NCBI GenBank assembly: GCA_965204745.1
Contig: OZ242010.1
Location: 2,400,001-2,464,000, forward strand
Source of the DNA: Candidatus Latescibacterota bacterium
Lineage (GTDB): Bacteria > Latescibacterota > UBA2968
Length of the DNA stretch: 64,000 nucleotides
Direction of reading: 5' to 3'
The notes under the pieces: model-generated
The model's database searches: none
What the model was told of the DNA's origin: nothing
The model's input: only the letters and a program-made list of their open reading frames with translations
Translations under genes and position numbers: made by a program
Part shown: positions 1 to 64,000 of the stretch, one piece after another
How positions within the stretch are numbered: position 1 is the stretch's first letter
Layout of the letters: each line of letters opens with the position of its first letter

Positions 1-2300
1 ACGCCGGTCTGCTCTGCCGAGGGGTCACTGTCGGCTACATTGGCACGCGTGGCGATCACTCGAATCGCGTAGGTCGTCCCTGCGGTCAGCCCAGAAATAT
101 CGTAGGTCGTGGTGCTCCCGCCTGCGATTGTGGCTTGCCCGTGCGTGGTGGACTGCTCATCAGAGGTGGGATAAGTCTCTGACCCGGATTTCCACTGCAC
201 CTTATAGCCATCCGCGTCATCCACCGCGTCCCATGACACGCGCAACGTGTCCACCTGCGCGAGCACGCTAACGTTTTTAGGCGGCAACAGCCTTAGCGCG
301 CCAGTCGCCTCGTTGGAGGCTTCACTGTCATCGTAATTCGCACGGGTGGCGATCACCCGAACCGCGTAGGTCGTTCTGGCAGTCAGATCGGGAATCTTGT
401 AATTCGTCGTACTGCCCACTGTGGCCTGTCCATGCGTCGCGGCATGCCCATCAGCAGTGGGGTAATTTTCTTCGCCAGACTTCCACTGCACCTTGTAACC
501 CGTCGCACCGGTCACAGCGTCCCAATTCACCGATAGGGTATCCATCAAGGCCATCACACGCACATTCATCGGCATGCCTAGCGTCTCGTCGTCGTCCACC
601 GTCACCGTCACGCTGGCGATAGACAGACCAGTCGTATAGACCCCTGAATCGGTGGTAACGCGGTGACTCACAAGCGCGGTGTCGTCCAGGCCATCGGCAT
701 CATGCCCTGCGGTTACGGTCACCGTCTGCGCCGTGTTCCAATTCGAATTTGTGAAGGTCAGCGTCGAAGAGGACACGGTGACATCGGTGTTATTGCTCAT
801 GACGCCAATCACGACGTCGTTAGCGGGTTGGGTATCCAATTCGACCGTATAGGTGCCTCTGTTGGCGTTGGTGGTGCTGGGATCCTCCTTTAATGCCAGA
901 TTGCTCTCGCTGACGGTCACGCCCGGAGTCGGCGTCAGCGTTATTGTGTCCGTGGTCAGATCGCCACTTTTTCTATGAGCCGATGCCCACACCTTCACTG
1001 CCAAGGTCTGGTCAGTGTCGAAGTTGCCGGTGAAGGCCAGACGCAGATACGTCCTAGAACTCAAGGATCCATTTACGAAGGAGATGGACAAATTCGGGAT
1101 GGTCGTCACCAATCCGAAGTGAGAAGTATTCAAAGAGGCACCGTGGCTGAAGCGGGTGTGGTGCAACTGCAGATCAATCCTCGCACCGTTCAGATTGGCT
1201 TCGGTTAACTGGGTGGGGGTAGTGTAACTGATCGTGACCCCTATCACTTTGATGTTGAATAACAGACTGGCGCGATCGCTATTGGCCATGTTGGCGTCCG
1301 AGTCCGTCGCATAGAGGGTGACGGAGAAGGTGCCCCCATGGTCAGGCGTGCCGCAGATGGTACGCGCCGCCGCGCCGGGACAAGTCCCACTGCCATCGGC
1401 GTCAAAGGTCAAACCCGCAGGCAAGCCGGTGGCTTCATAGGTTAAGGCACCATCGCCGCCAGTCGCCGCAGGCATTTGCCACGCCAAAGTATCCACGCCC
1501 GCAGTAATGGTCGTATCAGGCACTGAGTTATTACCGAAAGACGGAACCTCATCGCTCGACAATGTCGCCGTGTAGGTCGTGTTAAGGCTATTGTCCGTGA
1601 CGATGACCGAAACGGTTATGGCACCGCTACTCAGGGAACTGATGGTGTGTGAGCTACCACTGGCGACCGTGGTCGTGTCTCCACTATTGACGCTGACGCC
1701 GATGGTGCCCGAACTGGCCGTGGGTGTAACCTTCAGGCCGTTGGCGGTGGAGGGGATACTCCCGGTGTAAGTGAGCGTGGACGAGGCGAAGGTCGGCATC
1801 AACGTGACCGACGAGGAAGTGGTAATGGGTATCCAGTCTGCAAAGGCGGTAAGTTGATTCTCCCCCTCCCAAACGTGCCACATGACCCCGCCATGGTCGA
1901 TCTCGGTTTGTTCAAGCGTGATCGATGTGGGATGAGTTTCGCTAGCGACTTGACGACATCCCGCCCTCCCGATAAGGCTAACATCTCGTCGAGTATCCTT
2001 ATCGGCACAAACATAGTGATAAAAATTCTGAGTCGAACCATCAGAAGCGGGGCCAGTAATCGTTATCGGTTGCGAAGTCGTTTGCGGCAAGAGGGTAGTG
2101 AAGCCAAACGAGAACGTCGAGTAGTAGCTACTGCTATGTCTGGGTGAAGCCGGCGGATCAACTGAAATGGTAGCAACCAGTGCCAGGCCGGACAGAGTCG
2201 GCGCAGATTGCGCCTTAGCGGACGGAACAAAGCCGATCATTGTAACCAGCCAACCGAAAAGCACGATAAAAACTGGATAGATTCGGGAGAACATCGTCAT
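1..2300 (-). CDS. Large secreted surface protein with cadherin-like/Ig, Calx-beta-like and fibronectin type III repeats; runs off the window edge
   Basis: Hand translation from ATG at 2300 (GAGGAG RBS): signal-like MTMFSRIYPVFIVLFGWLVTMIGFVPSAKAQ, Ig-like LTYEATGLPAGLTF, LTFTNSNWNTAQTVTVTA, two FN3 units (WDAV..ATGYKVQWKSG...LTAGTTYAIRVIAT). It is absent from the ORF track because its stop lies outside the window. Confidence 0.85.
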   Translation of the reverse strand, partial: MTMFSRIYPVFIVLFGWLVTMIGFVPSAKAQSAPTLSGLALVATISVDPPASPRHSSSYYSTFSFGFTTLLPQTTSQPITITGPASDGSTQNFYHYVCADKDTRRDVSLIGRAGCRQVASETHPTSITLEQTEIDHGGVMWHVWEGENQLTAFADWIPITTSSSVTLMPTFASSTLTYTGSIPSTANGLKVTPTASSGTIGVSVNSGDTTTVASGSSHTISSLSSGAITVSVIVTDNSLNTTYTATLSSDEVPSFGNNSVPDTTITAGVDTLAWQMPAATGGDGALTYEATGLPAGLTFDADGSGTCPGAAARTICGTPDHGGTFSVTLYATDSDANMANSDRASLLFNIKVIGVTISYTTPTQLTEANLNGARIDLQLHHTRFSHGASLNTSHFGLVTTIPNLSISFVNGSLSSRTYLRLAFTGNFDTDQTLAVKVWASAHRKSGDLTTDTITLTPTPGVTVSESNLALKEDPSTTNANRGTYTVELDTQPANDVVIGVMSNNTDVTVSSSTLTFTNSNWNTAQTVTVTAGHDADGLDDTALVSHRVTTDSGVYTTGLSIASVTVTVDDDETLGMPMNVRVMALMDTLSVNWDAVTGATGYKVQWKSGEENYPTADGHAATHGQATVGSTTNYKIPDLTARTTYAVRVIATRANYDDSEASNEATGALRLLPPKNVSVLAQVDTLRVSWDAVDDADGYKVQWKSGSETYPTSDEQSTTHGQATIAGGSTTTYDISGLTAGTTYAIRVIATRANVADSDPSAEQTG

Positions 2301-2592
2301 TTTGACTCTCCTCACAAACTGTTTTGCAATAAAATAGAACCACACGCCAAGACGGGAATGGGCACCATGAACGCCTCTTTTCGCGGAGGGAACATAGGGT
2401 AAAATGAGGTTCAAACAGCGTTTGAAAATGGTGGGAATCATCTGGAGCCTCCTTTGCAAAAACTGTCGCACAAATTAGGCGCGGCTTTTCCTCCGCGCTC
2501 AAAATCGAAATCGTGAACGGGAAAAAAATACAACATCACGCTATTGTTTGTCAAGCGGTAAAGTGACGATGGGATCGGCGGTCAAGCGATAA

Positions 2593-3104
2593 GGACAGGC
2601 ACAGGGGCCTGTCCCTACGACGGATGGCGGCAGGGTGTGCGAGGGGGACCTACCCCCTAACCCCCTTCCTGCGAGGAAGGGGGAACTGTGAGCGGTTTTG
2701 CGAGGGGAATGGCGAGAGGTTTTTTGGGGTTCATGGCGTGATCCATTCGCCCAAAGCCATCAAAACAGCCATGGATGCAAACCATCAAAAAGCCATGCGC
2801 TCCCCCTTTCCTCGTAGGAAAGGGGGCCGGGGGGATAGGTCCTGCGAGGAAGGGGGAATGGCGATGGGTCTTCCGAGGGATTGTGCGTGGGGGGTTTGGG
2901 TTTCTATGGCGTGATCCGTTCGCTCAAAGCCATCAAAACAGCCCTGGATGCAAACCTTTAAGAAAGCCATGCGCTCCCCCTTTCCTCGAAGGGGGCCGGG
3001 GGATAGGTCCCCGCGCGCAACGCCGTCAGAGCAACTCTTGATATAAGCCATCAAAGGAACTTTACTCCCCTTTCCTCGTAGGAAAGGGACCGGGGGATAG
3101 GTCC
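2593..3104. repeat. Cluster of REP-like palindromic intergenic repeats
   Basis: GGACAGGCACAGGGGCCTGTCCCTAC at 2593-2618. CTCCCCTTTCCTCGTAGGAAAGGGGGCCGGGGGATAGGT-type units at ~2798, ~2971 and ~3064, plus an inverted relative at ~2647. Confidence 0.75.
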
Positions 3105-3161
3105 CCGCACGCTACTAGATTTGCGCGGGGAACAGATGCACTGATGGACGAGGAGGGAAAA

Positions 3162-4298
3162 ATGAAAATTACCGATCTGCATGTGATGCGGATGGGCACG
3201 CCTGGGCAAGGGGGGACGAACTGGACATTTGTCAAAATCGAGACCGATGCGGGCATTTACGGCTTGGGCGAAGCCAGTTTGCAGTTCAAGGACGAAGGGT
3301 TGATCGCGGAATTTGGGGCGTTTAAGCGGTTTCTCATCGGCAAAGATCCGTTTGAGATCGAGCGATTGTGGACATCCCTGTATCGGCGCGTGACGTGGTC
3401 GGGCGGGCCGGTGACCACGAGTGCGATCAGCGCGATTGATCTGGCATTGTGGGACATCAAGGGCAAAGCATTAGGCGTGCCGGTGTACGAGTTGCTCGGC
3501 GGCAAGTCGCACGATAAAATTCGCATGTACGCCAATGGCTGGCCGCGAGGTGGCATGACGCCTCGGGGGATTGCCGAAGAAGCGAAAAAGGTGGTGGACC
3601 AGGGCTATACGGCGTTGAAATTCTATCCGTTTGGCGGCGAGCAAGTGGCAAAGATCGAACGCATCGAGCACGGGGTCGCGCTTGTGGAAGCCGTGCGGGA
3701 GGCGGTCGGTTCGCAAATCGAAATCGGGATCGACATTCGCGCCCGGCTGAATATCTGGAGCGCGCGCCGGGTCGCCCACCACTTGGAGGCATTTAATATC
3801 GCGTGGATGGAAGAGCCGATCTTGTGGGACAATCCCGAAGCACTCGCGCAATTTGCCCGCGACGTGCGCGTGCCCATCGCGACGGGCGAACAATTGTACA
3901 CGCGCTGGGGCTTCCGCGCCTTGTTGGAACAAAACGCGGTGGGCATTATCCAGCCGGATATCTGTCATGCGGGCGGGATAACCGAGTTAAAGAAAATCGC
4001 GTCCATGGCCGAGACGTATTACGTGACCCTGGCGCCACACAATTCCAATGGGCCGCTTTCCACGATAGCGAGCCTGCATCTGGACTTGTGCATTCACAAC
4101 AGTTTGATGCAGGAGATTTTCCTGTCGTCTATCGCCCTCTACAACGAGGTGCTCACGCAACCCATTGCCGTGATCGATGGGTATTGCATCCCACCCGAAG
4201 GCCCGGGCTGGGGCGTGGATTTGAAATCGGATGTGCTTGCGAAATACCCGCCCAAGGCATTTACGCCTGTCGCATCAGAGCCTTATGTGGCGTTTTGA
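3162..4298 (+). CDS. Mandelate racemase/muconate lactonizing enzyme family protein (galactonate dehydratase-like)
   Basis: AISAIDLALWDIKGKALGVPVYELLGG, WMEEP, IATGE, IIQPDICHAGGITE motifs; AGGAGG RBS before ATG 3162. Confidence 0.9.
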   Translation: MKITDLHVMRMGTPGQGGTNWTFVKIETDAGIYGLGEASLQFKDEGLIAEFGAFKRFLIGKDPFEIERLWTSLYRRVTWSGGPVTTSAISAIDLALWDIKGKALGVPVYELLGGKSHDKIRMYANGWPRGGMTPRGIAEEAKKVVDQGYTALKFYPFGGEQVAKIERIEHGVALVEAVREAVGSQIEIGIDIRARLNIWSARRVAHHLEAFNIAWMEEPILWDNPEALAQFARDVRVPIATGEQLYTRWGFRALLEQNAVGIIQPDICHAGGITELKKIASMAETYYVTLAPHNSNGPLSTIASLHLDLCIHNSLMQEIFLSSIALYNEVLTQPIAVIDGYCIPPEGPGWGVDLKSDVLAKYPPKAFTPVASEPYVAF

Positions 4299-4360
4299 GT
4301 AAAGTGTGGAGAAATGCGACTTTATACGATAGTTGTTAATTTGAAGGAACGATTTCTGTC

Positions 4361-4389
4361 TTGACCACTAAGATGAATTAGGATATATT
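4361..4389 (+). promoter_or_regulatory. sigma70 promoter of tmRNA
   Basis: TTGACC-17 bp-TATATT just upstream of ssrA. Confidence 0.7.
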
Positions 4390-4401
4390 TGCAAAAGCAT
4401 T

Positions 4402-4771
4402 GGGGGCGACATGGATTCGACGGGGGTGGAGAGATGATGGCTGCGTGTCGAGGTGCCCAATCACCTCGTAAAACAATTGGGAAAAACGCAACTGCGGACG
4501 ATAACACGTACGCAATGGCTGCCTAACCAACCGTTACGCAGTCCGTTCTGTCAGACCTCGCCTGCGTGGTCTGGGTCAGGGCGCCGACGAGAGCAGGCTG
4601 GTTCGGGAGTTTCCGCTCGAGGACATCCGAACGAGACAAAATCGGGCTGGCATCTCAATGACCCTGTCTGTTGGGGCGCGGGATGCGAGATTTCAAATGA
4701 ATAGACTACACACGTAGATGCCGTTGTCAAACCGCTTTCGGACGCGGGTTCGATTCCCGCCGCCTCCACCA
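4402..4771 (+). ncRNA. ssrA: tmRNA; tag peptide ADDNTYAMAA* (4494-4526)
   Basis: 5' GGGGGCGACATGGATTCGAC, 3' GACGCGGGTTCGATTCCCGCCGCCTCCACCA, and an internal tag frame ending in AA-stop. Confidence 0.97.
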
Positions 4772-4777
4772 ATAATG

Positions 4778-4819
4778 AAATCGCAACTTCCATGAGTTGG
4801 AAGTTGCGATTTTTTTTTT
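4778..4819 (+). terminator. Rho-independent terminator of ssrA
   Basis: AAATCGCAACTTCCA...TGGAAGTTGCGATTT hairpin followed by a T run. Confidence 0.85.
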
Positions 4820-4822
4820 AGC

Positions 4823-5022
4823 TTCGCTTTACCCTTTTGTGCCTTTTGTGCCTTCTGTGGCAAATACGCTTTACCCTTTTGTGCCTTTTGTGCCTTCTGT
4901 GGCAAATACGCTTTGCCCTTTTGTGCCTTCTGTGCCTTCTGTGGCAAATACGCTTTACCCTTTTGTGCCTTTTGTGCCTTCTGTGGCAAATTCGCTTTAC
5001 CCTTCTGTGCCTTCTGTGGCAC
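4823..5022. repeat. 42-bp tandem repeat (4 full copies plus 1 shortened)
   Basis: Unit CGCTTTACCCTTTTGTGCCTTTTGTGCCTTCTGTGGCAAATA; the same 9-mer core (GCCACAAAAGGCACAAAAG) recurs at ~38401. Confidence 0.9.
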
Positions 5023-5032
5023 ATCGCACCTC

Positions 5033-5470
5033 TCAAAAAGGTTTTAGCACAGCCAGCGCGACAATGATGATCGCGATGAGCGCGGTGACAGAACTGACCG
5101 TGCGGAAATAGGCCGCGCTTTTGGTGTTTTCGCCGCGTTGAAATGTTTTGCGTTGGCGCGACATCATGCCGTGCAACCCGGCGAGGATGAGCACCAGCAG
5201 CAGTTTGGCGTGTAGCCAACCGGCCATTTTGCCACCGATAGCGACGATCAGGAGGAGGCCCGTGATAAAGACCGCGATCAGACACGGGAGGAGCAGAAGG
5301 CGCAGGAGGTTGCGTTCCATCCGTTGAAAGGTCGCGTCCATATCCGATCCCACAGCGGCGGCGTGATACGCGAACAGGCGCGGCAAGTACAAAAGGCCGA
5401 TCAGCCAGCCGATGATGGCGATGAGGTGAACGGTTTTGAGCCACAGATAATATTCCATGGGAAAATTCAT
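5033..5470 (-). CDS. hemJ: Protoporphyrinogen oxidase HemJ (CopD-like family)
   Basis: LWLKTVHLIAIIGW..GLLYLPRLFAYH, MERNL, WLHAKL, IIIVALAVLKPF. Confidence 0.9.
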   Translation of the reverse strand: MNFPMEYYLWLKTVHLIAIIGWLIGLLYLPRLFAYHAAAVGSDMDATFQRMERNLLRLLLLPCLIAVFITGLLLIVAIGGKMAGWLHAKLLLVLILAGLHGMMSRQRKTFQRGENTKSAAYFRTVSSVTALIAIIIVALAVLKPF

Positions 5471-5480
5471 CGCGTGATCC

Positions 5481-6281
5481 TCAATCGTAGTTGCTGCTTT
5501 TGTGGTCGCCCATCAGGCGGCGTTGGCGCGAGGTGGCGCGGGCGAGAATTTGGGGGTCAAATTGAAAGCGGTTGAGATAGGGCGGGTACTTTTGCGCGAT
5601 CATGCGCTTGGCATAGTGGACTTGAAGCAGATAGCGCGTCTCGTCACTGGTGTTGGCCGTGCCGCGGTGCCAAACTTCGCTGCGGAAGATGACCACGTCA
5701 CCGGCGTTGCACATGATGGATTTTTCGGTCTGGCCTTTCCAAGTCGTGTCGCCATTGGGACTTCTGCCCGAAAGGTGGCTGCCGGGGATGAAGTTGGTAG
5801 GGCCAATGTCCTCGGCGATGTCGTCCAAATAAAAATGTGCAGTGGTGATGAAGATGGGGAGGCGCACCCGAGGGTCCGCGAGAATGTCTTCCGGCAGGCT
5901 GAGGGGCAACCAGTCCGTGTGGAGTTTTTGATCCGGGCGACCGGGGCCGGTCATCCACGCGGTCATGCCAATGCAGTGGCAATCGCTGCCGTGGATGGCT
6001 TCGGCGATTTCGATGATGCCGGGGCAGTCGAGAAATTGGAGGAAGTGCGGGTGTCGGTTGAACGCATTGTTGATGTGTTTGTTGACGTAGCCGAGGTCTT
6101 CGGGCCGTCCGTTTTTGTCAAAACTCTCCGGAATGGGCATCAGGGCGTCCATGTGATCGCGGAGTTTTGCAACCCGTTGGGCCGTCAAGACATCGGGCAG
6201 ATAGGCGTAGCCGTCGCGATACAGGGCTTCGGTTTGATCTGCGAGGGTATCAAAGGCGATGAGCGGTAGAGGGGCGGCCAT
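5481..6281 (-). CDS. Phytanoyl-CoA dioxygenase family (Fe/2OG) protein
   Basis: LYRDGYAYLPDVL, LHTDW, GPTNFIPGSH, AGDVVIFRSEVWHRG; start trimmed to MAAPLP. Confidence 0.85.
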   Translation of the reverse strand: MAAPLPLIAFDTLADQTEALYRDGYAYLPDVLTAQRVAKLRDHMDALMPIPESFDKNGRPEDLGYVNKHINNAFNRHPHFLQFLDCPGIIEIAEAIHGSDCHCIGMTAWMTGPGRPDQKLHTDWLPLSLPEDILADPRVRLPIFITTAHFYLDDIAEDIGPTNFIPGSHLSGRSPNGDTTWKGQTEKSIMCNAGDVVIFRSEVWHRGTANTSDETRYLLQVHYAKRMIAQKYPPYLNRFQFDPQILARATSRQRRLMGDHKSSNYD

Positions 6282-6325
6282 ATCCGTGCTCCGAGATGAT
6301 GTGGTAGGGCGAGAGTTGTTGCGGG

Positions 6326-7657
6326 TCAATACGGCCAAACGCGCAAGCCGTCGCGCAAGCCGTCGATCAGCCGGTCGGCGTGGTCGGTCGTCATGGGAAG
6401 CGAGACGCAACCGCCTTGCCGAATCGCGATGCCCTTGTTCAAGAGATAGAAGTAGAGCCAGCGGTGTTTTTCGCTGCTGTCTCGTGCGGCTTGGCGATAG
6501 TTGGCAGGGGCGCGGTCGAGAAAGTAGATGCGAAAGAGCGAACCCGCGACGACGATGCTGCCCGGGGTGTCGGCACTTTTGAAAGCGTCTTTGAGACCCG
6601 CGGCGATGTAGCGCGTGAGGGCGTCGATGTGGCGATATGCGTCCGGGGTCATGGCTTTGAGGGTGGCGAGACCCGCAACAGCCACGAGCGGGTTGCCGTT
6701 GTACGTGCCAGATTGTGGAATCGCGGGCGATCCGCCTGTGGGATCGTACAGGGCCATCGCGTCTTTGCGACCGCCAAACGCGCCTGCCGGGGTGCCGCCT
6801 GCAATGACTTTGCCCAAACAGGTGAGGTCCGGGGCGATGTTGTAAGCGGCTTGCGTGCCGCCCGCGGTCATGCGAAAACTGACGATTTCGTCGAAGATGA
6901 GGAGAATATCGAGTTCCCGCGTGACAGCGCGCAAGGTGGCGAGAAATTCCGGATCGGGCAGGGCCATGCCAGCCGCTGTCGAGAGTGGGTCGATGATGAC
7001 GCAGGCGAGTTCTTCGGCATGATGGCGAATGAGGCGTTCACAAGCGCGGGCGTTGTTGAACGGCAAGACGAGGACATTTTCAGCCGTTGCAGGGGCGAGG
7101 CCAGCGGACGAGAGAACCGAATTGGGCGCGTCTTCAGGGCCAAGCGCGGCCGTGACAGGCGGGATATAGCTGATGAGGGCCGGGTCGTCGATGCCGTGGT
7201 ACGCACCTTCAAATTTGGCGATTTTTGGACGGCCCGTAAAGGCGCGGGCCACGCGCAGGGCATTGCCCACGGCCTCGGTGCCCGAACTGCAAAAGCGCAG
7301 GTGTTCGAGGGAGGGGACGCGCTCGCGCAAGCATTCTGCCCATTCGATTTCGAGCGCGGTGGGCGAAAAAAAGGCGGTGCCATTGCCGATGCGTTGGCAC
7401 AGGGCCTCGCTCACCGCGGGATGGGCGTGACCTAGGATGAGGGCCGTGGCGTTGTTGACAAAGTCGAGGCGGCGGTTGCCATCCACGTCATAGATGTCGA
7501 CGCCCTCACCCCGGTCCGTGTAAATTGGGAAGGGATTGACGAAAACCCCGGTGCGCGTGTTGCCGCCGGGCAAAACTTCTCGGGCGCGTTTGAAGAGGCG
7601 TTGCGAGTGTGCGTTTTGGTCGCAGTAGTCCGCGATGAGTTGGTCGAGGGTGAGCAT
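6326..7657 (-). CDS. Class III PLP aminotransferase, glutamate-1-semialdehyde aminomutase-like
   Basis: DVDGNRRLDF, SGTEA, FEGAYHG, LIFDEIVSFR, DLTCLGKVIAGG, SGTYNGNP. Confidence 0.85.
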   Translation of the reverse strand: MLTLDQLIADYCDQNAHSQRLFKRAREVLPGGNTRTGVFVNPFPIYTDRGEGVDIYDVDGNRRLDFVNNATALILGHAHPAVSEALCQRIGNGTAFFSPTALEIEWAECLRERVPSLEHLRFCSSGTEAVGNALRVARAFTGRPKIAKFEGAYHGIDDPALISYIPPVTAALGPEDAPNSVLSSAGLAPATAENVLVLPFNNARACERLIRHHAEELACVIIDPLSTAAGMALPDPEFLATLRAVTRELDILLIFDEIVSFRMTAGGTQAAYNIAPDLTCLGKVIAGGTPAGAFGGRKDAMALYDPTGGSPAIPQSGTYNGNPLVAVAGLATLKAMTPDAYRHIDALTRYIAAGLKDAFKSADTPGSIVVAGSLFRIYFLDRAPANYRQAARDSSEKHRWLYFYLLNKGIAIRQGGCVSLPMTTDHADRLIDGLRDGLRVWPY

Positions 7658-7668
7658 AATGACTTCTT

Positions 7669-8364
7669 TCAGGGGGAATGAGAGGCGGACCGATAGATTG
7701 CCGGATCTTTGATGCCGTTTTGTGCAAACCCCTCTAGGCGCAACGAGCAGGCGTCGCACTGCCCGCAAGCGCGGCCTTCTAAGTCGGGGTCGTAACAGGT
7801 GCAGGTCATGGCGTAGTCGATGCCGAGCTCCAAGCCGCGTTTGATGATATCGGCTTTTTGCAGGTCGATGAGCGGGGTGTGAATAGCGAAGGGATCGCCT
7901 TCAACGCCGGCTTTGGTGGCGAGGTTGCCCATGGTCTGAAAGGCGGCGATGTATTCGGGGCGGCAATCGGGATAGCCGCTGTAGTCGATGGCATTGACGC
8001 CGATGAAGATGTCGCGGATGCCGAGGGATTCGGCCATGGCGAGCGCGAAGGAGAGAAAGATGGTGTTGCGCGCGGGGACATACGTGATGGGGATGCCGTC
8101 GGACATCGCGGTGCGATTTTTGGGCACCTCCAAGTCGCTGGTCAATGCGGACCCGCCAAAGGCGCGCAGGTCGATATTGACGATGACGTGATCCCGCACG
8201 CCAAAATGCGCGGCGATTTGTTTTGCACACGCGAGTTCGGTTTCGTGCCGCTGCCCGTAGCGAAAGGTGATGGCATAACAATCATACCCCTCGTTTGCGG
8301 CAATGCCCAAGGTCGTGGTGGAATCCAATCCCCCACTGAGCAAGATGATGGCTTTCTTTTTCAC
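7669..8364 (-). CDS. queC: 7-cyano-7-deazaguanine synthase
   Basis: [28 protein letters not shown]-terminal CY...CGQCDAC. Confidence 0.95.
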
Positions 8365-8423
8365 GGTTGAGTTGTCCGTTGATCGAGATTTTCAGGATGC
8401 AAAGTTGAAATTGAACGATCTGT

Positions 8424-9377
8424 TCAACACCGTAGCGCGGGTGTTGCTGCGAGGCCCGTCTGCCACGCGCCGTCTTTGAGGCCCGCGTAGAGCATAAAAT
8501 AGCGGTTGTCGATCTCGAATACCTGTGGCGTCAGCAACCCGTCGCAGTCCCAAGCATTGGGATCGGGCGAGGGCGTGAAGATGGGATTGTGCGGGTTGGG
8601 TTCAAAGGTGCGGAAATCGCGCGTCCGCACATGTCCGATTCGCCAGGTCTCGCCATCGCTCCCACCGTAAAAAATATGGAAATACTGCGGCCCCATGAAA
8701 ATTTCCGCCTCGCGGACGCCCCAACTGTCCCACGCTTGCCCGCTGCCTTTGAAGATCGGATTGGCGGGGTCTTTGGTGACGGTTGCGGGATCGCTCGTCC
8801 GTGCGGTCGCATAACATATCGTCGGTGGCCCTGCTGACTCGCCCGTATAGATGATGTGTATGGTCTCTCCGACGACCACAACAGAGGGATGAGACGATCC
8901 CAGCCGCTCGTGTTCGGTGGTGGCGGCGATCACGGGCGCGTGGCAAACCCGCGTCCACATGCCAAAATCTCCGTCCCCCACCAAGAGGCCCGTCTGCTTG
9001 GGCGGCTTGAGTCGCCGGCCCAAATAATAGACGTAATATCTGCGATCCGCGGGGTTGTAAAATGGAAAGGGATATTCAGTCGTGTAATCGTCGAACCCTT
9101 CGCTCGAAGGCAAGAGCACCGGGTTGCGCGGATCGTGCGCGACCCGTGCGGGGTCGATCGCCGGCGCTGTGCTGTGCATCAAGACCCAGTAATTGTCTTT
9201 TCTTCGCCTGCCCCACAGGTAGTGAACCGCGTCGTCCATGACAAACGCATGCGCTGCGGCGGCCCACTCGGGCGGGGCGCAAGCGATGATCGGGTTGCCG
9301 CCCGCAAGCCGCTCAAAGCCCGCAAACGCCTCAAAGGGAATGGGGGCGTTTTTTTTTCGCACTTTTGACGCGCTCAT
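8424..9377 (-). CDS. Five-bladed beta-propeller glycoside hydrolase-like protein (GH32/43/130-like)
   Basis: Repeated NPVL/NPIF...WD motifs, RYYVYY, YFMLYAG; GGAGGA RBS before ATG 9377. Confidence 0.65.
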   Translation of the reverse strand: MSASKVRKKNAPIPFEAFAGFERLAGGNPIIACAPPEWAAAAHAFVMDDAVHYLWGRRRKDNYWVLMHSTAPAIDPARVAHDPRNPVLLPSSEGFDDYTTEYPFPFYNPADRRYYVYYLGRRLKPPKQTGLLVGDGDFGMWTRVCHAPVIAATTEHERLGSSHPSVVVVGETIHIIYTGESAGPPTICYATARTSDPATVTKDPANPIFKGSGQAWDSWGVREAEIFMGPQYFHIFYGGSDGETWRIGHVRTRDFRTFEPNPHNPIFTPSPDPNAWDCDGLLTPQVFEIDNRYFMLYAGLKDGAWQTGLAATPALRC

Positions 9378-9478
9378 TTTGCAGTCCTCCAATCAACGAA
9401 TCAGCGAATCGGCGGAAGGGGGCCTGTCCCCTGCGATGAACTGCTATCGCAGTTGTACCCCGCTCCGTCTATTCGCGC

Positions 9479-10906
9479 TCACACATCCAAACACCATTCG
9501 TAGGGGCCGGGGCCCGTATGGCAAATCATCTCGGCGATTTGTCGGCGCATGGCCGCAATGCGCGGTTGGTGTGTGGGAAGTTGCGCGAGGTTTTGCATTT
9601 CGTTCGGGTCGGTTTTCAGATCGTACAACTCGTCGATGTCAAAGCGATTGCGGATGTACTTCCAGCGTCTGTCTCGGTTCATCACATGCGCGGCAAATCG
9701 CGCCCTTTCTTCCGAGTGAAAATAAAGGGCTTCTTGACTGGCGATCTCGGCGAAGATGGGCCGCGGTTCGGGTTGCCGCCCGTTCAAAATGGCGTCGGCA
9801 ACAGAACGACCATCGATGTTCTCGGGGGGCACCTCGTTTGCCATAGCGAGCAGGGTGGGCATGAGGTCCACGCCTGCGAGTGGCGTCGCAACGCGCAACC
9901 CCGACGGGAGAACACGCGGCCACGAGAGCAGGCAGGGGACTCTGACCGATGCCTCGTACATGAGACTTTTTTCCGTAAAGCCGTGATCCCCGAGCAGTTC
10001 GCCGTGGTCGCTTAGGAAGGCCACGAGGGTGTTGTCGCGCAAATTCCGTTGGTTGAGCACATCGATCAGCCGCCCAACCTGCGCGTCAATATGGGTGATC
10101 AGCGCGTAATAATATGCCATCATCTCTCGGAATTGGCAATCGGTCACGGTGCTCGGTATGCGAAATTTCGCCCGGGTCTGATAGCGCAGTTTGCCGCGGA
10201 GTGGATCGCGCAGAGAATCCGGCAGGGGGATCTGATCCACAGGGTAGCGTCGGAGCAGATCCGGCGGAACGACGATGAGGGGATGCGGGTCTTTGATGCT
10301 CACAAACAAGAAAAACGGTTCGTCTCGCGACGGGGGCAAAAAGTCAATCGCGCGGTCAATCGTCCAGGTGGTGCGTTGCTGTCGCGGGTCTGTCAGTGTG
10401 GTAAAGGGCAGTGTATTGCCGTACTGGGTGATGGCTACCCCGTCGCCGTAGAGATTGGGCACGCCCTCGCGGTCAAAATAATCGAAGAGAGGATCTGGAT
10501 ATTCCGGGCCGAGGTACCGATAGGGTTGCCAGAAATCCTCGAATCCGCGTTGCGGCGCGTGGTCATCGCCTAGGTGCCACGGGCCGACCATGCCACAGCG
10601 ATAGCCCGCACGGTTCAAAATATCGCCCAGGGTGACGCAATCGGGCGGCAAATAAGACCCCCAGGTTTTGCCTCGTTTTGGCCCGTAGTTTCGCAGTTGC
10701 AAGTGGGCATGAGGATAGCATCCGGTCAACCAACTCGCCCGCGCAGGCGAACAAACCGGAGACGCACAATAGGCGTTTTCAAAGCACACGTCGGCCAGAC
10801 GGTCCAGATGGGGGGTTTGAACGATGGAACTCCCCGCAAAACCGGCCGCGTCCCAGCGCATTTGATCGCACATGATGAGTAGGATATTGGGGCGGGACTT
10901 CGCCAT
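9479..10906 (-). CDS. Sulfatase (Cys-type)
   Basis: RPNILLIMCDQMR, CSPARASWLTG (CxPxR), SDHGE, ELYDLKTDPNEMQNL. Confidence 0.92.
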   Translation of the reverse strand: MAKSRPNILLIMCDQMRWDAAGFAGSSIVQTPHLDRLADVCFENAYCASPVCSPARASWLTGCYPHAHLQLRNYGPKRGKTWGSYLPPDCVTLGDILNRAGYRCGMVGPWHLGDDHAPQRGFEDFWQPYRYLGPEYPDPLFDYFDREGVPNLYGDGVAITQYGNTLPFTTLTDPRQQRTTWTIDRAIDFLPPSRDEPFFLFVSIKDPHPLIVVPPDLLRRYPVDQIPLPDSLRDPLRGKLRYQTRAKFRIPSTVTDCQFREMMAYYYALITHIDAQVGRLIDVLNQRNLRDNTLVAFLSDHGELLGDHGFTEKSLMYEASVRVPCLLSWPRVLPSGLRVATPLAGVDLMPTLLAMANEVPPENIDGRSVADAILNGRQPEPRPIFAEIASQEALYFHSEERARFAAHVMNRDRRWKYIRNRFDIDELYDLKTDPNEMQNLAQLPTHQPRIAAMRRQIAEMICHTGPGPYEWCLDV

Positions 10907-10923
10907 AAATGCCTCGTTACAAT

Positions 10924-12039
10924 CTATCTCGCGTCTATCCACCAGTGAAGGATGTTGGTCTGGCTCTTTTTGTAGGCGTGCGATGCCTGGATCAGCAACC
11001 GGCGCCGCTTGTGGAGATTCAGCGAACCGACCACCATGCTGTTCGAGTACGCGCCGGTCCCCGCCTCGCGCATCCTCAAGTAGATGCCGTCATCCCAGGC
11101 GAGACCATCTCGTGAAGAATACAGAACAAAATGACCCCTTTTCGCTTTCTCACCGTAATGTCCACTCCGGCCGGTCATAAAATAACAGCCGTTCAGCGAG
11201 GCCAACTGGGGATTTCGAATCTTCTTTTGAAAGTGTGCGACCTTCGCGTCAGACCAGGTACGACCGCCGTCGTCGCTCACCACATAGTCCATCGCGTGCT
11301 CAGCGTTCTCGTTGTATATATAGACAACGATGCTGCCGGAAGCGAGTTTTCCCATGGTGCCGTACGATTTCCCGGCGGTGTCGAAGGGAAGTTCGCTGCG
11401 CTTTGAGAATGTCCGGCCGTTGTCGGCGCTCGCGTACAACTCATACACATGTTCGTCCTTGTTGCCCCAGAATTTGATCTCGTTGTCGTTCTTGAAGTGG
11501 AGCGCGAGTATCTCTCCGTCGTAATACCGCGCATCGTAGAGCCTCCCCCGATTGTCGCACAGGTCACGCGGCTCACTCCAGGTGTAGCCTCCGTCCTCGC
11601 TGATGATGTACGTCGGCACCTGAAAGCGTCGCCAAATGTCATCGTTGGTGATGTTACACACGAGGAAGAAGAGGACGATTTCGCCCTGGTCCGTTAAAAC
11701 CGCTTTCTCGCAGAAGGCAGAAAATTTCTCGGCGTTGGGCCCTCCCGCTCGCCCCGTGTCGAACAGGTTCTTTGAGTAGGCGAGCGCGTTCGGATCGCCC
11801 CAGGTTTTGCCGCTGTCTTCAGAACGCTTGTATTCCATCCAGCCCACGGCCGAATGACCGTTGTTGTCATCGGAGCAGTTGGGATAAAAGGCGAGCAGCT
11901 TCCCGTCTTCATACTCGACGAGTGCGTGTCCGAGATTTCCGCTCCTTCCCGTCTGGGCGTGATCGACGAAGAGAATCCCATCGTTCGGCGGGTTCTTTGG
12001 GGTGACCTCGTAATTTGCTTTGGTTGGATTCGCGTCCAT
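10924..12039 (-). CDS. BNR/Asp-box sialidase-family protein
   Basis: Asp boxes SEDSGKTW, SEDGGYTW, SADNGRTF, SDDGGRTW, SRDGLAW. Confidence 0.8.
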   Translation of the reverse strand: MDANPTKANYEVTPKNPPNDGILFVDHAQTGRSGNLGHALVEYEDGKLLAFYPNCSDDNNGHSAVGWMEYKRSEDSGKTWGDPNALAYSKNLFDTGRAGGPNAEKFSAFCEKAVLTDQGEIVLFFLVCNITNDDIWRRFQVPTYIISEDGGYTWSEPRDLCDNRGRLYDARYYDGEILALHFKNDNEIKFWGNKDEHVYELYASADNGRTFSKRSELPFDTAGKSYGTMGKLASGSIVVYIYNENAEHAMDYVVSDDGGRTWSDAKVAHFQKKIRNPQLASLNGCYFMTGRSGHYGEKAKRGHFVLYSSRDGLAWDDGIYLRMREAGTGAYSNSMVVGSLNLHKRRRLLIQASHAYKKSQTNILHWWIDAR

Positions 12040-12062
12040 AAGTGCCTCATCTTTCCTCGGAG

Positions 12063-13511
12063 TTACGTGTCTTGGTAGATTCTGGCGGAGTACATTTCGA
12101 AGCCTTCGGGGCCGGGGTAGCCGTCGTAGAGGTCGCATTCGGGAACCTTGCCGGGCGCGCCATTTTTGAGCCAGTCGATGAAGATGGGGTCGGCATTGCG
12201 GCGCTCGAGTTCGGCGAGGCCCGATGCGTGTAGGGCTTGGACGCGAGCGGGATTTTCAGAAGCGATATCGTCCAGAGACCCGTAAGGGGTGAGGATGCTG
12301 TCTTCGGGGTCGGGGTGCCATTCGAGATAGCCTTCTCGATCAAAGACGGTAAAGTAGCCGCGTTGAAGATGCTTCATCGCCTTGCCGCGAGCCACGCCTG
12401 CCAAAGCGAGTTCGCGGTTGCCCAGGCTGTTTTCACGCGCGGCGTTGAGGATGTCGTAACTTTCGATATCGTCGGGAATGGGCGCGCCCGCCAAGTTGGC
12501 GATGGTGGCGAAGAAATCTTGCGGTTGGAAGATGGCGGAACTGCGCCCGGTTTCGCCTTCGGGTGTTTTGATGAAGAGTGGAATGTGGATTTCCCGGTCG
12601 CGAACGGGCGCGCCTTTGCCAAATTTGCCGCGTTCTCCCACGTTGGTGCCGTGATCGCCTGCAACGATGATCGCAGTGTTTTTGGCCAGCCCCGTGGCTT
12701 CGAATGCTTCGAGGAAGCGGCCAAAGCAGTGGTCCATCCAGGTGACTTTGGCGGCATAACTCGCTTTGATGCGGGCTTTGGCTTCGTCGGGGAGCTCGGG
12801 ATTGCTGCGGGTTTGCGTTCCCCCCTTGAATGTGCGCGGGTCGAGCCGCCCATCATAGCCCGGCGTTTTGTCGTATTTGAGCATGAACTCAGGCGGTGCG
12901 TCCCAGGGTTCGTGGGGGTCAAAGCAGTCGATCCAAAGAAAGAAATTTTCTCGGTTTTTATTGTCGCGTAAGAAGTTGGCCGCTGTGTTGAAGAGTCTGG
13001 CGCAGTTCCAGTCGTCTAAGTTGTCGCGGCCGCGGTTGGTGCGGGCATATTGAATGAGCGGTGCGGGGAGTTTGTCGTCGAGGAGGTCAAAGATCGGGTC
13101 TTTTGCCCAGTTGCGAGGCCATCTGGCTTCGTCATTCATCCAGGAACGGTCGACCTCGGCACCGCGAATGAAGGTCCAGGTGTGGAATGGGTAGTCAAAG
13201 GCATGCCCCCCGTTGACGAGGTGGGGCGTGTCGTGCAGGAGTTGGGTCGCGTAGCCCGCTTCGCCCAAGACAGATGGCAACGCATTGGCGGTGAAGGGCA
13301 GTGGCTTCCAGGCGTGAAACGGACTGCCGTACTTGCCGGTCATGACATCGGTGCGATAGGGGATGGTGGGAAAGCTCGCTGCGAAGGCGCGATCAAAACA
13401 CCAGGATTGGGAGGCTAAGCGATTGAGGTTGGGCGTTTCGATCCAGTCGTTGCCGTTGGCGCCGATGTAGTCGTAGCGCATGGTGTCGATGAGTAAGAGA
13501 ATGATGTTCAT
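12063..13511 (-). CDS. Sulfatase-like hydrolase with a TxPxR motif
   Basis: NIILLLIDTMRYD, TPNLNRLA, FPTIPYRTDVMTG, FDPHEPW, GDHG. Confidence 0.85.
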   Translation of the reverse strand: MNIILLLIDTMRYDYIGANGNDWIETPNLNRLASQSWCFDRAFAASFPTIPYRTDVMTGKYGSPFHAWKPLPFTANALPSVLGEAGYATQLLHDTPHLVNGGHAFDYPFHTWTFIRGAEVDRSWMNDEARWPRNWAKDPIFDLLDDKLPAPLIQYARTNRGRDNLDDWNCARLFNTAANFLRDNKNRENFFLWIDCFDPHEPWDAPPEFMLKYDKTPGYDGRLDPRTFKGGTQTRSNPELPDEAKARIKASYAAKVTWMDHCFGRFLEAFEATGLAKNTAIIVAGDHGTNVGERGKFGKGAPVRDREIHIPLFIKTPEGETGRSSAIFQPQDFFATIANLAGAPIPDDIESYDILNAARENSLGNRELALAGVARGKAMKHLQRGYFTVFDREGYLEWHPDPEDSILTPYGSLDDIASENPARVQALHASGLAELERRNADPIFIDWLKNGAPGKVPECDLYDGYPGPEGFEMYSARIYQDT

Positions 13512-13565
13512 CGCAAACCTCTGAGGGCGAAAGCGTAGGGACAGGCCCTAGTGCCCGTCCTCGAT

Positions 13566-16001
13566 TTACTCGTACTTCAGCGCGTCAACCGGGTTGGTGT
13601 GCGCGGCTTTCCACGCTTGGTAGCTCACCGTGAAAAGCGCGATGCCCATGGCGAGGGCCGTGCTCATCGCGAATGCCGCCACGCCCAAGTCGATGCGGTA
13701 TGAAAAATTGGACAGATAGTTGTTCAGCGCGTAATACGCCACGGGCCATGCGATGAGGCTGGCAAGTGCCACGAGTTGGATAAATTCCGCGGAGAACATC
13801 AGCGCGATTTGCCCGAAAGACGCGCCGAGCACCTTGCGAACGCCGATCTCTTTGGTGCGCCGTTGTGCAGAGAGCGCGGCCAGGCCGAACAACCCCAAAC
13901 AGCAAACGAAAATCGCCAGCAAAGAAGAGAGGTCCGCGACCTTTCGCAAGCGGAGCTCGTTGCGGTATGCAGCCGCTAGGCCCTCGTCGATGAAAATGGG
14001 CCTGAACGGCTCGTCGGGCACGAATTTTTCCCACTGCGTTTGCAAAAAGGCCATCGTCTCCTCGAAGTGTTCTCCCGTCACTTTGAGCGCGAGGTACGCG
14101 TACAATCTCGACCATTTGACGAGGGCCAGGGGGGCGATCTTTTCGCGCAAAGGAGCAAAATGGTAGTCCTTAAACACGCCCACGACCGTGCCCGATCCCA
14201 GGCCCGTCCACTCGAGTTGCTTGCCGATGGGATTCTCCCAACCAAAGCCCTTGGCTGCGGATTCGTTGATCAAAAACTCGGAGGAAAACCGCTGAAGAGC
14301 CCTGCCCTTGCCCGGCGTGAAATTCCTTCCCGCGACGAGTTCGATGCCCATTGTGGTCAAAAAATCCTCATCGACTTCGTTGAACAGCACGCGCCAATCA
14401 TCGCCGGGCAGCCCCTCTGGACGCACGGTCCAAATCCGGCCGCCACCGCCTTGGGGAAAGGGCAAATAGCGCGACGCCGTGGCCTGCAACACATTGGGAT
14501 GGCGCAAAAACGATTGCTTCACCGTGGCGTAGCGCGCGGCCAACCGCTGTTCAAAATTCGCGTGTTCCTCGCGGCTCGGCGCGAAAATTTGCAACATCAC
14601 GAGGTGGTCGGTCTCAAACCCCAGGTCTCGGTTGAGCATATAGGAAATCTGATCGCGCACCACGAGCGTGCCCACGAGCAAGAAGATCGAAATCGAAAAT
14701 TGGAAGACCACCAACGCCTTCCAAAACCACGCGCCTCGGTTGCCAGATCGAATTTGGTGTTTGAGGGTTTCGATAGGCTGCCAGGCGGACAATGCAAAGG
14801 CCGGGTAACTGCCCGCCAAAATCCCGGTCGCCAAGATGACCCCGACCGCCACGGGCAACAAGGTGAGGGATGCCTCGCGGTCCAAGGACAAGGGCTGTTG
14901 GATCAGATCGCCAAACACGGGCAAGAGCAACGCGCAGAGACCCAGTGCCAGCACCAACGCGAGAAAGGCCACGATCAGGGATTCGCCCAGGAATTGCTGG
15001 ATCAACTGCCAACGGGTGGCCCCCACCACTTTTCGCAAGCCCACCTCGCGCGCGCGCCCGATGGATTGGGCGGTTGCCAAATTCATGAAGTTCACGCAGG
15101 CGATAGCGAGGATGAACACCGCGACGATGCCCAACACGTAGAGTTGATCGATATCGCCAAATCTGTCGATGCCGTAATCCGCACGCGAATGGAGATAGAC
15201 GCGGTGAAAGGGTTGCAGGTGATACGCATTGTGCATCTGAACTTCCGCGCCCATATAGCGCGTCATAAAGTCCGGCAACTTGCGCGATAGGGACGCGCTG
15301 TGCGCGCCTTTTTGCAGGAGGACGTACGTATGTACGGGGCGCCATGCCTGAAATTTCTGCCAGGTGATCCATTTGCTTTCCCAGCGATTCTTTGGCATGC
15401 GCGCCATGATCAACCCGAAGCGAATCGTCGAGGGCACAGTCTGCGCTCTCATGACCCCGCGGATGATATAGTCCCCGCCAAAGATGGAATTGTCGACGGT
15501 CAAAACCCTGCCCATCGGGTCTTCCTCGCCAAAGAGAAGCGATGCCACGCGGTCGGTAATCACCATGCCGAATGGATCTGCAAATGCGGTTTGGGGATCG
15601 CCATGGACAAATTCCGCGTCGAACACGTCGAACACATGCTTATCGACGAGGCTAAACCGCGCCCGAATCAACCGATCCTCGCGTTTGACTTTTACGTTCC
15701 AGTGCCACATGCGGACCGCGGTTTGCACCTCGGGGAAATCGCGTTCTAGCGCAGGCCCCAAGGGGCCGGATGTGCCCCAATCAAAACCGCGCGACCCGTC
15801 TTTGCCCTGGGTTTCGCGCACCACTTGGTAAATGCGGTCGCCGTTTTTGTGACCCCGGTCATAGCGCAGTTCGTGTTGCACGAACAACGCGATCAACAGA
15901 CAACAGGCCATGCCGATCCCCAAGCCGAGCACGTTGAGGGTGGCGTAGATTTTGTTCCGCATCAAATTGCGGATGGCGACGATGAGATAGTTTTTGACCA
16001 T
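13566..16001 (-). CDS. ABC transporter permease (MacB/FtsX-like, duplicated)
   Basis: MVKNYLIVAIRNL, ACVNFMNLATA..RAREVGLRKVVGA, RRTKEIGVRKVLGA, NPVDALKYE. Confidence 0.92.
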   Translation of the reverse strand: MVKNYLIVAIRNLMRNKIYATLNVLGLGIGMACCLLIALFVQHELRYDRGHKNGDRIYQVVRETQGKDGSRGFDWGTSGPLGPALERDFPEVQTAVRMWHWNVKVKREDRLIRARFSLVDKHVFDVFDAEFVHGDPQTAFADPFGMVITDRVASLLFGEEDPMGRVLTVDNSIFGGDYIIRGVMRAQTVPSTIRFGLIMARMPKNRWESKWITWQKFQAWRPVHTYVLLQKGAHSASLSRKLPDFMTRYMGAEVQMHNAYHLQPFHRVYLHSRADYGIDRFGDIDQLYVLGIVAVFILAIACVNFMNLATAQSIGRAREVGLRKVVGATRWQLIQQFLGESLIVAFLALVLALGLCALLLPVFGDLIQQPLSLDREASLTLLPVAVGVILATGILAGSYPAFALSAWQPIETLKHQIRSGNRGAWFWKALVVFQFSISIFLLVGTLVVRDQISYMLNRDLGFETDHLVMLQIFAPSREEHANFEQRLAARYATVKQSFLRHPNVLQATASRYLPFPQGGGGRIWTVRPEGLPGDDWRVLFNEVDEDFLTTMGIELVAGRNFTPGKGRALQRFSSEFLINESAAKGFGWENPIGKQLEWTGLGSGTVVGVFKDYHFAPLREKIAPLALVKWSRLYAYLALKVTGEHFEETMAFLQTQWEKFVPDEPFRPIFIDEGLAAAYRNELRLRKVADLSSLLAIFVCCLGLFGLAALSAQRRTKEIGVRKVLGASFGQIALMFSAEFIQLVALASLIAWPVAYYALNNYLSNFSYRIDLGVAAFAMSTALAMGIALFTVSYQAWKAAHTNPVDALKYE

Positions 16002-16022
16002 GGGAAATCTCGAAACTCGGCG

Positions 16023-18380
16023 TCAGGGCTCGAGTGCGTGCCGCGCCTTGAGTTGGGCGATGAAGTTGGGGTCGAAGGTTTTGAAGTGATCTACAATGTC
16101 ATTGCCGAGCGCGGTATTGAGATGGGCGTGTTGCACGGCTTTGTCGATTTCCACGATGCCGGTGCGGTCGATCAGTTCGGGACGCGCTTTGCCGTTGATG
16201 ATCGGCGCGTGCAGGGTGCAGTTGGTGAACCGCGTTCCCAAGCTGCTTTTCACCGCGTAAAAAACAGCGGGCACTTTTCGCACGTCGGGCTGGAAGCGGC
16301 AGGTGTCGAAGACCAATTCCCCGCGCAGGCCCGGCGCCTGAACCGCGTTGATCCCACAGCGTTCAAAGAACGCGCTGGCAATGCACTGCCCCAAGTAAAT
16401 GCCGATGTTCTCGCAATCCGAAAAGCGAATGAGCGGACGAAGCGCGTGCGAATCCGCGTAGTCATGGGCCCTTTCCGCGCCGATGAGGAGGTGCATGGCT
16501 TCGGGATCAGCGGGATTGGTGGGCGTCAATTTTTCGAGTTGCACGTCAGCGCAAATCAGGGTGCAGTTGGGGATGAGTCGGTTGCCGTCGTACGCGCTCT
16601 TTTGGCGCAGGTCGTAGTGGTGCGGGTCGGGAATGCGGATGAGGCGCACGCCCTGGTCGCGGCCTTCCACGAGGATGTTGCGAAACGCGATGCGGCGGGG
16701 AAAAAAGAGGCGTGCATTTTCGGCTGTTTTGGAAAAGGGCGCGATGTCCATCAGCCAGCACGGGTCTTTTGATTCGGGCACCGCACTGTAATCCACGATC
16801 ATATCTTCAATTTTGACACTTCTTGCAAAGCCGATGGGGTATTGGTAGTCGAACTTGTCCGGGTGGTAGGCGAGCACGGCGACTTTGCCTTTGCCGCTGG
16901 GCTTCAGTGTGCAGTTGCGGAGGTGGATGTGACCGTCCCATTTGGCGCCGTAATCCCGCCGGAAATTGACGAATTGATTGCCGTAGCGCGTGGTGTTTTC
17001 GATGACCAAATCCCCGCCGCCGGTGACGGAGATGCCTTTGAAGCCAATCGCGCAATGGCCGATGTAGAGGTTCCAGCAGTGAAAGTGAACGTCAATGCGG
17101 TTGAGGCGACAATTTTCAACGCGAAAATTTTTGTTGAGATTGGTGCCGAAAAATCCCCACGCGACCCAGCCGCCCTCGGCGGTCAAATTGCGAAATGTGC
17201 AGTTGAGCATCCGTGCGCCGCTGATGCCATAGGTGCCCGCGGCCAAGACGCGATCAGGGGTGCGGCGGTTTTTCTCCCAGGGCATTGCGCGGATATTTTC
17301 CAAGGTCACGTCATAGACATGGCCGAGCACGTAAAAGCCGCGGCGGGGTTGCATGGACATATCGCGCTTGCCCGTTTCCAAGCCCATCCACTGCTGGCGA
17401 ATGATGGTGCGACTGCGGTGGATGGCGATGCCGTTGTGGCGATACCCGGTGTACGTTTCCCCCGGCACGTCGCCAGAAAAGTAAAACCCGCCGCCTTCGA
17501 CGACGAGGTACTGGTCGTTGCAGGGCGTGGCCGCGATGGTCGTGAAATTTTTGAATGCCCAAGCGATGTCGCCGATGACGCGGCCTTCTTCTTCCACGTA
17601 AAAAAATTCTTCGCGCGCCCACCCGGCTTTGGAATAGTTGCCTGCGCGAATGCCGATGCGGTCGCGCGAATCTGCAACTGTGATGAGATGCCCCGCATAA
17701 GGGGCCAGTTCCGGAATGAGTTGCACGCCGGGTTTGAGTTGTTTGAGCAAGGCCGCTTTGAGGTCCTCGTCTCGCGTGAGGTCTTTCTCCGCTTCGTCAT
17801 TGCGAACGATGAAGCGCGGTTTGTTTTTTGCGTTGTGTTTTTCGTCGATGTGAAAGGTCGTTTTGCCCCAATGCACGTCGGTCGCGATGGGGATATCGTG
17901 CGTCTGTTTGATCCAGTATTCGCCCGCGCGATTGACGATTGGAACGCCGCGTGCGTTCGCGTATTCATGCGCCAACTTGATCTGCGCGCCATCGTCTTGG
18001 ACGCCATCGCCGACTGCGCCGAACATGGCGTAGTTCACAGCGCGATTTTCCACCAAAACCGCCATCAGGTCATTTTGGAGAGCGATGACGTCAGCACCGT
18101 TGGGCTGGGTTTCGCTATCGCGTTTTTGGATGCGATAGAATGCCGCGCCGCCATCGCCCGGTGCGTAAAACCCCGCGGTTTCGGCGAACGAATCACCGTC
18201 CCCCGCCTGGGATTTCATGGCCCGAACTGTGGGATAGCGCGTCAGGCGGATGTTTTCTGTCGCTTGCATTTCGGTCTCCTCGGCGAGTGCGCGTGCGCTG
18301 TGGTGCGCGAGGACGATACCACTCGCGCCGATACCAGCCATTGCTTTGCGTCTGGACATGTGGTTCTGCGGTTCAGACAT
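16023..18380 (-). CDS. Tat-exported right-handed beta-helix (pectin lyase-like) protein
   Basis: SRRKAM twin-arginine signal; GFYAPGDGGAAFY and FGAVGDGVQDD motifs; GGAGG RBS before ATG 18380. Confidence 0.65.
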   Translation of the reverse strand: MSEPQNHMSRRKAMAGIGASGIVLAHHSARALAEETEMQATENIRLTRYPTVRAMKSQAGDGDSFAETAGFYAPGDGGAAFYRIQKRDSETQPNGADVIALQNDLMAVLVENRAVNYAMFGAVGDGVQDDGAQIKLAHEYANARGVPIVNRAGEYWIKQTHDIPIATDVHWGKTTFHIDEKHNAKNKPRFIVRNDEAEKDLTRDEDLKAALLKQLKPGVQLIPELAPYAGHLITVADSRDRIGIRAGNYSKAGWAREEFFYVEEEGRVIGDIAWAFKNFTTIAATPCNDQYLVVEGGGFYFSGDVPGETYTGYRHNGIAIHRSRTIIRQQWMGLETGKRDMSMQPRRGFYVLGHVYDVTLENIRAMPWEKNRRTPDRVLAAGTYGISGARMLNCTFRNLTAEGGWVAWGFFGTNLNKNFRVENCRLNRIDVHFHCWNLYIGHCAIGFKGISVTGGGDLVIENTTRYGNQFVNFRRDYGAKWDGHIHLRNCTLKPSGKGKVAVLAYHPDKFDYQYPIGFARSVKIEDMIVDYSAVPESKDPCWLMDIAPFSKTAENARLFFPRRIAFRNILVEGRDQGVRLIRIPDPHHYDLRQKSAYDGNRLIPNCTLICADVQLEKLTPTNPADPEAMHLLIGAERAHDYADSHALRPLIRFSDCENIGIYLGQCIASAFFERCGINAVQAPGLRGELVFDTCRFQPDVRKVPAVFYAVKSSLGTRFTNCTLHAPIINGKARPELIDRTGIVEIDKAVQHAHLNTALGNDIVDHFKTFDPNFIAQLKARHALEP

Positions 18381-18606
18381 GCGAGCCTCCAATAAAGTCG
18401 GGGCAATGTACAGCGTCCCGCAAGCCGCGTCAAGCAATCGGTTGAGAGGCGTCATTTTATACTTGTTTTGGAATTGATCCGCCCCGAAGCCATCTGGGAT
18501 AAGAACGTTTTTTACAGAGATAATTTCTCTTTTATGTTGGCTTTTGGGCAACTATTTTCTAACTTTAGGATGATAAAACGAAAAATTCATCTTGGGAGAC
18601 AAGAAA

Positions 18607-19968
18607 ATGATAATCAGTTTTTCCGTTGAGAACTGGATGTCTTTCCGCGACCGCGCCACCTTTTCGATGGTCGCCAGCCAAGAAGAGCAACATGGAACGC
18701 GCGTTTCAAAGCTCGGCAAATACCAAACGCGGGTGCTTCCCATCGCGGCGATTTACGGCGGCAACGCATCGGGCAAGACGAATTTTTTCAAGGCCATGAG
18801 TTTTGCCAAAACGCTGGTCGTCAAAGGCAGCCGCCTCGATAGCCTAATCCCGGTCGAGACGTTTCGCTTGGATGACGGGGAAACGACGCGCCCCGCACGC
18901 TTTGCTTTTGCGTTGCTGGCCGACGAGACCATCTACGACTTCAGCTTCGCAGTAACGCGAAGAGCGGTCTTGGAAGAAAGGTTGGTGAAGATCACGAGTA
19001 CCAGCGAAAACGTGCTCTATGACCGTCGCGATGGCAAACCCAACTTCGCACCATCGCTCGCCAAAGATACCTTCCTACAATTCGCTTTTAGGGGAACTCA
19101 GGACAATCAACTTTTTTTGACCAACGCCGTGTCGCAAAAAGTTGACCATTTTAGACCTGTCTATGACTGGTTCAAGAATGCGCTCGTTCTGATCGCGCCG
19201 GACACTCGGTTTGATCTTTTCGAACAATTTCTCGATGAAGGGCATCCACTTTATACGGCCATGAGCGAGTTGTTGCCGCAGCTCGATACCGGAATTGCCC
19301 GTCTCGGCAGTGAAGAAATTCCATTTGAGAATATCCCGCTTCCCGAGTCCTCAAAGCTCGAGCTTCAGGAAGAAGTGCAAGAAGGCGAGAGCATTCGCTT
19401 TTCGAATCCATCGGGGAATGACCGCTTTGTCGTTACCCGCAAGGATGGCGAGTTAATCGGAAAAAAACTGGTCGCCTTTCACCCCAAATCGGACGGTACA
19501 GAAGCCAAATTTGAAATGCGTCAGGAATCGGATGGCACGCAGCGAATCATCGATCTCCTGCCCGCCTTTCTCGATCTTTCGGAGCAAACATCGCAAAAAG
19601 TCTATGTTATTGACGAGGTCGACCGTAGCCTGCATTCCTTGCTGATCCGCAATTTGATCAAAGCATATCTAATGGGTTGTTCCGCGGAAACTCGGACGCA
19701 ACTGCTCCTGACGACCCATAATGTTATGCTGATGGATCAGCAGTTGTTGCGCCGGGACGAAATGTGGGTAACGGAAAGGGATGCGTCCGGCGTGACGGAC
19801 CTGTTTTCCTTCAGCGAGTACGAAGATATTCGTTACGACAAGGATATTCGGAAAAGCTATCTGCAAGGACGGATGGGTGGAGTCCCTCGCATATTGGGAG
19901 AGATTTTCACAAATCTCCATCCCGAGAAGGAAGGAGAGGAGATGCCCGATGCCGTCGAAGAGACGTAA
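18607..19968 (+). CDS. AAA_21-type ATPase (RloA/AbiLi-like)
   Basis: [11 protein letters not shown], Walker [51 protein letters not shown]. Confidence 0.88.
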
Positions 19969-20542
19969 ATTCAGCAGGCCAACCGGCAGGCTATCTTACC
20001 GAAAGCTATTTGTCATTGCCACAGAAGGAACAAAGACCGAGCCTCAATATTTCGACCTGTTCAAAAACAGTAAGCATTTGTTTATCCAGGTCGTAAAAAG
20101 CAAACATCACGCACCGCATCAAGTCTTGGGACGCCTGAAAGACCACCTCAAAGGGGAAGATCTGTCGCCTTCGGATGAGGCATGGCTGGTGGTAGATAAA
20201 GACAAATGGACTGACGATCAGTTGGCGCGACTCCACGCATGGTCACAGGAAGCGGATAATTACGGCTTTGCCCTCAGCAATCCCAAATTCGAGTACTGGT
20301 TGTTGCTCCACTTTGAACCTGGCACGAATATCGGATCATCACGCGAATGTTCAGCTCGGTTGAAGCGGCACTTGCCCAACTACGACAAAGACATTGATTC
20401 CCGGAAGTTCACGCCAGACAGGATCAAAGAAGCTATTGATCGGGCCAAGGCTCGTGATAACCCCCCATGTGCGGATTGGCCGCGCGCATTAGGTAGCACA
20501 ACGGTTTACAAACTGGTCGAGAAAATTTGCCATTTCCAATAA
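19949..20542 (+). CDS. rloB: RloB-family protein (AbiLii-like)
   Basis: [41 protein letters not shown]; overlaps the ATPase stop. Confidence 0.85.
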
Positions 20543-20838
20543 ATCACAAACTGCCCGGTTGTATGGGCAGTTTTATTTTTTTATATTCACATTTGTATGG
20601 GCGTTGTGTTGCATGTGCGGACAGGCACGGGGGCTGTCCCTACGGTTGATGGCGGCGTGCGAAGGAAAGACAGGAGAAGACCTACACTCACTGCTCGCCT
20701 TTGAACTGGCTATCGCCAGTTGTATCCCGCTCGTGGCTTTTGTGGCTAATCGCGTCTTTGCGTGGCTAACTCCCATCTTCCTCGCAGGAAGATACAAGGG
20801 GGTAGGTCCCATTAAACCAGTTTCTCAAGGATCAAACC

Positions 20839-23800
20839 ATGAATCTCTGGCATTGGGTTGGCATTGGCTTGTTGATGGGTGTTGGCGTCGCGCAGGCGGC
20901 CGAGGTGCGCGTGGTGGCGACAGGCGACAACTGGATTGAAGTCGCCGTGTCCGAGGCGGATTTCGTTCCCACGCAATCGTCGTTTGCGAATGTATTGCAT
21001 CGGCCGGGCGCGCCTGCTGTGCCGGTGCGCGGCGCGATATTGGGCATGCCCTTTGGATCGCGTGCGGTCGTCCAAGTGGTAGAGGCGGACTACGAGGAAA
21101 TCGAAGGCATCGACCTCAGGCCCGTGCCGACAATCCAATGGCTCGGCTCTGAAGATCACCCATTTTCCAGATCGGTCTATGACCGCGATGCCGCCATTTA
21201 CCAACGCCCGGGATTTTACCCCGGCGCCGATGCCGTCATCGCACACACGGGCGTATTGCGCGATCAACAAGTCGCGGCCCTGTCCCTGCGCCCGGTGCAA
21301 TACGACCCCGTGCAACGCAGGCTTCGGATTGCGCGGCACCTGCGCGTGCGCGTGCAATTCATCCCAAGCGCGACCCGGCCCGCGGTTCGACCCGTGCGCG
21401 ACCCAGACGGTTTTGCCCCCGTGTACCAAAAGGGCTTGCTCAACGCGGAACAAGCCCGAAAGTGGCGCGGGCAACGCGCAGTCGCACCAAAACAAACCCG
21501 GGATTGGTACGACCCCACGGCCACGCACTACAAAATCAGAATTTTTGAAGACGGCCTCTACCGCATGGACGCCCGTTGGTTCGCCGAATCCGGCATCGCC
21601 TTATCGGACTTAGACCGCGTGCAACTGTTCTCAAACGGTGTGGAAATCCCCCTACTCGTCGAGGATGGCGGCGATGGCGCGTTGGACGCGGGCGATGGCA
21701 TCGCGTTTTGGGGCGCATTTCGGCGCATGCCAGATCGGGATTTTGAAAACGAGTACGGCAAAGAAAATATTTACTTTCTGCGCGTGGGCCGCGAACCCGG
21801 CCTGCGATACGCCCGCGTCAATGGCACGCCGATAAATAACGCGCCCGAAATCTCGCATTTTTGGTCGCGCAAACACGCCGAAATCGACTCGACTTTTGAA
21901 GCGATGGGCCGCGCGCGCCATGCGGATCGCGATCACTGGTTCTGGTGGCGCACCGCGTCTCCGTCTCACGCAGGTGGTCAGTCCTTTGAGGTGGTGATGC
22001 CCGTGCCACTGCCGGGGTTGGTGCGCGAAGCAGGGGGCAATGCACGGATTCGCCTGGGCATGCATTCGCTGACATTGAATCAAAACATCGACCCGGATCA
22101 CTACGCCGTCATCCGCATTCAAGACGGGCCGATCATCGCAGAAGCGCGTTGGGACGGGCAGGACGCGCATATCGCCACCGGCACGGCGCCCGTGGCCGCG
22201 CTGTCGGATACCACGCATATCGCGTTGCAAACGCCCGGGGATCCGGCGTTTCTGCGCCAACCGATCCCTTATGTCGATCACGTTTTTTTTAATTGGGTGG
22301 AGATCACCTATCCGCGCCGCTTTGCGGCCACGGATGGATTCCTGCGCTTTAACCTGGATAGCGTGCCGTCGCCTCGCACTGTGTCTATCGCCAATTTTAA
22401 CCATGCGCGGATTCGGGTTCTGAATCTGACCGCGCATCAGCTCATCGATCAAGTGCAAGTGGATGGCAAGTTGAACGCGACCTTTGAACTCGCTGAAACC
22501 GGCGATTTTGTGGCGGTGGATGTGACCGCGCTAAAAAGGCCCGAGCGCGCAACCCGAGACATTCCCTCTGATCTGCGCGGGTTCTCCGGCGCGGAATACG
22601 CGATCGTTTCCGGTGCGGATTTTATGAATACAGCCGAGCAACTGGCCGCGCATCGCCGAGCACGCGGCCTATCCACACGCGTGGTCGATGTGGCCGATGT
22701 GTACGACGAATTCTCCTTTGGGCAGGTCGATGCCGAAGCCATCCGCCGGTTCGTACAACACGGATTTCGCTCCTGGACGACCCGGCCCGTGTACGTGTTG
22801 TTGTTCGGAAAATTCAGCTTTGATTATCGCAATATATTTGGGCAAACCCGAGTTGCGCGTGCCAACCTCGTCCCCGGCATGCCATATCAATCCCCGAACC
22901 GGGGCTTGGCATTTACCGACGAATTTTTTGGGCGCATCGACGACGACTTGTTCATGGATGTGTTCGTCGGGCGTTTCTCCATCAGCCGCACGTCCCAAGC
23001 CAACACGGTCGTGCAAAAGGTCATCGATTACGACGAGACGCCGCCGGCGCTATGGCGCGACCGCATCTTGCTCATGGCGAATTGGGACGCGCATGATCCG
23101 CGCAAATTCATCGGCACGAGCGATTCGCTGGCGACATTCACCCGTGCGATTGGGCTGGAAAACTTCAAGGTGCATCACGATGAAAATACCCCGCCCGAGC
23201 CCAATGCCTCGACTCGAGAAGTCATTCGGCAGATCAACGAGGGGCGGTTGGTGGTCAATTTTATCGGGCACGGCAGCGCGGCGTCCATGAACAAATTCTT
23301 TGCCGGCACCTTTCAGCAGGGCGCGTTCAACTACGTCAGCCAAATTCAAAACCGCGAACGCCTGCCCTTGTTTATCGGCATGTCCTGCCTCAACGGGTTG
23401 TACTGGGAACCGCGCCTCATCAGCTTGGCAGAAGAAATGACCAACAAACGCGATGGGGGCGCAATCGCGTACATCTCCGCGTCTTCCCTCGCGTTCATCC
23501 GCATCAACAACGCACTCAATACGGCCTTGTTTTACCACACGTTTGAAAACGGCGTCTTGGCCTTTGGGCAGAGCCTCGCGCTGGCAAAGATGACCGAACT
23601 CTCGGCCCTGCCTTCGAGCGAATTGGGCTTGGTCACGATGAACCTCATCGGGGATCCCGCGCAACAACTCGCCCTGCCCTCTGGGCCGGATCTCGTCGTA
23701 GAAAACATACACCTGGACAGGCGAGGCGACCTGAGCACCGCCGACTCCGTGCGCGTAACCCTGCGCGTGGGCAACTGGGGGCTTTTGCCCGACCGCACTG

Positions 23801-26460
23801 TGGATGTGGTCCTCATAGACCGCAATTTGGACGCCGGCTCAGTCGATACCCTGTTCATGGCGGCACTGCCTCCGTTTGGCACGCGCGACAGCGTAACCGC
23901 GCTCTGGCGTCTCAAAGACCGCGGTGGGCGGCACGCCTTAGAGGCGGTGGTCGATCCGCGCAACGCGATTGTAGAAGGCGATGAATCGAATAACCGCGCC
24001 ACCATCGAGATCGATGTACTCGGCACGCTGGGTGCCGTGCCCTTTGTGCCCTTGCCCAGCCAGACCGTTTCGGACGCGGTCTTCGGCGTGCGATCCGCCG
24101 AGGACAACCGCGACCTCATCGCGGAATTTGAAGTCAGCGCGTCCGGGGATTTTCGCGCCCGAGATGTCCTCCGCTCTGGGGCAGTGTCCGGGGCTGATGG
24201 CGTAATTTTGTGGCGTCCCGCGGGCCTGCGCGACGGGTCGTATTTTTGGCGCGCCCGATTGTCCGATGGGCAAACCGCCGGCCGGTGGTCCGATGCGCGG
24301 CATGTCGCCATAGCGCGCGCCGTGCCCGAGCGGGAGGTCGTCTGGCAACAAGATGGCGCGGTGGCCCTAGCTCGCGGGCAGGCCGAAAACGTCATCGCGT
24401 TTGACGACAACACCATAGGCCGAACCCAGTCCCCGCCGCCGATCCGCTTCGATGTTGCCGAGGCGTCTTTTTCCGCACAGGACGTAGCAGGGGCCGCGGT
24501 TCTGTGTACGGATGGGACTTATTTGTATGTGAAGCGTTTTTTTTCAGCACAACCTCCGTACCCCGGCAACGATTGGTTTGCACGCATCGGCACCGGGTTC
24601 AACGGCACAGTGGCGGGCCAAAATTACGGACGGGTGACGGAAACCCCCATCCGAAGCATCTCCGCGACCTTTCACAGCGATGGATTTATTTATTCTGAAC
24701 ACCGCGACGCGCAATCGGTCTTGAGGATCTCCCCCGTCACCGGGCAGGTCGATACCGTGGAAGTCCCCGACAGATTGCTGGACTTGCTTCGCGGCTTGCC
24801 TTTTGACGCCCATGCGTTGATCACCTCTGATGGCGAGTTTATTTACAATGTGTCCGCCGGAGTCAATGGCGTGCGCCGCGCCGGGTGGACCGTGCGCGTA
24901 TTTGACCCGGCCAATGCGTGGCGCGTGGTGCGGCAATTCACTGTGGAACCCACCGAAACCGGGTTTGGCTATTTGTTCACCGATGGCGCGATAGCCGACG
25001 GCCGGTTTGTCTATTTGATCGAATTTGGCACGGGCCTCACGCATCGCGTGCGCGTGGTCGATGCCCACACCGGCGCGTTTGTCGAAGAATTTGAAAGCGA
25101 TCAAGCTCAGACGGATATTTTGGGCGGGCAATACGATTGGGTGAACAATGTGGTGTGGCTAGGGCAGTTGCGCGGGGGCACGGTCTATCGCTATGCGGGC
25201 CGTCGCTTGCCCGAGTTCGGCGAACTCACCTCCGACGCCATTGGCCCGGCGAGCGCGTGGCAAACCGCAACGATGGCTCTATCGGGCGCGGGCAGGGCCG
25301 AAGTCTCGGTATTGGGCGAGGTCGAGACCGGTACGTTCGCGCCCTTGTCCCAATGGCAAAATCTACCGCCCGGCGCGATTGACTTGCGCGGCATATCCAA
25401 CCCGCGCTTGAAATTGCAGATCAAATTGTTCGGCGAGGGCTTGAATCCGTCTCCTTCCCTGCAAATGTGGACCGCGACTTACCAACCGCTTTCCGACATC
25501 GGCTTGGGCAACTTGCGCGCCGAACCCCTCGAAGCCGATGAATTGCAACCCGTCCATCTGCATCTCGACATCCAAAATCGCGGCCCCCTCAACTCGGCCG
25601 TGGGCGCGCACATCGCCTTTTACAGCGGCCCGCCCGAGGCCGGGCGTCTCATCGGGCGCACGCCCGTGCCCGAAAACGTTTCCCTCGGTCAAATCGCACC
25701 GATGCGCTGGACGTGGCGGCCCGCGCAATGGGCTGGGCAACACACGGTAACGGCCCGAGTGGAAAACGCGCAGGGGATACCGGTTTTTCCCGGCAGACGA
25801 GTCATCGCCGCGGACCCGGTGCAAATTTTACGCAGTTCGGATCGCGACATCCCCACCATTGAAATCGCGGCCCTCGACGCCCTGGGCGAAGTACGCGCAG
25901 AGGATTACTTGCCCTCTGCCCCCGAGTTCCGCATCGCCATGCGCGACACCGCGGGCATCGACCTCTCCAGCATCCGCCTGTCGCTCACAGACGAGATTCA
26001 ATACGCATCCGAACACATCGCAGACCGCGCGGTCACGCCCACGACCCTGTCCTTTGTCTATGCACCGCCCGCGCTCGAAGATGGGTCGTACACCCTCGAC
26101 GTCTCGGCGTCCGACAGGCTGGGCAACGGCCCTGCCAAAGCCGCGCTGTCCTTCCGCATATCCTCAACTCTGACCATTGACCGCGCTCTGGTCGCGCCCA
26201 ATCCCGTGTCCGACACCGGGCACTTCACCTTTGTTTTATCGCAACCATCAGAAGTCACCGTTCGGGTTTATACCCTCGCCGGCCGCCTCGTTCAAGTGCT
26301 GGAAGAACCCTTTGCCCGCGCCGGATACAACCAAATTTTTTGGGACGGACGAGACGCCGATGGGCGTATCCTAAGTAACAATACGTATTTGTACACCGTG
26401 ACCGCAGATGATGGCGAAGCGCAGGCGCGGGTCAAGGACAAGTTGATCGTGTATCGGTGA
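20839..26460 (+). CDS. C25 (gingipain/PorU-like) cysteine peptidase with propeptide, CARDB-like and FlgD-Ig/CTD domains
   Basis: Signal peptide; VYDEFSFG, VNFIGHGS (His), MSCLNG (Cys), NLIGDPA, VVDPRNAIVEGDESNN; C-terminal APNP...YTLAGRLV...WDGRD. Confidence 0.88.
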   Translation: MNLWHWVGIGLLMGVGVAQAAEVRVVATGDNWIEVAVSEADFVPTQSSFANVLHRPGAPAVPVRGAILGMPFGSRAVVQVVEADYEEIEGIDLRPVPTIQWLGSEDHPFSRSVYDRDAAIYQRPGFYPGADAVIAHTGVLRDQQVAALSLRPVQYDPVQRRLRIARHLRVRVQFIPSATRPAVRPVRDPDGFAPVYQKGLLNAEQARKWRGQRAVAPKQTRDWYDPTATHYKIRIFEDGLYRMDARWFAESGIALSDLDRVQLFSNGVEIPLLVEDGGDGALDAGDGIAFWGAFRRMPDRDFENEYGKENIYFLRVGREPGLRYARVNGTPINNAPEISHFWSRKHAEIDSTFEAMGRARHADRDHWFWWRTASPSHAGGQSFEVVMPVPLPGLVREAGGNARIRLGMHSLTLNQNIDPDHYAVIRIQDGPIIAEARWDGQDAHIATGTAPVAALSDTTHIALQTPGDPAFLRQPIPYVDHVFFNWVEITYPRRFAATDGFLRFNLDSVPSPRTVSIANFNHARIRVLNLTAHQLIDQVQVDGKLNATFELAETGDFVAVDVTALKRPERATRDIPSDLRGFSGAEYAIVSGADFMNTAEQLAAHRRARGLSTRVVDVADVYDEFSFGQVDAEAIRRFVQHGFRSWTTRPVYVLLFGKFSFDYRNIFGQTRVARANLVPGMPYQSPNRGLAFTDEFFGRIDDDLFMDVFVGRFSISRTSQANTVVQKVIDYDETPPALWRDRILLMANWDAHDPRKFIGTSDSLATFTRAIGLENFKVHHDENTPPEPNASTREVIRQINEGRLVVNFIGHGSAASMNKFFAGTFQQGAFNYVSQIQNRERLPLFIGMSCLNGLYWEPRLISLAEEMTNKRDGGAIAYISASSLAFIRINNALNTALFYHTFENGVLAFGQSLALAKMTELSALPSSELGLVTMNLIGDPAQQLALPSGPDLVVENIHLDRRGDLSTADSVRVTLRVGNWGLLPDRTVDVVLIDRNLDAGSVDTLFMAALPPFGTRDSVTALWRLKDRGGRHALEAVVDPRNAIVEGDESNNRATIEIDVLGTLGAVPFVPLPSQTVSDAVFGVRSAEDNRDLIAEFEVSASGDFRARDVLRSGAVSGADGVILWRPAGLRDGSYFWRARLSDGQTAGRWSDARHVAIARAVPEREVVWQQDGAVALARGQAENVIAFDDNTIGRTQSPPPIRFDVAEASFSAQDVAGAAVLCTDGTYLYVKRFFSAQPPYPGNDWFARIGTGFNGTVAGQNYGRVTETPIRSISATFHSDGFIYSEHRDAQSVLRISPVTGQVDTVEVPDRLLDLLRGLPFDAHALITSDGEFIYNVSAGVNGVRRAGWTVRVFDPANAWRVVRQFTVEPTETGFGYLFTDGAIADGRFVYLIEFGTGLTHRVRVVDAHTGAFVEEFESDQAQTDILGGQYDWVNNVVWLGQLRGGTVYRYAGRRLPEFGELTSDAIGPASAWQTATMALSGAGRAEVSVLGEVETGTFAPLSQWQNLPPGAIDLRGISNPRLKLQIKLFGEGLNPSPSLQMWTATYQPLSDIGLGNLRAEPLEADELQPVHLHLDIQNRGPLNSAVGAHIAFYSGPPEAGRLIGRTPVPENVSLGQIAPMRWTWRPAQWAGQHTVTARVENAQGIPVFPGRRVIAADPVQILRSSDRDIPTIEIAALDALGEVRAEDYLPSAPEFRIAMRDTAGIDLSSIRLSLTDEIQYASEHIADRAVTPTTLSFVYAPPALEDGSYTLDVSASDRLGNGPAKAALSFRISSTLTIDRALVAPNPVSDTGHFTFVLSQPSEVTVRVYTLAGRLVQVLEEPFARAGYNQIFWDGRDADGRILSNNTYLYTVTADDGEAQARVKDKLIVYR

Positions 26461-26648
26461 GAGGCAAGATCACGGATTAAACGGATGACGCGGATTAAAG
26501 GCAAAAGGCGAAAGCAACCACCGCGCAGGTGCTACAACGCTGATGAACAGACATAGCGAAATTTGGTCTTGTTTTTTGATGCGTTTTTGGGTAAAATTGT
26601 CGAGACCATTGCGTAGTTCAATCCAACTTCCCAACGAGGAGAGGTGTC

Positions 26649-27062
26649 ATGACAGATGCAGAGAAGATCGCGCAACTCGAGCAGAAGATCGCCGATCAAG
26701 ATCAACGGCTCGTTGCACAGGATCAACGGCTCATTGCAATCGAGAAGAACGGGGCAGTATCCGGCGAGCAGGGCAAGCAGAATGCGAAAGAGATTCTTCG
26801 CGTAGAACGGCAAACGACTGACCAGTTCAAGCAGTTGGTGACCCTGATGAACGAAGGCTTTGCTCGCGTGGAGGAACGTATCAACCGCGTGGAGACGAAC
26901 TTGAAGAACGACATCATTCGCGTGGAGACGAACTTGAAGAACGACATCAACCGCATGGAGGAGCGTATCAACCGCGTGGAAGGGCAGATGATCAAATGGC
27001 TGACCGTGATCGTTGGGGTCGCGGTTATCATTATCGGCGCGTTGACATACCTCAAGGGGTAA
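26649..27062 (+). CDS. Coiled-coil repeat protein with C-terminal TM anchor (Bdr/DUF1640-like), copy 1
   Basis: INRVE/IIRVE repeats; C-terminal IKWLTVIVGVAVIIIGALTYLKG; GAGGAG RBS. Confidence 0.75.
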   Translation: MTDAEKIAQLEQKIADQDQRLVAQDQRLIAIEKNGAVSGEQGKQNAKEILRVERQTTDQFKQLVTLMNEGFARVEERINRVETNLKNDIIRVETNLKNDINRMEERINRVEGQMIKWLTVIVGVAVIIIGALTYLKG

Positions 27063-27153
27063 GCGCGGTTGGTCGCCACTCGCCATTGAACGAGCCACTT
27101 TGGATGGGTGTTCTTTTGCGGAGAAATGCGAAACGCAAGACAAGGAGGTGGAG

Positions 27154-27357
27154 ATGGGGTCAAATATAGAAGCGATTAAGGCGGCGATTGAAGCCCTGCC
27201 CGAAACGGATTACGCCGCATTGAGGCAATGGTTCAGTGAAAAAGACTGGGAAAATTGGGACAGGCAGATCGAGGCAGACTCCAAATCGGGTAAGTTGGAT
27301 TTTTTGATTGCCGAAGCAAAAACAGAAAAAGAACAGGAAATGCTCAAGGAGCTTTAA
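27154..27357 (+). CDS. Putative antitoxin
   Basis: 67 aa, IKAAIEALP...WDRQIEADSKSGKLDFLIAEA; TAATG-coupled to the toxin gene. Confidence 0.7.
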   Translation: MGSNIEAIKAAIEALPETDYAALRQWFSEKDWENWDRQIEADSKSGKLDFLIAEAKTEKEQEMLKEL

Positions 27358-27617
27358 TGCATCGGACGACAACATACTTTTGGAGAGACTTTGAGAAACT
27401 TCCCGAATCTGTTCAAAAGGTGGCGAGACGAAATTTCCTATTGCTCAAAGCGAATCCAAGGCACCCTTCTTTGCATTTCAAGAAAATTGGTCAATTTTGG
27501 TCCATTCGCGTTGGTATTGCTCACAGAGCACTTGCCGTAGAAGACGGTGAAGATTTTATCTGGGTTTGGATCGGTCATCATGACGAATATCAGCGAATGA
27601 TTGGACAAGACCGTTGA
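27357..27617 (+). CDS. RelE/ParE-like toxin
   Basis: FWRDFEKLPESVQK..LLKANPRHPSLHFKK..WSIRVG..RALA..WIGHHDEY. Confidence 0.8.
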   Translation: MHRTTTYFWRDFEKLPESVQKVARRNFLLLKANPRHPSLHFKKIGQFWSIRVGIAHRALAVEDGEDFIWVWIGHHDEYQRMIGQDR

Positions 27618-27823
27618 AGCGATTGCACTCGCCATCAAAACACCGCCCCATCCGAGGTCGCACAAGCGATTTCAGATGGGGCGTTTTGTAGTGGTCAGCG
27701 GTCAGTCCGCACCGCTGATGAACAGACATCGCGAAATTTGGCCTTGTTTTTTGATGCGTTTTTGGGTAAAATTGTCGAGACCATTGCGTAGTTCAATCCA
27801 ACTTCCCAACGAGGAGAGGTGTC

Positions 27824-28246
27824 ATGACAGATGCAGAGAAGATCGCGCAACTCGAGCAGAAGATCGCCGATCAAGATCAACGGCTCGTTGCACAGGATCA
27901 ACGGCTCATTGCCATCGAGAAGAATGGGGCAGTGTCTGGCGAACAGGGCAAGCAGAATGCGAAAGAGATTCTTCGCGTAGAACGGCAAACGACTGACCAG
28001 TTCAAGCAGTTGGTGAACCTGATGAACGAAGGCTTTGCTCGCGTGGAGAACAATATCATTCGCGTGGAGGAACGTATCAACCGCGTGGAGGAGCGTATCA
28101 ACCGCGTGGAGACGAACTTGAAGAACGACATCAACCGCATGGAGGAACGTATCAACCGCGTGGAAGGGCAGATGATCAAATGGCTGACCGTGATCGTTGG
28201 GGTCGCGGTTATCATTATCGGCGCATTGACATACCTCAAGGGGTAA
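27824..28246 (+). CDS. Bdr/DUF1640-like coiled-coil protein, copy 2
   Basis: Paralogue of 26649-27062 with a different repeat order. Confidence 0.75.
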   Translation: MTDAEKIAQLEQKIADQDQRLVAQDQRLIAIEKNGAVSGEQGKQNAKEILRVERQTTDQFKQLVNLMNEGFARVENNIIRVEERINRVEERINRVETNLKNDINRMEERINRVEGQMIKWLTVIVGVAVIIIGALTYLKG

Positions 28247-28357
28247 GCGCGGTTGGTCGCCACTCGGTATTGAGCCACACAACAACACCGCCCCATCCGA
28301 GGTCGCGCAAGCGATTTCAGATGGGGCGTTTTGTATGCACAATTAGACCACAACAGA

Positions 28358-28508
28358 TCATTTTGAAAAATCCCCAGCTTCGTCAAATTGGGGGTTGATA
28401 ACGATCTCACCTTTCGGGTTGATATACCCATACTTGTCACCGATTTCCACCCACGCCAACGCTTCTTCTCCAGAATCGGAGCATCAGGATGTATGACAGG
28501 TTCTTCAT
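28358..28508 (-). pseudogene. WG-repeat protein remnant
   Basis: EALAWVEIGDKYGYINPKGEIVINPQFDEAGDFSK* (one WG repeat), out of frame with the upstream ATG at 28508. Confidence 0.6.
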
Positions 28509-28753
28509 GACGGTGTCTCTTTCTTGCGATAGCGTCTGTCCCAGGGAATACGGTTGCGGTGAATTTATGGCGGTTTGTGGTGGTGTCAATGGGTATTTCC
28601 CGTTCCGTGGAAATGGAATATTGCGTTTATTTTATTTTTTGTTACACTTCTGCGGTTTGCGGAAATTGGCTTTCATCCTTCGCCGCGCCGCTGGGTGCAA
28701 GGGCAGGCTCTACGGGGGATGGGGCTGACAACTGACAACTGACAACTGCCTTT

Positions 28754-30247
28754 ATGTCCACTCGCAAAGTACTCGTCATAGGGCTGGATTGCGCGCCGCC
28801 GGAATTGATCTTTCATCGGTTTCGGGACGACCTGCCCACCATCCGCAATCTGATGCAGACCGGGGTTTATGGCCCGCTCAACAGCACCATCCCCCCGATC
28901 ACCGTGCCCGCGTGGATGAGCATGCTGACCGGCAAGGACCCCGGTACGCTGGGGTTTTACGGGCTTCGCAACCGTGCGGATTACGCTTATTCCCGCCTGT
29001 CTATCGCCAATTCAACGCTGGTCAATGACGACGCGGTTTGGGACATCCTCTCTGCTGCGGGCAAAAAAGTCATCCTCGTGGGCGTGCCCCAAACTTATCC
29101 GCCCCGCGCGGTCAACGGCTGCCTGATCGCCTCGTTTCTCACGCCGAGCACCAACAGCGCGTACACCTATCCCCCAAGCCTGAAATCCGAAATCGAGCGC
29201 GTGGCCGATAGCTATGTCCTTGACGTGCGGGACTTTCGCACCGAGGACAAAGCGCGATTGCTCCGCGACATTTACACCATGACCGAGAAGCGATTCCGCG
29301 TGACCCGGCACCTCTTGCAAACCCGCGACTGGGACTTTTGCATGCACGTCGAAATGGGCACGGACCGCATCCACCACGGGTTTTGGCGATTTCTCGATCC
29401 CGCCCATCGAAAGTACGAGCCTCATTCCGACTATCAAAACGCCATCCGCGATTACTACCGCTACCTCGACCGGGAAATCGCAACCCTGATCGACCTCGCG
29501 GGCCAAGACGCGGCCATTCTCCTCGTCTCGGACCACGGCGCCAAGCGCATTGACGGCGGCATCTGCATCAACGAATGGCTGATCCGCGAGGGCTATTTGA
29601 CGCCAAAAAAATATCCCCAAACGCCCACGGCACTCGAGGATCTCGAAATCGACTGGACAAAAACCATCGCTTGGGGCGCGGGGGGATATTACGCACGCAT
29701 CTTCTTGAACATCGCCGGGCGCGAGCCAACCGGCATCGTCCCCCCAGAACACTGCGACGCCCTGTGCGACGAACTCGCATCAAAAATCAAAGCCATTCCC
29801 GACGACCGCGGCCATCCCTTGCCCACACGGGTCTTCAAACCCAAAGAAATCTACCACGCGATCACCAATATCCCCCCGGAGTTGATCATCTACTTCGGGG
29901 ACTTGCTCTGGCGATCCGTGGGCACTATCGGGCATCGCACCATTCACACCCTCGAAAACGACACGGGCCCTGACGACGCCAACCACGCCCAACACGGCAT
30001 CTTCATTCTCAACGACGGCACGCACGCAGGAGAACGCGAGCACTTGGACATCCGCGACATCGCCCCGACCATCCTCGGACTCATGGGCATCCCCATTCCC
30101 ACAGACATGCAAGGCCACGCCATCGTCAACACGGCCGCAACACCCGCGCAGGCAGAGCCGCGCCCCTCATCCACGGGCGGCGCGGTTTATACACCAGCCG
30201 AACAAAAAGCCATCGAAGACAGGCTCAAGGCGTTGGGGTATTTGTGA
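28754..30247 (+). CDS. Alkaline phosphatase superfamily protein (nucleotide pyrophosphatase/phosphodiesterase type)
   Basis: VLVIGLDCA, STIPPITVPAW..MLTGKDPG, DRIHH, VSDHG, C-terminal RLKALGYL. Confidence 0.88.
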   Translation: MSTRKVLVIGLDCAPPELIFHRFRDDLPTIRNLMQTGVYGPLNSTIPPITVPAWMSMLTGKDPGTLGFYGLRNRADYAYSRLSIANSTLVNDDAVWDILSAAGKKVILVGVPQTYPPRAVNGCLIASFLTPSTNSAYTYPPSLKSEIERVADSYVLDVRDFRTEDKARLLRDIYTMTEKRFRVTRHLLQTRDWDFCMHVEMGTDRIHHGFWRFLDPAHRKYEPHSDYQNAIRDYYRYLDREIATLIDLAGQDAAILLVSDHGAKRIDGGICINEWLIREGYLTPKKYPQTPTALEDLEIDWTKTIAWGAGGYYARIFLNIAGREPTGIVPPEHCDALCDELASKIKAIPDDRGHPLPTRVFKPKEIYHAITNIPPELIIYFGDLLWRSVGTIGHRTIHTLENDTGPDDANHAQHGIFILNDGTHAGEREHLDIRDIAPTILGLMGIPIPTDMQGHAIVNTAATPAQAEPRPSSTGGAVYTPAEQKAIEDRLKALGYL

Positions 30248-30448
30248 AAAAAAAAGATGGAAGTTCAGCCACGAGCGGGGTACAACTGGCGACAACCCGT
30301 TCAAAGGCGAGCTGTGTGTAGGGCCGATGCCCCCGTGCTCGCTCAAAGATACAAGAAGTGAAGCATGGCAGAAAACGCACTTGGGTGGACAGGAAAAACC
30401 AAAAAGCCACCGACCTCCTGCTTTTGCCGGAGTGACGGTGGCCTTCTC

Positions 30449-30609
30449 CTTCTCCCGTCTCACCTCTCCCGTCTCACCTCTCCCGTCTCACCTCTCCCGT
30501 CTCACCTCTCCCGTCTCACCTCTCCCGTCTCACCTCTCCCGTCTCACCTCTCCCGTCTCACCTCTCCCGTCTCACCTCTCCCGTCTCACCTCTCCCGTCT
30601 CACCTCTCC
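30449..30609. repeat. Heptamer-based tandem repeat (CTCCCGT-CTCACCT)n between convergent genes
   Basis: About 11 copies of a 14-bp unit. Confidence 0.95.
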
Positions 30610-31498
30610 AACCCCACACCCGAAACCTCTCGGGCAACGCGGGCATCCCGCTGTCCTGCGTGGTGACGAAGCCGCCGATGGCATTGGCCTGTTCGGCGCA
30701 GGTTTGTATGGTCGCGCCATTGAGCAAATGCAATGCGAATGCCGCTGTGAACGCATCGCCCGCGCCCACGGTATTGACGACCCGTTGTTTTTTTCCCACG
30801 GCATGGCAAATCCCCGCGTCGCCGATCACGCGGCACCCATCCGCGCCCAGGGTCAGCACCACGCATTGCAGATCAAACCGTGCGCGGAGCGTGGACAAAA
30901 AAGCATCCTCATCGGCGACGCCCCCCACATAATCGCGCAACAGAGGCACTTCCTCGTCATTCAACTTCAGCACATCGGCCCGCACGAGTGAGGACAGCAC
31001 GACATCCTCAGTGTGAAAGTGCTGGCGGAAATTGATGTCGAGCACGCGCAAACACGCAGGCGACGCCGCGTCCAAAAAATTCACAATGGCCCGGCGGCTT
31101 TGCGGATCGCGTTGATCCAGCGTGCCAAAACATATAACGCGAGCAACCCGAGCCAATCGCGCCAATTCCGACTGCCATGTCAGTGCGTCCCAAGCCACAT
31201 CCTCCACGATCTCATACGCCGGTTGCCCATCTTCAAGGGTGACGATCACCCTGCCGGTCGGGCGCTGGGCATGCACCTGCACGGCCTCGGTTGCCACGCC
31301 CCGGGCGTGCAAAATCTCGAGCGCATCCCGACCCATCGCATCGTCTCCCACGCAACTGACCAGTGCGGACTGCGCGCCCAAAGCCGCTGCATGCACGGCA
31401 AAATTGGCCGGCGCGCCCCCCAATCGCGCGCCATCTATAAACACATCCCACAACACGGCGCCGAGGGCGACTACAAAGGGAGGTTCGCCCTGCATCAC
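30572..31498 (-). CDS. PfkB-family carbohydrate kinase
   Basis: LGGAPANFA, DINFR, LKLNDEE, VNTVGAGDAF. Confidence 0.9.
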   Translation of the reverse strand: MMQGEPPFVVALGAVLWDVFIDGARLGGAPANFAVHAAALGAQSALVSCVGDDAMGRDALEILHARGVATEAVQVHAQRPTGRVIVTLEDGQPAYEIVEDVAWDALTWQSELARLARVARVICFGTLDQRDPQSRRAIVNFLDAASPACLRVLDINFRQHFHTEDVVLSSLVRADVLKLNDEEVPLLRDYVGGVADEDAFLSTLRARFDLQCVVLTLGADGCRVIGDAGICHAVGKKQRVVNTVGAGDAFTAAFALHLLNGATIQTCAEQANAIGGFVTTQDSGMPALPERFRVWGWRGETGEVRRER

Positions 31499-32478
31499 CG
31501 CGCAACCTTCACGGCCTTTTTCGCCGCGGCCGAGCGGTACGCGGCTTCGGAAAACCGAGCGACTTGCAGCGCGAAATCCGGGGGCGAATACCCCTGCCCG
31601 TCACTGCGGATCAAATCGAAAAACACCTGATCCGGCGTCGTATCGGAAATTTCCGGGGGAATCTCGAGCGGCGCGTCATTGTGCAACACGGATTGCACCT
31701 GCCAGTTGTGGAGGTGGAACACCAAACAACCCTCGCTCCCGTGAATCGCCACGCGCTCGTCGTGCTGCGCCGCATTGCCAAACGTATTCAGCGTACCCGA
31801 GCCCCCGCCTTTGAACCGCACATTGACCACCATATTCGTATCCACGGCTTTGCCCGCGTTCTCCGTAAAGGCCGACAGCTCCACCGGTTGCAAGCCGGTC
31901 ATCCACAACACCGAGGCCACGAGGTGGCTACCCGTGTCCATGAACATCCCCCCGCCGGATAGGTCCGGGTCCAACCGCCAACCGCGGATCTGCCCCCAAT
32001 TTTGCGTCACGTATCCCACCACCCCGCGCAGTTCCCCGAGTTCGCCTTGCCGAATCAACTCCCGCACATACACATAAGGGGCCATGTAATTGCGCTGATA
32101 GGCCACCATCAAGTACAATTTCAGTTTGTCCGACAAATTGATCAGGGACTTTGTTTGGCGCGATGCGAGCGTCAGGGGTTTTTCAACCAAGACGTGCAAG
32201 CCCTTTTGCAAAGCCAATCGGACTTGTTCGTAATGCATGGCGTGGGGCGAACTGATCACCATCGCGTCCATGGCCTCGTGCCGCACGAGTTGGCGATAAT
32301 CCTCGTAAAACGCCATCTCGCTGCCCCATGCTTTCATCACGCTCTTTGCTTGACTCTCGTCCGGATCGGCCACGCCCACGATCTCCACGCCGCCGTCTGC
32401 CTTCAGGCGGGGCAAATGCGCCCGTTGCATGTTGCCACCACACCCGATCAAACCGAGTCGAATTTTTTGTTTTGCCAT
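31495..32478 (-). CDS. Gfo/Idh/MocA oxidoreductase
   Basis: GLIGCGG, HVLVEKP, GGGMFMDTGSH. Confidence 0.9.
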   Translation of the reverse strand: MAKQKIRLGLIGCGGNMQRAHLPRLKADGGVEIVGVADPDESQAKSVMKAWGSEMAFYEDYRQLVRHEAMDAMVISSPHAMHYEQVRLALQKGLHVLVEKPLTLASRQTKSLINLSDKLKLYLMVAYQRNYMAPYVYVRELIRQGELGELRGVVGYVTQNWGQIRGWRLDPDLSGGGMFMDTGSHLVASVLWMTGLQPVELSAFTENAGKAVDTNMVVNVRFKGGGSGTLNTFGNAAQHDERVAIHGSEGCLVFHLHNWQVQSVLHNDAPLEIPPEISDTTPDQVFFDLIRSDGQGYSPPDFALQVARFSEAAYRSAAAKKAVKVAR

Positions 32479-32515
32479 CGCGCTAACCTCCCAATCGTTG
32501 TAAAAATGTCGCCTA

Positions 32516-33316
32516 TCATGCCGCGTGTTCGGCCGCCATCGTCAATTCCTCTCTGCCTTCCAACCCGGCGATCACCGGAAACGTGCGCGATGAGGCCGTG
32601 CCTCGCGCCATGTAGCGCACGGTCGGCGGAAAATACGCATAGAGCGCGGTGTGCCTGGGATGAGGCGAGTGGTTCGGCCCGGATCCGTGGACGCACAAGC
32701 TGTGAAACAACAGGGCCGTCCCTGCCTTGAGGGGCACTTCAAGGGCCGTAGCCAGATTTTTTTTCTCCGTCAACGCGGCATCTTGAGGCCGCGCAATATG
32801 CCCCCATTTCTGCATGCCCCACTTGTGGCTTTCGGGAATGACCTGAATGCACCCGTTCTCCGAATTGGAATCGGTCAGCGCGATGCTCACGGTCACGAGC
32901 GCGGGCGGCTCCATAGGCCAATACGCCGAATCCTGATGAAACCCGTGCGACGACCCGTGAAACGCGGGCTTGAGCATGAGAGTGCTACGGAACAACAACA
33001 AATCCAGCCCGATCAAATTTTGCACCACCGGCACCAGTTTGGGATGCGCGGCCAAATTTTTGAACACCTCGGAAAAATCGCGCGTCTGTTCGATCTTTCG
33101 CAACACCGGCAGGCCCTCTTGTCGTTTGTCCTTTGCATACGGCTCGCGCTGAAAATGGCCCGCACGCGTATCGCCCTGCTCGACCAATTCCGCGGCGAAG
33201 GCGTGTAAGTTGCGAATCTCCGCTTCGCACGCGCCCAACTCATCTGCCGACACCACGCCTTCGACGATGAGATAGCCTTGATCGTAAAAAAATGCCCTCT
33301 GTTCCTCTCGCGTCAT
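32516..33316 (-). CDS. Phytanoyl-CoA dioxygenase family protein
   Basis: FFYDQGYLIV, FHQDSAYW, ENGCIQVIPESH, FHSLCVHGS. Confidence 0.9.
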   Translation of the reverse strand: MTREEQRAFFYDQGYLIVEGVVSADELGACEAEIRNLHAFAAELVEQGDTRAGHFQREPYAKDKRQEGLPVLRKIEQTRDFSEVFKNLAAHPKLVPVVQNLIGLDLLLFRSTLMLKPAFHGSSHGFHQDSAYWPMEPPALVTVSIALTDSNSENGCIQVIPESHKWGMQKWGHIARPQDAALTEKKNLATALEVPLKAGTALLFHSLCVHGSGPNHSPHPRHTALYAYFPPTVRYMARGTASSRTFPVIAGLEGREELTMAAEHAA

Positions 33317-33402
33317 TTCGCGCCTCCTATGTGATTATGATAATGACCCTCCCCGCACAGGCGTAGCCTACAAGCGTAGCGAGTAACGGGGTTTTAAGAA
33401 TC

Positions 33403-33750
33403 GTGAAGAACCCCGTGCTAAAGCCTCGGGGCTTCAGAGGCACTACAGCACAGGTCGTCCTGTCAACGAGACTGCGAACCTATACGAGCGTCCGTCTTAC
33501 GGTCTCTCTTGGAAACGTCCACTTCCAAACGTCGCTTACAGCCAGTCACCGCACGAAACAAGAGCCTTTTCTTGTACGTGAAGGTTGCGGCGACCTCTCA
33601 TGTTGGGGCGAATAATTATTCGCCCCAACACATGGGGAATATATCCCCTACGCACAACATTGCAAGCCCTAAAAAAGTGCTCATGCTAAAGCACGCAAGT
33701 TCTTATATCCCCCTGCGAAAGCATGGGGGTCTTACGGATTGTTTAGATAA
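33403..33750 (-). mobile_element. Non-autonomous IS200/IS605 derivative with no tnpA/tnpB that keeps both ends and an omega-RNA-like right end
   Basis: Minus strand: left end TTATCTAAACAATCCGTAAGACCCCCATGCTTTCGCAGGGGGATATAAG; right end GTAAGAC...GCAGTCTCGTTGA...GAAGCCCCGAGGCTTTAGCACGGGGTTCTTCAC. Confidence 0.7.
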
Positions 33751-34022
33751 CGGAGTTGGGGAAGTACGCGACCGCGTAGCCATTCGCGGCATTGTCCTTC
33801 GCTGTTGCCCGTCACATTGTACGCAAACGTATTCATGCGGCGGTCACGGCTTGCTTCTTACTCGCTTTTTACGCTTAATTCGCATCGGTTATGAAACTGT
33901 ATGGCTTTCATCTACATTCATCGCCGTGCATAGGGTTTTGGGAGTGGATGAGGCGGTTCTCCCTTCTCGCGCCTTTGGGGTTGGGTTGGGTGGACTGACC
34001 ACTGCCTTTCACATTTAACACC

Positions 34023-34051
34023 TTGACACGCGCCAAGGCTTTTGTTAAATT
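34023..34051 (+). promoter_or_regulatory. sigma70 promoter of tRNA-Phe
   Basis: TTGACA-17 bp-TAAATT. Confidence 0.75.
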
Positions 34052-34075
34052 TGTCACCGCATCGGGAAGAATGGC

Positions 34076-34151
<76 letters not shown>

Positions 34152-34421
34152 TCATTCTCGACCCCACCGCGCAGGGTTTCAAGCCCTTGCGCGGTTTTTT
34201 TGTTTTCCACAAGAGGCAGAGGCAAGTGCCCAAGTGCGTGCCCAGCCCACTTCCGCGCCGCCGTGTGCGTTATCCCGGCCCATATTCCCCGGCCTCTCGC
34301 GTCTCGCGTCTTTTGCTGATTGAAAAAATCTCGTGCCCGTTTTCATTTTAGACAAAATAATAACACTGCCGATTTTAGGATCAGCAGTGCTATTCGTTTG
34401 TCCATTGTGCGTTTGAGCTGT

Positions 34422-35195
34422 TCATTCAGCCGTGGGATCGAAGCCTTCGATGCGCCCTTCTTGGATCTCGATCTCGTCGCGGCGTCTGATTTTTTCGACT
34501 TGGCCGTCGCGCAAATCGACCACGCGATCAGACACGCCGAGCATCTTGTGATCGTGCGTGTTGGTCACGATGGTAACGCCGCTTTCGCCCTGCATCTTGA
34601 GCAACAATTCGATGATTTCCTGCCCGGTTTTTAAGTCCAAGTTGCCGGTTGGCTCGTCAGCCAAAATCAGATCCGGGTCATTCGCCATGGCACGGGCGAT
34701 AGCCACGCGCTGCTGCTGACCGCCGGACAACTCGTAGGGCTTGTGATGCAGGCGGTCCGCGAGGCCCACCAGCGACAATTTGTGCGCGGCTTTTTCCTCG
34801 TATTCCTTGCGCGGCATGCCCGAAAATACCATCGGCAAAGACACGTTTTCGAGCGCGGTCATGACGGGAATCAGGTTGAACGATTGAAAAATGTACCCGA
34901 CGCTGTGGCAACGCAAATACGCGATTTGCCCTTGGCTCATGTCGCCCATGTTCGCGCCATTGACCAAGACCGTGCCCTTGGTGGGCGTGTCCAACGCGCC
35001 GACCATGTTGAACATCGTGGTTTTGCCGGAACCCGAAGGCCCCATGATGGACAAGTACTCCCCGCGAATCACATTGAGATTCACGCCGCGCAGGGCATGC
35101 ACTTCCTGATCGCCCATCCGATAGGTTTTCCACACCCCTTGCACGTTGATGATGTAATCCTCGTTGCCATTGCCGACTTGTTGTTCTCGCGCCAT
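34422..35195 (-). CDS. ABC transporter ATP-binding protein (LolD/MacB type)
   Basis: GPSGSGKT, LSGGQQQRVAIARA, ILADEPTGNLD. Confidence 0.93.
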   Translation of the reverse strand: MAREQQVGNGNEDYIINVQGVWKTYRMGDQEVHALRGVNLNVIRGEYLSIMGPSGSGKTTMFNMVGALDTPTKGTVLVNGANMGDMSQGQIAYLRCHSVGYIFQSFNLIPVMTALENVSLPMVFSGMPRKEYEEKAAHKLSLVGLADRLHHKPYELSGGQQQRVAIARAMANDPDLILADEPTGNLDLKTGQEIIELLLKMQGESGVTIVTNTHDHKMLGVSDRVVDLRDGQVEKIRRRDEIEIQEGRIEGFDPTAE

Positions 35196-35353
35196 TGTGT
35201 TCTCCTCTTGCAATAAATCCGTTGTCGAAGCCCATTTTAGCGAAATCCCTTGGGCATGTCAAGCCAAATAAAATTTTGCGTGATTCCCAATGCGTCTTTC
35301 CCTATATTCCGTCGCCATTCAACTCGCACAACTCAAAGGAAAGGACCCCTATC

Positions 35354-36178
35354 GTGAAACTCGCCGTGTGCAATGAATTTTTTGATGACTGGACAATTGA
35401 TCAGGTCTTTGACTACGCCGCGGAAATCGGCTGTGATGGCGTGGAAATCGCGCCCTTTACACTGGCCCCAAGCGTGACGGACATTTCGGCAAAACAGCGC
35501 GGGGACATTCGCAAAGCCGCAGAACGTGCAGGCGTGGAAATCGTCGGCCTCCACTGGTTGCTCGCCAGTCCGCCGGGGCTGTACCTCACGCACCCAGACG
35601 AAACGATCCGCAACAAGACAGAGGCGTACATCAAGGCGTTGATCAATTTCTGCGGGGACTTGGGCGGCCGGATCATGATCCACGGATCCCCCGCACAGCG
35701 AAATATCCAAGAAGGCTGGGATCGCCAAGCCTGCTGGCAATATGCCGTTGACGTATTTTCCAACTGCACCCGCGACATGGAGGCCAACGACGTCACCTAT
35801 TGCATCGAAGCCCTGACCGGCAACGAGACCAATATCTTAAACGCCATCTCCGAAGCCCTCCAGATGGTCGCAGATGTGGGCCATCCCAATTTCCAGACGA
35901 TGGTGGATACCAAAGCCGCCGCCGCCGAGAACAAGTCCCATGTGGATGTGATCGCCGAGGCGGGCAAGGCCATGCGCCACGTCCACGTCAACGATCCCAA
36001 CTTGCGCGGGCCGGGATTTGGCGATTTGCAATTCGCCTCCATCCTCCGCGCCCTCAAAGACCGGCACTACGACGGCTATGTCTCCGTCGAAGTCTTCAAC
36101 TTCAAACCGGATCCGCAAACCATTGCCGCCCGTAGCATCGGCTACCTCAGAGGCATCTTGGAAGGCCTGGAGAATTAA
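35354..36178 (+). CDS. Sugar phosphate isomerase/epimerase (xylose isomerase-like TIM barrel)
   Basis: GCDGVEIAP, IEAL...ETN, HVHVND...GPGFG, YVSVEVF; GTG start. Confidence 0.85.
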   Translation: MKLAVCNEFFDDWTIDQVFDYAAEIGCDGVEIAPFTLAPSVTDISAKQRGDIRKAAERAGVEIVGLHWLLASPPGLYLTHPDETIRNKTEAYIKALINFCGDLGGRIMIHGSPAQRNIQEGWDRQACWQYAVDVFSNCTRDMEANDVTYCIEALTGNETNILNAISEALQMVADVGHPNFQTMVDTKAAAAENKSHVDVIAEAGKAMRHVHVNDPNLRGPGFGDLQFASILRALKDRHYDGYVSVEVFNFKPDPQTIAARSIGYLRGILEGLEN

Positions 36179-36400
36179 CGGCCCGCAGGCGAGCACGAGG
36201 GCATCGCAAAAAGAAGTTGCTGCACAAAGGCGATGACTCGATTCATCGCCGCGAAGCCGGATGGCGCGCCTGGCTCGATTGGGGGCATCGCACGCTGAAG
36301 ATTTTCGATATTCGGGTCAATGTGTTGATCGACCCGCAATTTGAAACCGAGCATACCCATTGCCAAAGCCATGAGTTTTGTAATTTCAGCCGACGCAACA

Positions 36401-36937
36401 ACTCTGGCTACACTTCCATCAAAACAAGGATTGAAACAAATTTCGAGATACGCGAATCGTTTCGAGGCGGGAACTCTCGCTACACTTCCATCAAAACGAG
36501 GATTGACAAATGGGGAAAATAGCTTAGATTTTTTGGACATTATAGAGAGGTTGTGATGAGGACATTGAATCGACATTGCGATGGGTGATTGGGATTCAAT
36601 GCACGATGTTCATCGTGTTGGTAGGATTGATGCTACCGGTGCTCTGGGTGCTGTTGAAAGGGCGTGCGGGATAACCTTAAACAGAGGTAAGACAATGACA
36701 ACTGATGAAAAATTGATTGAACACGAGACGCGCATCTCTCGGATGGAGGGTATTATTGAGGAGATTCGCACGCGGCTTACAGGGATGGAGGCTGGTCAGC
36801 GCGAACTTGGCAGGAAAATCGACAGCGTGAAGCATACGATTTTGGTGGGGTTGCTGTTTATCACCGGCTTGTTGTCGAAGATGGCGTTCTTTGATTGATG
36901 CCTCTCGCTACACTTCCATCAAAACGAGGATTGAAAC
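36401..36937 (+). CRISPR. Orphan mini CRISPR array: 37-bp repeats at 36401-36437, 36473-36509 and 36901-36937
   Basis: Consensus (A/C)CTCTCGCTACACTTCCATCAAAAC(A/G)AGGATTGAAAC; one 35-bp spacer, then a 391-bp interval; no cas genes in the window. Confidence 0.75.
36695..36898 (+). CDS. Small coiled-coil protein with C-terminal TM helix (XhlA/DUF1640-like) between CRISPR repeats
   Basis: MTTDEKLIEHETRISRMEG...HTILVGLLFITGLLSKMAFFD; GAGG RBS; stop 2 bp before repeat 3. Confidence 0.65.
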   Translation: MTTDEKLIEHETRISRMEGIIEEIRTRLTGMEAGQRELGRKIDSVKHTILVGLLFITGLLSKMAFFD

Positions 36938-37176
36938 CCGACCGAGCGGCGATTCCAGCGGGCCGGTAGGTGGTCAACGACGGCTACGGTTCGTGCGGGA
37001 ATAGAATATAGCCAACAGCGAGGACGCTTCTGAATTTTAGCAGTCGTCTGACGCTGGGGCCGTCCCTTATTTGCAGGATATCCCTCCCGTCATTCCCGCG
37101 GCGCAACGCGACCCAAGGCGGGTTTTCAACCAACTTCTCTATTTGTTTAGATAAGTTACAAGGAGGGTTGAACGCG

Positions 37177-38349
37177 ATGCAAAAGATACCTTCGGCATAT
37201 CAGGTGGGATACGAAAAAGCGCACCTACGCAATCCAAGTCTCGCCGCAAAGTACATTGAACACACGCGCCTCAATGACCCGGTCGCTGATGCGGTCATTG
37301 AGTCGTTGGCTGAGTTCGAGCATGGACAGGTCCATCGCTTCATCAAGGCCGGCATGGAACAAAACGCGCCGATCCTCGCGGACGCGCCGCGGCTGTTGCG
37401 CGACTTTTTTGAAGAACTCGAAACGCCCCCGGCGTGGTTTGATCGGGACGCGGTTTTTCCGGGCCGCCAAGCCTTCCACGAGTACTCGGACTTGTTCATC
37501 CCCGCATTCTTTGTCGCCACCCTCCAAAACGCTTCCACTTTGATCAGCAAGGCGTTTTATACGACGGGCCGGGTATTGAGCGGTTTCGGGGCCAGGCGAA
37601 TCCGGCAAAACACCCGGCACTTCATCGAGATTATGCTCCCGGGATCCTTAGAACGGCAGTCAGATGGCTGGAAGCAATCGGTCCGCATCCGGCTAGTCCA
37701 CGCACAGGTCAGGCGGTTGATTCGTTCCTCGGGCAACTGGGACGAGTCGGTCTATGGAGTGCCCCTCAGCGCCGCGCATCTCGCGCTCGCGTCGGCCAAC
37801 TTTTCCGCGACGATACTGAAGCATGTACAGACGCTCGGGGCGCAACTAGACGATGCCGCTCGCAACGGTTTCATGCAGATCTGGTGCTATGCTTCAACGC
37901 TGATCGGTACGCCCGAGGCCCTCCTATTCGATGGAGACGAGGCCAAAACCAAGGCGCTGTCCCAACTCGCGCACCTCTGCGAACCGTCGCCTGGCGATGA
38001 ATCGGTTGCAATCGCGAATGCGCTGGTCAAAGCCCTGCCCGATATCGCCAGAAAGACCGATCCTGGCGACCGACAATCCATGGTGGATCATACGTACCGG
38101 GTCTCGCGCGCGCTCCTCGGCGACGAACTCGCCGATCAACTTTCGTTTCCCCGGCAATCGGCGGCGGGACTGCTGACGTGGATGCGGTTGCAACGCCGTG
38201 CCCACAGGATCTCCCACCGCATGGCACCGGGCGTCGCCCAAAAGTGGCGCGGGAAGAACTTCGTCTTTCTGCTCAAAGCGTCGATGCTCGATGATCTCAG
38301 CTACCGGATCCCGGATCACTTGAAGGCAGACGAGGCGACTCCGTGGTGA
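37177..38349 (+). CDS. Oxygenase MpaB / latex-clearing-protein-like (DUF2236) family
   Basis: DPVADAV, PAWFD, GWKQSVRIRLVHAQVRR, WD...GVPLS; AGGAGG RBS. Confidence 0.8.
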   Translation: MQKIPSAYQVGYEKAHLRNPSLAAKYIEHTRLNDPVADAVIESLAEFEHGQVHRFIKAGMEQNAPILADAPRLLRDFFEELETPPAWFDRDAVFPGRQAFHEYSDLFIPAFFVATLQNASTLISKAFYTTGRVLSGFGARRIRQNTRHFIEIMLPGSLERQSDGWKQSVRIRLVHAQVRRLIRSSGNWDESVYGVPLSAAHLALASANFSATILKHVQTLGAQLDDAARNGFMQIWCYASTLIGTPEALLFDGDEAKTKALSQLAHLCEPSPGDESVAIANALVKALPDIARKTDPGDRQSMVDHTYRVSRALLGDELADQLSFPRQSAAGLLTWMRLQRRAHRISHRMAPGVAQKWRGKNFVFLLKASMLDDLSYRIPDHLKADEATPW

Positions 38350-38436
38350 CCTCTCCGACCATCCCCCCGGTTTAGCCACGAGCGGGGTACAACTGGCGAT
38401 AGCCACAAAAGGCACAAAAGGCACAAAAAGGGCCCC

Positions 38437-39474
38437 GTGGTGACCTCTCCCATCCCTCCCATCTTTGTACTGAGCACAGGGCGGTGCGGCTCGACGATGG
38501 TGTCGAACATCCTAAACCATCATCCGCGCGTGCTCAGCCTCTCCGAACTCATCAGCTATATCGGGATACGCTCGTTCAGCCGTCGTCGGACCACTGGCGA
38601 TTGGATGTGGGAACGCTATAGCCGGCAACAGCCGCGAACCCGTCTCATGTTGCAGGGGCGGTACGAGGAACTGCTTTACCCGCTCGACGATCCCAACAGC
38701 CGTTTCACGCAGGACGACGTGCCGCCTATTCTGTGTGCCACGCTCCCACACCTCACCGAACGGTACGAGGACTTGTTCGATGCGCTCGAGCCGATGGTGC
38801 GGGGCCAGCCGAGACAGTCGCCGGCCGACCACCTCCGGCATTTTATCGCGTGGTTGTGCCAACGGTACGGTTGCTGCACTTGGGCCGAACGCTCGGGCGG
38901 GTCCCTTCTTTTCGCTTCTAGATTGCTACACGAGTTTCCCGAGGCGCGGGTGATCCACGTGTACCGCGATGGACGGGAAACGGCCATCTCGATGAGTCGG
39001 CACTACCTCTTTCGCCTGATCGCCGCGACCATGCTGGCACTTCGATCCTTTGGATTCGATGCGATGAAATCGCTCGCTCGGGGAAGGCACTGGGAGCGAC
39101 TCAGCTCGCGCTTGGAGCCGTTGACGAGATTGTTGCTGAACCCCGCAAAGCTGCCCTACGACGAGCTGACACTCCGCGATTTCGGGGTTCTCTGGAGCGC
39201 GATGATCGAGCGGGGAGACCGCATGCTCAGCCGCTTGCCATCAGGCCACCTGCTAAATGTCAAGTTCGAGGCCATACAGGCGGATCCGGACCGCGAGATC
39301 CGGCGTCTCATTCGATTCATCGATCCATCGCTGGAAGATGAGGCATGGCTGGGCGCGGCGCGCTCAATCCCGCGACAAACGACGTCCAAGTTCGCGCAAC
39401 TTACCGCTGGCGATCAGGCCGCGCTCTCCGCAACGTGCCGCCCTGGGCTTGAACGCCTGGGATATCCGCTCTGA
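38437..39474 (+). CDS. Sulfotransferase family protein
   Basis: PAPS-binding loop FVLSTGRCGST, FPEARVIHVYRDGRETAIS, LERLGY. Confidence 0.85.
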   Translation: MVTSPIPPIFVLSTGRCGSTMVSNILNHHPRVLSLSELISYIGIRSFSRRRTTGDWMWERYSRQQPRTRLMLQGRYEELLYPLDDPNSRFTQDDVPPILCATLPHLTERYEDLFDALEPMVRGQPRQSPADHLRHFIAWLCQRYGCCTWAERSGGSLLFASRLLHEFPEARVIHVYRDGRETAISMSRHYLFRLIAATMLALRSFGFDAMKSLARGRHWERLSSRLEPLTRLLLNPAKLPYDELTLRDFGVLWSAMIERGDRMLSRLPSGHLLNVKFEAIQADPDREIRRLIRFIDPSLEDEAWLGAARSIPRQTTSKFAQLTAGDQAALSATCRPGLERLGYPL

Positions 39475-39515
39475 GCCTACCTAAGTAGATTTATCATTGG
39501 GAATAAGGTACATCA

Positions 39516-40118
39516 ATGCCGCGTAAAAATAGGTTTCTCAACATCGGCGACCCGGCCCCCTTATTCACGCTTCCCTCGCATCAGCAACGAGACGTGTCGC
39601 TGGCGTCACATCGAGGGAAAGACCGCGTCATCCTGACGTTTTTTCGGGGAACTTGGTGAAGGAGAAGCCGTCGTCAGTTGGCGACCGTGCAAGAACACCT
39701 TGACGCGTACACCCAACGCAACGCGACGTCTATTGCCATCGCCGCCGGGCAACAGGTCCGCGAACTGCGCGAATACGCCGAACGCAACGGCATCACCTAT
39801 CCGCTTCTGTTGGACGCAGACCAGAGCGTAATCAAAAGCTACGGGGTATATCACTATTTCGGCCTAGCGGGTCACAATTTCGCGTACAACATTTTTCGCC
39901 CGGCGACGTTCATCGCCGACAAACTCGGCTATCCGTTGTACAACTATATCGGCTTGGCGGATCGCAACCTCCGCAACACCATTGCCCGTCCCGCGACGTT
40001 TATCATCGATGAACTCGGCATGGTCCGGTATATGTATATCGGATCGAATCAGTTTGATTTGGCCGAACAGGAAGAAGTTCTCGCACACTTAAAATCGCTG
40101 AAGAGTGAGATCCAGTAA
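39516..40118 (+). CDS. AhpC/TSA (peroxiredoxin-like) selenoprotein with in-frame UGA at codon 48
   Basis: IGDPAPLFTL...VILTFFRGTW-TGA(39657-39659)-RRS continues in frame into track ORF 39678-40118 (YPLLLD, RPATFIID); hairpin GTCGTC-AGTT-GGCGAC 10 nt after the UGA. Confidence 0.8.
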
Positions 40119-40186
40119 GAGACTTCGTCGCCGCCTCGAATATCATCCAGATGCACTGAACAACCCGGCACCGTCGAGCAGGAAAA

Positions 40187-40228
40187 TCTCTCTCTACACG
40201 TCCATCAGTGAGAGGAGCGGATTGAAAC
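40187..40228 (+). repeat. Degenerate CRISPR repeat copy 4
   Basis: TCTCTCTCTACACGTCCATCA-gtgagaggagc-GGATTGAAAC matches both ends of the 37-bp repeat. Confidence 0.6.
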
Positions 40229-40278
40229 GCAAAAAGAAAAGGGTTGTGCTCGGCAGGCGATCTGTGTAAATTTTGCCT

Positions 40279-40390
40279 GCCCTTACAATGCAATGTAGAT
40301 CTCAATTTGGTAGAGTGGCTCGCCGAGGCAACTCGGTCAGCGGGTTGCGGGTTCGAGTCCCGTCATTGCGTTGTGGGGGCTATTTTTTTT
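40279..40390 (+). ncRNA. tRNA-like small RNA lacking anticodon and CCA
   Basis: 17-bp closing stem (40279-40295/40364-40380), D-like arm CTC-AATTTGGTA-GAG, CCGAG-GCAA-CTCGG, T arm GCGGG-TTCGAGT-CCCGT, T run; promoter TTGTGC-17-TAAATT (40244-40272). Confidence 0.7.
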
Positions 40391-40452
40391 TCCACTTCTA
40401 ACAAGGATTGAATGGCTTAGGTTTTTGGACATTAGCAACATTGAATCGACAT
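40390..40452 (+). repeat. Partial CRISPR repeat copy 5 plus a deleted copy of the sequence that follows repeat 2
   Basis: TTCCActtctAACAAGGATTGAA, then GCTTAG.TTTTTGGACATTA...ACATTGAATCGACAT, which matches 36522-36576. Confidence 0.6.
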
Positions 40453-40517
40453 AACGTAGATATGAACACATCGTTGACGCAGGCGTTTCGCCTAAATGCA
40501 ATGGCTGAACGACGCAG

Positions 40518-40557
40518 AGAAAAAGCCATCCCAAATTTATCGGGATGGCTTTTTTCT
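40518..40557. terminator. Bidirectional terminator
   Basis: AAAAAGCCATCCC-loop-GGGATGGCTTTTTT. Confidence 0.75.
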
Positions 40558-40761
40558 ATTCCATAACACCGCTTCCCTACCTTCTCGCCAACACCCGTGC
40601 GCGGGTTTGTGCAACGATGTCTTTTTGAGGCCCGGCGTTGGGGGCAGTTTTGCGATTGAGGAGTGCGAGGATATTTCTTTTGGAATGTACCATTTGTGCC
40701 TCTCCCTGCCCTGCATCCAAGTAGCCAGTAGTCAGTAAGTCAGTCCCCGCGCCCTAATCCC

Positions 40762-41655
40762 TCAAACCCTGCCAAATTCCAAAACGCTGTGGGCGATTCG
40801 CACCTCGAGGCCGATAGGCAGGACGCGGCGGGACTTGCCGTGGCCGTAGGGCAGGTCGCAATACACCGGGCAGGACACGCGCATAGCAAAATCCGCGAGC
40901 ACGTCTTCGAGTTGCCCCTCGGATTCGCACTCGGGTTCGCAACCCACAAATTCGCCGAACACCACGCCCGCGGCGCGATCAAATGCCCCGGCCATTGCCA
41001 GTTGATTCAGCATGCGATCTACGCGATAGGGCGGCTCATTCACGTCCTCCAGCGCGATCACCGCGCCTTCGCATTGCGGGAAAAACGCCGTGCCTGCCAG
41101 CGACACCATGAGCGATAAACACCCGCCGATCAGCGTGCCCGTGGCCTCGCCCTCGCGCAGGGCCGTCAAGGGGATGGGCGCGAACCGATGCGAACACACC
41201 GCGTCCCACAACGCGCTTTCGGTCTCGGCATGGAGACCCTCTGTCGTCACATCCGAACACAGGGACAGCCCGGAAAACGTGACCAGTGCCGCACGGTCAT
41301 AGATACCCAACTGCAACGCCGTCGTATCGCTCAGGCCGACCAACGCCTTGGGGTTTTGCGCGATCAACGCCCAATCCAACAAGTCCAAAATGCGGGCCGC
41401 GCCATATCCGCCACGCGCCACAAAAATGCCCTTCACATCTGTATCCGCAAACATCGCATGCACATCGTCTGCCCGCGCCCGATCCGTTCCCGCCAGATAC
41501 CGATCTCGTGCGTAGAGCGACTCGCCCTCGCGCACGCGAAATCCCCGCTGTTGCAAATACGCCACTCCCGGCGTCAACCGCTCGCGCTCGAATGACCCGG
41601 ATGGCGCGATGATCCCGACTGTATCGCCGGGTTGTAATTTGGAGGGAAGAGTCAT
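40762..41655 (-). CDS. LD-carboxypeptidase (S66 family)
   Basis: LQPGDTVGIIAPS, RGGYGAARIL, GLSDTT, LEDVNEPPYRVDRML, YGHG. Confidence 0.92.
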   Translation of the reverse strand: MTLPSKLQPGDTVGIIAPSGSFERERLTPGVAYLQQRGFRVREGESLYARDRYLAGTDRARADDVHAMFADTDVKGIFVARGGYGAARILDLLDWALIAQNPKALVGLSDTTALQLGIYDRAALVTFSGLSLCSDVTTEGLHAETESALWDAVCSHRFAPIPLTALREGEATGTLIGGCLSLMVSLAGTAFFPQCEGAVIALEDVNEPPYRVDRMLNQLAMAGAFDRAAGVVFGEFVGCEPECESEGQLEDVLADFAMRVSCPVYCDLPYGHGKSRRVLPIGLEVRIAHSVLEFGRV

Positions 41656-41693
41656 AGTGGTCAGTGGCGTCGTTGCATAAATGGCGATAGCCT

Positions 41694-41992
41694 GCTGTTT
41701 GGGGTAGCAAAAAGACAGGCTCCTTCGCAGATTGGGCATATTTGTCACCGCCACAACACCCTTTCTCACAAGGAACCTGTCATGGCTAAGATAGCCTCTT
41801 CCAAGACCTCCGTCAATGCCCCTCGTCGCCGGTGCTGTGAGACTTGTCTATCGGGTGCGGAACTAGGCGGCTTACGAGGCTGGCCTCAAGTAGCGGGGCA
41901 GTCTGACGTTTTGGATCACGCCTCGAGCCCTTCGGGGCTGGTACTTTCAAGGGCCGACGCAACGGGGGCGCAAACTTGGCGATCCAAACAGC
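41694..41992 (+). mobile_element. Putative MITE / internally deleted IS remnant
   Basis: Imperfect terminal inverted repeats GCTGTTTGG...CCAAACAGC; hairpin GACAGGCTCCTT...AAGGAACCTGTC directly before an ATG; no transposase and no clear target duplication. Confidence 0.4.
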
Positions 41993-42029
41993 GGTGATGG
42001 TGTGTTTGTTCTATCCCTTGCCCCTGCGC

Positions 42030-42068
42030 CAAGATGAAGATAGCGATGGATTTGCCGATGGTGTGCAT
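42030..42068 (-). pseudogene. Truncated N-terminus (MHTIGKSIAIFI) of the array paralogue family
   Basis: Same RBS, leader and first 12 codons as the array genes, then loss of similarity. Confidence 0.7.
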
Positions 42069-42227
42069 GGGGTTCTCCTCTCTATGAGATCCATGTGCCG
42101 GTTAGAAACTGTTTTAATTTTTTCAAGACCTACCTTCGCGCCGCTCATTGTAGGCTACGCCTGGAACAAAAAAGAAGGTCTCCCCTCCCCGTTTCGGGGA
42201 GGGGCCGGGGGAGGGGTCCTATTCCTT

Positions 42228-43313
42228 TCAAAAATTGACCGTGAGCGCGGCGCGAAGCCCTTTGTCTCGCGTGGGCGCGATGCTCAGGTTGAGGCGTTGC
42301 GGCGATACCTCAACCCATTTCTCGGATTTTATTGTAGCACCCATGAGAGTCGAGAGAACCACTATGGATGGGAATATATACACCGCTGTCACGAATGTAG
42401 CAAGGCCACGCCAGTCGTTGTCCTCATCGTTCAAATCTACCAGCGCGATTGGAACGAGGATAATAAGTCCAAGCCCAAGCCCAATCTTAAAGCCTTTGCC
42501 CGTGTTTCGATGCTGTCCAATGCTGACTTCAAAGTTGGAGATTGAAGACATGGGGACTTGATAAAATGTGTGTCCACCTTGGATAACGACCGTGTCTCGA
42601 TTCATTTTTATGACCTCGCCAACGATCCGACTTTTTGAAAGTGAAGGGGCTTTGAAACGCACTTTGGCATTGAACAGGGTCTGTCTTGCATTTTTCCACC
42701 ACCGATCAATGTCTCGCTTGTGTTTAGCAACAACAAGTGTGTCAATGTCGCTGTATGCTATCCATCTTTCCCAGTTTTGCTTTTTGATTGCGATGCGGTT
42801 TGCGCCTTTACCGACAATCCACCCGGTTACGGTTTCTTTCGTCCTTTCTGGTGTATAGACGACATGGGCATACCATCCTTTTCTTATTTTTTTTAGATCA
42901 ATCTGCTCGCGTGTCATGACCGTGGGGAACTGTTGGTTGAACCGTTGGATGGCTTGTGCTTTATTCCGAATAACCCGATTCACCTCGTTCATCTGCGTCG
43001 CGGGCACGCTGGATTCTTCGCTCATGATTATGGATAGAACTTTGGCATAAGCGATAGTCGTCTTGCTCTTGAGTCCGCCGCTGCGAATGGTGAACGATGT
43101 CTCGCCTATCGCATCGATCCAGCCCCTCGCCATTCTTTCTCGGTCATTGCCATCGCGATAGGTGACAGCGATGTACGCATCTCGAACCAGCGCGTTGGCA
43201 TTGACCTGATCGCCTTGCAAGTGCTTGGCGGCATGTGCGAGCATGGGGGCCATCGCATTGAGCACGAGGGTCGCGGTGACAAAGATGGCGATGGATTTGG
43301 TGATGGTGTGCAT
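42228..43313 (-). CDS. Array paralogue 1: exported modular protein, type I C-terminus
   Basis: Signal MHTITKSIAIF...; ends LNLSIAPTRDKGLRAALTVNF. Confidence 0.8.
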   Translation of the reverse strand: MHTITKSIAIFVTATLVLNAMAPMLAHAAKHLQGDQVNANALVRDAYIAVTYRDGNDRERMARGWIDAIGETSFTIRSGGLKSKTTIAYAKVLSIIMSEESSVPATQMNEVNRVIRNKAQAIQRFNQQFPTVMTREQIDLKKIRKGWYAHVVYTPERTKETVTGWIVGKGANRIAIKKQNWERWIAYSDIDTLVVAKHKRDIDRWWKNARQTLFNAKVRFKAPSLSKSRIVGEVIKMNRDTVVIQGGHTFYQVPMSSISNFEVSIGQHRNTGKGFKIGLGLGLIILVPIALVDLNDEDNDWRGLATFVTAVYIFPSIVVLSTLMGATIKSEKWVEVSPQRLNLSIAPTRDKGLRAALTVNF

Positions 43314-43346
43314 GGGGTTCTCCTGTCTGTGAGGTTTGAGAGCCGG

Positions 43347-44183
43347 TTAGAACCGCAATGTGGCGATTGCCGATACGTTGCCATTGCGGTCAGGCGCGAG
43401 CCCGATTGAGAGCCGGCGGGGTTCAAGGGCAGGGTGTGACCGTTTGGACATCATCGCAACCCCGACGAGCGGGCCGATGAGCAGAGAAGGCCAGAGTTTT
43501 CTGTTGATGGCGGTCATCATAACCGTGCCTGCGCTCAATCCCATCGCGCTGCCTTTCAGCCCAACGCCAAATTGACCAGGTGTTTTTTGCATCAATGCGC
43601 GAATCCCTATGCCAATCCCACCGCCGATAAGCACGCCCAAAAAACTGTACATCGGGGCAGCGAAGCCACCGAGGGGATCATCCTCTTCATTGCTATTTAT
43701 TCCAATTTCCCAACCGATTATTCCACCTCCTATCCCTCCCAAAATACCCAAAGTGACAACACCGGGAACCCAGCGGCGGTTATCATCTGCCCTTTTTAGT
43801 GGACGCCCCAGACGCAGAAGGTTTTGGGCGTGCAACAGTTGGAATGGATTATCGCAAACCATGAGTTCTTCAATCCAAGTCCGCGGAATGGTCTTTTCTG
43901 TGTTGTCTCGGCGAATCGTCAGTTCGGTTTCATCTATCGCTCGGACGAATCCTTCCTCGGTTTCAATTTTGCCATCGCCTTTGCGATAGGTCACGCCGAC
44001 GTATCGGCCCTTGGCAACGACCAATTGCCGGGCGCGTTCACCGATAAACCGCTCAACCCCTGCAATCACCTCTGCGGGCGCGTTGTTCTCTGCCTGCGCG
44101 AGCGCAGGGGCCATCGCATTGAGCACGAGGGTTGCAGTGACAAAGATGGCGATGGATTTGGTGATGGTGCGTTCTGCGTACAT
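43347..44183 (-). CDS. Array paralogue 2, type II C-terminus
   Basis: Shared signal peptide; glycine-rich helices; ends LSIGLAPDRNGNVSAIATLRF. Confidence 0.8.
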   Translation of the reverse strand: MYAERTITKSIAIFVTATLVLNAMAPALAQAENNAPAEVIAGVERFIGERARQLVVAKGRYVGVTYRKGDGKIETEEGFVRAIDETELTIRRDNTEKTIPRTWIEELMVCDNPFQLLHAQNLLRLGRPLKRADDNRRWVPGVVTLGILGGIGGGIIGWEIGINSNEEDDPLGGFAAPMYSFLGVLIGGGIGIGIRALMQKTPGQFGVGLKGSAMGLSAGTVMMTAINRKLWPSLLIGPLVGVAMMSKRSHPALEPRRLSIGLAPDRNGNVSAIATLRF

Positions 44184-44227
44184 GGATGCCTCCGATTGAG
44201 TTTGGGGTGCTCGTTCTGCAACACGTC

Positions 44228-45142
44228 CTAAAATTTCAAAGATGGCCCAACCGCCACGGTCATTCCTCGCAAAAAATGATTATCCAAATACTCCCAAAAT
44301 AAGTCGGCTCGCACGGCGGCTTGCACGTTGATATGCGGATGAACAGGTACAAGGATCGCGGCACCCGCCGAACCGCGCGGACGGGTCGTCGATTCGTAAT
44401 CCCCTCCGCTCTGGTAGTAGATGTTCTCAAAGGATGCGCCAAACGCGAAATCGGCCAGCAAGACGACTCGTTTGCGATTGTTGAGGACATAAGCTTTTTG
44501 AAAGACCAGCAATGAGGAAAACACCCGTGCGGTCATGCCGGCCTCGCGTCGTCTAATTTCAGATTCACTTCTCCGCCAATGAGATACACTATATTCTTGG
44601 TCGGGCGAAACCGCAAAGATATTTACTTTTTGATACGCACATCGCAACCCAACCCGCGAACGGTCTTCATCAGAGAGGAAATCGCCGAAATAGAGAGACG
44701 CGGCCCACAGTGACTTTTTGTACCGATCACCAAAGATATAGAATCCCGTATACATTTTACTGATGTTAAAAAAATAACCGGCTTCAAGCGTCAATTCCGG
44801 TTTGAAATGGGTTAGCCATGAACGCGGGCCGGTCGTCTTTTTAGGTGCGGTCAACGCGATGATTTTGTGAATGCGCTCGCGGTCAATTTCCGTTTTCCAA
44901 GAATCGACGCCGATGATCAACCGCTTTGAATCAACCGCCTTGATTAGCCCTCTTACAGTCGCCATGCTTTCCCACTTCCCAGAGATCGAATCCCGCTCTC
45001 CCTCCCCATAAGTGATCATGACATACGCGCCGATTTCAACCGCGTTGCTGTCGATCTCCCCGGCTTTCACATCCACTTCTGCCCGTAGAACTCCTGGCAG
45101 ACACACGCCCAAAAGCAAAACGATTATCGCCATTCGTACCAT
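44228..45142 (-). CDS. Putative outer-membrane beta-barrel protein embedded in the array
   Basis: Signal peptide; N-terminal YVMITY...RGLIKAVD resembles the array domains; alternating beta strands; terminal Phe. Confidence 0.6.
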   Translation of the reverse strand: MVRMAIIVLLLGVCLPGVLRAEVDVKAGEIDSNAVEIGAYVMITYGEGERDSISGKWESMATVRGLIKAVDSKRLIIGVDSWKTEIDRERIHKIIALTAPKKTTGPRSWLTHFKPELTLEAGYFFNISKMYTGFYIFGDRYKKSLWAASLYFGDFLSDEDRSRVGLRCAYQKVNIFAVSPDQEYSVSHWRRSESEIRRREAGMTARVFSSLLVFQKAYVLNNRKRVVLLADFAFGASFENIYYQSGGDYESTTRPRGSAGAAILVPVHPHINVQAAVRADLFWEYLDNHFLRGMTVAVGPSLKF

Positions 45143-45174
45143 GTGTTCCTCCTGTCGAATCAGGATCCTTTGCG

Positions 45175-46377
45175 TTAAAAATTGACCGTGAGCGCGGCGC
45201 GAAGCCCTTTTTCAGGCGTGGGCGCGATGCTCAGGTTGAGGCGTTGCGGCGGCACTTCAACCCAGTTCTCGGATTTGGTTGCAGCACCCATGAGAGTCGA
45301 GAGAATCACTATGGATGGGAAGATATACGCCGCTGTAATAGCTGTGGCCCAGCCGTGCAATTCGAATTCGCCCCCTTCTTTATAATCTGCAATCGCGACT
45401 GGAACGAGGACAGCAAGTCCAAGCCCAAGCCCAATCATAAAACCTTTGTCCGCGTTTCGACGCTGTCCAATGCTGGCTTCAAAATTAGAGATGGAAGACA
45501 TGGGCACTTGAAGAATCGCCATCTTTATCACCGCGGCACTCGTGCTCAATGTACGTCCTTCTCGGATGAGAAGTGTGTCTTGCGTCATTTTGACGACCTC
45601 GCCAACGATCCATTCTTTTGTCAGTGAAGGAACTTTGAAACGCACTTTGGCATTGTGTGTCATGAACCGCTGTATGGCTTTTGTCTCTGCTTCTATTTTC
45701 TTTTTTTTTCGCGCTACTGCATTCCGTTGCGTTAAGTACACGCCTGTATCTGCACTCATGACCAATGTCATCACTTTGGCGTATGCAATGGTCGTCTTGC
45801 CCAAGAGGCCGTTTTGAATCGTGAACGATGTGTCGCCAATCGCCTTAATAATCCCCGCTTTCTCCTGTTTCAGTTTATTGTCCTCGTAATAGGTGACGAC
45901 AGCGTAGGCATTTTGAACCAGCGTATCGGCCTTGACCTGTTCGCCTTGCAGGTGGATAACCCCGGTCCTTGCCTTCTGTTCTGCCTTTGCCGCTCTTCTT
46001 TCTGCCTTTGCCGCTCTTCTTTTTTCATCTCTGATAAACCGATTTACCTCATTCATCTGCTTCGCGGGCACGCTTGATTCCTCGCTCATGATTATGGATA
46101 GGACTTTGGCGTAGGCGATAGTCGTCTTGCTCTTGAGTCCGCCGCTGCGAATGGTGAACGATGTCTCGCCTATCGCATCGATCCAGCCCCTCGCCGTTCT
46201 TTCTCGGCCATTGCCATCGCGATAGGTGACAGCGATGTACGCATCTCGAACCAGCGCGTTGGCATTGACCTGATCGCCTTGCAAGTGCTTGGCGGCCTGC
46301 GCGAGCATGGGAGCCATCGCGTTGATCAGAATGGTCGCCGTGACGAAAATGGCGATGGATTTGCCGATGGTGTGCAT
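45175..46377 (-). CDS. Array paralogue 3, type I
   Basis: Duplicated HLQG(D/E)QV...TY...AIG.TSFTI domain. Confidence 0.8.
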   Translation of the reverse strand: MHTIGKSIAIFVTATILINAMAPMLAQAAKHLQGDQVNANALVRDAYIAVTYRDGNGRERTARGWIDAIGETSFTIRSGGLKSKTTIAYAKVLSIIMSEESSVPAKQMNEVNRFIRDEKRRAAKAERRAAKAEQKARTGVIHLQGEQVKADTLVQNAYAVVTYYEDNKLKQEKAGIIKAIGDTSFTIQNGLLGKTTIAYAKVMTLVMSADTGVYLTQRNAVARKKKKIEAETKAIQRFMTHNAKVRFKVPSLTKEWIVGEVVKMTQDTLLIREGRTLSTSAAVIKMAILQVPMSSISNFEASIGQRRNADKGFMIGLGLGLAVLVPVAIADYKEGGEFELHGWATAITAAYIFPSIVILSTLMGAATKSENWVEVPPQRLNLSIAPTPEKGLRAALTVNF

Positions 46378-46532
46378 GGGGTTCTCCTCTCTATGAGGTT
46401 TGAGAGCCGGTTAGAAACTGTTTTAATTTTTTCAAGACCTACCTTCGCGCCGCTCATTGTAGGCTACGCCTAAAATAAAAAAAGAAGGTCTCCCCGTTTC
46501 GGGGAGGGGCCGGGGGAGGGGTCCTATTCCTT

Positions 46533-47690
46533 TCAAAAATTGAACGTGAGCGCGGCGCGAAGTCCTTTGTCTCGCGTGGGCGCGATGCTCAAGTTGAGAT
46601 GTTGCGGCGATACCTCAACCCATTTCTCGGATTTTATTATCGTCCCCATGAGAGTCGAGAGAACCACTATGGGTAGGAATGCTATTGTCTCTAAAGGGAT
46701 GCCTGGCCATTCGTTCGGCAATATGATCTCGTCGTTAGAATTAGAATCTGCAATCGCGGCTGTAACAACGACAGCATATCCAAGCCCAAGCCCAATCATA
46801 AAACCTTTGCCCGCGTTTCGACGTTGCCCCAGGCTGGCTTCAAAATTGGAGATTGAAGACATGGGCACTTCAAGAAATGTACGTCCTTCTCGGATGAGAA
46901 GTGTGTCTTGCGTCATTTTGACGACCTCGCCAACGATCCGACTTTTTGAAAGTGAAGGGGCTTTGAAACGCACTTTGGCATTGTGTGTCATGAACCGTTG
47001 CATTGCATTGCTTGCATTTTTCAACTCTTCAACAGATCCTCGGTATTTAGCGTTGGCGACAACTATCGCGTCGATATCGCCGTATGCTATCGTGTCGATA
47101 TCGCCGTATGCTCTTTCCCAGGTTTTTCCGACGAATCTGGCCTTATTTTTGAACTCGTGGATTACGATATGCTTTGCGTCTTTGGTGATAATCCATCCGG
47201 TTGCGGTTTCTTTTTGGTTTTCTGATGTATAGATGGCATGGGCATACCATCCCTTTGTGATCTTCTCGGGGACGATCTGCTCGCCTTGCAGGTGGATAAC
47301 CCCGGTCCTTGCCTTCTGTTCTGCCGCTCTGCTTTTTTGATCTCTGATAAACCGATTCACCTCATTCATCTGCTTCGCGGGCACGCTTGAGGCTTCGCTC
47401 ATGATTATGGATAGGACTTTGGCGTAGGCGATAGTCGTCTTGCTCTTGAGTCCGCCGCTGCGAATGGTGAACGATGTCTCGCCTATCGCATCGATCCAGC
47501 CCCTCGCCGTTCTTTCTCGGCCATTGCCATCGCGATAGGTGACAGCGATGTACGCATCTCGAACCAGCGCGTTGGCATTGACCTGATCGCCTTGCAAGTG
47601 CTTGGCGGCATGTGCGAGCGCAGGGGTCATCGCATTGAGCACGAGGGTTGCAGTGATGAAGATAGCGATGGATTTGCCGATGGTGTGCAT
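46533..47690 (-). CDS. Array paralogue 4, type I
   Basis: Shared modules; ends ALTFNF. Confidence 0.8.
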   Translation of the reverse strand: MHTIGKSIAIFITATLVLNAMTPALAHAAKHLQGDQVNANALVRDAYIAVTYRDGNGRERTARGWIDAIGETSFTIRSGGLKSKTTIAYAKVLSIIMSEASSVPAKQMNEVNRFIRDQKSRAAEQKARTGVIHLQGEQIVPEKITKGWYAHAIYTSENQKETATGWIITKDAKHIVIHEFKNKARFVGKTWERAYGDIDTIAYGDIDAIVVANAKYRGSVEELKNASNAMQRFMTHNAKVRFKAPSLSKSRIVGEVVKMTQDTLLIREGRTFLEVPMSSISNFEASLGQRRNAGKGFMIGLGLGYAVVVTAAIADSNSNDEIILPNEWPGIPLETIAFLPIVVLSTLMGTIIKSEKWVEVSPQHLNLSIAPTRDKGLRAALTFNF

Positions 47691-47850
47691 GGGGTTCTCC
47701 TTTCTGTGAGGTTTGAGAGCCGGTTAGAAACTGTTTTAATTTTTTCAAGACCTACCTTCGCGCCGCTCATTGTAGGCCACGCGAAAAATACAAAAAGAAG
47801 GTCTCCCCTCCCAGTTTCGGGGAGGGGCCGGGGGAGAGGTCCTATTCCTT

Positions 47851-49020
47851 TCAAAAATTGACCGTGAGCGCGGCGCGAAGTCCTTTGTCTCGCGTGGGCG
47901 CGATGCTCAAGTTGAGATGTTGCGGCGATACCTCAACCCATTTCTCGGTTTTTATTATCGTCCCCATGAGAGTCGAGAGAACCACTATGGATGGGAATAT
48001 ATACACCGCTGTAATAGCTGTGGGAAAGCCTTGCAATTCCCCCTCTACTTTATAATCTTCAATCGCGACTGGAACAAGGACAGCAAGTCCAAGCCCAAGC
48101 CCAATCATAAAACCTTTGCCCGCGTTTCGACGTTGCCCCAGGCTGGCTTCAAAATTGGAGATTGAAGACATGGGCACTTCAAGAAATGTACGTCCTTCTC
48201 GGATGAGAAGTGTGTCTTGCGTCATTTTGACGACCTCGCCAACGATCCGACTTTTTGAAAGTGAAGGGGCTTTGAAACGCACTTTGGCATTGTGTGTCAT
48301 GAACCGTTGCATGGCCTTGCTTGCATTTTTCAACTCTTCAACAGATCCTCGGTATTTAGCGTTAGCGACAACTATCGCGTCGATATCGCCGTATGCTATC
48401 GTGTCGATATCGCCGTATGCTCTTTCCCAAGTTTTTCCGACTCGCCAACGATCCGTTCTTTCGAATCTGGCCTTATTTTTGAACTCGTGGATTACGATAT
48501 GCTTTGCGTCTTTGGTGATAATCCATCCGGTTGCGGTTTCTTTTTTTCCTTCTGATGTATAGATGGCATGGGCATACCATCCCTTTGTGATCTTCTCGGG
48601 GACGATCTGATCGCCTTGCAGGTGGATAACCCCGGTCTTTGCCTTCTGTTCTGCCTTTCTTCTTTTTTCATCTTTGATAAACCGATTCACCTCGTTCATC
48701 TGCGTCGCGGGCACGCTTGAGGCTTCGCTCATGATTATGGATAGGACTTTGGCGTAGGCGATAGTCGTCTTGCTCTTGAGTCCGCCGCTGCGAATGGTGA
48801 ACGATGTCTCGCCTATCGCATCGATCCAGCCTTTTGCCGTTCTTTCTCGGTCATTGCCATCGCGATAGGTGACAGCGACATAAGCATCTCGAACCAGCGC
48901 GTTGGCATTGACCTGATCGCCTTGCAAGTGCTTGGCGGCCTGCGCGAGCGCAGGGGCCATCGCGTTGAGCACGAGGGTTGCAGTGATGAATATGGCGATG
49001 GATTTGGTGATAGTGTACAT
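47851..49020 (-). CDS. Array paralogue 5, type I
   Basis: Start trimmed to MYTITK; near-identical to paralogue 4 except in the C-terminal variable region. Confidence 0.8.
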   Translation of the reverse strand: MYTITKSIAIFITATLVLNAMAPALAQAAKHLQGDQVNANALVRDAYVAVTYRDGNDRERTAKGWIDAIGETSFTIRSGGLKSKTTIAYAKVLSIIMSEASSVPATQMNEVNRFIKDEKRRKAEQKAKTGVIHLQGDQIVPEKITKGWYAHAIYTSEGKKETATGWIITKDAKHIVIHEFKNKARFERTDRWRVGKTWERAYGDIDTIAYGDIDAIVVANAKYRGSVEELKNASKAMQRFMTHNAKVRFKAPSLSKSRIVGEVVKMTQDTLLIREGRTFLEVPMSSISNFEASLGQRRNAGKGFMIGLGLGLAVLVPVAIEDYKVEGELQGFPTAITAVYIFPSIVVLSTLMGTIIKTEKWVEVSPQHLNLSIAPTRDKGLRAALTVNF

Positions 49021-49054
49021 GGGGGTTCTCCTTTCTGTGAGATCCAGGTGCCGG

Positions 49055-50224
49055 TTAGAACCGCAGGGTGGCGATTGCCGATACGTTGCCATTGCGGTCA
49101 GGCGCGAGGCCGATTGAGAACCGACTATCTTTAGGCAACTTGCGTGACCTCTCGGACATAATCACAGACCCGACGAGCGGGCCGACGAACAGGGCGGGCC
49201 AAGTTTGGTCTTTCAATCTGACACTAAGAATCCCGATTCCCAATCCCATGAGGCTACCGAGCATTGATTTGACAGATTGATCGTACGGATCCACAATGCT
49301 CACCCCAAGTGCCATTCCTACCGTATAGGCAATACCCGCGCCAACAACTACTCCTTCAATACATCCGAGATATTTATCACTACACTTACTCCCAATATTA
49401 TTTTGTAATCCACCGCCTACAGCACCTCCCAACCAAAAGAAAGAACCGCCCACAAGAGGTCCGAGAAGCAATTTTTTGGCAATGCGGACTGGAGGGCGAT
49501 CTTCATCTCTTTTCTTGTTTCTTAGGGCGATGCGCTTGGCGTGCTGAAGCTGGCTTGGATGTTCGCAGACGATCAAAACGTCAATCCCATTCAATGGGAT
49601 TTTCTTCTGCCAAATACCCCGGCGAATCGTCAGTTCGGTTTCATCCCTCGCTTGGACGAATCCTTCCACTGTTTCAATTTTGCCATTGTCTTTGCGATAG
49701 GTCACGCCGACGTAGCGGCCCTTGGCAACGACCACTTGTCGGGCGCGTTCACCGATAAACCGCTCGACCCCTGCAATCACCTCTTCGGGCGCGTTGTTCT
49801 CTGTCTGTGCGAGCGCAGGGGCCCTCGCCTCGCTGGCCTCTTCTTTGGCCTGTTCTCTCTCTCTCGCTTTCATATTCCGAATAAACCGATTTACCTCATT
49901 CATCTGCTTCGCGGGCACGCTGGAGGCTTCGCTCATGATCACGGACAGGACTTTGGCATAGGCGATAGTCGTCTTGCTCTTGAGTCCGCCGCTGCGAATG
50001 GTGAACGATGTCTCGCCTATCGCATCGATCCAGCCCCTCGCCGTTCTTTCTCGGCCATTGCCATCGCGATAGGTGACGGCGATGTACGCATCTCGAACTA
50101 GCGCGTTGGCATTGACCTGCTCGCCTTGCAGGTGCTTGGCGGCATGTGCGAGCATGGGGGCCATCGCATTGAGCACGAGGGTTGCAGTGACAAAGATAGC
50201 GATAGATTTGCCGATGGTGTGCAT
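49055..50224 (-). CDS. Array paralogue 6, chimera (first-class N-domain fused to a type II body)
   Basis: Junction ...ARAPALAQTENNAP reuses the end of the signal peptide internally. Confidence 0.8.
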   Translation of the reverse strand: MHTIGKSIAIFVTATLVLNAMAPMLAHAAKHLQGEQVNANALVRDAYIAVTYRDGNGRERTARGWIDAIGETSFTIRSGGLKSKTTIAYAKVLSVIMSEASSVPAKQMNEVNRFIRNMKAREREQAKEEASEARAPALAQTENNAPEEVIAGVERFIGERARQVVVAKGRYVGVTYRKDNGKIETVEGFVQARDETELTIRRGIWQKKIPLNGIDVLIVCEHPSQLQHAKRIALRNKKRDEDRPPVRIAKKLLLGPLVGGSFFWLGGAVGGGLQNNIGSKCSDKYLGCIEGVVVGAGIAYTVGMALGVSIVDPYDQSVKSMLGSLMGLGIGILSVRLKDQTWPALFVGPLVGSVIMSERSRKLPKDSRFSIGLAPDRNGNVSAIATLRF

Positions 50225-50236
50225 GGGGTTCTCCTT

Positions 50237-50866
50237 TCAAAAATTGACTGTGAGCGCGGCGCGGAGCCCTTTGTCAAGCGTGGGCGCGATGCTCAGGTTG
50301 AGGCGTTGCGGCGATACCTCAACCCATTTCTCGGTTTTTGTTGCAACACCAATGAGAGTCGAGAGAACCACTATGGGAGGGGCAATGGCTACAGTATCTG
50401 TATTCAGCAGAGGACTGAGATAAGGGGCACTAAAAAAAAGAGTAATTCCAAGCCCAAGTCCAACTGACAAGCCTTTGCCCGTGTTTCTACGTTGCCCCAT
50501 GCTGACTTCCGTATTGGTGATTGCAGACAAAGGCACGCGATAAAGTGTACGTCCTTTTTCAACAGGTGTTCGGCGTCCGGGCATGAAAATCCACCCTGTG
50601 CCTTCGATAACGAGTGTGTCTTGTGTCATGCTGACGATTCGACCAATAATCCGTTTTTTTGAGATTGCATGAACATGAACGCGCACTCTGGCATTGCGAA
50701 ATGGTCTGGCATCGCCTCTCACATCTTCTTCACCGATAAACCGCTCAACCCCTGCAATCACCTCTGAGGGCGCGTTGTTCTCTGTCTGCGCGAGTGCAGG
50801 GGCCATCGCGTTGAGCACGAGTGCCGCGGTGATGAAGATGGCGATGGATTTGGTGATGGTGTGCAT
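50237..50866 (-). CDS. Array paralogue 7, short type I
   Basis: Start MHTITK; ENNAP stub joined to a type I C-domain. Confidence 0.8.
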   Translation of the reverse strand: MHTITKSIAIFITAALVLNAMAPALAQTENNAPSEVIAGVERFIGEEDVRGDARPFRNARVRVHVHAISKKRIIGRIVSMTQDTLVIEGTGWIFMPGRRTPVEKGRTLYRVPLSAITNTEVSMGQRRNTGKGLSVGLGLGITLFFSAPYLSPLLNTDTVAIAPPIVVLSTLIGVATKTEKWVEVSPQRLNLSIAPTLDKGLRAALTVNF

Positions 50867-50877
50867 GGGGTCTCCTT

Positions 50878-51534
50878 TCAAAAATTGACCGTGAGCGCGG
50901 CGCGGAGCCCTTTGTCAGGCGTGGGCGCGATACTCAAGTTGAGGCGTTGCGGCGGCACTTCAACCCATTTCTCGGATTTTGTTGCAACACCAATGAGAGT
51001 CGAGAGAAGACATAGAGATACAGCTCCACCCACGCCGATAACGAAGAACGCCGCTCCTCGTCCCAGTCCTAGATCTCCACTATCTGGAGTTTTCACTGTA
51101 GTGCTCACTACAAGCAAAAAAGTCAATCCAAGCCCAAGTCCAAAGCCAAAGCCTTTGCCCGCGTTTCTCCGCCGTCCCATGCTGACTTCAAGGTTGGTGA
51201 TTGAAGACATGGGCACTTGATACAATGTCTGTCCATCTTGGGTCATGACTGTGTTGGCAGTGATTTCGCGTAGTTGGGGCCAAGGCATCCGCGCCAGTTT
51301 AAGAACGAGCGTGTCTCGATTCATTTTTACGACCTCGCCAATGATTCGCCTTTTTGAGATGACCGGGGCATGAACACGCACTTTGGCGTTGGGTGTCTTG
51401 ATTCGTTGTATGGGAGTCTGGTTGACCTTTGTACTTTGCGAGTCTGCGGTAGCCTGCGCGAGCGCAGGGGCCATCGCATTGATCACGAGGGTTGCAGTGA
51501 CAAAGATGGCGATAGATTTGGTGATGGTGTACAT
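50878..51534 (-). CDS. Array paralogue 8, short type I
   Basis: Start MYTITK; ends ALTVNF. Confidence 0.8.
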   Translation of the reverse strand: MYTITKSIAIFVTATLVINAMAPALAQATADSQSTKVNQTPIQRIKTPNAKVRVHAPVISKRRIIGEVVKMNRDTLVLKLARMPWPQLREITANTVMTQDGQTLYQVPMSSITNLEVSMGRRRNAGKGFGFGLGLGLTFLLVVSTTVKTPDSGDLGLGRGAAFFVIGVGGAVSLCLLSTLIGVATKSEKWVEVPPQRLNLSIAPTPDKGLRAALTVNF

Positions 51535-51568
51535 GGGGGTTCTCCTTTCTGTGAGGTTTGAGAGCCGG

Positions 51569-52414
51569 TTAGAACCACAACGTGGCGATTGCCGATACGT
51601 TGCCATTGCGGTCTGGCGCGAGGCCGATTGAGAACCGGCGTGACCGAAAGGGATTTGATCGCTCGGACATGATGATCGATCCGATGGTAGCCCCAAAGGG
51701 CGAGACAACAATAAAGGCTGCCCCAACATTTCTACTGGTGACACTTCCGATTAACACGCCTGCCCCCGCGCCCAAAAGGCTACCTACCAGCGTATTGAGA
51801 AACCGATCATCAGGATCAACTATGCTCATGCCGAGAGGACATCCGATGATGTAGCCAGCCGAAGCACCTGTCAGGAACACAGCTATTTTCCCCCATCCGC
51901 AAAACGTCTCACCACTTTCACACTTGTCCAGAGGAAGCACCGCGCCCGTCCCGGCCAAAAAACCCAAACTGATACCTGCCAAAATACCAGCGGTCAATTT
52001 GCCGCCCACTCCCGTATCCCTGTTGAACAACCCTCTTTGACGACTCTCCTTGCCCAGGATGTATCGGGCGCGCTGAAGTTGGCTTGGATGCTCGCAGACG
52101 ATCAAAACGTCAATCCCATTCAATGGGATTTTCTTCTGCCAAATACCCCGGCGAATCGTCAGTTCGGTTTCATCCCTCGCTTGGACGAATCCTTCCACTG
52201 TTTCAATTTTGCCATTGTCTTTGCGATAGGTCACGCCGACGTAGCGGCCCTTGGCAACGACCACTCGCCGGGCGCGTTCACCGATAAACCGCTCAACCCC
52301 TGCAATCACCTCTGCGGGCGCGTTGTTCTCTGTCTGCGCGAGCGCGGGGGCCATCGCGTTGAGCACGAGGGTTACGGTGACAAAGATGGCGATAGATTTG
52401 GTGATGGTGTACAT
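51569..52414 (-). CDS. Array paralogue 9, type II
   Basis: Start MYTITK; ends SAIATLWF. Confidence 0.8.
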   Translation of the reverse strand: MYTITKSIAIFVTVTLVLNAMAPALAQTENNAPAEVIAGVERFIGERARRVVVAKGRYVGVTYRKDNGKIETVEGFVQARDETELTIRRGIWQKKIPLNGIDVLIVCEHPSQLQRARYILGKESRQRGLFNRDTGVGGKLTAGILAGISLGFLAGTGAVLPLDKCESGETFCGWGKIAVFLTGASAGYIIGCPLGMSIVDPDDRFLNTLVGSLLGAGAGVLIGSVTSRNVGAAFIVVSPFGATIGSIIMSERSNPFRSRRFSIGLAPDRNGNVSAIATLWF

Positions 52415-52659
52415 GGGGGTTCTCCTTTCTGTGAGATTTATGTGCCGGTTAGAACCGCAGGGTGGCAATCGCTTTTGAGGGCGCGTTTTTGTGGATATTT
52501 CCATCGCCATTTCCATTGGCAGAGTTGCGTTCCAACAGAAATGGCGATGGATTGAGAGACGACTGAGTACGCGGCGTCTCATCTCCGGAAACAGCGGCAA
52601 CACTCACAACGAGCAGGGTAAAAGTTGCGGATAATATTTTCCTGGAAGCCTCCCTCGTT

Positions 52660-53649
52660 TCAGGCCACTGGCTCTTGCATTTCCGTACGTTTGGTGCGCG
52701 AGCCGAGCAAGAGCATCACCAAGCCTATTTGCATCCAGAAAAGCCTGCGTATCCTGCGGATGATGCCCACGGCCAGGCCCATGCTCGGTTGCAAGCCCAT
52801 CAAAGCGAATAGGAACACATGCCCGCCTTCAAAAACGCCCATCCCGTAGGGCACGAAGAAGAACGCGGTGTTGATCGCGATCAGCAATGCGTGGAACAAA
52901 TACGCGGACGCGAGCGGGATCGGTTCGCCGAGCACATGGAGAATCGCGTAGATCTCCAGCGTGCCCAGGCCCCAGCCCAAGAGATGCAAGCCCAGCAGGC
53001 CGGACAACCGCCACTTGTTCAGGCGGTAAAACGCGGCCAAATTGCGGTCGATTTCCTCTGCGCGGGGCCGGTATCGCTCCAAAAATCCGAGTCGTAAGCG
53101 CGACAACACATCGAGCAGGCCGGCAAAGGGATTTCGCCTTTGCTTCACAACCGTGAAACCGGCCCACAGCACAGAGACCGCCAAAATGGCGATCAACCCC
53201 GTGCGAACCTCTGGCGGAAATGCAAATCGCTGCAACCCGGTCGCCACGCCCCCGAGCACGAAGATCAACCCGCCGATCATTTCCCCGGTCTTGTTGATCA
53301 CCAATGACGACACCCCTTGGGACGCGCGCATTTTCTTTCGCAGCATAACCGCTTTGGCAATTTCTTTGCTAACCTGCGACGCGGGCGTGGCATTGCCCAG
53401 GGCCTCGCCGACCAGTTTTACCCACAGCAGTTGCCGCAATCGCGGCCTTTCCGCGCTACACGCAAAACACTTTTGCCACACATAGACATGATTGACATAG
53501 CCCATCAGGGAGATGCCGATCACCGGAAGATAGCCCCAGCCCATCATCAAGACGTGTTGCCACACCTCGATGGTGCTGAGTTGGTGCAAGAGCACGCCCA
53601 GGCAAATCAGGCCGAGCAGCCAGAGCAAGACATAGGTTTCTCGTTTCAT
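52660..53649 (-). CDS. Lysylphosphatidylglycerol synthase TM / flippase-like domain protein
   Basis: Polytopic; GEALGNATP, FFVPYGMGVFEGG, IIRRIRRLFW. Confidence 0.8.
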   Translation of the reverse strand: MKRETYVLLWLLGLICLGVLLHQLSTIEVWQHVLMMGWGYLPVIGISLMGYVNHVYVWQKCFACSAERPRLRQLLWVKLVGEALGNATPASQVSKEIAKAVMLRKKMRASQGVSSLVINKTGEMIGGLIFVLGGVATGLQRFAFPPEVRTGLIAILAVSVLWAGFTVVKQRRNPFAGLLDVLSRLRLGFLERYRPRAEEIDRNLAAFYRLNKWRLSGLLGLHLLGWGLGTLEIYAILHVLGEPIPLASAYLFHALLIAINTAFFFVPYGMGVFEGGHVFLFALMGLQPSMGLAVGIIRRIRRLFWMQIGLVMLLLGSRTKRTEMQEPVA

Positions 53650-53801
53650 GGTGTTCTCCTTAAAATTGCCCCGCGCAACCCCTCAACCCCTCGTCCGCCC
53701 GTGCGTGCCCGTCCCGTCCACCTCTCCGCCCGTGCGTTCCCCACCCTTCCGCTCGTCCGCTTGTGCGTTCTCTATCTCGCTCTGCCCTGCCATTGATTCG
53801 G

Positions 53802-54437
53802 CTATTCTTGGTATGACAACCTCTTAACCGCTGTGATCACTGGAATGCCTCGGATGACGCACAGGGCGACGGTCAGGTACGTGGCGGTTAGGGCGATGAA
53901 CTCAATCGGGAACGCGGCGCTTTGTTGCGCTTGTGCGGCGTTGAGGATGAACAGCGCCTCAAACGCGATCACCTTGGCAATGCCGTACGCAGCGCGACTC
54001 GCACGGGAGGCGACCAACGCATGGCCGATCCGCGACTGCATCATCGACGCCTCGCCAAAGGCGGTGAGACCGCGGGACAGGGCATAGCTGCGGATCGCAT
54101 CGGTGACAAAACCCCGGCTGAGCACCACGAGCGGCACCCAAAGTGGAATCAGATGCAACCACGCAAACACCACCCACCACACGTTTTCCGCGATGCGGTC
54201 GCCCACGATGTCCAACAAGCCCCCGATCTCGCTCTCGCACCCCAGTCGCCGCGCCGCGTACCCGTCCAACCAATCCATCACCAGAGCGGCAAGGGCAATG
54301 GGCACGGCAACCCACGCGAGCAGCGCGTTCCCGGTCACGGCAAACGCCGCAGCGAGAAACAGACACACCACGCGCCCGGCGGTAATCAAATTGGCAACGT
54401 GGCGTTGCAGTGCGAATGTCCAGGTGAGTGTTGACAT
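53802..54437 (-). CDS. CDP-alcohol phosphatidyltransferase
   Basis: ANLITAGR, DWLDGYAARR...GGLLDIVGD; GAGGAGG RBS. Confidence 0.9.
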   Translation of the reverse strand: MSTLTWTFALQRHVANLITAGRVVCLFLAAAFAVTGNALLAWVAVPIALAALVMDWLDGYAARRLGCESEIGGLLDIVGDRIAENVWWVVFAWLHLIPLWVPLVVLSRGFVTDAIRSYALSRGLTAFGEASMMQSRIGHALVASRASRAAYGIAKVIAFEALFILNAAQAQQSAAFPIEFIALTATYLTVALCVIRGIPVITAVKRLSYQE

Positions 54438-54492
54438 GTCGAGCCTCCTCATAAAAAGCTGAGAACCATTTCCATCTCACAACGCGGTAAGC

Positions 54493-54607
54493 GCAAACCC
54501 CGTGCCAAAGCCGTTTCGCCCGAAAACCGAGGATTTCCATCGTTTTTCACGCAAAAACCACCCGACTGCTGCAACCCCAATATTGCACCTGCAACCCAAT
54601 TCTTGCA
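54493..54607 (-). promoter_or_regulatory. sigma54 promoter with two upstream activator-like palindromes
   Basis: TGGCAC-GGGGT-TTGC (54507-54493); TGCAA-N8-TTGCA twice at ~54570 and ~54590. Confidence 0.7.
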
Positions 54608-54699
54608 TGCACGCACAAAAAAAGACCCCATCTGAAATCGCTTGTGCGATCTCGGATGGGGCGATGTTTTGATGACTCGATAGCGAAATGTAGCCGCGC

Positions 54700-55713
54700 T
54701 TATCCTTTGATGTATGTCAACATACCGATAATGATCACTGCGACCGCAACGATCAATGACAGCCATTTGATGGTTCGCTCCTGCGCGTGGTGGATATCAT
54801 TCTTCAAATTCGTCTCCACACGCATAACCTGGGCACCCACGCGGTTGATGTCCTCTTTCGCGGTCTTTTCCGCACGCATAATACGGGCATCCATGCGGTT
54901 GATGTCCTCTTTCGCGGTCTTTTCCGCACGGATAACCTGGGCACCCACGCGGTTGATGTCCTCTTTCGCGGTCCTTTCCGCATGCATAACCTGGGCACCC
55001 ACGCGGTTGATGTCCTCTTTCAAGTCAGTCTCCACGCGGTTGATGTCCTCCTTCAAGGTCTTTTCCGCATGGACAACATGGGCATCCACGCGGTTGATCT
55101 CTTTCTTCAAGCCAGTTTCCACGCGGTTGATGTCCTCCTTCAAGGTCTTTTCCGCATGGACAACATGGGCATCCACGCGGTTGATGTCCTCTTTCAAGGT
55201 CTTTTCCACATGGATAACATGAGCCTCCACGCGGTTGATCTCTTTCTTCAAGCCAGTCTCCACATGGCTGATTTCTTCCTTCAAGCCAGTTTCCACGCGG
55301 ACAATCTCCTCCTTCAAGCCAGTTTCCACGCGGTTGATCTCCTCCTTCAGGTCAGTCTCCACGCGGTTGATTTCTTCCTTCAAGCCAGTTTCCACGCGGT
55401 TGATCTCCTCCTTCAGGTCAGTCTCCACGCGGACAATCTCCTCCTTCAAGCCAGTTTCCACGCGGACAATCTCCTCCTTCACGTTCGTCTCCACGCGGTT
55501 AATATTGTGCTCCATGCGCGTAAAGCCCGCGTTCATCAGGTTCATCACTTGCTCGAAGCGATCAATCGTTTGCTCCTCTACGCGGCGAATGTCTTTCGCG
55601 TTCTGCGCGACTTGATCGCCGACGACCGCCCCGTTCTTTTCGATAGCGATGAGCCGCTGATCCTGCTCTGCGAATTTCTGATCGTGTTGCGCGATCTTCT
55701 CTGCATCTGTCAT
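54700..55713 (-). CDS. Bdr/DUF1640-like coiled-coil protein, copy 3, with expanded 11- and 18-aa repeats
   Basis: Same MTDAEKIAQ start and IKWL...TYIKG end; (EEINRVETGLK)n and (EDINRVDAHVVHAEKTLK)n. Confidence 0.8.
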   Translation of the reverse strand: MTDAEKIAQHDQKFAEQDQRLIAIEKNGAVVGDQVAQNAKDIRRVEEQTIDRFEQVMNLMNAGFTRMEHNINRVETNVKEEIVRVETGLKEEIVRVETDLKEEINRVETGLKEEINRVETDLKEEINRVETGLKEEIVRVETGLKEEISHVETGLKKEINRVEAHVIHVEKTLKEDINRVDAHVVHAEKTLKEDINRVETGLKKEINRVDAHVVHAEKTLKEDINRVETDLKEDINRVGAQVMHAERTAKEDINRVGAQVIRAEKTAKEDINRMDARIMRAEKTAKEDINRVGAQVMRVETNLKNDIHHAQERTIKWLSLIVAVAVIIIGMLTYIKG

Positions 55714-55813
55714 GACATATCTCCTTGTGAGATGGTGGGGTGAACTGCGAATGTCTCGACAAGTTTACCCAAACAATGCCCGAAAAGCAAGGTCAAATTT
55801 CGCTTGTTTCAGG

Positions 55814-57211
55814 TCAACGATAAATCCCGGGATCGATTCCCAACTCCTTTAATTTCTGTTGCAATGCTTGGCGTTTCATGCCGATGGCAGGGGCCGTGCG
55901 GCTGATGTTGCCGTTGTGGTGTTCTAGCGCGGCGCGGATGAACGCGGTTTCAAAGGAGTGAACACGCGCTTGTTTTGCGTCTCGAAACGAGAGGCCATCC
56001 CGCCAGATCGGGTCCGTTGTGGCTGCGGATTGCTCGGGAGGTGTCCGCATATCATCGGGCAACAAGTTTTTGTGCAATACCCCGCTGTCCGACAGAATCG
56101 CGGCGCGTTCAATCGCGTGCATCAACTCGCGGATGTTGCCGGGCCAAGGGTGCGTTATGAGTAGCTTCATCGCGTCTGCGGGGATGTCCGTGAGGGTCTT
56201 GACGTGCTGTTGGTTGAAGCGCGCGAGAAAATGTTGGATGAGCAGGGGAATGTCCTCGCGCCTGTCCCGCAAGGGCGGCAGAAAAATATCGACCACTTTT
56301 AATCGGTAGTAGAGATCCTCGCGGAACCGTCCATGCGCGATTTCAGCGGGCAGGTCTTTGTTCGTGGCGCTGATCACGCGCACATCCACGCTCACGGTTT
56401 GCGAACCGCCCAGGCGTTCAAAGCGTTGCTCTTGCAACACGCGCAACAACTTGGCCTGCGTTTCGAGGTGCATATCGCCGATCTCGTCCAAAAACAGCGT
56501 GCCCCCGTCCGCGAGTTCAAACTTGCCCTGACGCCGTGCGGTGGCGCCGGTGAACGCGCCCCTTTCGTGGCCGAACATTTCGCTCTCGATCAACTCGGTC
56601 GGCAGTGCCGCGGCATTGACCGCGACAAAGGGCCGCGCGGTTCGCCCGCTCTGTTCGTGGATGGCCCGCGCGACGAGTTCCTTGCCCGTGCCGCTCTCGC
56701 CGGTGATGAGCACGGTCGCATCGGTGCCGGCCACCTTGTCGATCAGATCGCAGACTTTTTGCATGGCCCGACTGCGGCCAATCAGCAGGCCGAATCCGGA
56801 TCGTTGCCAAATCTCGTTGCGGAGGGCACGGTTTTCCCGGCGCAGGCGCACGGTCTCGAGGACGTTTTCCACCGAGCAACGCAGTTCATCTATGTCGTAG
56901 GGCTTGCTCAAATAATCGTACGCGCCGGCCTTCATCGCCTCGACGGCGATCCGCTCGGACCCGTACGCGGTGATCACGATCACTGGCCGCCTGTCCCCTC
57001 GTTCAGTCAGATGCTTGACCAGGGTCAACCCGTCCATTTTCGGCATTTGAATATCGCAGATGAGCAAGTCGGGATCGTCGGTTGCAATGACCGCGCACGC
57101 GGCCTCGCCATCTTCGGCTTCGACGATGTCACATGATAGCGCGTCGAGGGCGCGTTTGAGCCCGTATCGCGCGGCGGGGTCGTCATCTACGATCAAAATT
57201 TTGTGTTGCAT
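55814..57211 (-). CDS. NtrC-family sigma54-dependent response regulator
   Basis: [46 protein letters not shown], Fis-type HTH; true start MQHKIL. Confidence 0.95.
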
Positions 57212-59289
57212 CAGTTCGCTCCGGGAAGTTGAACCGCGAATACCGCGCCCGATGGGGCCGCGTTTGTCACGGCAATGGACCCGCCCATGCGCTCGATGTC
57301 GCGTTTTACAATCGCGAGGCCCAGGCCCGTGCCCGACGCTTTGGTCGTGTAAAACGGCTCGAAAATTCGGGCCTGATCTGCTATCCCCGGCCCGGTGTCC
57401 GCCACGCGGATTTCTATATATGGGAACGCCTGTTGCGCGGCGATGCTCAGGCGGCGATCCGCGCCCTGGCCTTCCAGTGCTTGGATGCCGTTCAAGATGA
57501 GATTGAAAAACACTTCTTTCAAGTCCTCTGAATCGCCCGTCACCACAAGGCCGTCGGGCACGTCGAGGCGGATCGCCACGTCTTGCCGCTCGGCTTCGTG
57601 GAACAGGATCAGCACCACGTCTTCGAGCACGGCTTTGATGTCGACCGACTGAAATGCCGCGCCCTGCTTGGGTTGGGCGAATTTGAGCAGGCGATCCACC
57701 ACCCGGCTCAAGCGGTCGATCTCGCGCAAGACGACGCTTAGGTCCGCGGCTTTGGGCGCGTCGTTTTGCAAATCCTCGCGCAACACGGTCGCGATGGCTT
57801 TGATCGAACTCAGGGGATTTTTCACCTCGTGCGCGATGCTCGCCGAGAGCAGGCCCAGGCCCGAGAGGCGCTCGGCTTCGTACATTTGCCGCTCGAGTTG
57901 CAACCGCCGTTCCACCAAGCGCGTGTTTTCGACCGCCAATGCGATCTGGTTGCACAAGGTGGTGAGCAAGTCCCATTCTTCAGAAAAAAAGGCCACGCCG
58001 CGCTTCTTCTCTCCCAAGCACAGCAGGCCGACGGGATTTTCCTCTTGCAAGACCGGGATGCAGAGTTGCACGCCTTGCGCGGACAGGATACCGGCCAGGG
58101 CCGCGCCGTGCAATTCCCCCGCGTACAGAGGCCGGCGGTGGGACGACAACCAGCGCACCACGCGCGCTAGCGGCACGCTGTTTTCTGCCCCGCGAAACGG
58201 GATGACCGGCGGCTCAAACCCCGGCAAGCCCCGGCTGGCGATGACCTGCACATTGCGGACGCGCGCTTTCTCGTAGTCGAACACCACCAGCGCGACCGCG
58301 TGTACCTTGAGCACTGCGCTGACCGCGTTGACCACGGACCGCAATCGCTCGTCGAGCGCGTGCGGCACGTTTAGCGTTTGGCTCAGCGCGCCGAGCAGGT
58401 GTTGATACTCGTAGCGCGCCTTAAAAAACAGGCGGTTGATCGCGCCTTGCAACCGATTCTTGACCGGCTGAAACAGGAAGATCAACAGGGAAATCAGCAC
58501 GGCCTCGACGACCTCTTCCCGAAATCCCCTGTCCAAGCGACCCACTTCTTCGGCGACGCGGCGGATGACGAGCAAGTAGATCGTCAACACGATGCCGGTC
58601 AGCGCGGAATAGAGCAACGCGGGATTGACCACGATGCGGAAAAAGCTGTATCGGTAAATGAAATAGCCCAGAATGTACGCTGGGAAAATGGGGGAGAGAA
58701 AGCGCGCCAACCGGAGCGCAGGCCCCAAAACCGGGTGCTGACCGAGCAGATAGGCAACGCCGATGAGCGCGGCGATGCCGACCAACGCAACGCCCATCAA
58801 CCGGTAAAAGGATCGATGGATCGGGGTCTCGGCGCGCGTGGCAAATCCCCGGCAGAGCTGGGCGGAAAACAGCAGTGCCGCTATCGCGTACAGGCCGAAC
58901 CCCACGCGCAGTAGCGGCACTTGAGACAGGTCGAGAAAGAAGATGATCGCGCCCGGCGCGAGGGCCAAGGGCAACGCGACTTGACGTGCGGTGGTCTTGT
59001 GCCCATCGGCAAACGCGAGCACGGTTGCGAGCAGCGCAGAGGGCAAAAAGCCCAGGCCGAGACGCGCCACTTGCCCGGCGTAGTCAACGGCCCCCGTGCC
59101 CGGCGCGGCTTGGCCGATGAGGATGCGGAGCGCGTCCCCGGTGTACCACAGCGCGCCTGCTACGATCAAGACCAACAAGGGCAGGGACGCGCCTTTGCGT
59201 TTGATCGCCGAGGCAAATATGCCCCACAACAACGCGGCGGCAATACCCCCGCCGATGAGCCAAATCGTTTCGTATGGCGATAGGTGCAT
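57211..59289 (-). CDS. Membrane sensor histidine kinase with a GAF domain
   Basis: Multiple N-terminal TMs, IAHEVKNPL, NLILNG, DTGPGI, GTGLGL; TGATG-coupled to the regulator. Confidence 0.92.
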   Translation of the reverse strand: MHLSPYETIWLIGGGIAAALLWGIFASAIKRKGASLPLLVLIVAGALWYTGDALRILIGQAAPGTGAVDYAGQVARLGLGFLPSALLATVLAFADGHKTTARQVALPLALAPGAIIFFLDLSQVPLLRVGFGLYAIAALLFSAQLCRGFATRAETPIHRSFYRLMGVALVGIAALIGVAYLLGQHPVLGPALRLARFLSPIFPAYILGYFIYRYSFFRIVVNPALLYSALTGIVLTIYLLVIRRVAEEVGRLDRGFREEVVEAVLISLLIFLFQPVKNRLQGAINRLFFKARYEYQHLLGALSQTLNVPHALDERLRSVVNAVSAVLKVHAVALVVFDYEKARVRNVQVIASRGLPGFEPPVIPFRGAENSVPLARVVRWLSSHRRPLYAGELHGAALAGILSAQGVQLCIPVLQEENPVGLLCLGEKKRGVAFFSEEWDLLTTLCNQIALAVENTRLVERRLQLERQMYEAERLSGLGLLSASIAHEVKNPLSSIKAIATVLREDLQNDAPKAADLSVVLREIDRLSRVVDRLLKFAQPKQGAAFQSVDIKAVLEDVVLILFHEAERQDVAIRLDVPDGLVVTGDSEDLKEVFFNLILNGIQALEGQGADRRLSIAAQQAFPYIEIRVADTGPGIADQARIFEPFYTTKASGTGLGLAIVKRDIERMGGSIAVTNAAPSGAVFAVQLPGAN

Positions 59290-59667
59290 GATCGGTCTTT
59301 CAAAAAAGTTATGACCCCTCGTCTCCCCGCAATGGGAGGCGAGATGTTCTCCCACTGATGGCTTAGGGACCTATCCCCCGGCCCCGTTATTCGCTTCGCT
59401 CATTGTAGGCTACGCCCGTGCCTACGAGGAAAGGGGAGTAAAGTTCCTTTAATGGCTTCTCGCTCTGGTTGCTCTGATGGCGTTGACCGAGGGCATAAAG
59501 CGATTAAAAATCCCTCACCATTCCCCCTTGTATCTTGTATCTTGGAAGTATCTTGTGAATGGGCTGTTGGGTGGGGACTGACCACTGACCACTGTCTCTT
59601 GCCTCTCCCGTCTTATATCTTTGGACGGGCACGGGGGGGGCACCGCCCCTACGTTTCTATCCTCGCC

Positions 59668-59922
59668 TCTTGCCTCTCACTTCTCACTTCTCACTTCTTG
59701 CCTCTCACTTCTCACTTCTCACTTCTCACTTCTTGCCTCTCACTTCTCACTTCTCACTTCTCACTTCTTGCCTCTCACTTCTCACTTCTCACTTCTCACT
59801 TCTTGCCTCTCACTTCTCACTTCTCACTTCTCACTTCTTGCCTCTCACTTCTCACTTCTCACTTCTCACTTCTTGCCTCTCACTTCTCACTTCTCACTTC
59901 TTGCCTCTCACTTCTCACTTCT
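59668..59922. repeat. Heptamer tandem repeat (CTTCTCA / CTTGCCT)n
   Basis: About 36 heptamers directly upstream of dusA. Confidence 0.95.
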
Positions 59923-59936
59923 GTTGGATTTTCATA

Positions 59937-60911
59937 ATGGCTATTGGAAGCAGCAGGCGATTTTCCATCGCGCCCATGATGGATTGCACGGATCGGCACG
60001 AGCGGTATTTCTTGCGCCTGATCTCCCGCCGCGTTTTGCTCTACACCGAAATGGTCGCCACCGGCGCGATCATCCACGGCGACCGCACGCGCTTGTTGGC
60101 ATTTGATGCGTTTGAACACCCCTTGGCCTTGCAATTAGGCGGCAGCGACCCGGCCGAACTCGCGTTGTGCGCCAAAGTGGGGGAAGATTGGGGCTATGAC
60201 GAGATCAACCTGAACGTGGGATGCCCGAGTGACCGCGTGCAATCCGGGCGGTTTGGCGCGTGCTTGATGGCAGAACCCGAGCGGGTGCGCGACTGCATCG
60301 CCGCCATGCGAGACGCCGTGCGTATTCCCGTGACCGTGAAAACCCGAATTGGCATTGACGACCGCGATTCCTATGAAGAACTGGCGCGTTTTGTCGAGAC
60401 AGTCGCCGAATCCGGGTGCGCGGTCTTTGCATTTCACGCACGCAAAGCCTGGCTACGGGGGTTGAGTCCAAAGCAAAACCGGGAGGTGCCGCCCTTGTGT
60501 TACGACGTGGTCTATCGCATCGAGCGCGAGTTTTCAGATTTGGAGGTGGTGATCAATGGCGGGATTACCTCCCTCGACGCGGCAGCCGCGCATTTGGCAC
60601 ATGTCGATGGGGTGATGATCGGGCGCGAAGCCTATTCAAATCCCTATTTTCTCTCTGACGTGGATCATCGGTTTTTCGGCGACGCCCGCGCCATACCGTC
60701 TCGGCACGAAATTTTGCAGGCATTTTTGCCTTACGTGTCCGATCAACTCGCCCGCGGCGTTCGATTGCATCACATCGCACGGCATCTCACGGGCTTGTTT
60801 GCCGGCGTGCCGGGTGCAAAGACCTGGCGACGCCATCTCGGGGAAAACGCATCCAAAACCGGCGCGGGAATCGAAGTTCTAAAATCCGCAGCGCGTGCTG
60901 TGAATCCATAA
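59937..60911 (+). CDS. dusA: tRNA-dihydrouridine(20/20a) synthase
   Basis: [55 protein letters not shown]. Confidence 0.95.
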
Positions 60912-61005
60912 AATATTCTTGCCCTTGACTTGTTACAACTGTATTCTTAAGGTTACGCACGATGACTATGGGAATGCAGGTTGCGTCGAAGAGGATAATC
61001 ACGCC

Positions 61006-61644
61006 ATGACAGCATCAAAACTCAACTCCGAGTCCTTAGTGGCTCGCATCATCAAAGAACTTCAGGCCAACCCCGATGCTCAGACCCTCTTGTTGCGTGC
61101 GTTGCTCACCAACGAATTTCTCGGCATACCCATACGCTTGGAGCGCGTCGAAGCCGACATTGTAGAACTCAAAGCCGATGTCGCTCAACTCAAAACCGAT
61201 GTCGCGGTGCTCAAGGAGGATGTTTTGGAAATGAAACTCCACCGAAGGATTCGGCCGCTTCTCAGTCAGCGGCTCAACCTTCGCAAGGCGCGGATGATGC
61301 AAAGCCCTGTGCAAGACACCAGTCCCGAACTTTTCGAGCCGGTTGATGATGCCTTCGACAAGGGCATCATCACCGACCCGCAGGAAACCCGGATCAGTGA
61401 AACGGACCTCATTCTTCGCGCACAGCGCAAAGATGATCGCGTCGTGGTCTGGGTGGCTGTCGAAGTGTCCAATGACATCGGTCAGCGCGACATTGAGCGA
61501 GCGCGTCAGGCCGCCGATGCCTTGAGCGTCGTATTCCCCCAAGACGCCCTGGCTGTCGTTGCAGGCTATCGCATTCATCCCCAAGACCAAGTGCGAGCGG
61601 ATACCACAGATGTTCATGCCCTCCTCATTGAGGAGAACAGCTAG
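61006..61644 (+). CDS. Coiled-coil protein with a possible C-terminal PD-(D/E)XK-like domain
   Basis: Heptads LKADVAQLKTDVAVLK; ETDLILRA...VAVEVS...DIERA. Confidence 0.55.
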   Translation: MTASKLNSESLVARIIKELQANPDAQTLLLRALLTNEFLGIPIRLERVEADIVELKADVAQLKTDVAVLKEDVLEMKLHRRIRPLLSQRLNLRKARMMQSPVQDTSPELFEPVDDAFDKGIITDPQETRISETDLILRAQRKDDRVVVWVAVEVSNDIGQRDIERARQAADALSVVFPQDALAVVAGYRIHPQDQVRADTTDVHALLIEENS

Positions 61645-61673
61645 AAACGGGTGTTTTTCATCTCGGCGCACCG

Positions 61674-63074
61674 ATGATGTTTTGCCGGAACACGCGGACG
61701 AATGCAGAGGAGCTCACAGGGATGTTCTTAAAAGCGTTACAGAGTCGCGGGGCCATTGTCGTCTGGGCAGACAGGGCATCCTATTGGATTTTTGTGTTGC
61801 TCTTGGGCTACATCTCCCTCGTGCCTTTCTACTACCTGCAACCCCTGTCGCTGGAAAGGGTTTCGTTCCATTTTTTTAAGTATTTGCCCTTTTTGCTCTG
61901 CGTCGCCCTAACCGTAGCGCGGTTGATCGTTATACGACAGTGGCGCGGGATGGTGGATAAAACGGATTGGGCGATGGGGGTCTATCTCCTCTGTTGTTGC
62001 TCGAGCTTAATCGGGGCTAAGTATCCCGGGATTGGCGCGGCTAAACTCATCTACTACTCGGTTACGGGCATATACATGTTTTACATCGCGCAAAGTTTTG
62101 ACGCTGCTACTCTGTACAAAATTCTGCGCTGGGTCGCTTGGTTCAGCGGGTGCGTTGCCATCTATGGCGTCGTTTCGTACCTCGTCGGCACGGATTTTCT
62201 TTGGGACAGATGGCGCGATGCCACGCATTATTATGGTGGACCGTATAGGCTATCTTCGACTCTCGGCAATCCGATGTTCTTGGGCGGATTTATCTGCCTG
62301 ACCGCCCCTATTTTGGTCGGCGAGATCTTTGTCGCCCGTGTAAACCTGTACCGGGCCTTGGTTTTCGTTGGGGTAATGGCAATGGCGATAAGCCTGATGC
62401 TGACGGTGACTCGAAGTGCCTGGGTCGCCGCTGTTTTTATGACCGCGTTGTGGCTTGGCTTATGCAGATACCCGTGCAGGGCCGTTCAGATCGGTATTGG
62501 AGTCGTTGCTTCCGTTTTGCTACTGGCACCTGTGGTTAGCCTTTCGGTCCCCGAGAAGATAACTCAAACGACGGAGTACATCGGGAATAGGATTGGGTCC
62601 ACTGGGCTTGACAATGACACTATCTGGCTACGATTAAAGATGTTAGAGATCGGGGCTACTGAAATTGTCAGTCAGCCACTGTTGGGTCTGGGGTTTGGCA
62701 ATTTTACGCGGGTCTTTGTCGAACGACATCAAAGGGCCTATGAGTCGTACCAAAGGACCTTTCGGACTGATACATCCATTTCCAAAGACCACTCGTTGGA
62801 GAATATGTACCTTATGTTCACGGTTGAGACGGGATTGGTCAGTTTGGGGGCAATGCTATTTTTTTTGTACAAGCGTCTTGCCTGCCTCCGCCATGTTTTC
62901 AGCGTGACCGAAGATCGACAGCAACTGCTCGCTCTACTGGCGATCTTCATCGGAGTATGCGGTTTTTTGTTGCAAATTTTGGCTTGGGATGGGCTGAACC
63001 AACCTGCTACGAGGATTCTCTTTTGGAGTTTGTTGGGAACGGCCTGCGGCATTGCTCGATATACCAACGATTGA
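61674..63074 (+). CDS. O-antigen ligase family protein
   Basis: RLSSTLGNP, TVTRSAW, PLLGLGFGNF, HSLENMYL..VETG; start position uncertain. Confidence 0.85.
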   Translation: MMFCRNTRTNAEELTGMFLKALQSRGAIVVWADRASYWIFVLLLGYISLVPFYYLQPLSLERVSFHFFKYLPFLLCVALTVARLIVIRQWRGMVDKTDWAMGVYLLCCCSSLIGAKYPGIGAAKLIYYSVTGIYMFYIAQSFDAATLYKILRWVAWFSGCVAIYGVVSYLVGTDFLWDRWRDATHYYGGPYRLSSTLGNPMFLGGFICLTAPILVGEIFVARVNLYRALVFVGVMAMAISLMLTVTRSAWVAAVFMTALWLGLCRYPCRAVQIGIGVVASVLLLAPVVSLSVPEKITQTTEYIGNRIGSTGLDNDTIWLRLKMLEIGATEIVSQPLLGLGFGNFTRVFVERHQRAYESYQRTFRTDTSISKDHSLENMYLMFTVETGLVSLGAMLFFLYKRLACLRHVFSVTEDRQQLLALLAIFIGVCGFLLQILAWDGLNQPATRILFWSLLGTACGIARYTND

Positions 63075-63092
63075 TTTTAGGACATATAAACT

Positions 63093-64000
63093 ATGAAACT
63101 GGCATTCTGGATGCTTGCCATCATAATTCTGCTCAACCTGAACGGCGCGGTTTATCTGGTATTTGAAAAGCCGCGAATGTTCACCCCCATAATAGCTATC
63201 TGCTGTTTGATCCTGATTCAGGCATGTCTGCACAGCGTTTCATTGAAAAAAGCCCTTGGAATTTCCGGATTTTTGATCGTCGCGGCTTTGGTATCCTATC
63301 TCTATATAAGTTGTTTCATGGCCTTTGTTAATGCCTCTTGGGAAAAGGGCTATTCCGCTGGAATTCTGATAGGACATCTCTTTTCTGTTATTACAATCAT
63401 CGCTGTTGCTATTGGCGGGCGGGTGGTGATTCGCCAAGCAGGCCCTGAGCCTGTACTAAAAGCAATCCTCGTATTACTGACCTTAGATGGCATTCTTATC
63501 TTGGCATCTTCCAGAATATACGACAACACTAATCTAGAACGGACTCATCCAGACCAGCAATTTGGCCCGTTCTTAGATCCCAACGGCGCAGGACTTATTG
63601 GATGCGCGACGATCGTACTGGCCCTATCGTTCTTTAGTCTGAAGCAACATCGAAAGTTTGCTTACTTGGCTTTAACCGTGGGCGTATTGACAATCATTGA
63701 AACAGGCTCTCGATCAGCTATAATCTCTTTTATATTTTTTATTCTATATTCTATATTCTATAATTTCGGCGTACTAAGATTCGTTCTCAAAGGGTCTGTC
63801 TTTATGATCTTGTGTTGCATCCTTTTCCTGTCCCAGTCTCAATTGTACGGATTAGCGAGGTTAAGTTTGTCAGGAACATCAGAGGATTATTCGACACATC
63901 TACGTTTGGAGATTTTGCCTTTGGCTTTGGAGCAAATATTTGAATCCCCCATCTTTGGTCTCGGTATCGGGAAAATGTATAGCGTTGAGAACGCGCCTCC
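63093..64000 (+). CDS. O-antigen ligase/polymerase family protein (runs off the window edge)
   Basis: Hand translation MKLAFWMLAII...GPFLDPNGAG...TGSRSA...SPIFGLGIG; lower GC than the rest of the window. Confidence 0.75.
   Translation, partial: MKLAFWMLAIIILLNLNGAVYLVFEKPRMFTPIIAICCLILIQACLHSVSLKKALGISGFLIVAALVSYLYISCFMAFVNASWEKGYSAGILIGHLFSVITIIAVAIGGRVVIRQAGPEPVLKAILVLLTLDGILILASSRIYDNTNLERTHPDQQFGPFLDPNGAGLIGCATIVLALSFFSLKQHRKFAYLALTVGVLTIIETGSRSAIISFIFFILYSIFYNFGVLRFVLKGSVFMILCCILFLSQSQLYGLARLSLSGTSEDYSTHLRLEILPLALEQIFESPIFGLGIGKMYSVENAP

What the first reader, a model, noticed from the sequence alone, without database searches (positions are those of the whole stretch)
36401..40452. CRISPR-like repeats that delimit whole genes and an RNA gene, not just spacers
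Seen: five copies of a repeat with the ATTGAAAC-type end: R1 36401, R2 36473, R3 36901, degenerate R4 40187 and partial R5 ~40390. R1-R2 holds a normal 35-bp spacer. R2-R3 (391 bp) holds a small TM-protein gene that stops 2 bp before R3. R3-R4 (~3.25 kb) holds oxygenase, sulfotransferase and selenoprotein genes. R4-R5 (~160 bp) holds a promoter plus a tRNA mimic. All cargo is co-oriented with the repeats. Known: ATTGAAAC is the 8-nt 5' handle left by Cas6 in type I/III systems. Inference: the repeats may act as cassette integration/recombination sites or as Cas6 processing sites that punctuate a transcript. Simple decay of an array hit by insertions is the null explanation.
Basis: partly seen in the sequence, partly recalled or inferred. 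Interest (0 to 1): 0.85.

Follow-up and report, generated by a model that had tools for sequence, protein, structure and literature searches.

The report
Eroded CRISPR array with tRNA-like gene
This is the worn-out far end of a CRISPR array that has lost its own cas genes and been broken up by rearrangements, but one piece of its 'cargo', a small tRNA-like RNA gene lodged between the last repeats, recurs in related species and seems to be undescribed.

Summary
R1-R3 are real type I-B repeats: 3 matches, none in 100 shuffles, none elsewhere in the 5.48-Mb genome. R4 is a 43-nt hybrid, I-B-like at its 5' end and I-C-like at its 3' end. R5 alone is chance-level, but it sits where relatives have a decayed terminal repeat.

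In relatives (Latescibacterota) the same repeat forms arrays of 20-142 copies beside the LD-carboxypeptidase gene, with a cas6b operon. This genome has no cas6b. Its pseudo-leader is a copied gene fragment, its trailer is duplicated, and the sulfotransferase cargo has no orthologue in 40 relatives. Relatives' arrays are interrupted by IS and MITE elements.

Two features go beyond it:
- The R4-R5 interval holds a structured, tRNA-Asp-derived sRNA gene with no anticodon loop. Seven copies were found in 6 of 21 genomes of the genus. Six of the seven lie just after a CRISPR repeat, and three repeat kinds are involved.
- XhlA-like small membrane-protein genes end 2-13 nt before an I-B-type repeat three times in this genome.

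No RNA data exist. Earlier scan notes on other DNA describe similar things: a solitary repeat abutting a tRNA mimic in a phage, and a gene-sized spacer in a decayed array.

The parts
36199..36345 (+). Pseudo-leader: a 147-bp copy of an internal piece of a gene that lies at about 466.8 kb in the genome
   Evidence: 96.6% identity to G000:466945-466799. That place lies inside a long open reading frame. Homology with relatives stops at the stop codon of the upstream TIM-barrel gene, 36178-36180, in 3 of 3 relatives examined.
36401..36437 (+). R1, a type I-B (Cas6b-type) CRISPR repeat
   Evidence: nhmmer E = 2.7e-10; Rfam CRISPR-DR7 24.3 bits, below the gathering score of 37
36438..36472 (+). S1, the only spacer of normal length (35 nt)
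   Evidence: no match in the phage collection
36473..36509 (+). R2, a repeat with a changed 3' end (ATTGACAA). The change creates a TTGACA -35-like hexamer
   Evidence: promoter-like site 36503-36530, TTGACA-16-TAGATT, 10 of 12 matches. That scan found no more sites than in shuffles.
36510..36576 (+). Trailer-like sequence, paralogous to the sequence after R5
   Evidence: An exact 15-mer is shared by 36562-36576 and 40438-40452 (family D20). A block of about 21 nt just before it is also shared.
36573..36674 (+). 3' fragment (C-terminal membrane helix plus stop) of an XhlA-like small gene, 'family 1'
   Evidence: tblastn of the family-1 protein: 73% identity over 26 aa at 36558-36635; DNA match 36573-36621 to three other loci
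36695..36898 (+). Small tail-anchored coiled-coil protein gene (67 aa, 'family 2', XhlA-like). Its stop lies 2 nt before R3
   Evidence: 8 paralogous places in the genome, 32-58% identity; phrog_1193 'hemolysin', E = 0.0023; Pfam XhlA E = 0.079, below cut-off
36901..36937 (+). R3, a type I-B repeat (the consensus copy)
37168..38349 (+). MpaB/Lcp-type oxygenase gene
   Evidence: Pfam PF09995, E = 3.5e-19; a 29%-identical paralogue lies at 5.073 Mb next to a sulfotransferase paralogue
38437..39474 (+). Sulfotransferase gene
   Evidence: Pfam PF13469, E = 9e-21. No orthologue in 40 relatives; only 39-40%-identical paralogues in 2 of them.
39516..40118 (+). AhpC/TSA peroxiredoxin-like selenoprotein gene (TGA at 39657-39659)
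   Evidence: Pfam PF00578, E = 1.2e-25 when TGA is read as U. TGA is kept at the same codon in 6 of 6 homologues. A hairpin starts 13 nt after the TGA. tRNA-SeC is predicted in the genome.
40186..40228 (+). R4, a 43-nt hybrid repeat (I-B-like 5' part, I-C-like 3' part)
   Evidence: In G016 the same position holds an I-C-type repeat, a 34-nt spacer and an I-B repeat. The hairpin is weak: -10.8 kcal/mol, matched or beaten by 53 of 200 shuffles.
40244..40272 (+). Inferred promoter of the sRNA (TTGTGC, 17 nt, TAAATT)
   Evidence: By eye. TTG is invariant, and a TA-rich hexamer lies at the same distance in 7 aligned copies. The tool's consensus scan did not call it.
40279..40391 (+). tRNA-Asp-derived sRNA gene: a 17-bp closing stem, D-arm, variable hairpin in place of the anticodon arm, T-arm, then a run of 9 T
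   Evidence: Rfam tRNA 25.7 bits (gathering score 29) at 40289-40371; not called by ARAGORN; MFE -51.7 kcal/mol, z = -4.7; 93% of cells paired and 15 pairs with changes on both sides across 5 species; model R1 scores 130.9 bits; arms closest to tRNA-Asp(GTC)
40390..40412 (+). R5, decayed terminal repeat
   Evidence: Chance-level alone. Homologous by position to decayed repeats after the same RNA in G016, G002, G014, G020 and G018.
40413..40452 (+). Trailer, paralogous to 36510-36576
40520..40572 (.). Hairpin with T-runs, shared with G016; probably the terminator of the convergent LD-carboxypeptidase gene
   Evidence: 81% identity to L023:7422-7474; sequence
40762..41769 (-). LD-carboxypeptidase gene, the conserved neighbour of the array end
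   Evidence: Pfam PF02016 and PF17676. It lies next to large arrays of the same repeat in G016 and G001, and a few kb from the sRNA in G002 and G020.

Best explanation
The stretch is the eroded leader-distal end of a type I-B (Cas6b-type) CRISPR locus. In this genus (sponge-associated Latescibacterota) that locus ends beside the LD-carboxypeptidase gene. This genome has lost the cas6b operon and nearly all of the array. What remains is three I-B repeats, one I-B/I-C hybrid repeat and a decayed terminal repeat, and the remnant has been rearranged away from its former neighbours.

The oxygenase, sulfotransferase and selenoprotein genes lie between repeats because ordinary insertion, deletion and duplication broke up a dead array. 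The repeats did not capture them. In this genome the repeats are most likely inert DNA relics.

The tRNA-like RNA is different. It is an old resident of the last repeat interval. It is a stand-alone small-RNA gene, probably derived from tRNA-Asp, with its own promoter. A long closing stem followed by a U-run would serve both as its terminator and, where an array survives, as the array's terminator. It is kept even where Cas6b and the array are gone, so its function is probably its own.

Shown: the repeats, the loss of cas6b, the scars, the RNA's structure and its distribution. Inferred: the promoter, the terminator role, the order of events and every statement about function.
For: Array identity.
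- The same repeat forms arrays of at least 20 copies in 10 of 20 other genomes of the genus.
- In G016 a cas6b-cas8b-cas7-cas5-cas3-cas1-cas4 operon precedes the array.
- The array ends at the LD-carboxypeptidase gene in G016 and G001.

Loss of the cognate system.
- tblastn with the G016 cas proteins finds only 22-26%-identical hits, to the genome's other systems.
- PF17262 (Cas6b) is absent from G000 and G018 and present in G016, G002 and G020.
- The genome's own systems are a complete I-C and a truncated I-B with a different 30-nt repeat.

Scars.
- Homology with 3 of 3 relatives ends at 36178-36180. Their next gene lies 600 kb away in G000.
- The 'leader' is a 96.6% copy of a gene fragment.
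- The terminal-repeat/trailer junction is present twice.
- R4 is a fusion of two repeat kinds.

Cargo.
- The sulfotransferase has no orthologue in 40 relatives.
- Orthologues of the prx gene lie at other places in relatives.
- Cargo edges are 186, 230 and 68 nt away from repeat edges.
- Long intervals in relatives' arrays hold an IS630-like gene, a 3.7-kb element with about 130-bp inverted ends, and a MITE-like insert inside a repeat.

The RNA.
- 93% of cells are paired, against 37-47% when partners are slid. 15 of 34 pairs change on both sides; no shuffle of 500 reached this.
- There are seven places scoring at least 59 bits, in 6 genomes, all of one genus. This held among the 53 genomes of the order and in a sample of 151 genomes of the phylum.
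- An independent metagenome contig (run X3) bridges 39993-41699.
Against: - No RNA data exist, so 'inert' is an inference.
- All three CRISPR systems in play share the ATTGAAAC end. R4's last 21 nt differ by one base from the resident I-C repeat, so cross-processing cannot be excluded.
- A small XhlA-like gene ends 2-13 nt before an I-B-type repeat three times in this genome (window R3, and G000 near 3.2575 and 4.0117 Mb) and once in G016. A small membrane ORF also lies inside the live G020 array. Pure accident does not predict this.
- The RNA is flanked by repeats of three different kinds. A single old insertion explains five of the seven copies, but it does not easily explain the G018 copy between repeats of another family.
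- Synteny in this genus is poor, so the order of events cannot be reconstructed.
Confidence: 0.7

Rival explanations
1. The repeats still work at the RNA level. A resident enzyme cuts the co-oriented transcripts at the repeats. That enzyme could be the Cas6 of the truncated I-B locus for R1-R3, or Cas5d of the I-C system for R4. Cutting would separate the small-protein mRNA, the three-gene operon and the sRNA, and would set their 3' ends.
For: - All cargo is co-oriented with the repeats.
- R4's 3' 21 nt match the I-C repeat 20/21.
- The resident I-B repeat also ends in ATTGAAAC.
- Small genes end 2-13 nt before repeats in three places, and in the two solitary cases a terminator follows the repeat.
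Against: - The cognate Cas6b is absent.
- R1-type repeats are unstructured and share only the last 8-10 nt with the resident I-B repeat.
- R4's hairpin is no better than shuffles: 53 of 200 fold as well.
- R2 has lost the handle sequence.
- No RNA run is available.
Confidence: 0.12
2. The repeats act as recombination or integration sites that capture gene cassettes. The mechanism could be integron-like, exchange between arrays, or rare long inserts made by Cas1-Cas2.
For: Gene-sized or RNA-sized intervals between repeats occur in four other species. The sRNA unit has a similar size (about 160-215 nt) and geometry between repeats of different kinds.
Against: - The large inserts in relatives are self-mobile elements: an IS630-like gene, a TIR-flanked element and a MITE-like insert.
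- Cargo edges do not coincide with repeat edges, except for one stop codon.
- None of the 8 cargo and flanking proteins scanned is an integrase or recombinase.
- The cognate Cas1 is gone.
- The cargo has no orthologues in relatives, so gain or loss at repeat edges could not be seen.
Confidence: 0.06
3. The solitary repeats with small membrane-protein genes, and perhaps the tRNA-like RNA, are guard or regulatory modules of the CreTA, crRNA-like-RNA or Racr kind. A potentially toxic small protein or RNA would have its expression tied to Cas proteins through a repeat.
For: - The small proteins are XhlA/holin-like in architecture.
- The repeat is followed by a hairpin terminator of about 35 nt. 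After Cas6 cleavage this would give a crRNA-like RNA with an 8-nt handle.
- The module is kept in G016, which has Cas6b.
- In G016 a two-repeat mini-array lies directly upstream of the sRNA promoter.
- Such mini-arrays are widespread (passages read in 10.1101/2023.03.03.530964).
Against: - The sequence after the solitary repeat shows no complementarity to its own gene's upstream region beyond shuffles, in 3 of 3 modules tested.
- G000 keeps the modules without the cognate cas genes and is evidently viable.
- Only 2 of 4 close family-1 paralogues in G000 keep an intact repeat, and the G018 copies have none.
- The same complementarity test for the sRNA promoter was not run.
Confidence: 0.1

Closest known systems
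Orphan or degenerate CRISPR arrays left after loss of the cas operon (for example the cas-less I-F arrays of E. coli and the RliB array of Listeria; recalled, not read here)
   Same: Few repeats, no adjacent cas genes, a decayed terminal repeat, and no cognate processing enzyme in the genome.
   Different: Here the remnant is split by whole genes, one repeat is a fusion of two subtypes, and the trailer junction is duplicated.
Stand-alone repeat-like elements and mini-arrays (Shmakov et al., 10.1101/2023.03.03.530964, abstract and passages read), and CreTA (as described in that paper)
   Same: Solitary, partly degenerate repeats outside arrays that are conserved between related genomes. The paper attributes their origin to the recombinogenic nature of repeats.
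   Different: The described elements lie inside cas loci and carry a spacer partly complementary to a promoter. Here the solitary repeats lie far from any cas locus, in the 3' region of small membrane-protein genes, and no such complementarity was found.
Viral solitary repeat units / RNA anti-CRISPRs (Racrs; Camara-Wilpert et al. 2023, PMC10651486; search listing and start of abstract seen)
   Same: Single CRISPR repeats transcribed outside an array.
   Different: Racrs are encoded by phages and plasmids to inhibit the host system. I found no evidence that these loci are mobile or viral, beyond the XhlA-like flavour of the genes.
tRNA-like RNAs: the tRNA-like domain of tmRNA, bacterial YrlA (both recalled), and the engineered t-element-flanked icrRNA of the Haloferax I-B system (PMC4326828; abstract seen)
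   Same: A tRNA elbow (D-loop GG, T-loop TTCGA) and an acceptor-like stem without a decoding anticodon loop. The Haloferax work shows that tRNA-like flanks can replace Cas6b in crRNA maturation.
   Different: This is a natural, independently transcribed gene in the last repeat interval of arrays. Its closing stem is 17 bp and its middle arm is variable. No Rfam family other than tRNA matched it.
CRISPR arrays interrupted by insertion sequences (a general phenomenon; recalled)
   Same: In G016 an IS630-like gene and a TIR-flanked element split the array; in G014 a MITE-like element sits inside a repeat.
   Different: In the window no transposase or inverted ends flank the cargo.

Membership tests
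CRISPR array, type I-B (Cas6b-type) | Several near-identical direct repeats of about 36-37 nt ending in ATTGAAAC | tested here: met
   R1, R2 and R3 have 0-2 mismatches over 30 nt. They are 94% identical to the repeat of the G016 array.
CRISPR array, type I-B (Cas6b-type) | Unique spacers of about 30-40 nt between all repeats | tested here: not met
   Only 1 of 4 intervals is spacer-sized. The intervals are 35, 391, 3249 and about 160 nt.
CRISPR array, type I-B (Cas6b-type) | Cognate cas genes (cas6b and others) in the genome | tested here: not met
   PF17262 is absent from G000. tblastn with the G016 operon finds only 22-26%-identical hits, to the genome's other systems.
CRISPR array, type I-B (Cas6b-type) | Leader with a promoter upstream of the first repeat | tested here: not met
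   Upstream of R1 lies a 147-bp copy of a gene fragment. No promoter-like site was called upstream of R1, that is in 36100-36400.
tRNA | Cloverleaf with a 7-nt anticodon loop, recognised by tRNA finders | tested here: not met
   ARAGORN calls a tRNA at none of the 7 places. The anticodon arm is replaced by a hairpin of variable length with a 4-nt loop in G000.
tRNA | Rfam RF00005 gathering score (29 bits) | tested here: inconclusive
   G000 scores 25.7 bits. G018 scores 34.9 and G016 34.4 bits, both passing. The other copies are not among the rows shown.
tRNA | D-arm and T-arm with the elbow-forming loops | tested here: met
   The T-arm is invariant and the D-arm is paired in 5 of 5 sequences, with one compensatory change. 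The T-arm region matches tRNA-Asp(GTC) 21/22.
CreTA / crRNA-like regulatory mini-array | [quoted passage not shown] | tested here: not met
   For 3 of 3 small-gene modules (two in G000, one in G016) the best matches equal those of shuffled sequence. This was not tested for the sRNA promoter.
Integron-like cassette array | Site-specific recombinase at the locus, and cassettes bounded exactly by the repeats | tested here: not met
   None of the 8 proteins scanned is a recombinase. Three of four cargo edges lie 68-230 nt from a repeat.
Racr / viral solitary repeat unit | Carried by a phage, prophage or plasmid | not tested
   The surroundings of the solitary repeats near 3.2575 and 4.0117 Mb were not annotated beyond the small gene and its terminator.
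Bacterial selenoprotein (AhpC/TSA-like) | In-frame TGA at the redox-active position, conserved, with a downstream hairpin and Sec machinery | tested here: met
   TGA is kept in 6 of 6 homologues. A hairpin lies 13 nt downstream. tRNA-SeC is predicted. selA and selB were not searched.

The most novel reading that the evidence does not exclude
The tRNA-Asp-derived RNA is a dedicated accessory of CRISPR arrays. It would be an array-end module whose tRNA elbow and long stem-terminator recruit tRNA-processing enzymes or Cas proteins, either to finish or stabilise the pre-crRNA or to guard the locus. The XhlA-like small membrane-protein genes that carry a CRISPR repeat just after their stop codon would form a Cas6b-controlled set of potentially toxic genes. 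On this reading, repeats in this genus are reused as RNA handles outside immunity, and the window preserves the remains of such a circuit.
Probability: 0.2. Interest if true: 0.75.

Novelty: new variant of a known kind. Interest (0 to 1): 0.5.

Why it matters
For the main claim the result is sobering. Genes framed by CRISPR repeats can arise simply from the break-up of a dead array, and comparison with relatives shows this without any special mechanism.

Two by-products are worth a specialist's look. The first is a structured, genus-restricted tRNA-like small RNA that lives in the last repeat interval of arrays and outlives them. Three full-text searches found no description of such an RNA. 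The second is a recurrent pairing of small holin-like genes with a CRISPR repeat placed just after their stop codon.

If either is tied to Cas proteins, it would add a new kind of non-immune use of CRISPR repeats. Both can be tested directly with RNA end-mapping and Cas6b cleavage assays.

Tried and rejected
- No RNA holder was listed among the public runs, so expression could not be examined.
- The runs I laid are contigs that break at the repeats. They show neither repeat-to-repeat joints nor their absence. A joint 37844->39613, seen in all four runs at 90% likeness, was not followed up.
- A metagenome scan with the sulfotransferase gave 157 pattern matches, none a relative.
- A metagenome scan with the sRNA pattern gave one stretch, which ARAGORN calls tRNA-Leu and model R1 scores at 48.3 bits.
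- The genome-collection pattern scan found 93 stretches, of which 80 were listed. I gave 27 of the 80 to the model. Only the three Latescibacterota loci scored above 100 bits; the rest scored 46 or less.
- Spacer S1 has no match among 50,697 phage records.
- The cargo's G+C (0.59-0.615) is close to the genome's 0.565 and gives no clear sign of foreign origin.
- The small ORFs of G000 and G020 share no detectable similarity by BLASTP, so 'the same gene in both arrays' is rejected.
- Pfam matches of both small-protein families to XhlA are below the cut-off.
- A CreTA-like match of the post-repeat segment to its own promoter was not found.
- A look-up of earlier findings around this place returned nothing.
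- The supplements of the mini-array paper, which list its repeat-like elements, could not be consulted and might hold related cases.

Full report
WHAT IS THERE

The window is part of a complete 5.48-Mb single-contig genome. R1 (36401-36437), R2 (36473-36509) and R3 (36901-36937) are near-identical 37-nt direct repeats ending in ATTGAAAC; R2 ends in ATTGACAA instead. A 30-nt probe finds exactly these three at up to 3 mismatches. None of 100 shuffles gave even one match. The probe finds nothing else in the genome.

R4 is real but is not simply 'degenerate'. It spans 40186-40228 (43 nt). Its first 20 nt match the R1-type repeat 18/20. Its last 21 nt match the genome's own type I-C repeat 20/21. 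It is therefore a fusion of two repeat kinds.

R5 (40390-40412) scores 25 in a local alignment against the repeat. Four unrelated places in the window score 25-32, and nhmmer gives E = 5.2. Its standing comes only from relatives (see below).

THE GENES

Pfam confirms an MpaB/Lcp-type oxygenase, a sulfotransferase and an AhpC/TSA peroxiredoxin with an in-frame TGA. The TGA sits at the redox-active codon in 6 of 6 homologues compared, drawn from two families of the order. A hairpin begins 13 nt downstream, and tRNA-SeC is predicted in the genome. The selenoprotein call is sound.

The small ORF 36695-36898 encodes a 67-aa coiled-coil protein with a C-terminal membrane helix. Its stop lies 2 nt before R3.

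WHICH CRISPR SYSTEM

The genome has two cas loci, neither of which uses this repeat:
- A complete type I-C system (cas3, cas5d, csd1, cas7, cas4, cas1, cas2) with 192 repeats at 1.459-1.473 Mb.
- A truncated I-B locus (cas6, a cas8b-like gene, cas7, cas5, then a transposase) with about 11 copies of a different 30-nt repeat at 0.845 Mb.

In the relative G016 the R1-type repeat forms more than 140 copies directly downstream of a cas6b-cas8b-cas7-cas5-cas3-cas1-cas4 operon. Across the genus, arrays of at least 20 copies of this repeat family occur in 10 of 20 other genomes.

G000 has no orthologue of that operon. tblastn finds only 22-26%-identical hits, to its other systems. The Cas6b family PF17262 is absent from G000 and G018 and present in G016, G002 and G020.

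THE LOCUS IN RELATIVES

Homology with G018 (92%), G016 (88%) and G001 (83%) runs through the ABC ATPase and TIM-barrel genes and stops at the latter's stop codon, 36178-36180, in 3 of 3. The gene that follows in G018 and G016 lies 600 kb away in G000. Synteny in this genus is poor, and the genome is peppered with a repeat of about 260-290 bp.

The other flank, the LD-carboxypeptidase gene, lies beside a large R1-type array in G016 and G001. In G018 it does not. The window is therefore the leader-distal end of that ancestral locus.

The gene next to the G016 cas operon is a mechanosensitive-channel gene. Its 94%-identical counterpart in G000 sits next to the I-C operon. This suggests a swap of cas modules at the old site and a later rearrangement. 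I could not reconstruct the steps.

SCARS IN THE WINDOW

- The sequence upstream of R1 is no leader. Positions 36199-36345 are a 96.6% copy of an internal piece of a gene at 466.8 kb.
- The junction of terminal repeat and trailer is present twice, after R2 and after R5. The two copies share an exact 15-mer and a neighbouring block of about 21 nt in the same order.
- R4 is a fused repeat. G016 has at that spot an I-C-type repeat, a 34-nt spacer and an I-B repeat.
- The cargo edges lie 186, 230 and 68 nt from the repeats. Only the small ORF abuts one.
- The sulfotransferase has no orthologue in 40 relatives. Only 39-40%-identical paralogues were found, in 2 of them. A diverged oxygenase-sulfotransferase pair exists elsewhere in G000.
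- Orthologues of the prx gene lie at unrelated places in relatives.

In relatives the long intervals inside arrays hold an IS630-like gene, a 3.7-kb element with inverted ends of about 130 bp, and a MITE-like insert that splits a repeat. All of this fits decay plus ordinary insertion and rearrangement. None of it fits capture by the repeats.

A metagenome contig from an independent run bridges 39993-41699, which argues against misassembly of that part. The contigs break at R1-R3, so they say nothing about that part.

THE RNA GENE

Positions 40279-40391 fold into a 17-bp closing stem. On top of the stem sit a D-arm, a hairpin in place of the anticodon arm (GCAA loop in G000) and a T-arm. A run of nine T follows (-51.7 kcal/mol, z = -4.7).

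Rfam's tRNA model aligns it end to end at 25.7 bits, below the gathering score. The G018 and G016 copies pass, at 34.9 and 34.4 bits. ARAGORN calls a tRNA at none of the seven places. The arms are closest to tRNA-Asp(GTC), with the T-arm region matching 21/22.

Across five species, 93% of cells pair, against 37-47% when partners are slid. 15 of 34 pairs show changes on both sides, 10 of them in the closing stem. None of 500 shuffles reached these values. With only five related sequences this is strong for the stem. It is uninformative for the T-arm, which never varies.

A covariance model finds seven places scoring at least 59 bits, in six genomes of the one genus: G000, G016, G002, G020, G014, and G018 twice. 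The next hits, at 48.6 bits or less, have the span of ordinary tRNAs. Nothing comparable was found in a sample of 151 genomes of the phylum. Outside the phylum, the 27 of 80 pattern-matched loci that I scored reached 46 bits or less.

An invariant TTG, and a TA-rich hexamer about 17 nt further on, precede all seven copies at a fixed distance. I read this as a promoter, but the tool's consensus scan does not call it.

THE RNA'S SETTING

- In 6 of 7 copies a CRISPR repeat ends 44-76 nt upstream.
- In all 7 a more or less decayed repeat follows.
- Three kinds of repeat are involved: the I-B family (G016, G002, G020, G014), the hybrid R4 (G000), and in the second G018 copy an unrelated 36-nt repeat. 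That repeat forms arrays of 25-177 copies in G018, G016, G014 and G001.
- G014 has a second, weaker element (43.6 bits) in the next repeat interval.

Against a tight functional link:
- 6 of the 10 array-bearing relatives have no copy scoring at least 59 bits.
- G000 and G018 keep the RNA without Cas6b.

A single old insertion into the last unit of the ancestral array, inherited vertically, explains five copies. The other two need duplication into other repeat contexts.

SMALL MEMBRANE-PROTEIN GENES AND REPEATS

A profile of the repeat finds two more intact copies in G000, at 3257543-3257507 and 4011769-4011733 (30/37 identical to R3; E about 1e-10). Each lies about 12 nt after the stop of a 78-96-aa coiled-coil protein with a C-terminal membrane helix. 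Each is followed by a hairpin terminator.

A third paralogue has a decayed remnant of the repeat and a fourth has none. G016 has the same module with the repeat (34/37 identical). The G018 copies lack it.

The window itself holds a 3' fragment of this gene family at 36573-36674, just before the 67-aa ORF that abuts R3. Both protein families resemble phage XhlA only below threshold.

G020 has a 47-aa membrane ORF inside its live array, but it shows no similarity to the G000 ORF.

The segment after the solitary repeat shows no complementarity to its own promoter beyond shuffles, in 3 of 3 modules. A CreTA-like circuit is therefore not supported. The modules may simply be duplicates of a gene that once sat in an array, copied together with its neighbouring repeat.

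WHAT IS KNOWN

Stand-alone repeats and mini-arrays are widespread and are ascribed to the recombinogenic nature of repeats (10.1101/2023.03.03.530964; abstract and passages read). Solitary repeats of phages act as RNA anti-CRISPRs (PMC10651486; listing and start of abstract). Engineered tRNA-like flanks can replace Cas6b in Haloferax (PMC4326828; abstract).

Three full-text searches listed no paper describing a natural tRNA-like RNA gene in the terminal unit of an array. That is an absence in those searches only. I could not see supplements.

Earlier notes of this scan on other DNA report three related things: a solitary repeat abutting a tRNA mimic in a giant phage, a gene-sized 'spacer' in a decayed array, and tRNA-like separators in a phage guide-RNA system. 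I did not test these.

VERDICT

The headline idea, that repeats capture or punctuate whole genes, is not supported for the 3.25-kb cargo. That part is an ordinary eroded, orphaned array end. The tRNA-like RNA between the terminal repeats, and the repeat-tailed small membrane-protein genes, are real and recurrent. To my searches they are undescribed, and their function is open. No RNA evidence exists for any of it.

Noticed in passing
window 39516-40118: A peroxiredoxin-like selenoprotein. TGA at the redox-active codon is kept in 6 of 6 homologues from two families of the order, and a hairpin lies 13 nt downstream. The copies in family f2 are nearer (83%) than those in the same genus (77-79%).
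   Followed up: partly
window 36503-36530: The mutated end of R2 (ATTGACAA) creates a perfect TTGACA hexamer, with TAGATT 16 nt downstream. A decayed repeat may have been turned into a promoter for the small genes that follow.
   Followed up: no
G000 genome-wide, e.g. 1458197-1458473; seen with L018 as query: A repeat of about 260-290 bp with well over 100 copies at 72-90% identity is scattered through the genome (MITE-like). One copy lies just beyond the far end of the I-C array.
   Followed up: no
window 41656-42033 and 42223-42673: Two further repeated stretches. An element of about 380 bp has at least 5 other copies in the genome at 80-81%. The 5' part of the gene at 42228-43313 is repeated 4-5 times within the next 9 kb (77-94%).
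   Followed up: no
L023 3341-7080 (G016): A 3.7-kb insertion in the array is bounded by inverted ends of about 130 bp. An IS630-like two-ORF transposase gene at 1283-2445 splits the array further.
   Followed up: partly
L088 (G014), about 240-100 nt upstream of its sRNA: An AT-rich insert of about 140 bp splits one CRISPR repeat into two halves (MITE-like).
   Followed up: no
L087 about 2310-2440 (G018, 459.3 kb): The interval after the second G018 sRNA copy holds two copies of yet another 37-nt direct repeat separated by 36 nt. It looks like a two-repeat mini-array of a third kind.
   Followed up: no
L006 18660-18790, minus strand (G000 1.4587 Mb): The far end of the I-C array has a collapsed repeat (an internal deletion leaves 15 nt) and a terminal repeat with one change. 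A hairpin without a U-run follows. There is no tRNA-like RNA there.
   Followed up: no
G000 1907628-1907705, 2158630-2158727 and 4199619-4199714: ARAGORN predicts two tRNA-SeC genes and one tRNA with a four-base anticodon (cacg).
   Followed up: no
window 37844 and 39613: Contigs in all four runs laid join these two places, skipping 1768 nt, at 90% likeness with 40-51 nt on the shorter side. This may be another organism or a variant of the cargo block.
   Followed up: no
window 4402-4771: A tmRNA gene with tag ADDNTYAMAA.
   Followed up: no

Follow-up and report, generated by a model that had tools for sequence, protein, structure and literature searches.

What does a gene do for its bacterium when it is folded like a tRNA and can neither be charged nor decode? 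The question is raised by a small RNA gene in the window, by which we mean the whole 64,000-nt stretch of Candidatus Latescibacterota DNA that was analysed. All positions are window coordinates unless stated otherwise, and the genome holding the window is referred to as G000. To our knowledge, non-decoding tRNA mimics in bacteria are mainly Y RNAs. The original prediction, made from the letters of the window, described a stand-alone mimic with a GNRA loop in place of the anticodon and no CCA end, and proposed for it either a decoy role or a part in a CreTA-like module.

The RNA is laid out in the arm order of a normal tRNA: acceptor, D arm, hairpin, T arm, acceptor (Table 1). The predicted T arm and D-like arm were both read in the sequence. 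Specifically, the D stem is ACTC/GAGT with one bulged T; TA-G precedes the D arm and one G follows it. The GCAA-capped hairpin is indeed present in place of the anticodon arm in this copy, and in full it comprises 10 bp, with one C-C mismatch and one G-U pair below the 4-nt loop. The variable loop is GGGTT, and TA separates the 3' strand of the closing stem from the T run. The wobble pairs of the closing stem can form on the plus strand alone.

Judged as a tRNA, the molecule possesses elbow-forming D and T loops; a 7-nt anticodon loop on a 5-bp stem is absent. Where a tRNA has a 7-bp acceptor with a free 3' end, the helix runs on to 17 bp, with the G-U pairs and the subsequent T run that had been predicted. 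The equivalent of the 7-bp acceptor is followed by T and then TGT, so no CCA is encoded, again as predicted. The start given earlier, 40244, proved to belong to the promoter, and the RNA proper begins at approximately 40279. The minimum free energy of the fold was -51.7 kcal/mol, as compared to -32.0 +/- 3.4 kcal/mol in 200 shuffles (z = -5.77); 0 of the 200 shuffles were as stable.

Table 1. Features of the RNA locus and of the second CRISPR relic, in window coordinates.
Feature	Position	Strand	Basis or remark
Second relic: repeat, spacer, repeat, ORF, repeat	36402-36937	+	Sequence
Relic repeats	36402-36437, 36474-36509, 36902-36937	+	
Relic spacer, 36 nt	36438-36473	+	
Relic ORF, 67 aa, apparent hydrophobic C-terminal helix	36695-36898	+	
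Degenerate CRISPR repeat, I-C-like 3' part at 40203-40228 ending AGCGGATTGAAAC	40190-40228	+	Directly upstream of the RNA
Putative promoter: TTGTGC (40245-40250), 17 nt, TAAATT (40268-40273)	40245-40273	+	Sequence
tRNA-like small RNA, ~103-113 nt	40279-40392	+	Sequence, fold, covariance model
Closing stem, 17 bp including three U-G wobbles	40279-40295 with 40364-40380	+	
D arm, loop AATTTGGTA	40299-40316	+	
Hairpin in anticodon-arm position, loop GCAA at 40328-40331	40318-40341	+	
T arm, GCGGG-TTCGAGT-CCCGT	40347-40363	+	
Run of nine T	40383-40391	+	
Strongly degenerate I-B-type repeat (..CACTTCTAACAAGGATTGAAtgg)	40393-40417	+	Directly downstream of the RNA
Remnant resembling the leader of the small-ORF cassette (36515-36580)	40418-40460	+	Compared by eye
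Stem-loop with flanking A and T runs	40520-40556	.	Likely two-way terminator

Standard annotation tools did not recognize the gene, in keeping with the expectation that tRNA finders would call no sound tRNA here. ARAGORN made no call at the locus. At gathering thresholds, the Rfam matches in the window were the tmRNA and one tRNA only, leaving the RNA locus unmatched, and six related loci were likewise without a match. In E-value mode, the tRNA model RF00005 reached 25.7 bits against a gathering cut-off of 29; its alignment spans the acceptor, D and T arms and skips the middle of the RNA. The Rfam mascRNA model scored 17.6 bits against a cut-off of 42.5. The RNA is single-copy in G000, where the remaining BLAST matches span the T-arm region of the query alone. 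The small RNA gene is real, and its product can neither be charged nor decode.

The parent of the gene is apparent from the tRNAs of the same genome. The tRNA-Gly(CCC) of G000 has a T arm (GCGGGTTCGAGTCCCGT) identical to that of the RNA and the same unusual D stem, ACTC/GAGT, with GGTAGAGTG. Under the covariance model described below, it is also the top-scoring real tRNA of G000, at 53.4 bits. ARAGORN called 49 tRNAs in this genome, among which tRNA-Gly with the anticodons tcc, ccc and gcc are all present; the tRNAs inspected mostly carry an encoded CCA, which the RNA lacks. In a scan of approximately 185,000 species genomes for the D and T pattern, most exact matches showed normal tRNA spacing. 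When exact-pattern loci were passed through ARAGORN, the overlapping tRNA was tRNA-Gly at loci L018, L024, L030 and L038, and tRNA-Thr at an archaeal locus. Because the T arm and D stem are common to the RNA and tRNA-Gly(CCC), and because tRNA-Gly recurs at the pattern loci, the RNA is, judging by these identities, a remodelled paralogue descended from tRNA-Gly(CCC).

The putative promoter predicts a transcription start at the first base of the closing stem. The original prediction had proposed TTGTGC-17-TAAATT, and this held in part: the hexamers are present and the motif recurs in five homologues, while its match to the consensus is weak (approximately 7 of 12 positions) and a generic promoter scan made no call. 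The recurrent form, TTGYGY-N17-TAnnTT, ends 5-6 nt before the start of the stem in G000, G016, G018, G002 and G020, and the sequence around it differs among copies. The motif is weaker in G014, with GCGATA as the second hexamer. The equivalent in the metagenome locus L050 is TTGCTG-18-TATACT, equally far from the stem. It is reasonable to credit the RNA with a putative promoter of its own. Further downstream, the stem-loop at 40520-40556 lies before a convergent LD-carboxypeptidase gene (40762-41769, minus strand; identified by Pfam). The same hairpin occupies the same place in G016, and it likely closes both the RNA locus and the LD-carboxypeptidase gene.

Homologues were found in close relatives. 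BLAST detected one in 3 of the 20 other genomes searched from this genus, as against 0 of 40 further relatives, and an exact-pattern scan of genome contigs matched only three Latescibacterota relatives. A covariance model, R1, was built from five sequences: G000, G016, G018, G002 and L050. Locus L051 was kept out of the seed owing to a 2-nt register shift, and the MAFFT alignments A2-A5 were set aside as their outer stems were misplaced. Over 151 Latescibacterota genomes, R1 scored 105.5 bits in G000, 97 in G016, 94.4 in G018, 86.8 in G002 and 70.6 in G020. Among the matches listed, all others were at or below 57 bits and 75-78 nt long, except for one of 138 nt in G014, which on inspection is a sixth copy with a large insert in the hairpin. 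Thus, at least 5 of the 151 genomes were positive by R1, all in one genus; diverged copies may be among a further 964 weak matches. The original prediction had looked to a covariance model of homologues to decide the matter; R1 indeed separates the family from tRNAs, and pairs that change on both sides were seen.

Covariation was evaluated in a model-fitted alignment of 10 sequences, namely the six Latescibacterota copies together with L050, L105, L117 and L051. Paired cells made up 96.9% of this alignment, as compared to 75.6% in shuffles and 34-47% with slid partners. Changes on both sides were found in 13 of 23 pairs, including 8 of 9 in the closing stem. These figures come from related sequences, and the phage tRNA-likes included may be independent tRNA derivatives. 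Moreover, G000, G016 and G018 are approximately 89% identical to each other and so offer few independent comparisons, and covariation in the cloverleaf is expected of any tRNA-derived sequence.

The part of the helix beyond the model and the normal acceptor is more telling. A further 6-9 bp are formed in G000, G016, G018 and G002; in G020 the extension resumes after an internal loop, and in G014 the helix reaches approximately 30 bp. The extensions differ in sequence between lineages and still pair, and the helix ends in a U run in each of the 6 Latescibacterota copies. The stem extension is more family-specific support than cloverleaf covariation. The D and T loops are invariant among copies. 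The hairpin cap, by contrast, varies: G000 and G016 have GCAA, G018 has UAAU, L050 has UUCG and G020 has a loop of 7 nt, with long inserts at this position in G002 and G014. The lower hairpin is partly unpaired in G016 (G-G and U-U) and in a strain variant. Since the loop varies among copies, the GNRA tetraloop emphasized originally is incidental and not a feature of the family. From the comparison of copies, the conserved core is the tRNA elbow and the long closed helix.

The suspicion that degenerate CRISPR repeats flank the RNA was well founded, and the link is stronger than first seen. On the left, 40203-40228 is identical to the resident 37-nt I-C repeat at 24 of 26 positions (E = 0.002 genome-wide and 2e-6 locally) and is the best solo match to that repeat in the whole G000 genome. 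On the right, 40400-40412 matches the array repeats of G016, G020, G014 and G002 at 13 of 13 positions. The RNA in the window thus has one repeat on each side, I-C-like on the left and I-B-like on the right, and no spacer. The stretch after the right-hand repeat, 40418-40460, has a seed match to the leader of the small-ORF cassette (GCTTAGGTTTTTGG vs GCTTAGATTTTTTG).

That cassette is part of a second relic nearby, whose three repeats are identical to the I-B array repeat of G016 at 34/36, 31/33 and 34/36 positions. Its 67-aa ORF belongs to no Pfam family. A protein atlas gave, as a lead only, small phage proteins including the XhlA family. The genome of G000 encodes a type I-C system (Cas3, Cas5c, Cas8c, Cas7, Cas4 and Cas1) with 194 copies of the 37-nt repeat, and also has a small array of a 30-nt repeat near an I-B-type Cas7 gene; both systems are more than 0.9 Mb from the window. 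In a separate region of the genome, GGATTGAAAC motifs spaced approximately 2.4 kb apart at 1.89-1.92 Mb were considered and rejected, as they lie inside 12 tandem paralogous genes and are unrelated to CRISPR. Finally, a low-depth contig from a public run (depth 3.6) joins 40163 to 40440, without the 276-bp module 40164-40439. The module is therefore dispensable in at least one strain, and its loss as a whole is a weak hint that it behaves as a unit.

In relatives, the same RNA stands at large arrays. In four of them (G002, G014, G016 and G020), it lies at the old, or trailer, end of a CRISPR array, in array orientation and between degenerate repeats, and I-B cas genes accompany three of the four arrays (G002, G016 and G020). 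The G002 locus comprises the I-B genes for Cas7/Cst2, Cas5, Cas3, Cas1, Cas2 and Cas4, followed by an array of at least 71 repeats. The RNA, oriented like the array, comes after the last, variant repeats and is itself followed by another degenerate repeat. In G020, the array leads to a repeat-bounded slot with a 47-aa ORF of membrane-anchored look, and then to repeat, spacer, repeat, RNA and degenerate repeat. This 47-aa ORF and the 67-aa ORF of the window have no sequence similarity. In G014, the order is array, repeat, RNA, repeat, a second structured RNA with a T arm, and degenerate repeat; neither of the cas markers searched was found in this genome. In G016, an I-B Cas7 gene and an array matching approximately 140 repeat ends precede the RNA-bearing units by 3.8 kb, and the RNA unit consists of an I-C-type repeat, a spacer, an I-B repeat, the RNA and another I-B repeat. 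The I-B-type Cas7 gene lies upstream at approximately 21 kb in G016 and 11 kb in G020.

The G018 genome has the RNA with no recognizable repeats nearby, so any function must be independent of adjacent repeats. The flank downstream of the RNA, with its terminator hairpin and convergent LD-carboxypeptidase gene, looks syntenic between G000 and G016. The simplest history suggested by this layout is that G000 once had an array orthologous to that of G016, that most of it disappeared along with the I-B cas genes, and that the trailer cargo stayed behind. Literature on tRNA-like elements with CRISPR arrays, trailers, Cas6 and type I-B yielded no natural case among the papers listed, where the engineered Haloferax t-elements did appear, and the placement of such an RNA between the last CRISPR repeats was not found described in the literature searched.

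Similar RNAs occur in phage DNA. The metagenome locus L050 and the viral contig locus L119 carry look-alikes of identical score, the score of L050 being inflated by its presence in the R1 seed. The closing stem of the look-alike has 11 bp. Its D arm, bulged T included, and its T arm are the same as in the host RNA, and UUCG caps its hairpin, which has 8 bp and the same C-C mismatch. In L050, the look-alike lies within a Mu-like head module, where it occupies the space that separates the MuF-like from the virion-morphogenesis gene and is encoded on the opposite strand to them. This layout is typical of an accessory gene with expression of its own. The look-alike carries promoter-like hexamers, with neither a U run nor an array. 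When the pattern was relaxed, 25 viral contigs matched. Among 17 viral model matches examined, ARAGORN called 13 tRNAs, several with odd loops, and left 4 uncalled. Phage tRNAs normally have a 7-nt anticodon loop and decode. The resemblance between the host RNA and phage tRNAs or tRNA-likes is greatest in the D and T arms; unlike them, the host family has long closing stems, U runs and CRISPR-trailer sites. The look-alikes may have been derived independently from tRNA-Gly.

No conserved neighbour gene was common to the host and phage copies, and GenBank phages gave matches of T-arm length only to the window RNA and to the phage look-alike. A search with the Mu-like major head protein gpT against the genome holding the window gave no match. 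The 492 spacers from five genomes had no match at E <= 0.001 among 270 kb of viral and metagenome tRNA-like loci; an earlier spacer search gave short background matches only.

The nearest known RNAs are the YrlA Y RNAs, whose arms are permuted, whose ends emerge from the anticodon-stem side and which are encoded near rsr, the gene for Ro60. The RNA studied here is likewise bacterial and non-coding, imitates the elbow of a tRNA with D-like and T arms, is non-decoding and has its 5' and 3' ends in a long stem. Unlike YrlA, it has the normal arm order, as had been stated originally. The Ro60/TROVE domain (PF05731) had 0 matches in G000 and was matched in the control genomes of Deinococcus and Bacteroides, so that the absence of a Ro60 gene first noted for the window holds for the whole genome. 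Based on the absence of a TROVE gene and the unpermuted arms, we rejected identity with the Y RNAs.

CreTA systems are reportedly CRISPR-repressed toxin-antitoxin RNA pairs, a description attributed to Li et al. 2021. According to Cheng et al. 2021 (PMC8501985), known CreT toxins work by sequestering tRNA: they are tiny ORF-bearing RNAs that trap rare tRNAs and lie inside cas operons, and the seed of CreA (approximately positions 1-5 and 7-11) matches the creT promoter beside a PAM. As described there, CreTA resembles the present locus in being a small RNA gene near degenerate repeats or mini-arrays of type I systems with tRNA-related biology. It differs in that the RNA here is itself a tRNA mimic, sits at an array trailer or orphan site, and has no seed match that we could find.

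The guide-to-promoter match that would mark a CreTA-like module, as originally proposed, was searched for and not found. The 192 I-C spacers and the leader and trailing pseudo-spacers, compared to window positions 40001-40700, gave a best match of 16/24, which is not above background. The RNA-adjacent spacers of G014, G020, G016 and G002, compared to their own loci, gave at best 12/18. A search of the cargo promoters at five loci for the seed (positions 1-5 and 7-11, one mismatch) beside a TTC PAM found none, TTC not being established for this I-B system. A spacer of the G016 mini-array has a 15/16 match with a TTT PAM approximately 132 kb away in G016, and 13 nt of the window pseudo-spacer (36438-36473) recur exactly at genome position 2,894,077; both are within reach of chance. 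A repeat-spacer-repeat unit stands directly upstream of the RNA in G016, G020 and G014; in the window the RNA has a single repeat on each side and no spacer, and in G018 it has no repeats.

The mascRNA at the 3' end of MALAT1 and the Haloferax t-elements lack their own promoters; RNase P and RNase Z release them from longer transcripts. They are tRNA-shaped and non-decoding like the RNA described here, which differs in having a putative promoter. In Haloferax, engineered tRNA-like t-elements can yield crRNAs without Cas6 (PMC4326828); this ties tRNA-like elements to crRNA production by an engineered route, not a natural one. Mini-arrays and stand-alone repeats in cas loci are described by Shmakov et al. 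2023 (PMC10120712) as degenerate repeat pairs round a spacer with a decaying distal repeat. An origin from terminal array units is proposed there, with guides against cas or toxin promoters. The repeat pairs and the decaying distal repeat are likenesses to our loci; the structured-RNA cargo is the difference, as a term search of that paper gave tRNA once, in the reference list, and no such cargo.

Several explanations of this RNA were weighed. Its near-threshold score with the Rfam tRNA model and its clear tRNA-Gly descent could mark a decayed or unusual functional tRNA gene. A 4-nt loop leaves it without an anticodon, the CCA is missing, the acceptor has 17 bp, ARAGORN is silent, and the tRNA-Gly set of the genome already covers tcc, ccc and gcc. 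Decay is contradicted by intact pairing, on which the original prediction had rightly preferred a stand-alone tRNA-like gene to a decayed tRNA, and by conservation across species. We consider the tRNA-gene explanation very improbable. The position of the RNA straight after the last repeats, in the same orientation in four genomes, would also suit a terminator, insulator or processing signal at the array end: the stem and U run would stop read-through from the array, and RNase P or RNase Z, attracted by the tRNA shape, would trim the precursor at its end. The stem and U run are terminator-like in 6 of 6 Latescibacterota copies, and the engineered Haloferax elements that make crRNAs without Cas6 (PMC4326828) lend processing some credibility. 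Termination would need no more than a plain hairpin, yet the D and T loops show no variation, a promoter-like motif is conserved just upstream of the RNA, the gene persists in G000 and G018 where no array remains, and the phage look-alike has neither U run nor array. As a matter of general knowledge, RNase P acts poorly on a fully paired 17-bp acceptor extension, which would make the RNA a poor substrate. An array-end signal is thus possible but unlikely.

The same surroundings could instead reflect an oversized old spacer, in which captured phage DNA with a tRNA-like gene now persists as a neutral relic. The spacer-like slots bounded by repeats, the look-alike in a Mu-like phage and the phage-like small ORF of the second slot all suit such a capture. 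Neutral decay would not keep the closing stems of G000, G002, G020 and G014, which differ at most positions and still pair, and the promoter motif and U run are kept too. Based on these compensatory changes, capture may explain the origin of the gene and not its maintenance, and we find a neutral relic decidedly improbable. A CreT-like RNA toxin guarding CRISPR would be harmful in itself, e.g., by sequestering a tRNA-handling enzyme; the effector complex and a repeat-flanked pseudo-spacer would repress it, and loss or block of Cas would lead to arrest. This would fit the degenerate repeats around the RNA in the window, the repeat-spacer-repeat units directly upstream of it in G016, G020 and G014, a second slot whose small membrane-type ORF with an XhlA-like phage lead suits a toxin, and the sequestration of tRNA by known CreT toxins (PMC8501985). 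Moreover, about 10 nt of seed would suffice. The defining guide-to-promoter match failed to appear in three tests, however, and the RNA stands without repeats in G018, approximately 1 Mb from the cas genes of G000, and in G014 without either cas marker searched. A CreT-like toxin is accordingly no less doubtful than a neutral relic.

The explanation that we favour, tentatively, is that of a separately transcribed, non-decoding mimic derived from tRNA-Gly(CCC) that acts in phage-host conflict. The gene was observed, as were its fold, its descent from tRNA-Gly and its place in CRISPR trailers; from these we infer that the RNA would be transcribed, would act in trans and would engage a partner. 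The parts that shape a tRNA are kept, namely the elbow, which the D and T loops form, and the stack of acceptor and T helix. Those needed for decoding are lost: in place of the anticodon loop stands a capped hairpin whose length varies, and the acceptor helix is lengthened to 15-30 bp, leaving no free 3' end and no CCA. The long stem with its U run may double as the terminator of the RNA. The gene would be inherited as cargo of the array trailer, in a slot between the last degenerate repeats. In G000, the cas genes and array would have been deleted, with the flanking repeats and the second cargo slot (36.4-36.9 kb) remaining. In trans, the RNA may bind, titrate or distract a factor that reads the tRNA shape and not the anticodon; candidate partners are a tRNA-targeting nuclease, RNase P or another tRNA-handling enzyme. 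A trans-acting shape mimic is favoured because the shape, the closed end and the separate unit are kept, and because CRISPR-trailer and prophage settings are typical of conflict genes. A decoy role for the RNA, as originally proposed, is plausible.

A broader idea, speculative and on balance unlikely, is that the trailer slots carry working genes, such as the tRNA mimic and a small lysis-type membrane protein, which together would provide immunity or addiction linked to the array. The mimic would be the RNA effector of this layer, either a toxin released on Cas failure or a decoy against tRNA-cleaving weapons.

The RNA differs from the Y RNAs in its architecture, in having a clear parent, tRNA-Gly, and in its reproducible home between the last CRISPR repeats. 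The proposals made for it are directly testable, as the RNA is short, its predicted boundaries are given at base level, and natural strains with and without it appear to exist. If the role in phage-host conflict is true, an RNA component would join the CRISPR-linked accessory functions, and array trailers would be able to store functional cargo. If the cargo slots indeed form an immune or addiction layer, they would represent a new kind of CRISPR accessory, and the first that is tRNA-shaped.

A single public-run contig (depth 3.6) lacked the tRNA-Gly(CCC)-derived small RNA, hereafter the mimic. Specifically, window position 40163 was fused to 40440 in this contig, and the missing 276-bp unit, 40164-40439, comprised the RNA together with both of its flanking repeats.

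Further features were found in the window, elsewhere in the source genome, and in related Latescibacterota genomes (see table). In the mini-array relic of the window, the 67-aa ORF appears to encode a C-terminal hydrophobic helix. No Pfam family was found for this ORF; as a lead only, the protein atlas pointed towards small proteins of phages, with the XhlA lysis family among them. An equivalent slot between repeats in G020, a related genome, contained an unrelated 47-aa ORF whose product looks membrane-anchored.

Features in the window, the source genome, and related genomes
Feature	Location	Position	Details
tmRNA	Window	4402-4771	One-piece, ordinary; tag ADDNTYAMAA
tRNA-Phe(GAA)	Window	34076-34151	
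Mini-array relic	Window	36402-36937	Repeat, 36-nt spacer, repeat, 67-aa ORF (36695-36898), repeat
Degenerate I-C repeat copies (2)	Source genome, outside window	1474384-1474406; 1475047-1475067	
Tandem paralogous genes (12)	Source genome, outside window	1,890,331-1,919,929	763-901 aa
Hybrid mini-array	G016, locus L056	17114-17190	I-C-type repeat, spacer, I-B-type repeat
Second structured RNA	G014, locus L098	1420-1610	~150 nt; minus strand; next repeat-bounded slot

In the I-C cas locus of the source genome, cas4 had a degenerate I-C repeat on either side (22/23 and 19/21 identical). The I-C-type repeat of the hybrid mini-array was identical to the source genome's I-C repeat at 35 of 37 positions; Cas8c (I-C) was not found in G016. 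Each of the 12 tandem paralogues carried the motif CGGATTGAAAC within its coding region; the likeness of this motif to a CRISPR repeat end is due to chance.

The second structured RNA of G014 was a four-way junction closed by a long stem; it included a hairpin resembling a T arm, as well as a U run. It scored 27 bits against R1, the covariance model of the mimic family, and had no Rfam family. Finally, an exact 27-nt match to the T-arm region of the mimic was found in Gordonia phage GMA2 (KR063281.1, 60319-60345), where no feature is annotated. This phage site may be an unannotated tRNA-like gene.

Follow-up and report, generated by a model that had tools for sequence, protein, structure and literature searches.

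What does a tandem array of exported, module-shuffled paralogs encode in a sponge-associated bacterium, and how did its members come to share almost identical flanks around divergent segments? We addressed this question for a locus within a 64,000-nucleotide stretch of DNA (the window), in which positions 42228–52414 carry ten ORFs on the minus strand: nine paralogs with a common RBS and signal peptide type, and g3 (Table 1). The reading that we favor, at a probability of roughly 0.6, is that the paralogs form an uncharacterized family anchored in the outer membrane of a diderm bacterium, expanded in tandem and shuffled by recombination.

A first-pass annotation of the same DNA had described nine genes with a shared leader/RBS and signal peptide, mixed modules with two alternative C-termini, a stub at each end of the array, and a set of variable loops. 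These features are all present: the leader/RBS AAGGAGAACCCC lies upstream of 9/9 paralogs, T(V/F)NF termini occur six times and ATL(R/W)F termini three times, both stubs are found, and the quoted loops map to g1 (VDLNDEDNDWRG), g4 (ADYKEGGEFELHG), g5 (ADSNSNDEIILPNEWPG), g7, and g10, the last two being Cys-pair loops of M2 anchors (KCSDKYLGC and KCESGETFC, respectively). The tenth gene of the array, g3, does not appear in that annotation.

Table 1. Features of the array, in window coordinates (A to E, small barrels; M1 and M2, membrane modules).
Feature	Position	Strand	Description
N-terminal stub	42033-42068	-	first 12 codons MHTIGKSIAIFI of another paralog, full leader ahead; frame then departs from the family
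Spacer after g1	42069-42227	-	terminator-like hairpin 42171-42190 + T run, AT-rich promoter-like stretch, leader, RBS
g1	42228-43313	-	361 aa: signal peptide + A, B, C + M1 (hairpin 42330-42488) + ...TVNF
g2	43347-44183	-	278 aa: signal peptide + D + M2 (four glycine-rich segments, 43452-43769) + ...ATLRF
g3	44228-45142	-	304 aa: distinct signal peptide + E + C-terminal half with 8 long strands (predicted), end ...PSLKF
g4	45175-46377	-	400 aa: signal peptide + A + A' (second, diverged copy of A) + C (11-residue insert) + M1 (hairpin 45277-45441) + ...TVNF
Spacer g5 to g4	46378-46532	-	terminator-like hairpin 46490-46506, AT-rich stretch, leader, RBS
g5	46533-47690	-	385 aa: signal peptide + A, B, C + M1 (hairpin 46635-46802) + ...TFNF
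Spacer g6 to g5	47691-47850	-	terminator-like hairpin 47795-47812, AT-rich stretch, leader, RBS
g6	47851-49020	-	389 aa (start ATG 49020): signal peptide + A, B, C + M1 (hairpin 47953-48111) + ...TVNF
g7	49055-50224	-	389 aa, chimera: signal peptide + A + internal signal-peptide-end remnant (APALAQ) + D + M2 + ...ATLRF
g8	50237-50866	-	209 aa, chimera: signal peptide + first ~19 residues of D-type mature protein + C + M1 (hairpin 50339-50470) + ...TVNF
g9	50878-51534	-	218 aa: signal peptide + C + M1 (hairpin 50980-51150) + ...TVNF
g10	51569-52414	-	281 aa: signal peptide + D + M2 (Cys-pair loop) + ...ATLWF
C-terminal stub	52449-52472	-	last 7 codons (AIATLRF) + stop of an M2-type gene, then 34-nt g10 leader

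The spacer after g1 recurs as a repeat between g6 and g5 and between g5 and g4. The paralogs appear to fall into three promoter/terminator units, with g5 a putative transcription unit of its own. The other intergenic spacers measure only 11–44 nt and contain no ORF, and tRNA and Rfam scans of 39.5–53 kb gave no matches.

Each paralog joins zero to three small Sm/SH3-like barrels to one of two membrane modules, M1 with one hairpin (ending in ...TVNF) or M2 with two (...ATLRF); the architecture of g9 is the minimal unit of the wider family. AF2 predicts three small barrels with confidence (pLDDT 80–93), and these align with RimP-C, Hfq/Sm, and GerQ (Z 5.4–7.8). All window proteins fall below Pfam cut-offs, the best match being g7 to PF05433 (13.1 bits versus 24.2, E = 0.095), with sub-threshold matches to the Sm/SH3-like families RimP C-terminal domain (PF17384), LSM (PF01423), and DUF5749. 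In NCBIfam, searched with 5/10 proteins, none came close to a cut-off, and with an M2-type profile, a PDB sequence search up to E = 10 yielded just a pair of nonsignificant matches (E = 0.086 and E = 0.29).

The membrane modules are less well defined by prediction. AF2 models of hairpin and tail have low confidence (pLDDT 30–55), including the helices at residues 293–317 and 333–351 of the paralog model (only 40–55). GLGLG and GxxxG runs can be read in the hairpin sequences. The M1 segments span 19–24 residues, are very hydrophobic, as in LAVLVPVAIA or IFPSIVVLSTLMG, and are helical by prediction; their loops lack Cys in the window paralogs. Behind the hairpin, the nine paralogs carry a tail of two to three short strands, for which the low-confidence AF2 prediction gives no barrel. 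For the g5 anchor, the closest ESM Atlas clusters are unnamed hypothetical proteins (0.94–0.91); Borrelia P13, DUF5683, and Gly-zipper_YMGG follow at just 0.81–0.84 and are leads only. Foldseek matched the g5 model weakly to tandem Tudor/KOW domains (three at E ≤ 1e-3), with TM-scores of 0.13–0.25 that provide no functional lead. An oligomer prediction for four copies of g9 residues 44–218 scored 0.00, which speaks neither for nor against assembly.

The odd member of the array, g3, has an N-terminal barrel related to those of the paralogs, and this module occurs elsewhere in the genome fused to a D+M2 anchor (46% identity over 101 aa). The g3 model has a pLDDT of 47.9; the sole matches of its C-terminal region are outer-membrane barrels (50 at E ≤ 1e-3, TM-scores 0.29–0.48), among them OmpA, OmpT/Pla, and OpcA. 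On this low-confidence model, g3 is probably an outer-membrane β-barrel. The genome also encodes six Omp85-family matches above cut-off.

All ten genes end in an alternating-hydrophobic strand with a terminal Phe. The first-pass annotation had singled out this strand, and its presence is confirmed, as is its conservation, F or W being the last residue in 105 of 139 wider-family representatives. Together with g3, the Omp85-family matches, and the loop cysteines, loop and flank charges, and glycine-zipper matches of distant relatives given below, it suggests an arrangement in the outer membrane, a location that we regard as somewhat favored for the paralogs. The proteins would be exported through a cleavable signal peptide, their barrels remaining in the periplasm, and the glycine-zipper helical hairpin (one in M1, two in M2) would cross the outer membrane as in SlyB/YfgH. 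An acidic, often disulfide-bonded loop would then reach the cell surface and the basic flanks would lie at the inner leaflet, while the conserved tail, resembling a β-signal, may act in targeting.

The same anchor could, however, sit in the inner membrane, its two segments forming a stop-transfer/re-insertion hairpin after signal-peptide cleavage; the loop would then be cytoplasmic, and barrels and tail periplasmic. Because the M1 helices are strongly hydrophobic, stop-transfer in the inner membrane would indeed be expected, against the outer-membrane reading. As read from the sequence, the ends of the signal peptides (...APALAQ(A/T) or ...APMLA(H/Q)A) contain neither a Cys nor a lipobox; hence the SlyB route to the outer membrane is closed, and no known sorting route to it is left. 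We nevertheless consider inner-membrane anchoring unlikely. Among 65 parsed hairpins of the wider family, the loop is net negative in 50 and the flanks are net positive in 61, the reverse of the positive-inside rule. Conserved loop Cys pairs, present in the first loop of 19/23 M2-type rows and as at least two Cys in 28 of the 65 hairpins, are a misfit with the cytoplasm. The inner-membrane placement is likewise at odds with the retention of an aromatic-terminal, alternating-hydrophobic tail and with the relation to g3, in which the anchor appears swappable with a barrel-like module.

If the outer-membrane reading is right, the paralogs might go further and represent a new class of outer-membrane proteins other than lipoproteins, in which a short C-terminal β-signal-like hairpin delivers a helical glycine-zipper hairpin to the outer membrane and inserts it there, either through BAM or by pairing its strands with those of a partner barrel (g3, for instance), and in which the surface loop is diversified by cassette exchange between tandem paralogs in sponge symbionts, possibly escaping phage or host recognition. 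We offer this as a tentative proposal, with more doubt than confidence attached.

The mosaic pattern of the copies is clearer. Repetition within the array greatly exceeds chance, with 13 direct-repeat families that include 300-nt blocks present five times at 90–97% identity; the sole tandem repeats are in-frame duplications of 21 and 24 nt. Between the repeat blocks, the hairpins share only 48–71% nucleotide identity, and the C-terminal tail is the most conserved part (88–98% among copies). The contrast is strong for g5 versus g6, whose flanks are 99% identical with a dS of 0 and whose hairpins are 71% identical with a dS of 0.19. Relationships also change along the genes: the closest relative of g6 is g5 in the barrels and g4 in the hairpin, g8 is a 5'/3' chimera, and g7 holds a signal-peptide fragment internally. 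A homolog from another sample, P0007, combines a g5/g6-type front with a g4-type rear. In the g1/g4/g5/g6 quartet, informative hairpin sites are few because most sites have at least three states, and the regional identities tell more. These patterns bear out the earlier proposal of a recombination-diversified, exported, membrane-inserting family, as does the recombination breakpoint check suggested with it: incompatible sites cluster, to a degree reached in 20 of 2000 permutations. The suggested dN/dS analysis of the loops gave hairpin values of 0.80–2.28 (above 1 in 12/15 pairs) versus 0.31–0.56 in the flanks, the hairpin figures being based on 43–56 codons and an uncertain loop alignment.

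The hairpins behave as discrete cassettes. Of the 166 pairs of proteins whose flanks are 85% or more identical, 92 have a hairpin identity below 0.6 and 35 one of at least 0.9. The g5 hairpin recurs exactly in P0002 and P0003, as does that of g6 in P0006, and hairpins are unchanged between homologs 96–97% identical overall. Since hairpin types are discrete and constant across strains, hypermutation is not the source of the variation; and because hairpin dS is elevated as well, the cassettes represent alleles of long standing and not newly arisen mutations. The array would have grown by tandem duplication, with gene conversion keeping barrels and tail almost identical among copies and the hairpins swapped between paralogs as divergent cassettes, free of purifying selection on their sequence. 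The selective agent may be recognition by phage or host.

Near-identical flanks around divergent cassettes are also the substrate of programmed antigenic or phase variation, in which cassettes would frequently move from one copy to another within a single population; paralog-type recombinants in other samples, such as P0007, and a hairpin dN/dS of about 1 or above fit that explanation too. The first-pass annotation had raised antigenic variation, and we now judge it quite improbable. Each of the nine copies is intact and has its own RBS, and repeat scans of the array found no silent cassette, invertible promoter, or simple-sequence switch, the promoters being without flanking inverted repeats. 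The 38 ORFs that flank the array in the window include neither a reverse transcriptase nor a recombinase, in keeping with what had been noted before. The constancy of the hairpins between strain-level homologs and the age implied by their dS further argue against frequent switching. A diversity-generating retroelement was rejected on the same two grounds, the lack of a reverse transcriptase in these flanking ORFs and the constant hairpins.

Glycine-zipper hairpins are known from membrane-damaging toxins. The paralogs, variable and multicopy, could be secreted or contact-dependent toxins, or the polymorphic effectors suggested earlier, and act by inserting into other cells' membranes; a T7SS effector of this kind is reportedly described in PMC12955049. 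We rate this as very improbable. Variation is confined to an internal part, conservation being highest at the C-terminus, the 11–44 nt spacers leave no space for immunity genes, no secretion-system genes adjoin the array, and the diphtheria-toxin-like chain matched by the PDB profile (E 0.086) is the better of its two nonsignificant matches.

Repeat-rich loci can also reflect collapse or chimerism during assembly, and the short-read contigs of four runs do break at the repeats, none crossing the array. An artifact is nonetheless scarcely credible here: one contig of 5.48 Mb makes up the genome, contigs from four studies contain every unique segment at 95–100% identity, the genes have open frames throughout and evenly sized spacers, and an array occupies the same locus in a genome of the same genus (G018).

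Two further observations concern these contigs. Those of X12, X13, and X1 give little or no cover in bins 48999–49840, and X12 gives none past ~50.7 kb, which is not readable as absence since the contigs break at repeats. A joint from 42000 to 47655 in X10 and X13 is ambiguous because its shorter side spans just 30–40 nt and the sequence is repeated at both ends.

The family is present in 29/31 related genomes and comprises 224 clusters at 50% identity. In G018, the array is syntenic and different in composition. Among the distant relatives, P0249 matches LSM at 47.8 bits (cut-off 23.4). Searches of open-access papers and bioRxiv, and term searches inside PMC7081726 and PMC12993501, yielded no description of the family.

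Helical proteins are rare in bacterial outer membranes, and their delivery is poorly understood. If our reading is correct, a widespread unnamed family that pairs a glycine-zipper hairpin with a β-signal-like tail would provide a testable model for that delivery. The array is in addition a clean natural case of gene conversion homogenizing flanks while sparing one short cassette, and in an uncultured sponge symbiont such surface variation could matter for phage pressure and host recognition. Were the proteins located in the inner membrane instead, the finding would shrink to an ordinary lineage-specific paralog expansion.

Among known systems, SlyB and its relatives offer the closest parallel in a glycine-rich helical hairpin joined to a periplasmic β domain, and the SlyB hairpin crosses the outer membrane. 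YfgH is described as an outer-membrane lipoprotein of the transmembrane glycine-zipper type, with predicted SlyB-like rings (10.64898/2025.12.22.696046). Of 62 distant relatives of the anchor, 23 match glycine-zipper Pfam families at E ≤ 0.01, P0241 alone exceeding a cut-off (30.3 versus 25). The paralogs differ in having an AxA-type signal peptide in place of a lipobox, zero to three β domains N-terminal to the hairpin, a conserved Phe-ending strand tail behind it, and a family that is expanded and mosaic. Membership in the SlyB/YfgH families (Rick_17kDa_Anti PF05433, PF13441, PF13488) was therefore rejected, with no lipobox and no window protein at a Pfam cut-off; the likeness is one of workings only.

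With β-barrel outer-membrane proteins, all ten genes share the β-signal-like final strand, whereas the nine paralogs have only short strands behind a helical hairpin and no predicted barrel. Helicobacter Hop, Anaplasma Msp2/P44, and Treponema Tpr are surface families diversified by gene conversion, and the array resembles them in its conserved flanks around variable, presumably exposed segments and in the mosaic identity among copies. It departs from them in protein architecture, in that all copies look expressed, with no division into expression site and silent cassettes, and in belonging to a sponge symbiont rather than a pathogen. The likeness to Sm/SH3-like barrels, finally, is at the level of fold and lies within the range of common arrangements (Z < 8), so that it carries no word on function; what distinguishes the barrels of the array is their export and their attachment to a membrane hairpin.

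Ten minus-strand ORFs (g1-g10) fill the array interval, nine of which (g1, g2, g4-g10) are paralogues with a common ribosome-binding site, AAGGAGAACCCC, and a common signal peptide, M(H/Y)TI(T/G)KSIAIF..NAMAP.LA(Q/H)A. The first-pass annotation had described module-mixing paralogues with two C-termini, bounded by stubs, and the ORFs, the alignment and the stub coordinates bear this out; its count of nine paralogues also holds, with g3 as a tenth gene that it did not mention. Module boundaries were drawn from an alignment of the nine paralogues and an AF2 model of g5 (overall pLDDT 67.7), in which the small beta-barrel modules A, B and C reach pLDDT 80-93, and the hairpin and tail 30-55. A further barrel, D, stands in place of A-C in g2, g7 and g10. 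The proteins end in one of two membrane anchors: M1, a single hydrophobic hairpin ending in ...T(V/F)NF (six genes), or M2, a two-hairpin anchor of four glycine-rich segments ending in ...ATL(R/W)F (three genes). Module C is always paired with M1 and D always with M2, while A joins either.

Structural alignment pairs these barrels with others of small size, such as RimP-C, Hfq/Sm and GerQ, at Z 5.4-7.8, none reaching Z ≥ 8, and Foldseek returned only weak Tudor/KOW matches for the g5 model; the comparisons establish a common fold of small barrels, and nothing beyond the fold. None of the ten array proteins reached a Pfam cut-off, five of them having no match at E ≤ 1, and NCBIfam gave nothing for the five tested. 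A search of open-access papers and bioRxiv found no published description of the family.

Spacers within the array span 11-44 nt, except for three of 155-160 nt, which come after g6, g5 and g1 (159 nt in the last case). Because each long spacer holds a terminator-like hairpin with a T run, an AT-rich stretch and a leader, g10-g6, g5 alone and g4-g1 are likely to form separate transcription units. The inverted repeat just upstream of g10 could be the upstream gene's terminator or a regulatory hairpin.

Features of the array, its surroundings and related loci (window coordinates unless a locus or contig is named)
Feature	Position	Strand	Description
Array genes g1-g10	42228-52414	-	Nine paralogues and g3
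g3	44228-45142	-	Tenth gene; different signal peptide; N-terminal barrel-like module (E); strand-rich C-terminal half ending ...PSLKF
N-terminal stub	42033-42068		12 codons; array end
C-terminal stub	52449-52472		7 codons and leader; array start
Remnant ORF	52449-52607		Contains the inverted repeat
Inverted repeat	52500-52551		20 nt, 90% complementary, 12-nt loop
Repeat-protein gene	54700-55713	-	337 aa, almost all ~11-residue repeats (KEDINRVE-type), then a C-terminal hydrophobic helix; DNA tandem repeats of periods 33, 54 and 87
Similar repeat-protein gene	L022 2922-3893		Adjoins the array in a same-genus genome
Peptidase gene	20839-26460	+	1873 aa; C25 (gingipain-family) peptidase domain and propeptide, CARDB, C-terminal FlgD_ig-like
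AAA_21/RloB-like pair	18592-20542	+	AAA_21 (AbiEii-like ATPase) gene beside RloB-like gene
Sulfatases and other genes	5481-13511; 32516-33316	-	Two sulfatases, BNR-repeat protein, GH130-like protein, two PhyH dioxygenases
AhpC/TSA-like ORF	39678-40118	+	Apparent ~30-residue internal duplication (RPATFI.D.LG...Y.YIG twice in translation)
Intergenic stretch	40119-40761		~640 nt between AhpC-like and LD-carboxypeptidase genes; no convincing ORF, tRNA or Rfam match
Module-sharing gene	L025 3608-4687		g3-like N-terminal module with D+M2
Its neighbour	L025 4731-5504		Same N-terminal module, third kind of C-terminus
Second locus	L024 4705-5538 (window's genome); L023 6886-7737 (same-genus genome)		~280-aa protein after an M1-type paralogue; similar signal peptide, unrelated C-terminus (...YLMSDSDNTGSTVTGAFADL.FQKSK)
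PF05433 (Glycine zipper 2TM) match	G000:C1:2388180-2388293	+	24.1 bits, sole match near cut-off in the genome; outside the array, ~12 kb before the window

The repeat protein beside the array has weak, sub-cut-off matches to Apolipoprotein and Baculo_PEP_C as its sole Pfam matches. Elsewhere in the window, the AAA_21/RloB-like pair is an arrangement typical of defence systems, and gene content of the sulfatase/BNR/GH130-like/PhyH kind is often reported in sponge symbionts.

The array is genuine: an uncharacterised family of envelope proteins, whose variable hairpin behaves like a cassette, has expanded in tandem and become strongly mosaic. It holds 13 direct-repeat families, examples being 300-nt blocks present five times at 90-97% identity and 291-nt blocks present three times at 84-97%; tandem repeats within it are limited to in-frame 21- and 24-nt duplications. 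Identity between g5 and g6 shifts abruptly, from 97% in barrels A and B, 100% in barrel C and 98% in the tail to 92% in TM1, 48% in the loop and 68% in TM2 of the hairpin. Taken as one unit, this hairpin is 71% identical (dN 0.44, dS 0.19), and the 93 adjoining codons are 99% identical with a dS of 0. The nearest relative of g6 is g5 in the barrels and g4 in the hairpin (97, 82 and 83% over its three parts). Incompatible informative sites are clustered along g1/g4/g5/g6, with a neighbour incompatibility of 0.338 against a permuted mean of 0.383 (20 of 2000 permutations as low as observed). Two genes are chimeric: g7 carries APALAQ followed by TENNAP between barrels A and D, which correspond to the end of a signal peptide and the opening residues of a mature D-type protein, and in g8 the signal peptide of a D-type gene, with the initial ~19 residues of its mature protein, is joined to C+M1. 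Mosaic identity and these chimeras uphold the earlier proposal of a recombination-diversified exported family.

Among homologues from other samples, P0002 and P0003, 97% and 96% identical to g5, carry exactly the g5 hairpin, and P0006 carries exactly that of g6; P0004 is 91% identical to g5, nearly invariant over its first ~295 residues, with a wholly different hairpin. P0007 combines a g5/g6-type front with a g4-type rear, including the 11-residue insert of g4. Among 72 parsed homologues (of 317) and the six M1 genes of the window, 166 pairs have a flank identity of at least 85%, and their hairpin identity is bimodal, with 92 pairs below 0.6 and 35 at 0.9 or above. Hairpin dN/dS, over 43-56 codons with uncertain loop alignment, is 0.80-2.28 and exceeds 1 in 12 of 15 pairs; in the flanks it is 0.31-0.56. 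The hairpin is a cassette and not a hypermutating site. Because dS is also raised within it, the cassettes are old alleles that stay outside the conversion by which the flanks are kept uniform.

We place the array proteins in the outer membrane with a probability of about 0.6. Of 23 M2-type rows, 19 have a Cys pair in their first loop, and in the wider family 28 of 65 parsed hairpins contain two Cys or more; pairs of this kind would be expected in an oxidising compartment and not in the cytoplasm. Across those 65 hairpins, 50 have loops of net negative charge and 61 have flanks of net positive charge; under the positive-inside rule, a hairpin inserted into the inner membrane from the periplasmic side would show the opposite pattern. 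Hydrophobic residues alternate along the tail, whose last residue is F or W in 105 of 139 family representatives, so that it resembles the beta-signal of barrel proteins; six Omp85-family matches lie above cut-off in the genome. The anchor is also interchangeable with the C-terminal half of g3, whose weak model (pLDDT 47.9) shows eight long strands and has outer-membrane barrels as its sole matches (50 at E ≤ 1e-3, TM-scores 0.29-0.48). Finally, 23 of 62 distant relatives match glycine-zipper Pfam families at E ≤ 0.01, one above cut-off, and characterised members of these families are outer-membrane proteins. Several features count against this location: the M1 helices are hydrophobic enough for arrest in the inner membrane, the array proteins have no lipobox, AF2 confidence is low for hairpin and tail, and the M1 loops of the window's own genes have no Cys. 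An inner-membrane location is nevertheless improbable, since the loop Cys pairs, charge pattern, beta-signal-like tail, g3 interchange and glycine-zipper matches favour the outer membrane. In the boldest reading, put forward tentatively, the array proteins would be helical proteins of the outer membrane that are not lipoproteins and form a class of their own, with the beta-signal-like tail directing them there.

The family is widespread. Homologues of g5 number 322 at E ≤ 1e-3; among the 120 listed, seven have a source name, all being 'hypothetical protein' entries from MAGs (three Candidatus Poribacteria, four Gemmatimonadota/Gemmatimonadetes). Anchor-bearing loci in named genome records come from Latescibacteria/Latescibacterota MAGs in eight of nine cases and from Gemmatimonadota in one. 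We detected the family in 29 of 31 related genomes, the window's own included (1-27 matches each), and in 44 of 121 genomes of a phylum sample, concentrated in two families (24/28 and 12/13). An M1-anchor profile matched 224 clusters (50% identity) at E ≤ 1e-3, including 59 at E ≤ 1e-10; proteins of ~180 residues with a signal peptide, one barrel and an anchor are numerous among these clusters, and P0249 repeats barrel and hairpin three times. In G018, a genome of the same genus, about eight genes form an array that adjoins the same LPG_synthase_TM and repeat-protein genes and differs in its mix of modules; the window's genome has more copies at two other loci. One gene elsewhere in the genome (L025 3608-4687) has an N-terminal module 46% identical to the first 101 residues of g3 (E 8e-26), its remainder being 40% identical to g7 (E 1e-84); module shuffling thus reaches outside the array. 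Parts of the array are present in fifteen public runs from seven studies (sponge/marine metagenomes or coded organisms), and contigs of four of these cover unique array segments at 95-100% identity, broken at repeats.

As first reported, no recombinase or reverse transcriptase is found among the 38 ORFs scanned outside the array (sets of 8 and 30, ten of the latter without a family), nor is any transposase. We found no inverted repeats flanking promoters in the array, and no tRNA or Rfam family in 39.5-53 kb. With no reverse transcriptase among those ORFs, the array is a poor fit to a diversity-generating retroelement. Nor does it fit a polymorphic toxin locus, and the suggestion of polymorphic effectors is not supported. 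In its evolution the array is like those multigene families of surface proteins that gene conversion has moulded, but it has neither silent cassettes nor switches, which speaks against the antigenic variation initially proposed. A different comparison concerns SlyB and YfgH, the latter described in a preprint as an outer-membrane lipoprotein with a transmembrane glycine zipper, for which SlyB-like rings are predicted (10.64898/2025.12.22.696046). Membership of that family is ruled out by the Pfam, lipobox and domain-order tests: no array protein reaches a Pfam cut-off, the lipobox is absent and the domains come in another order; the likeness is one of workings, in that both combine a glycine-zipper hairpin with a periplasmic beta domain.
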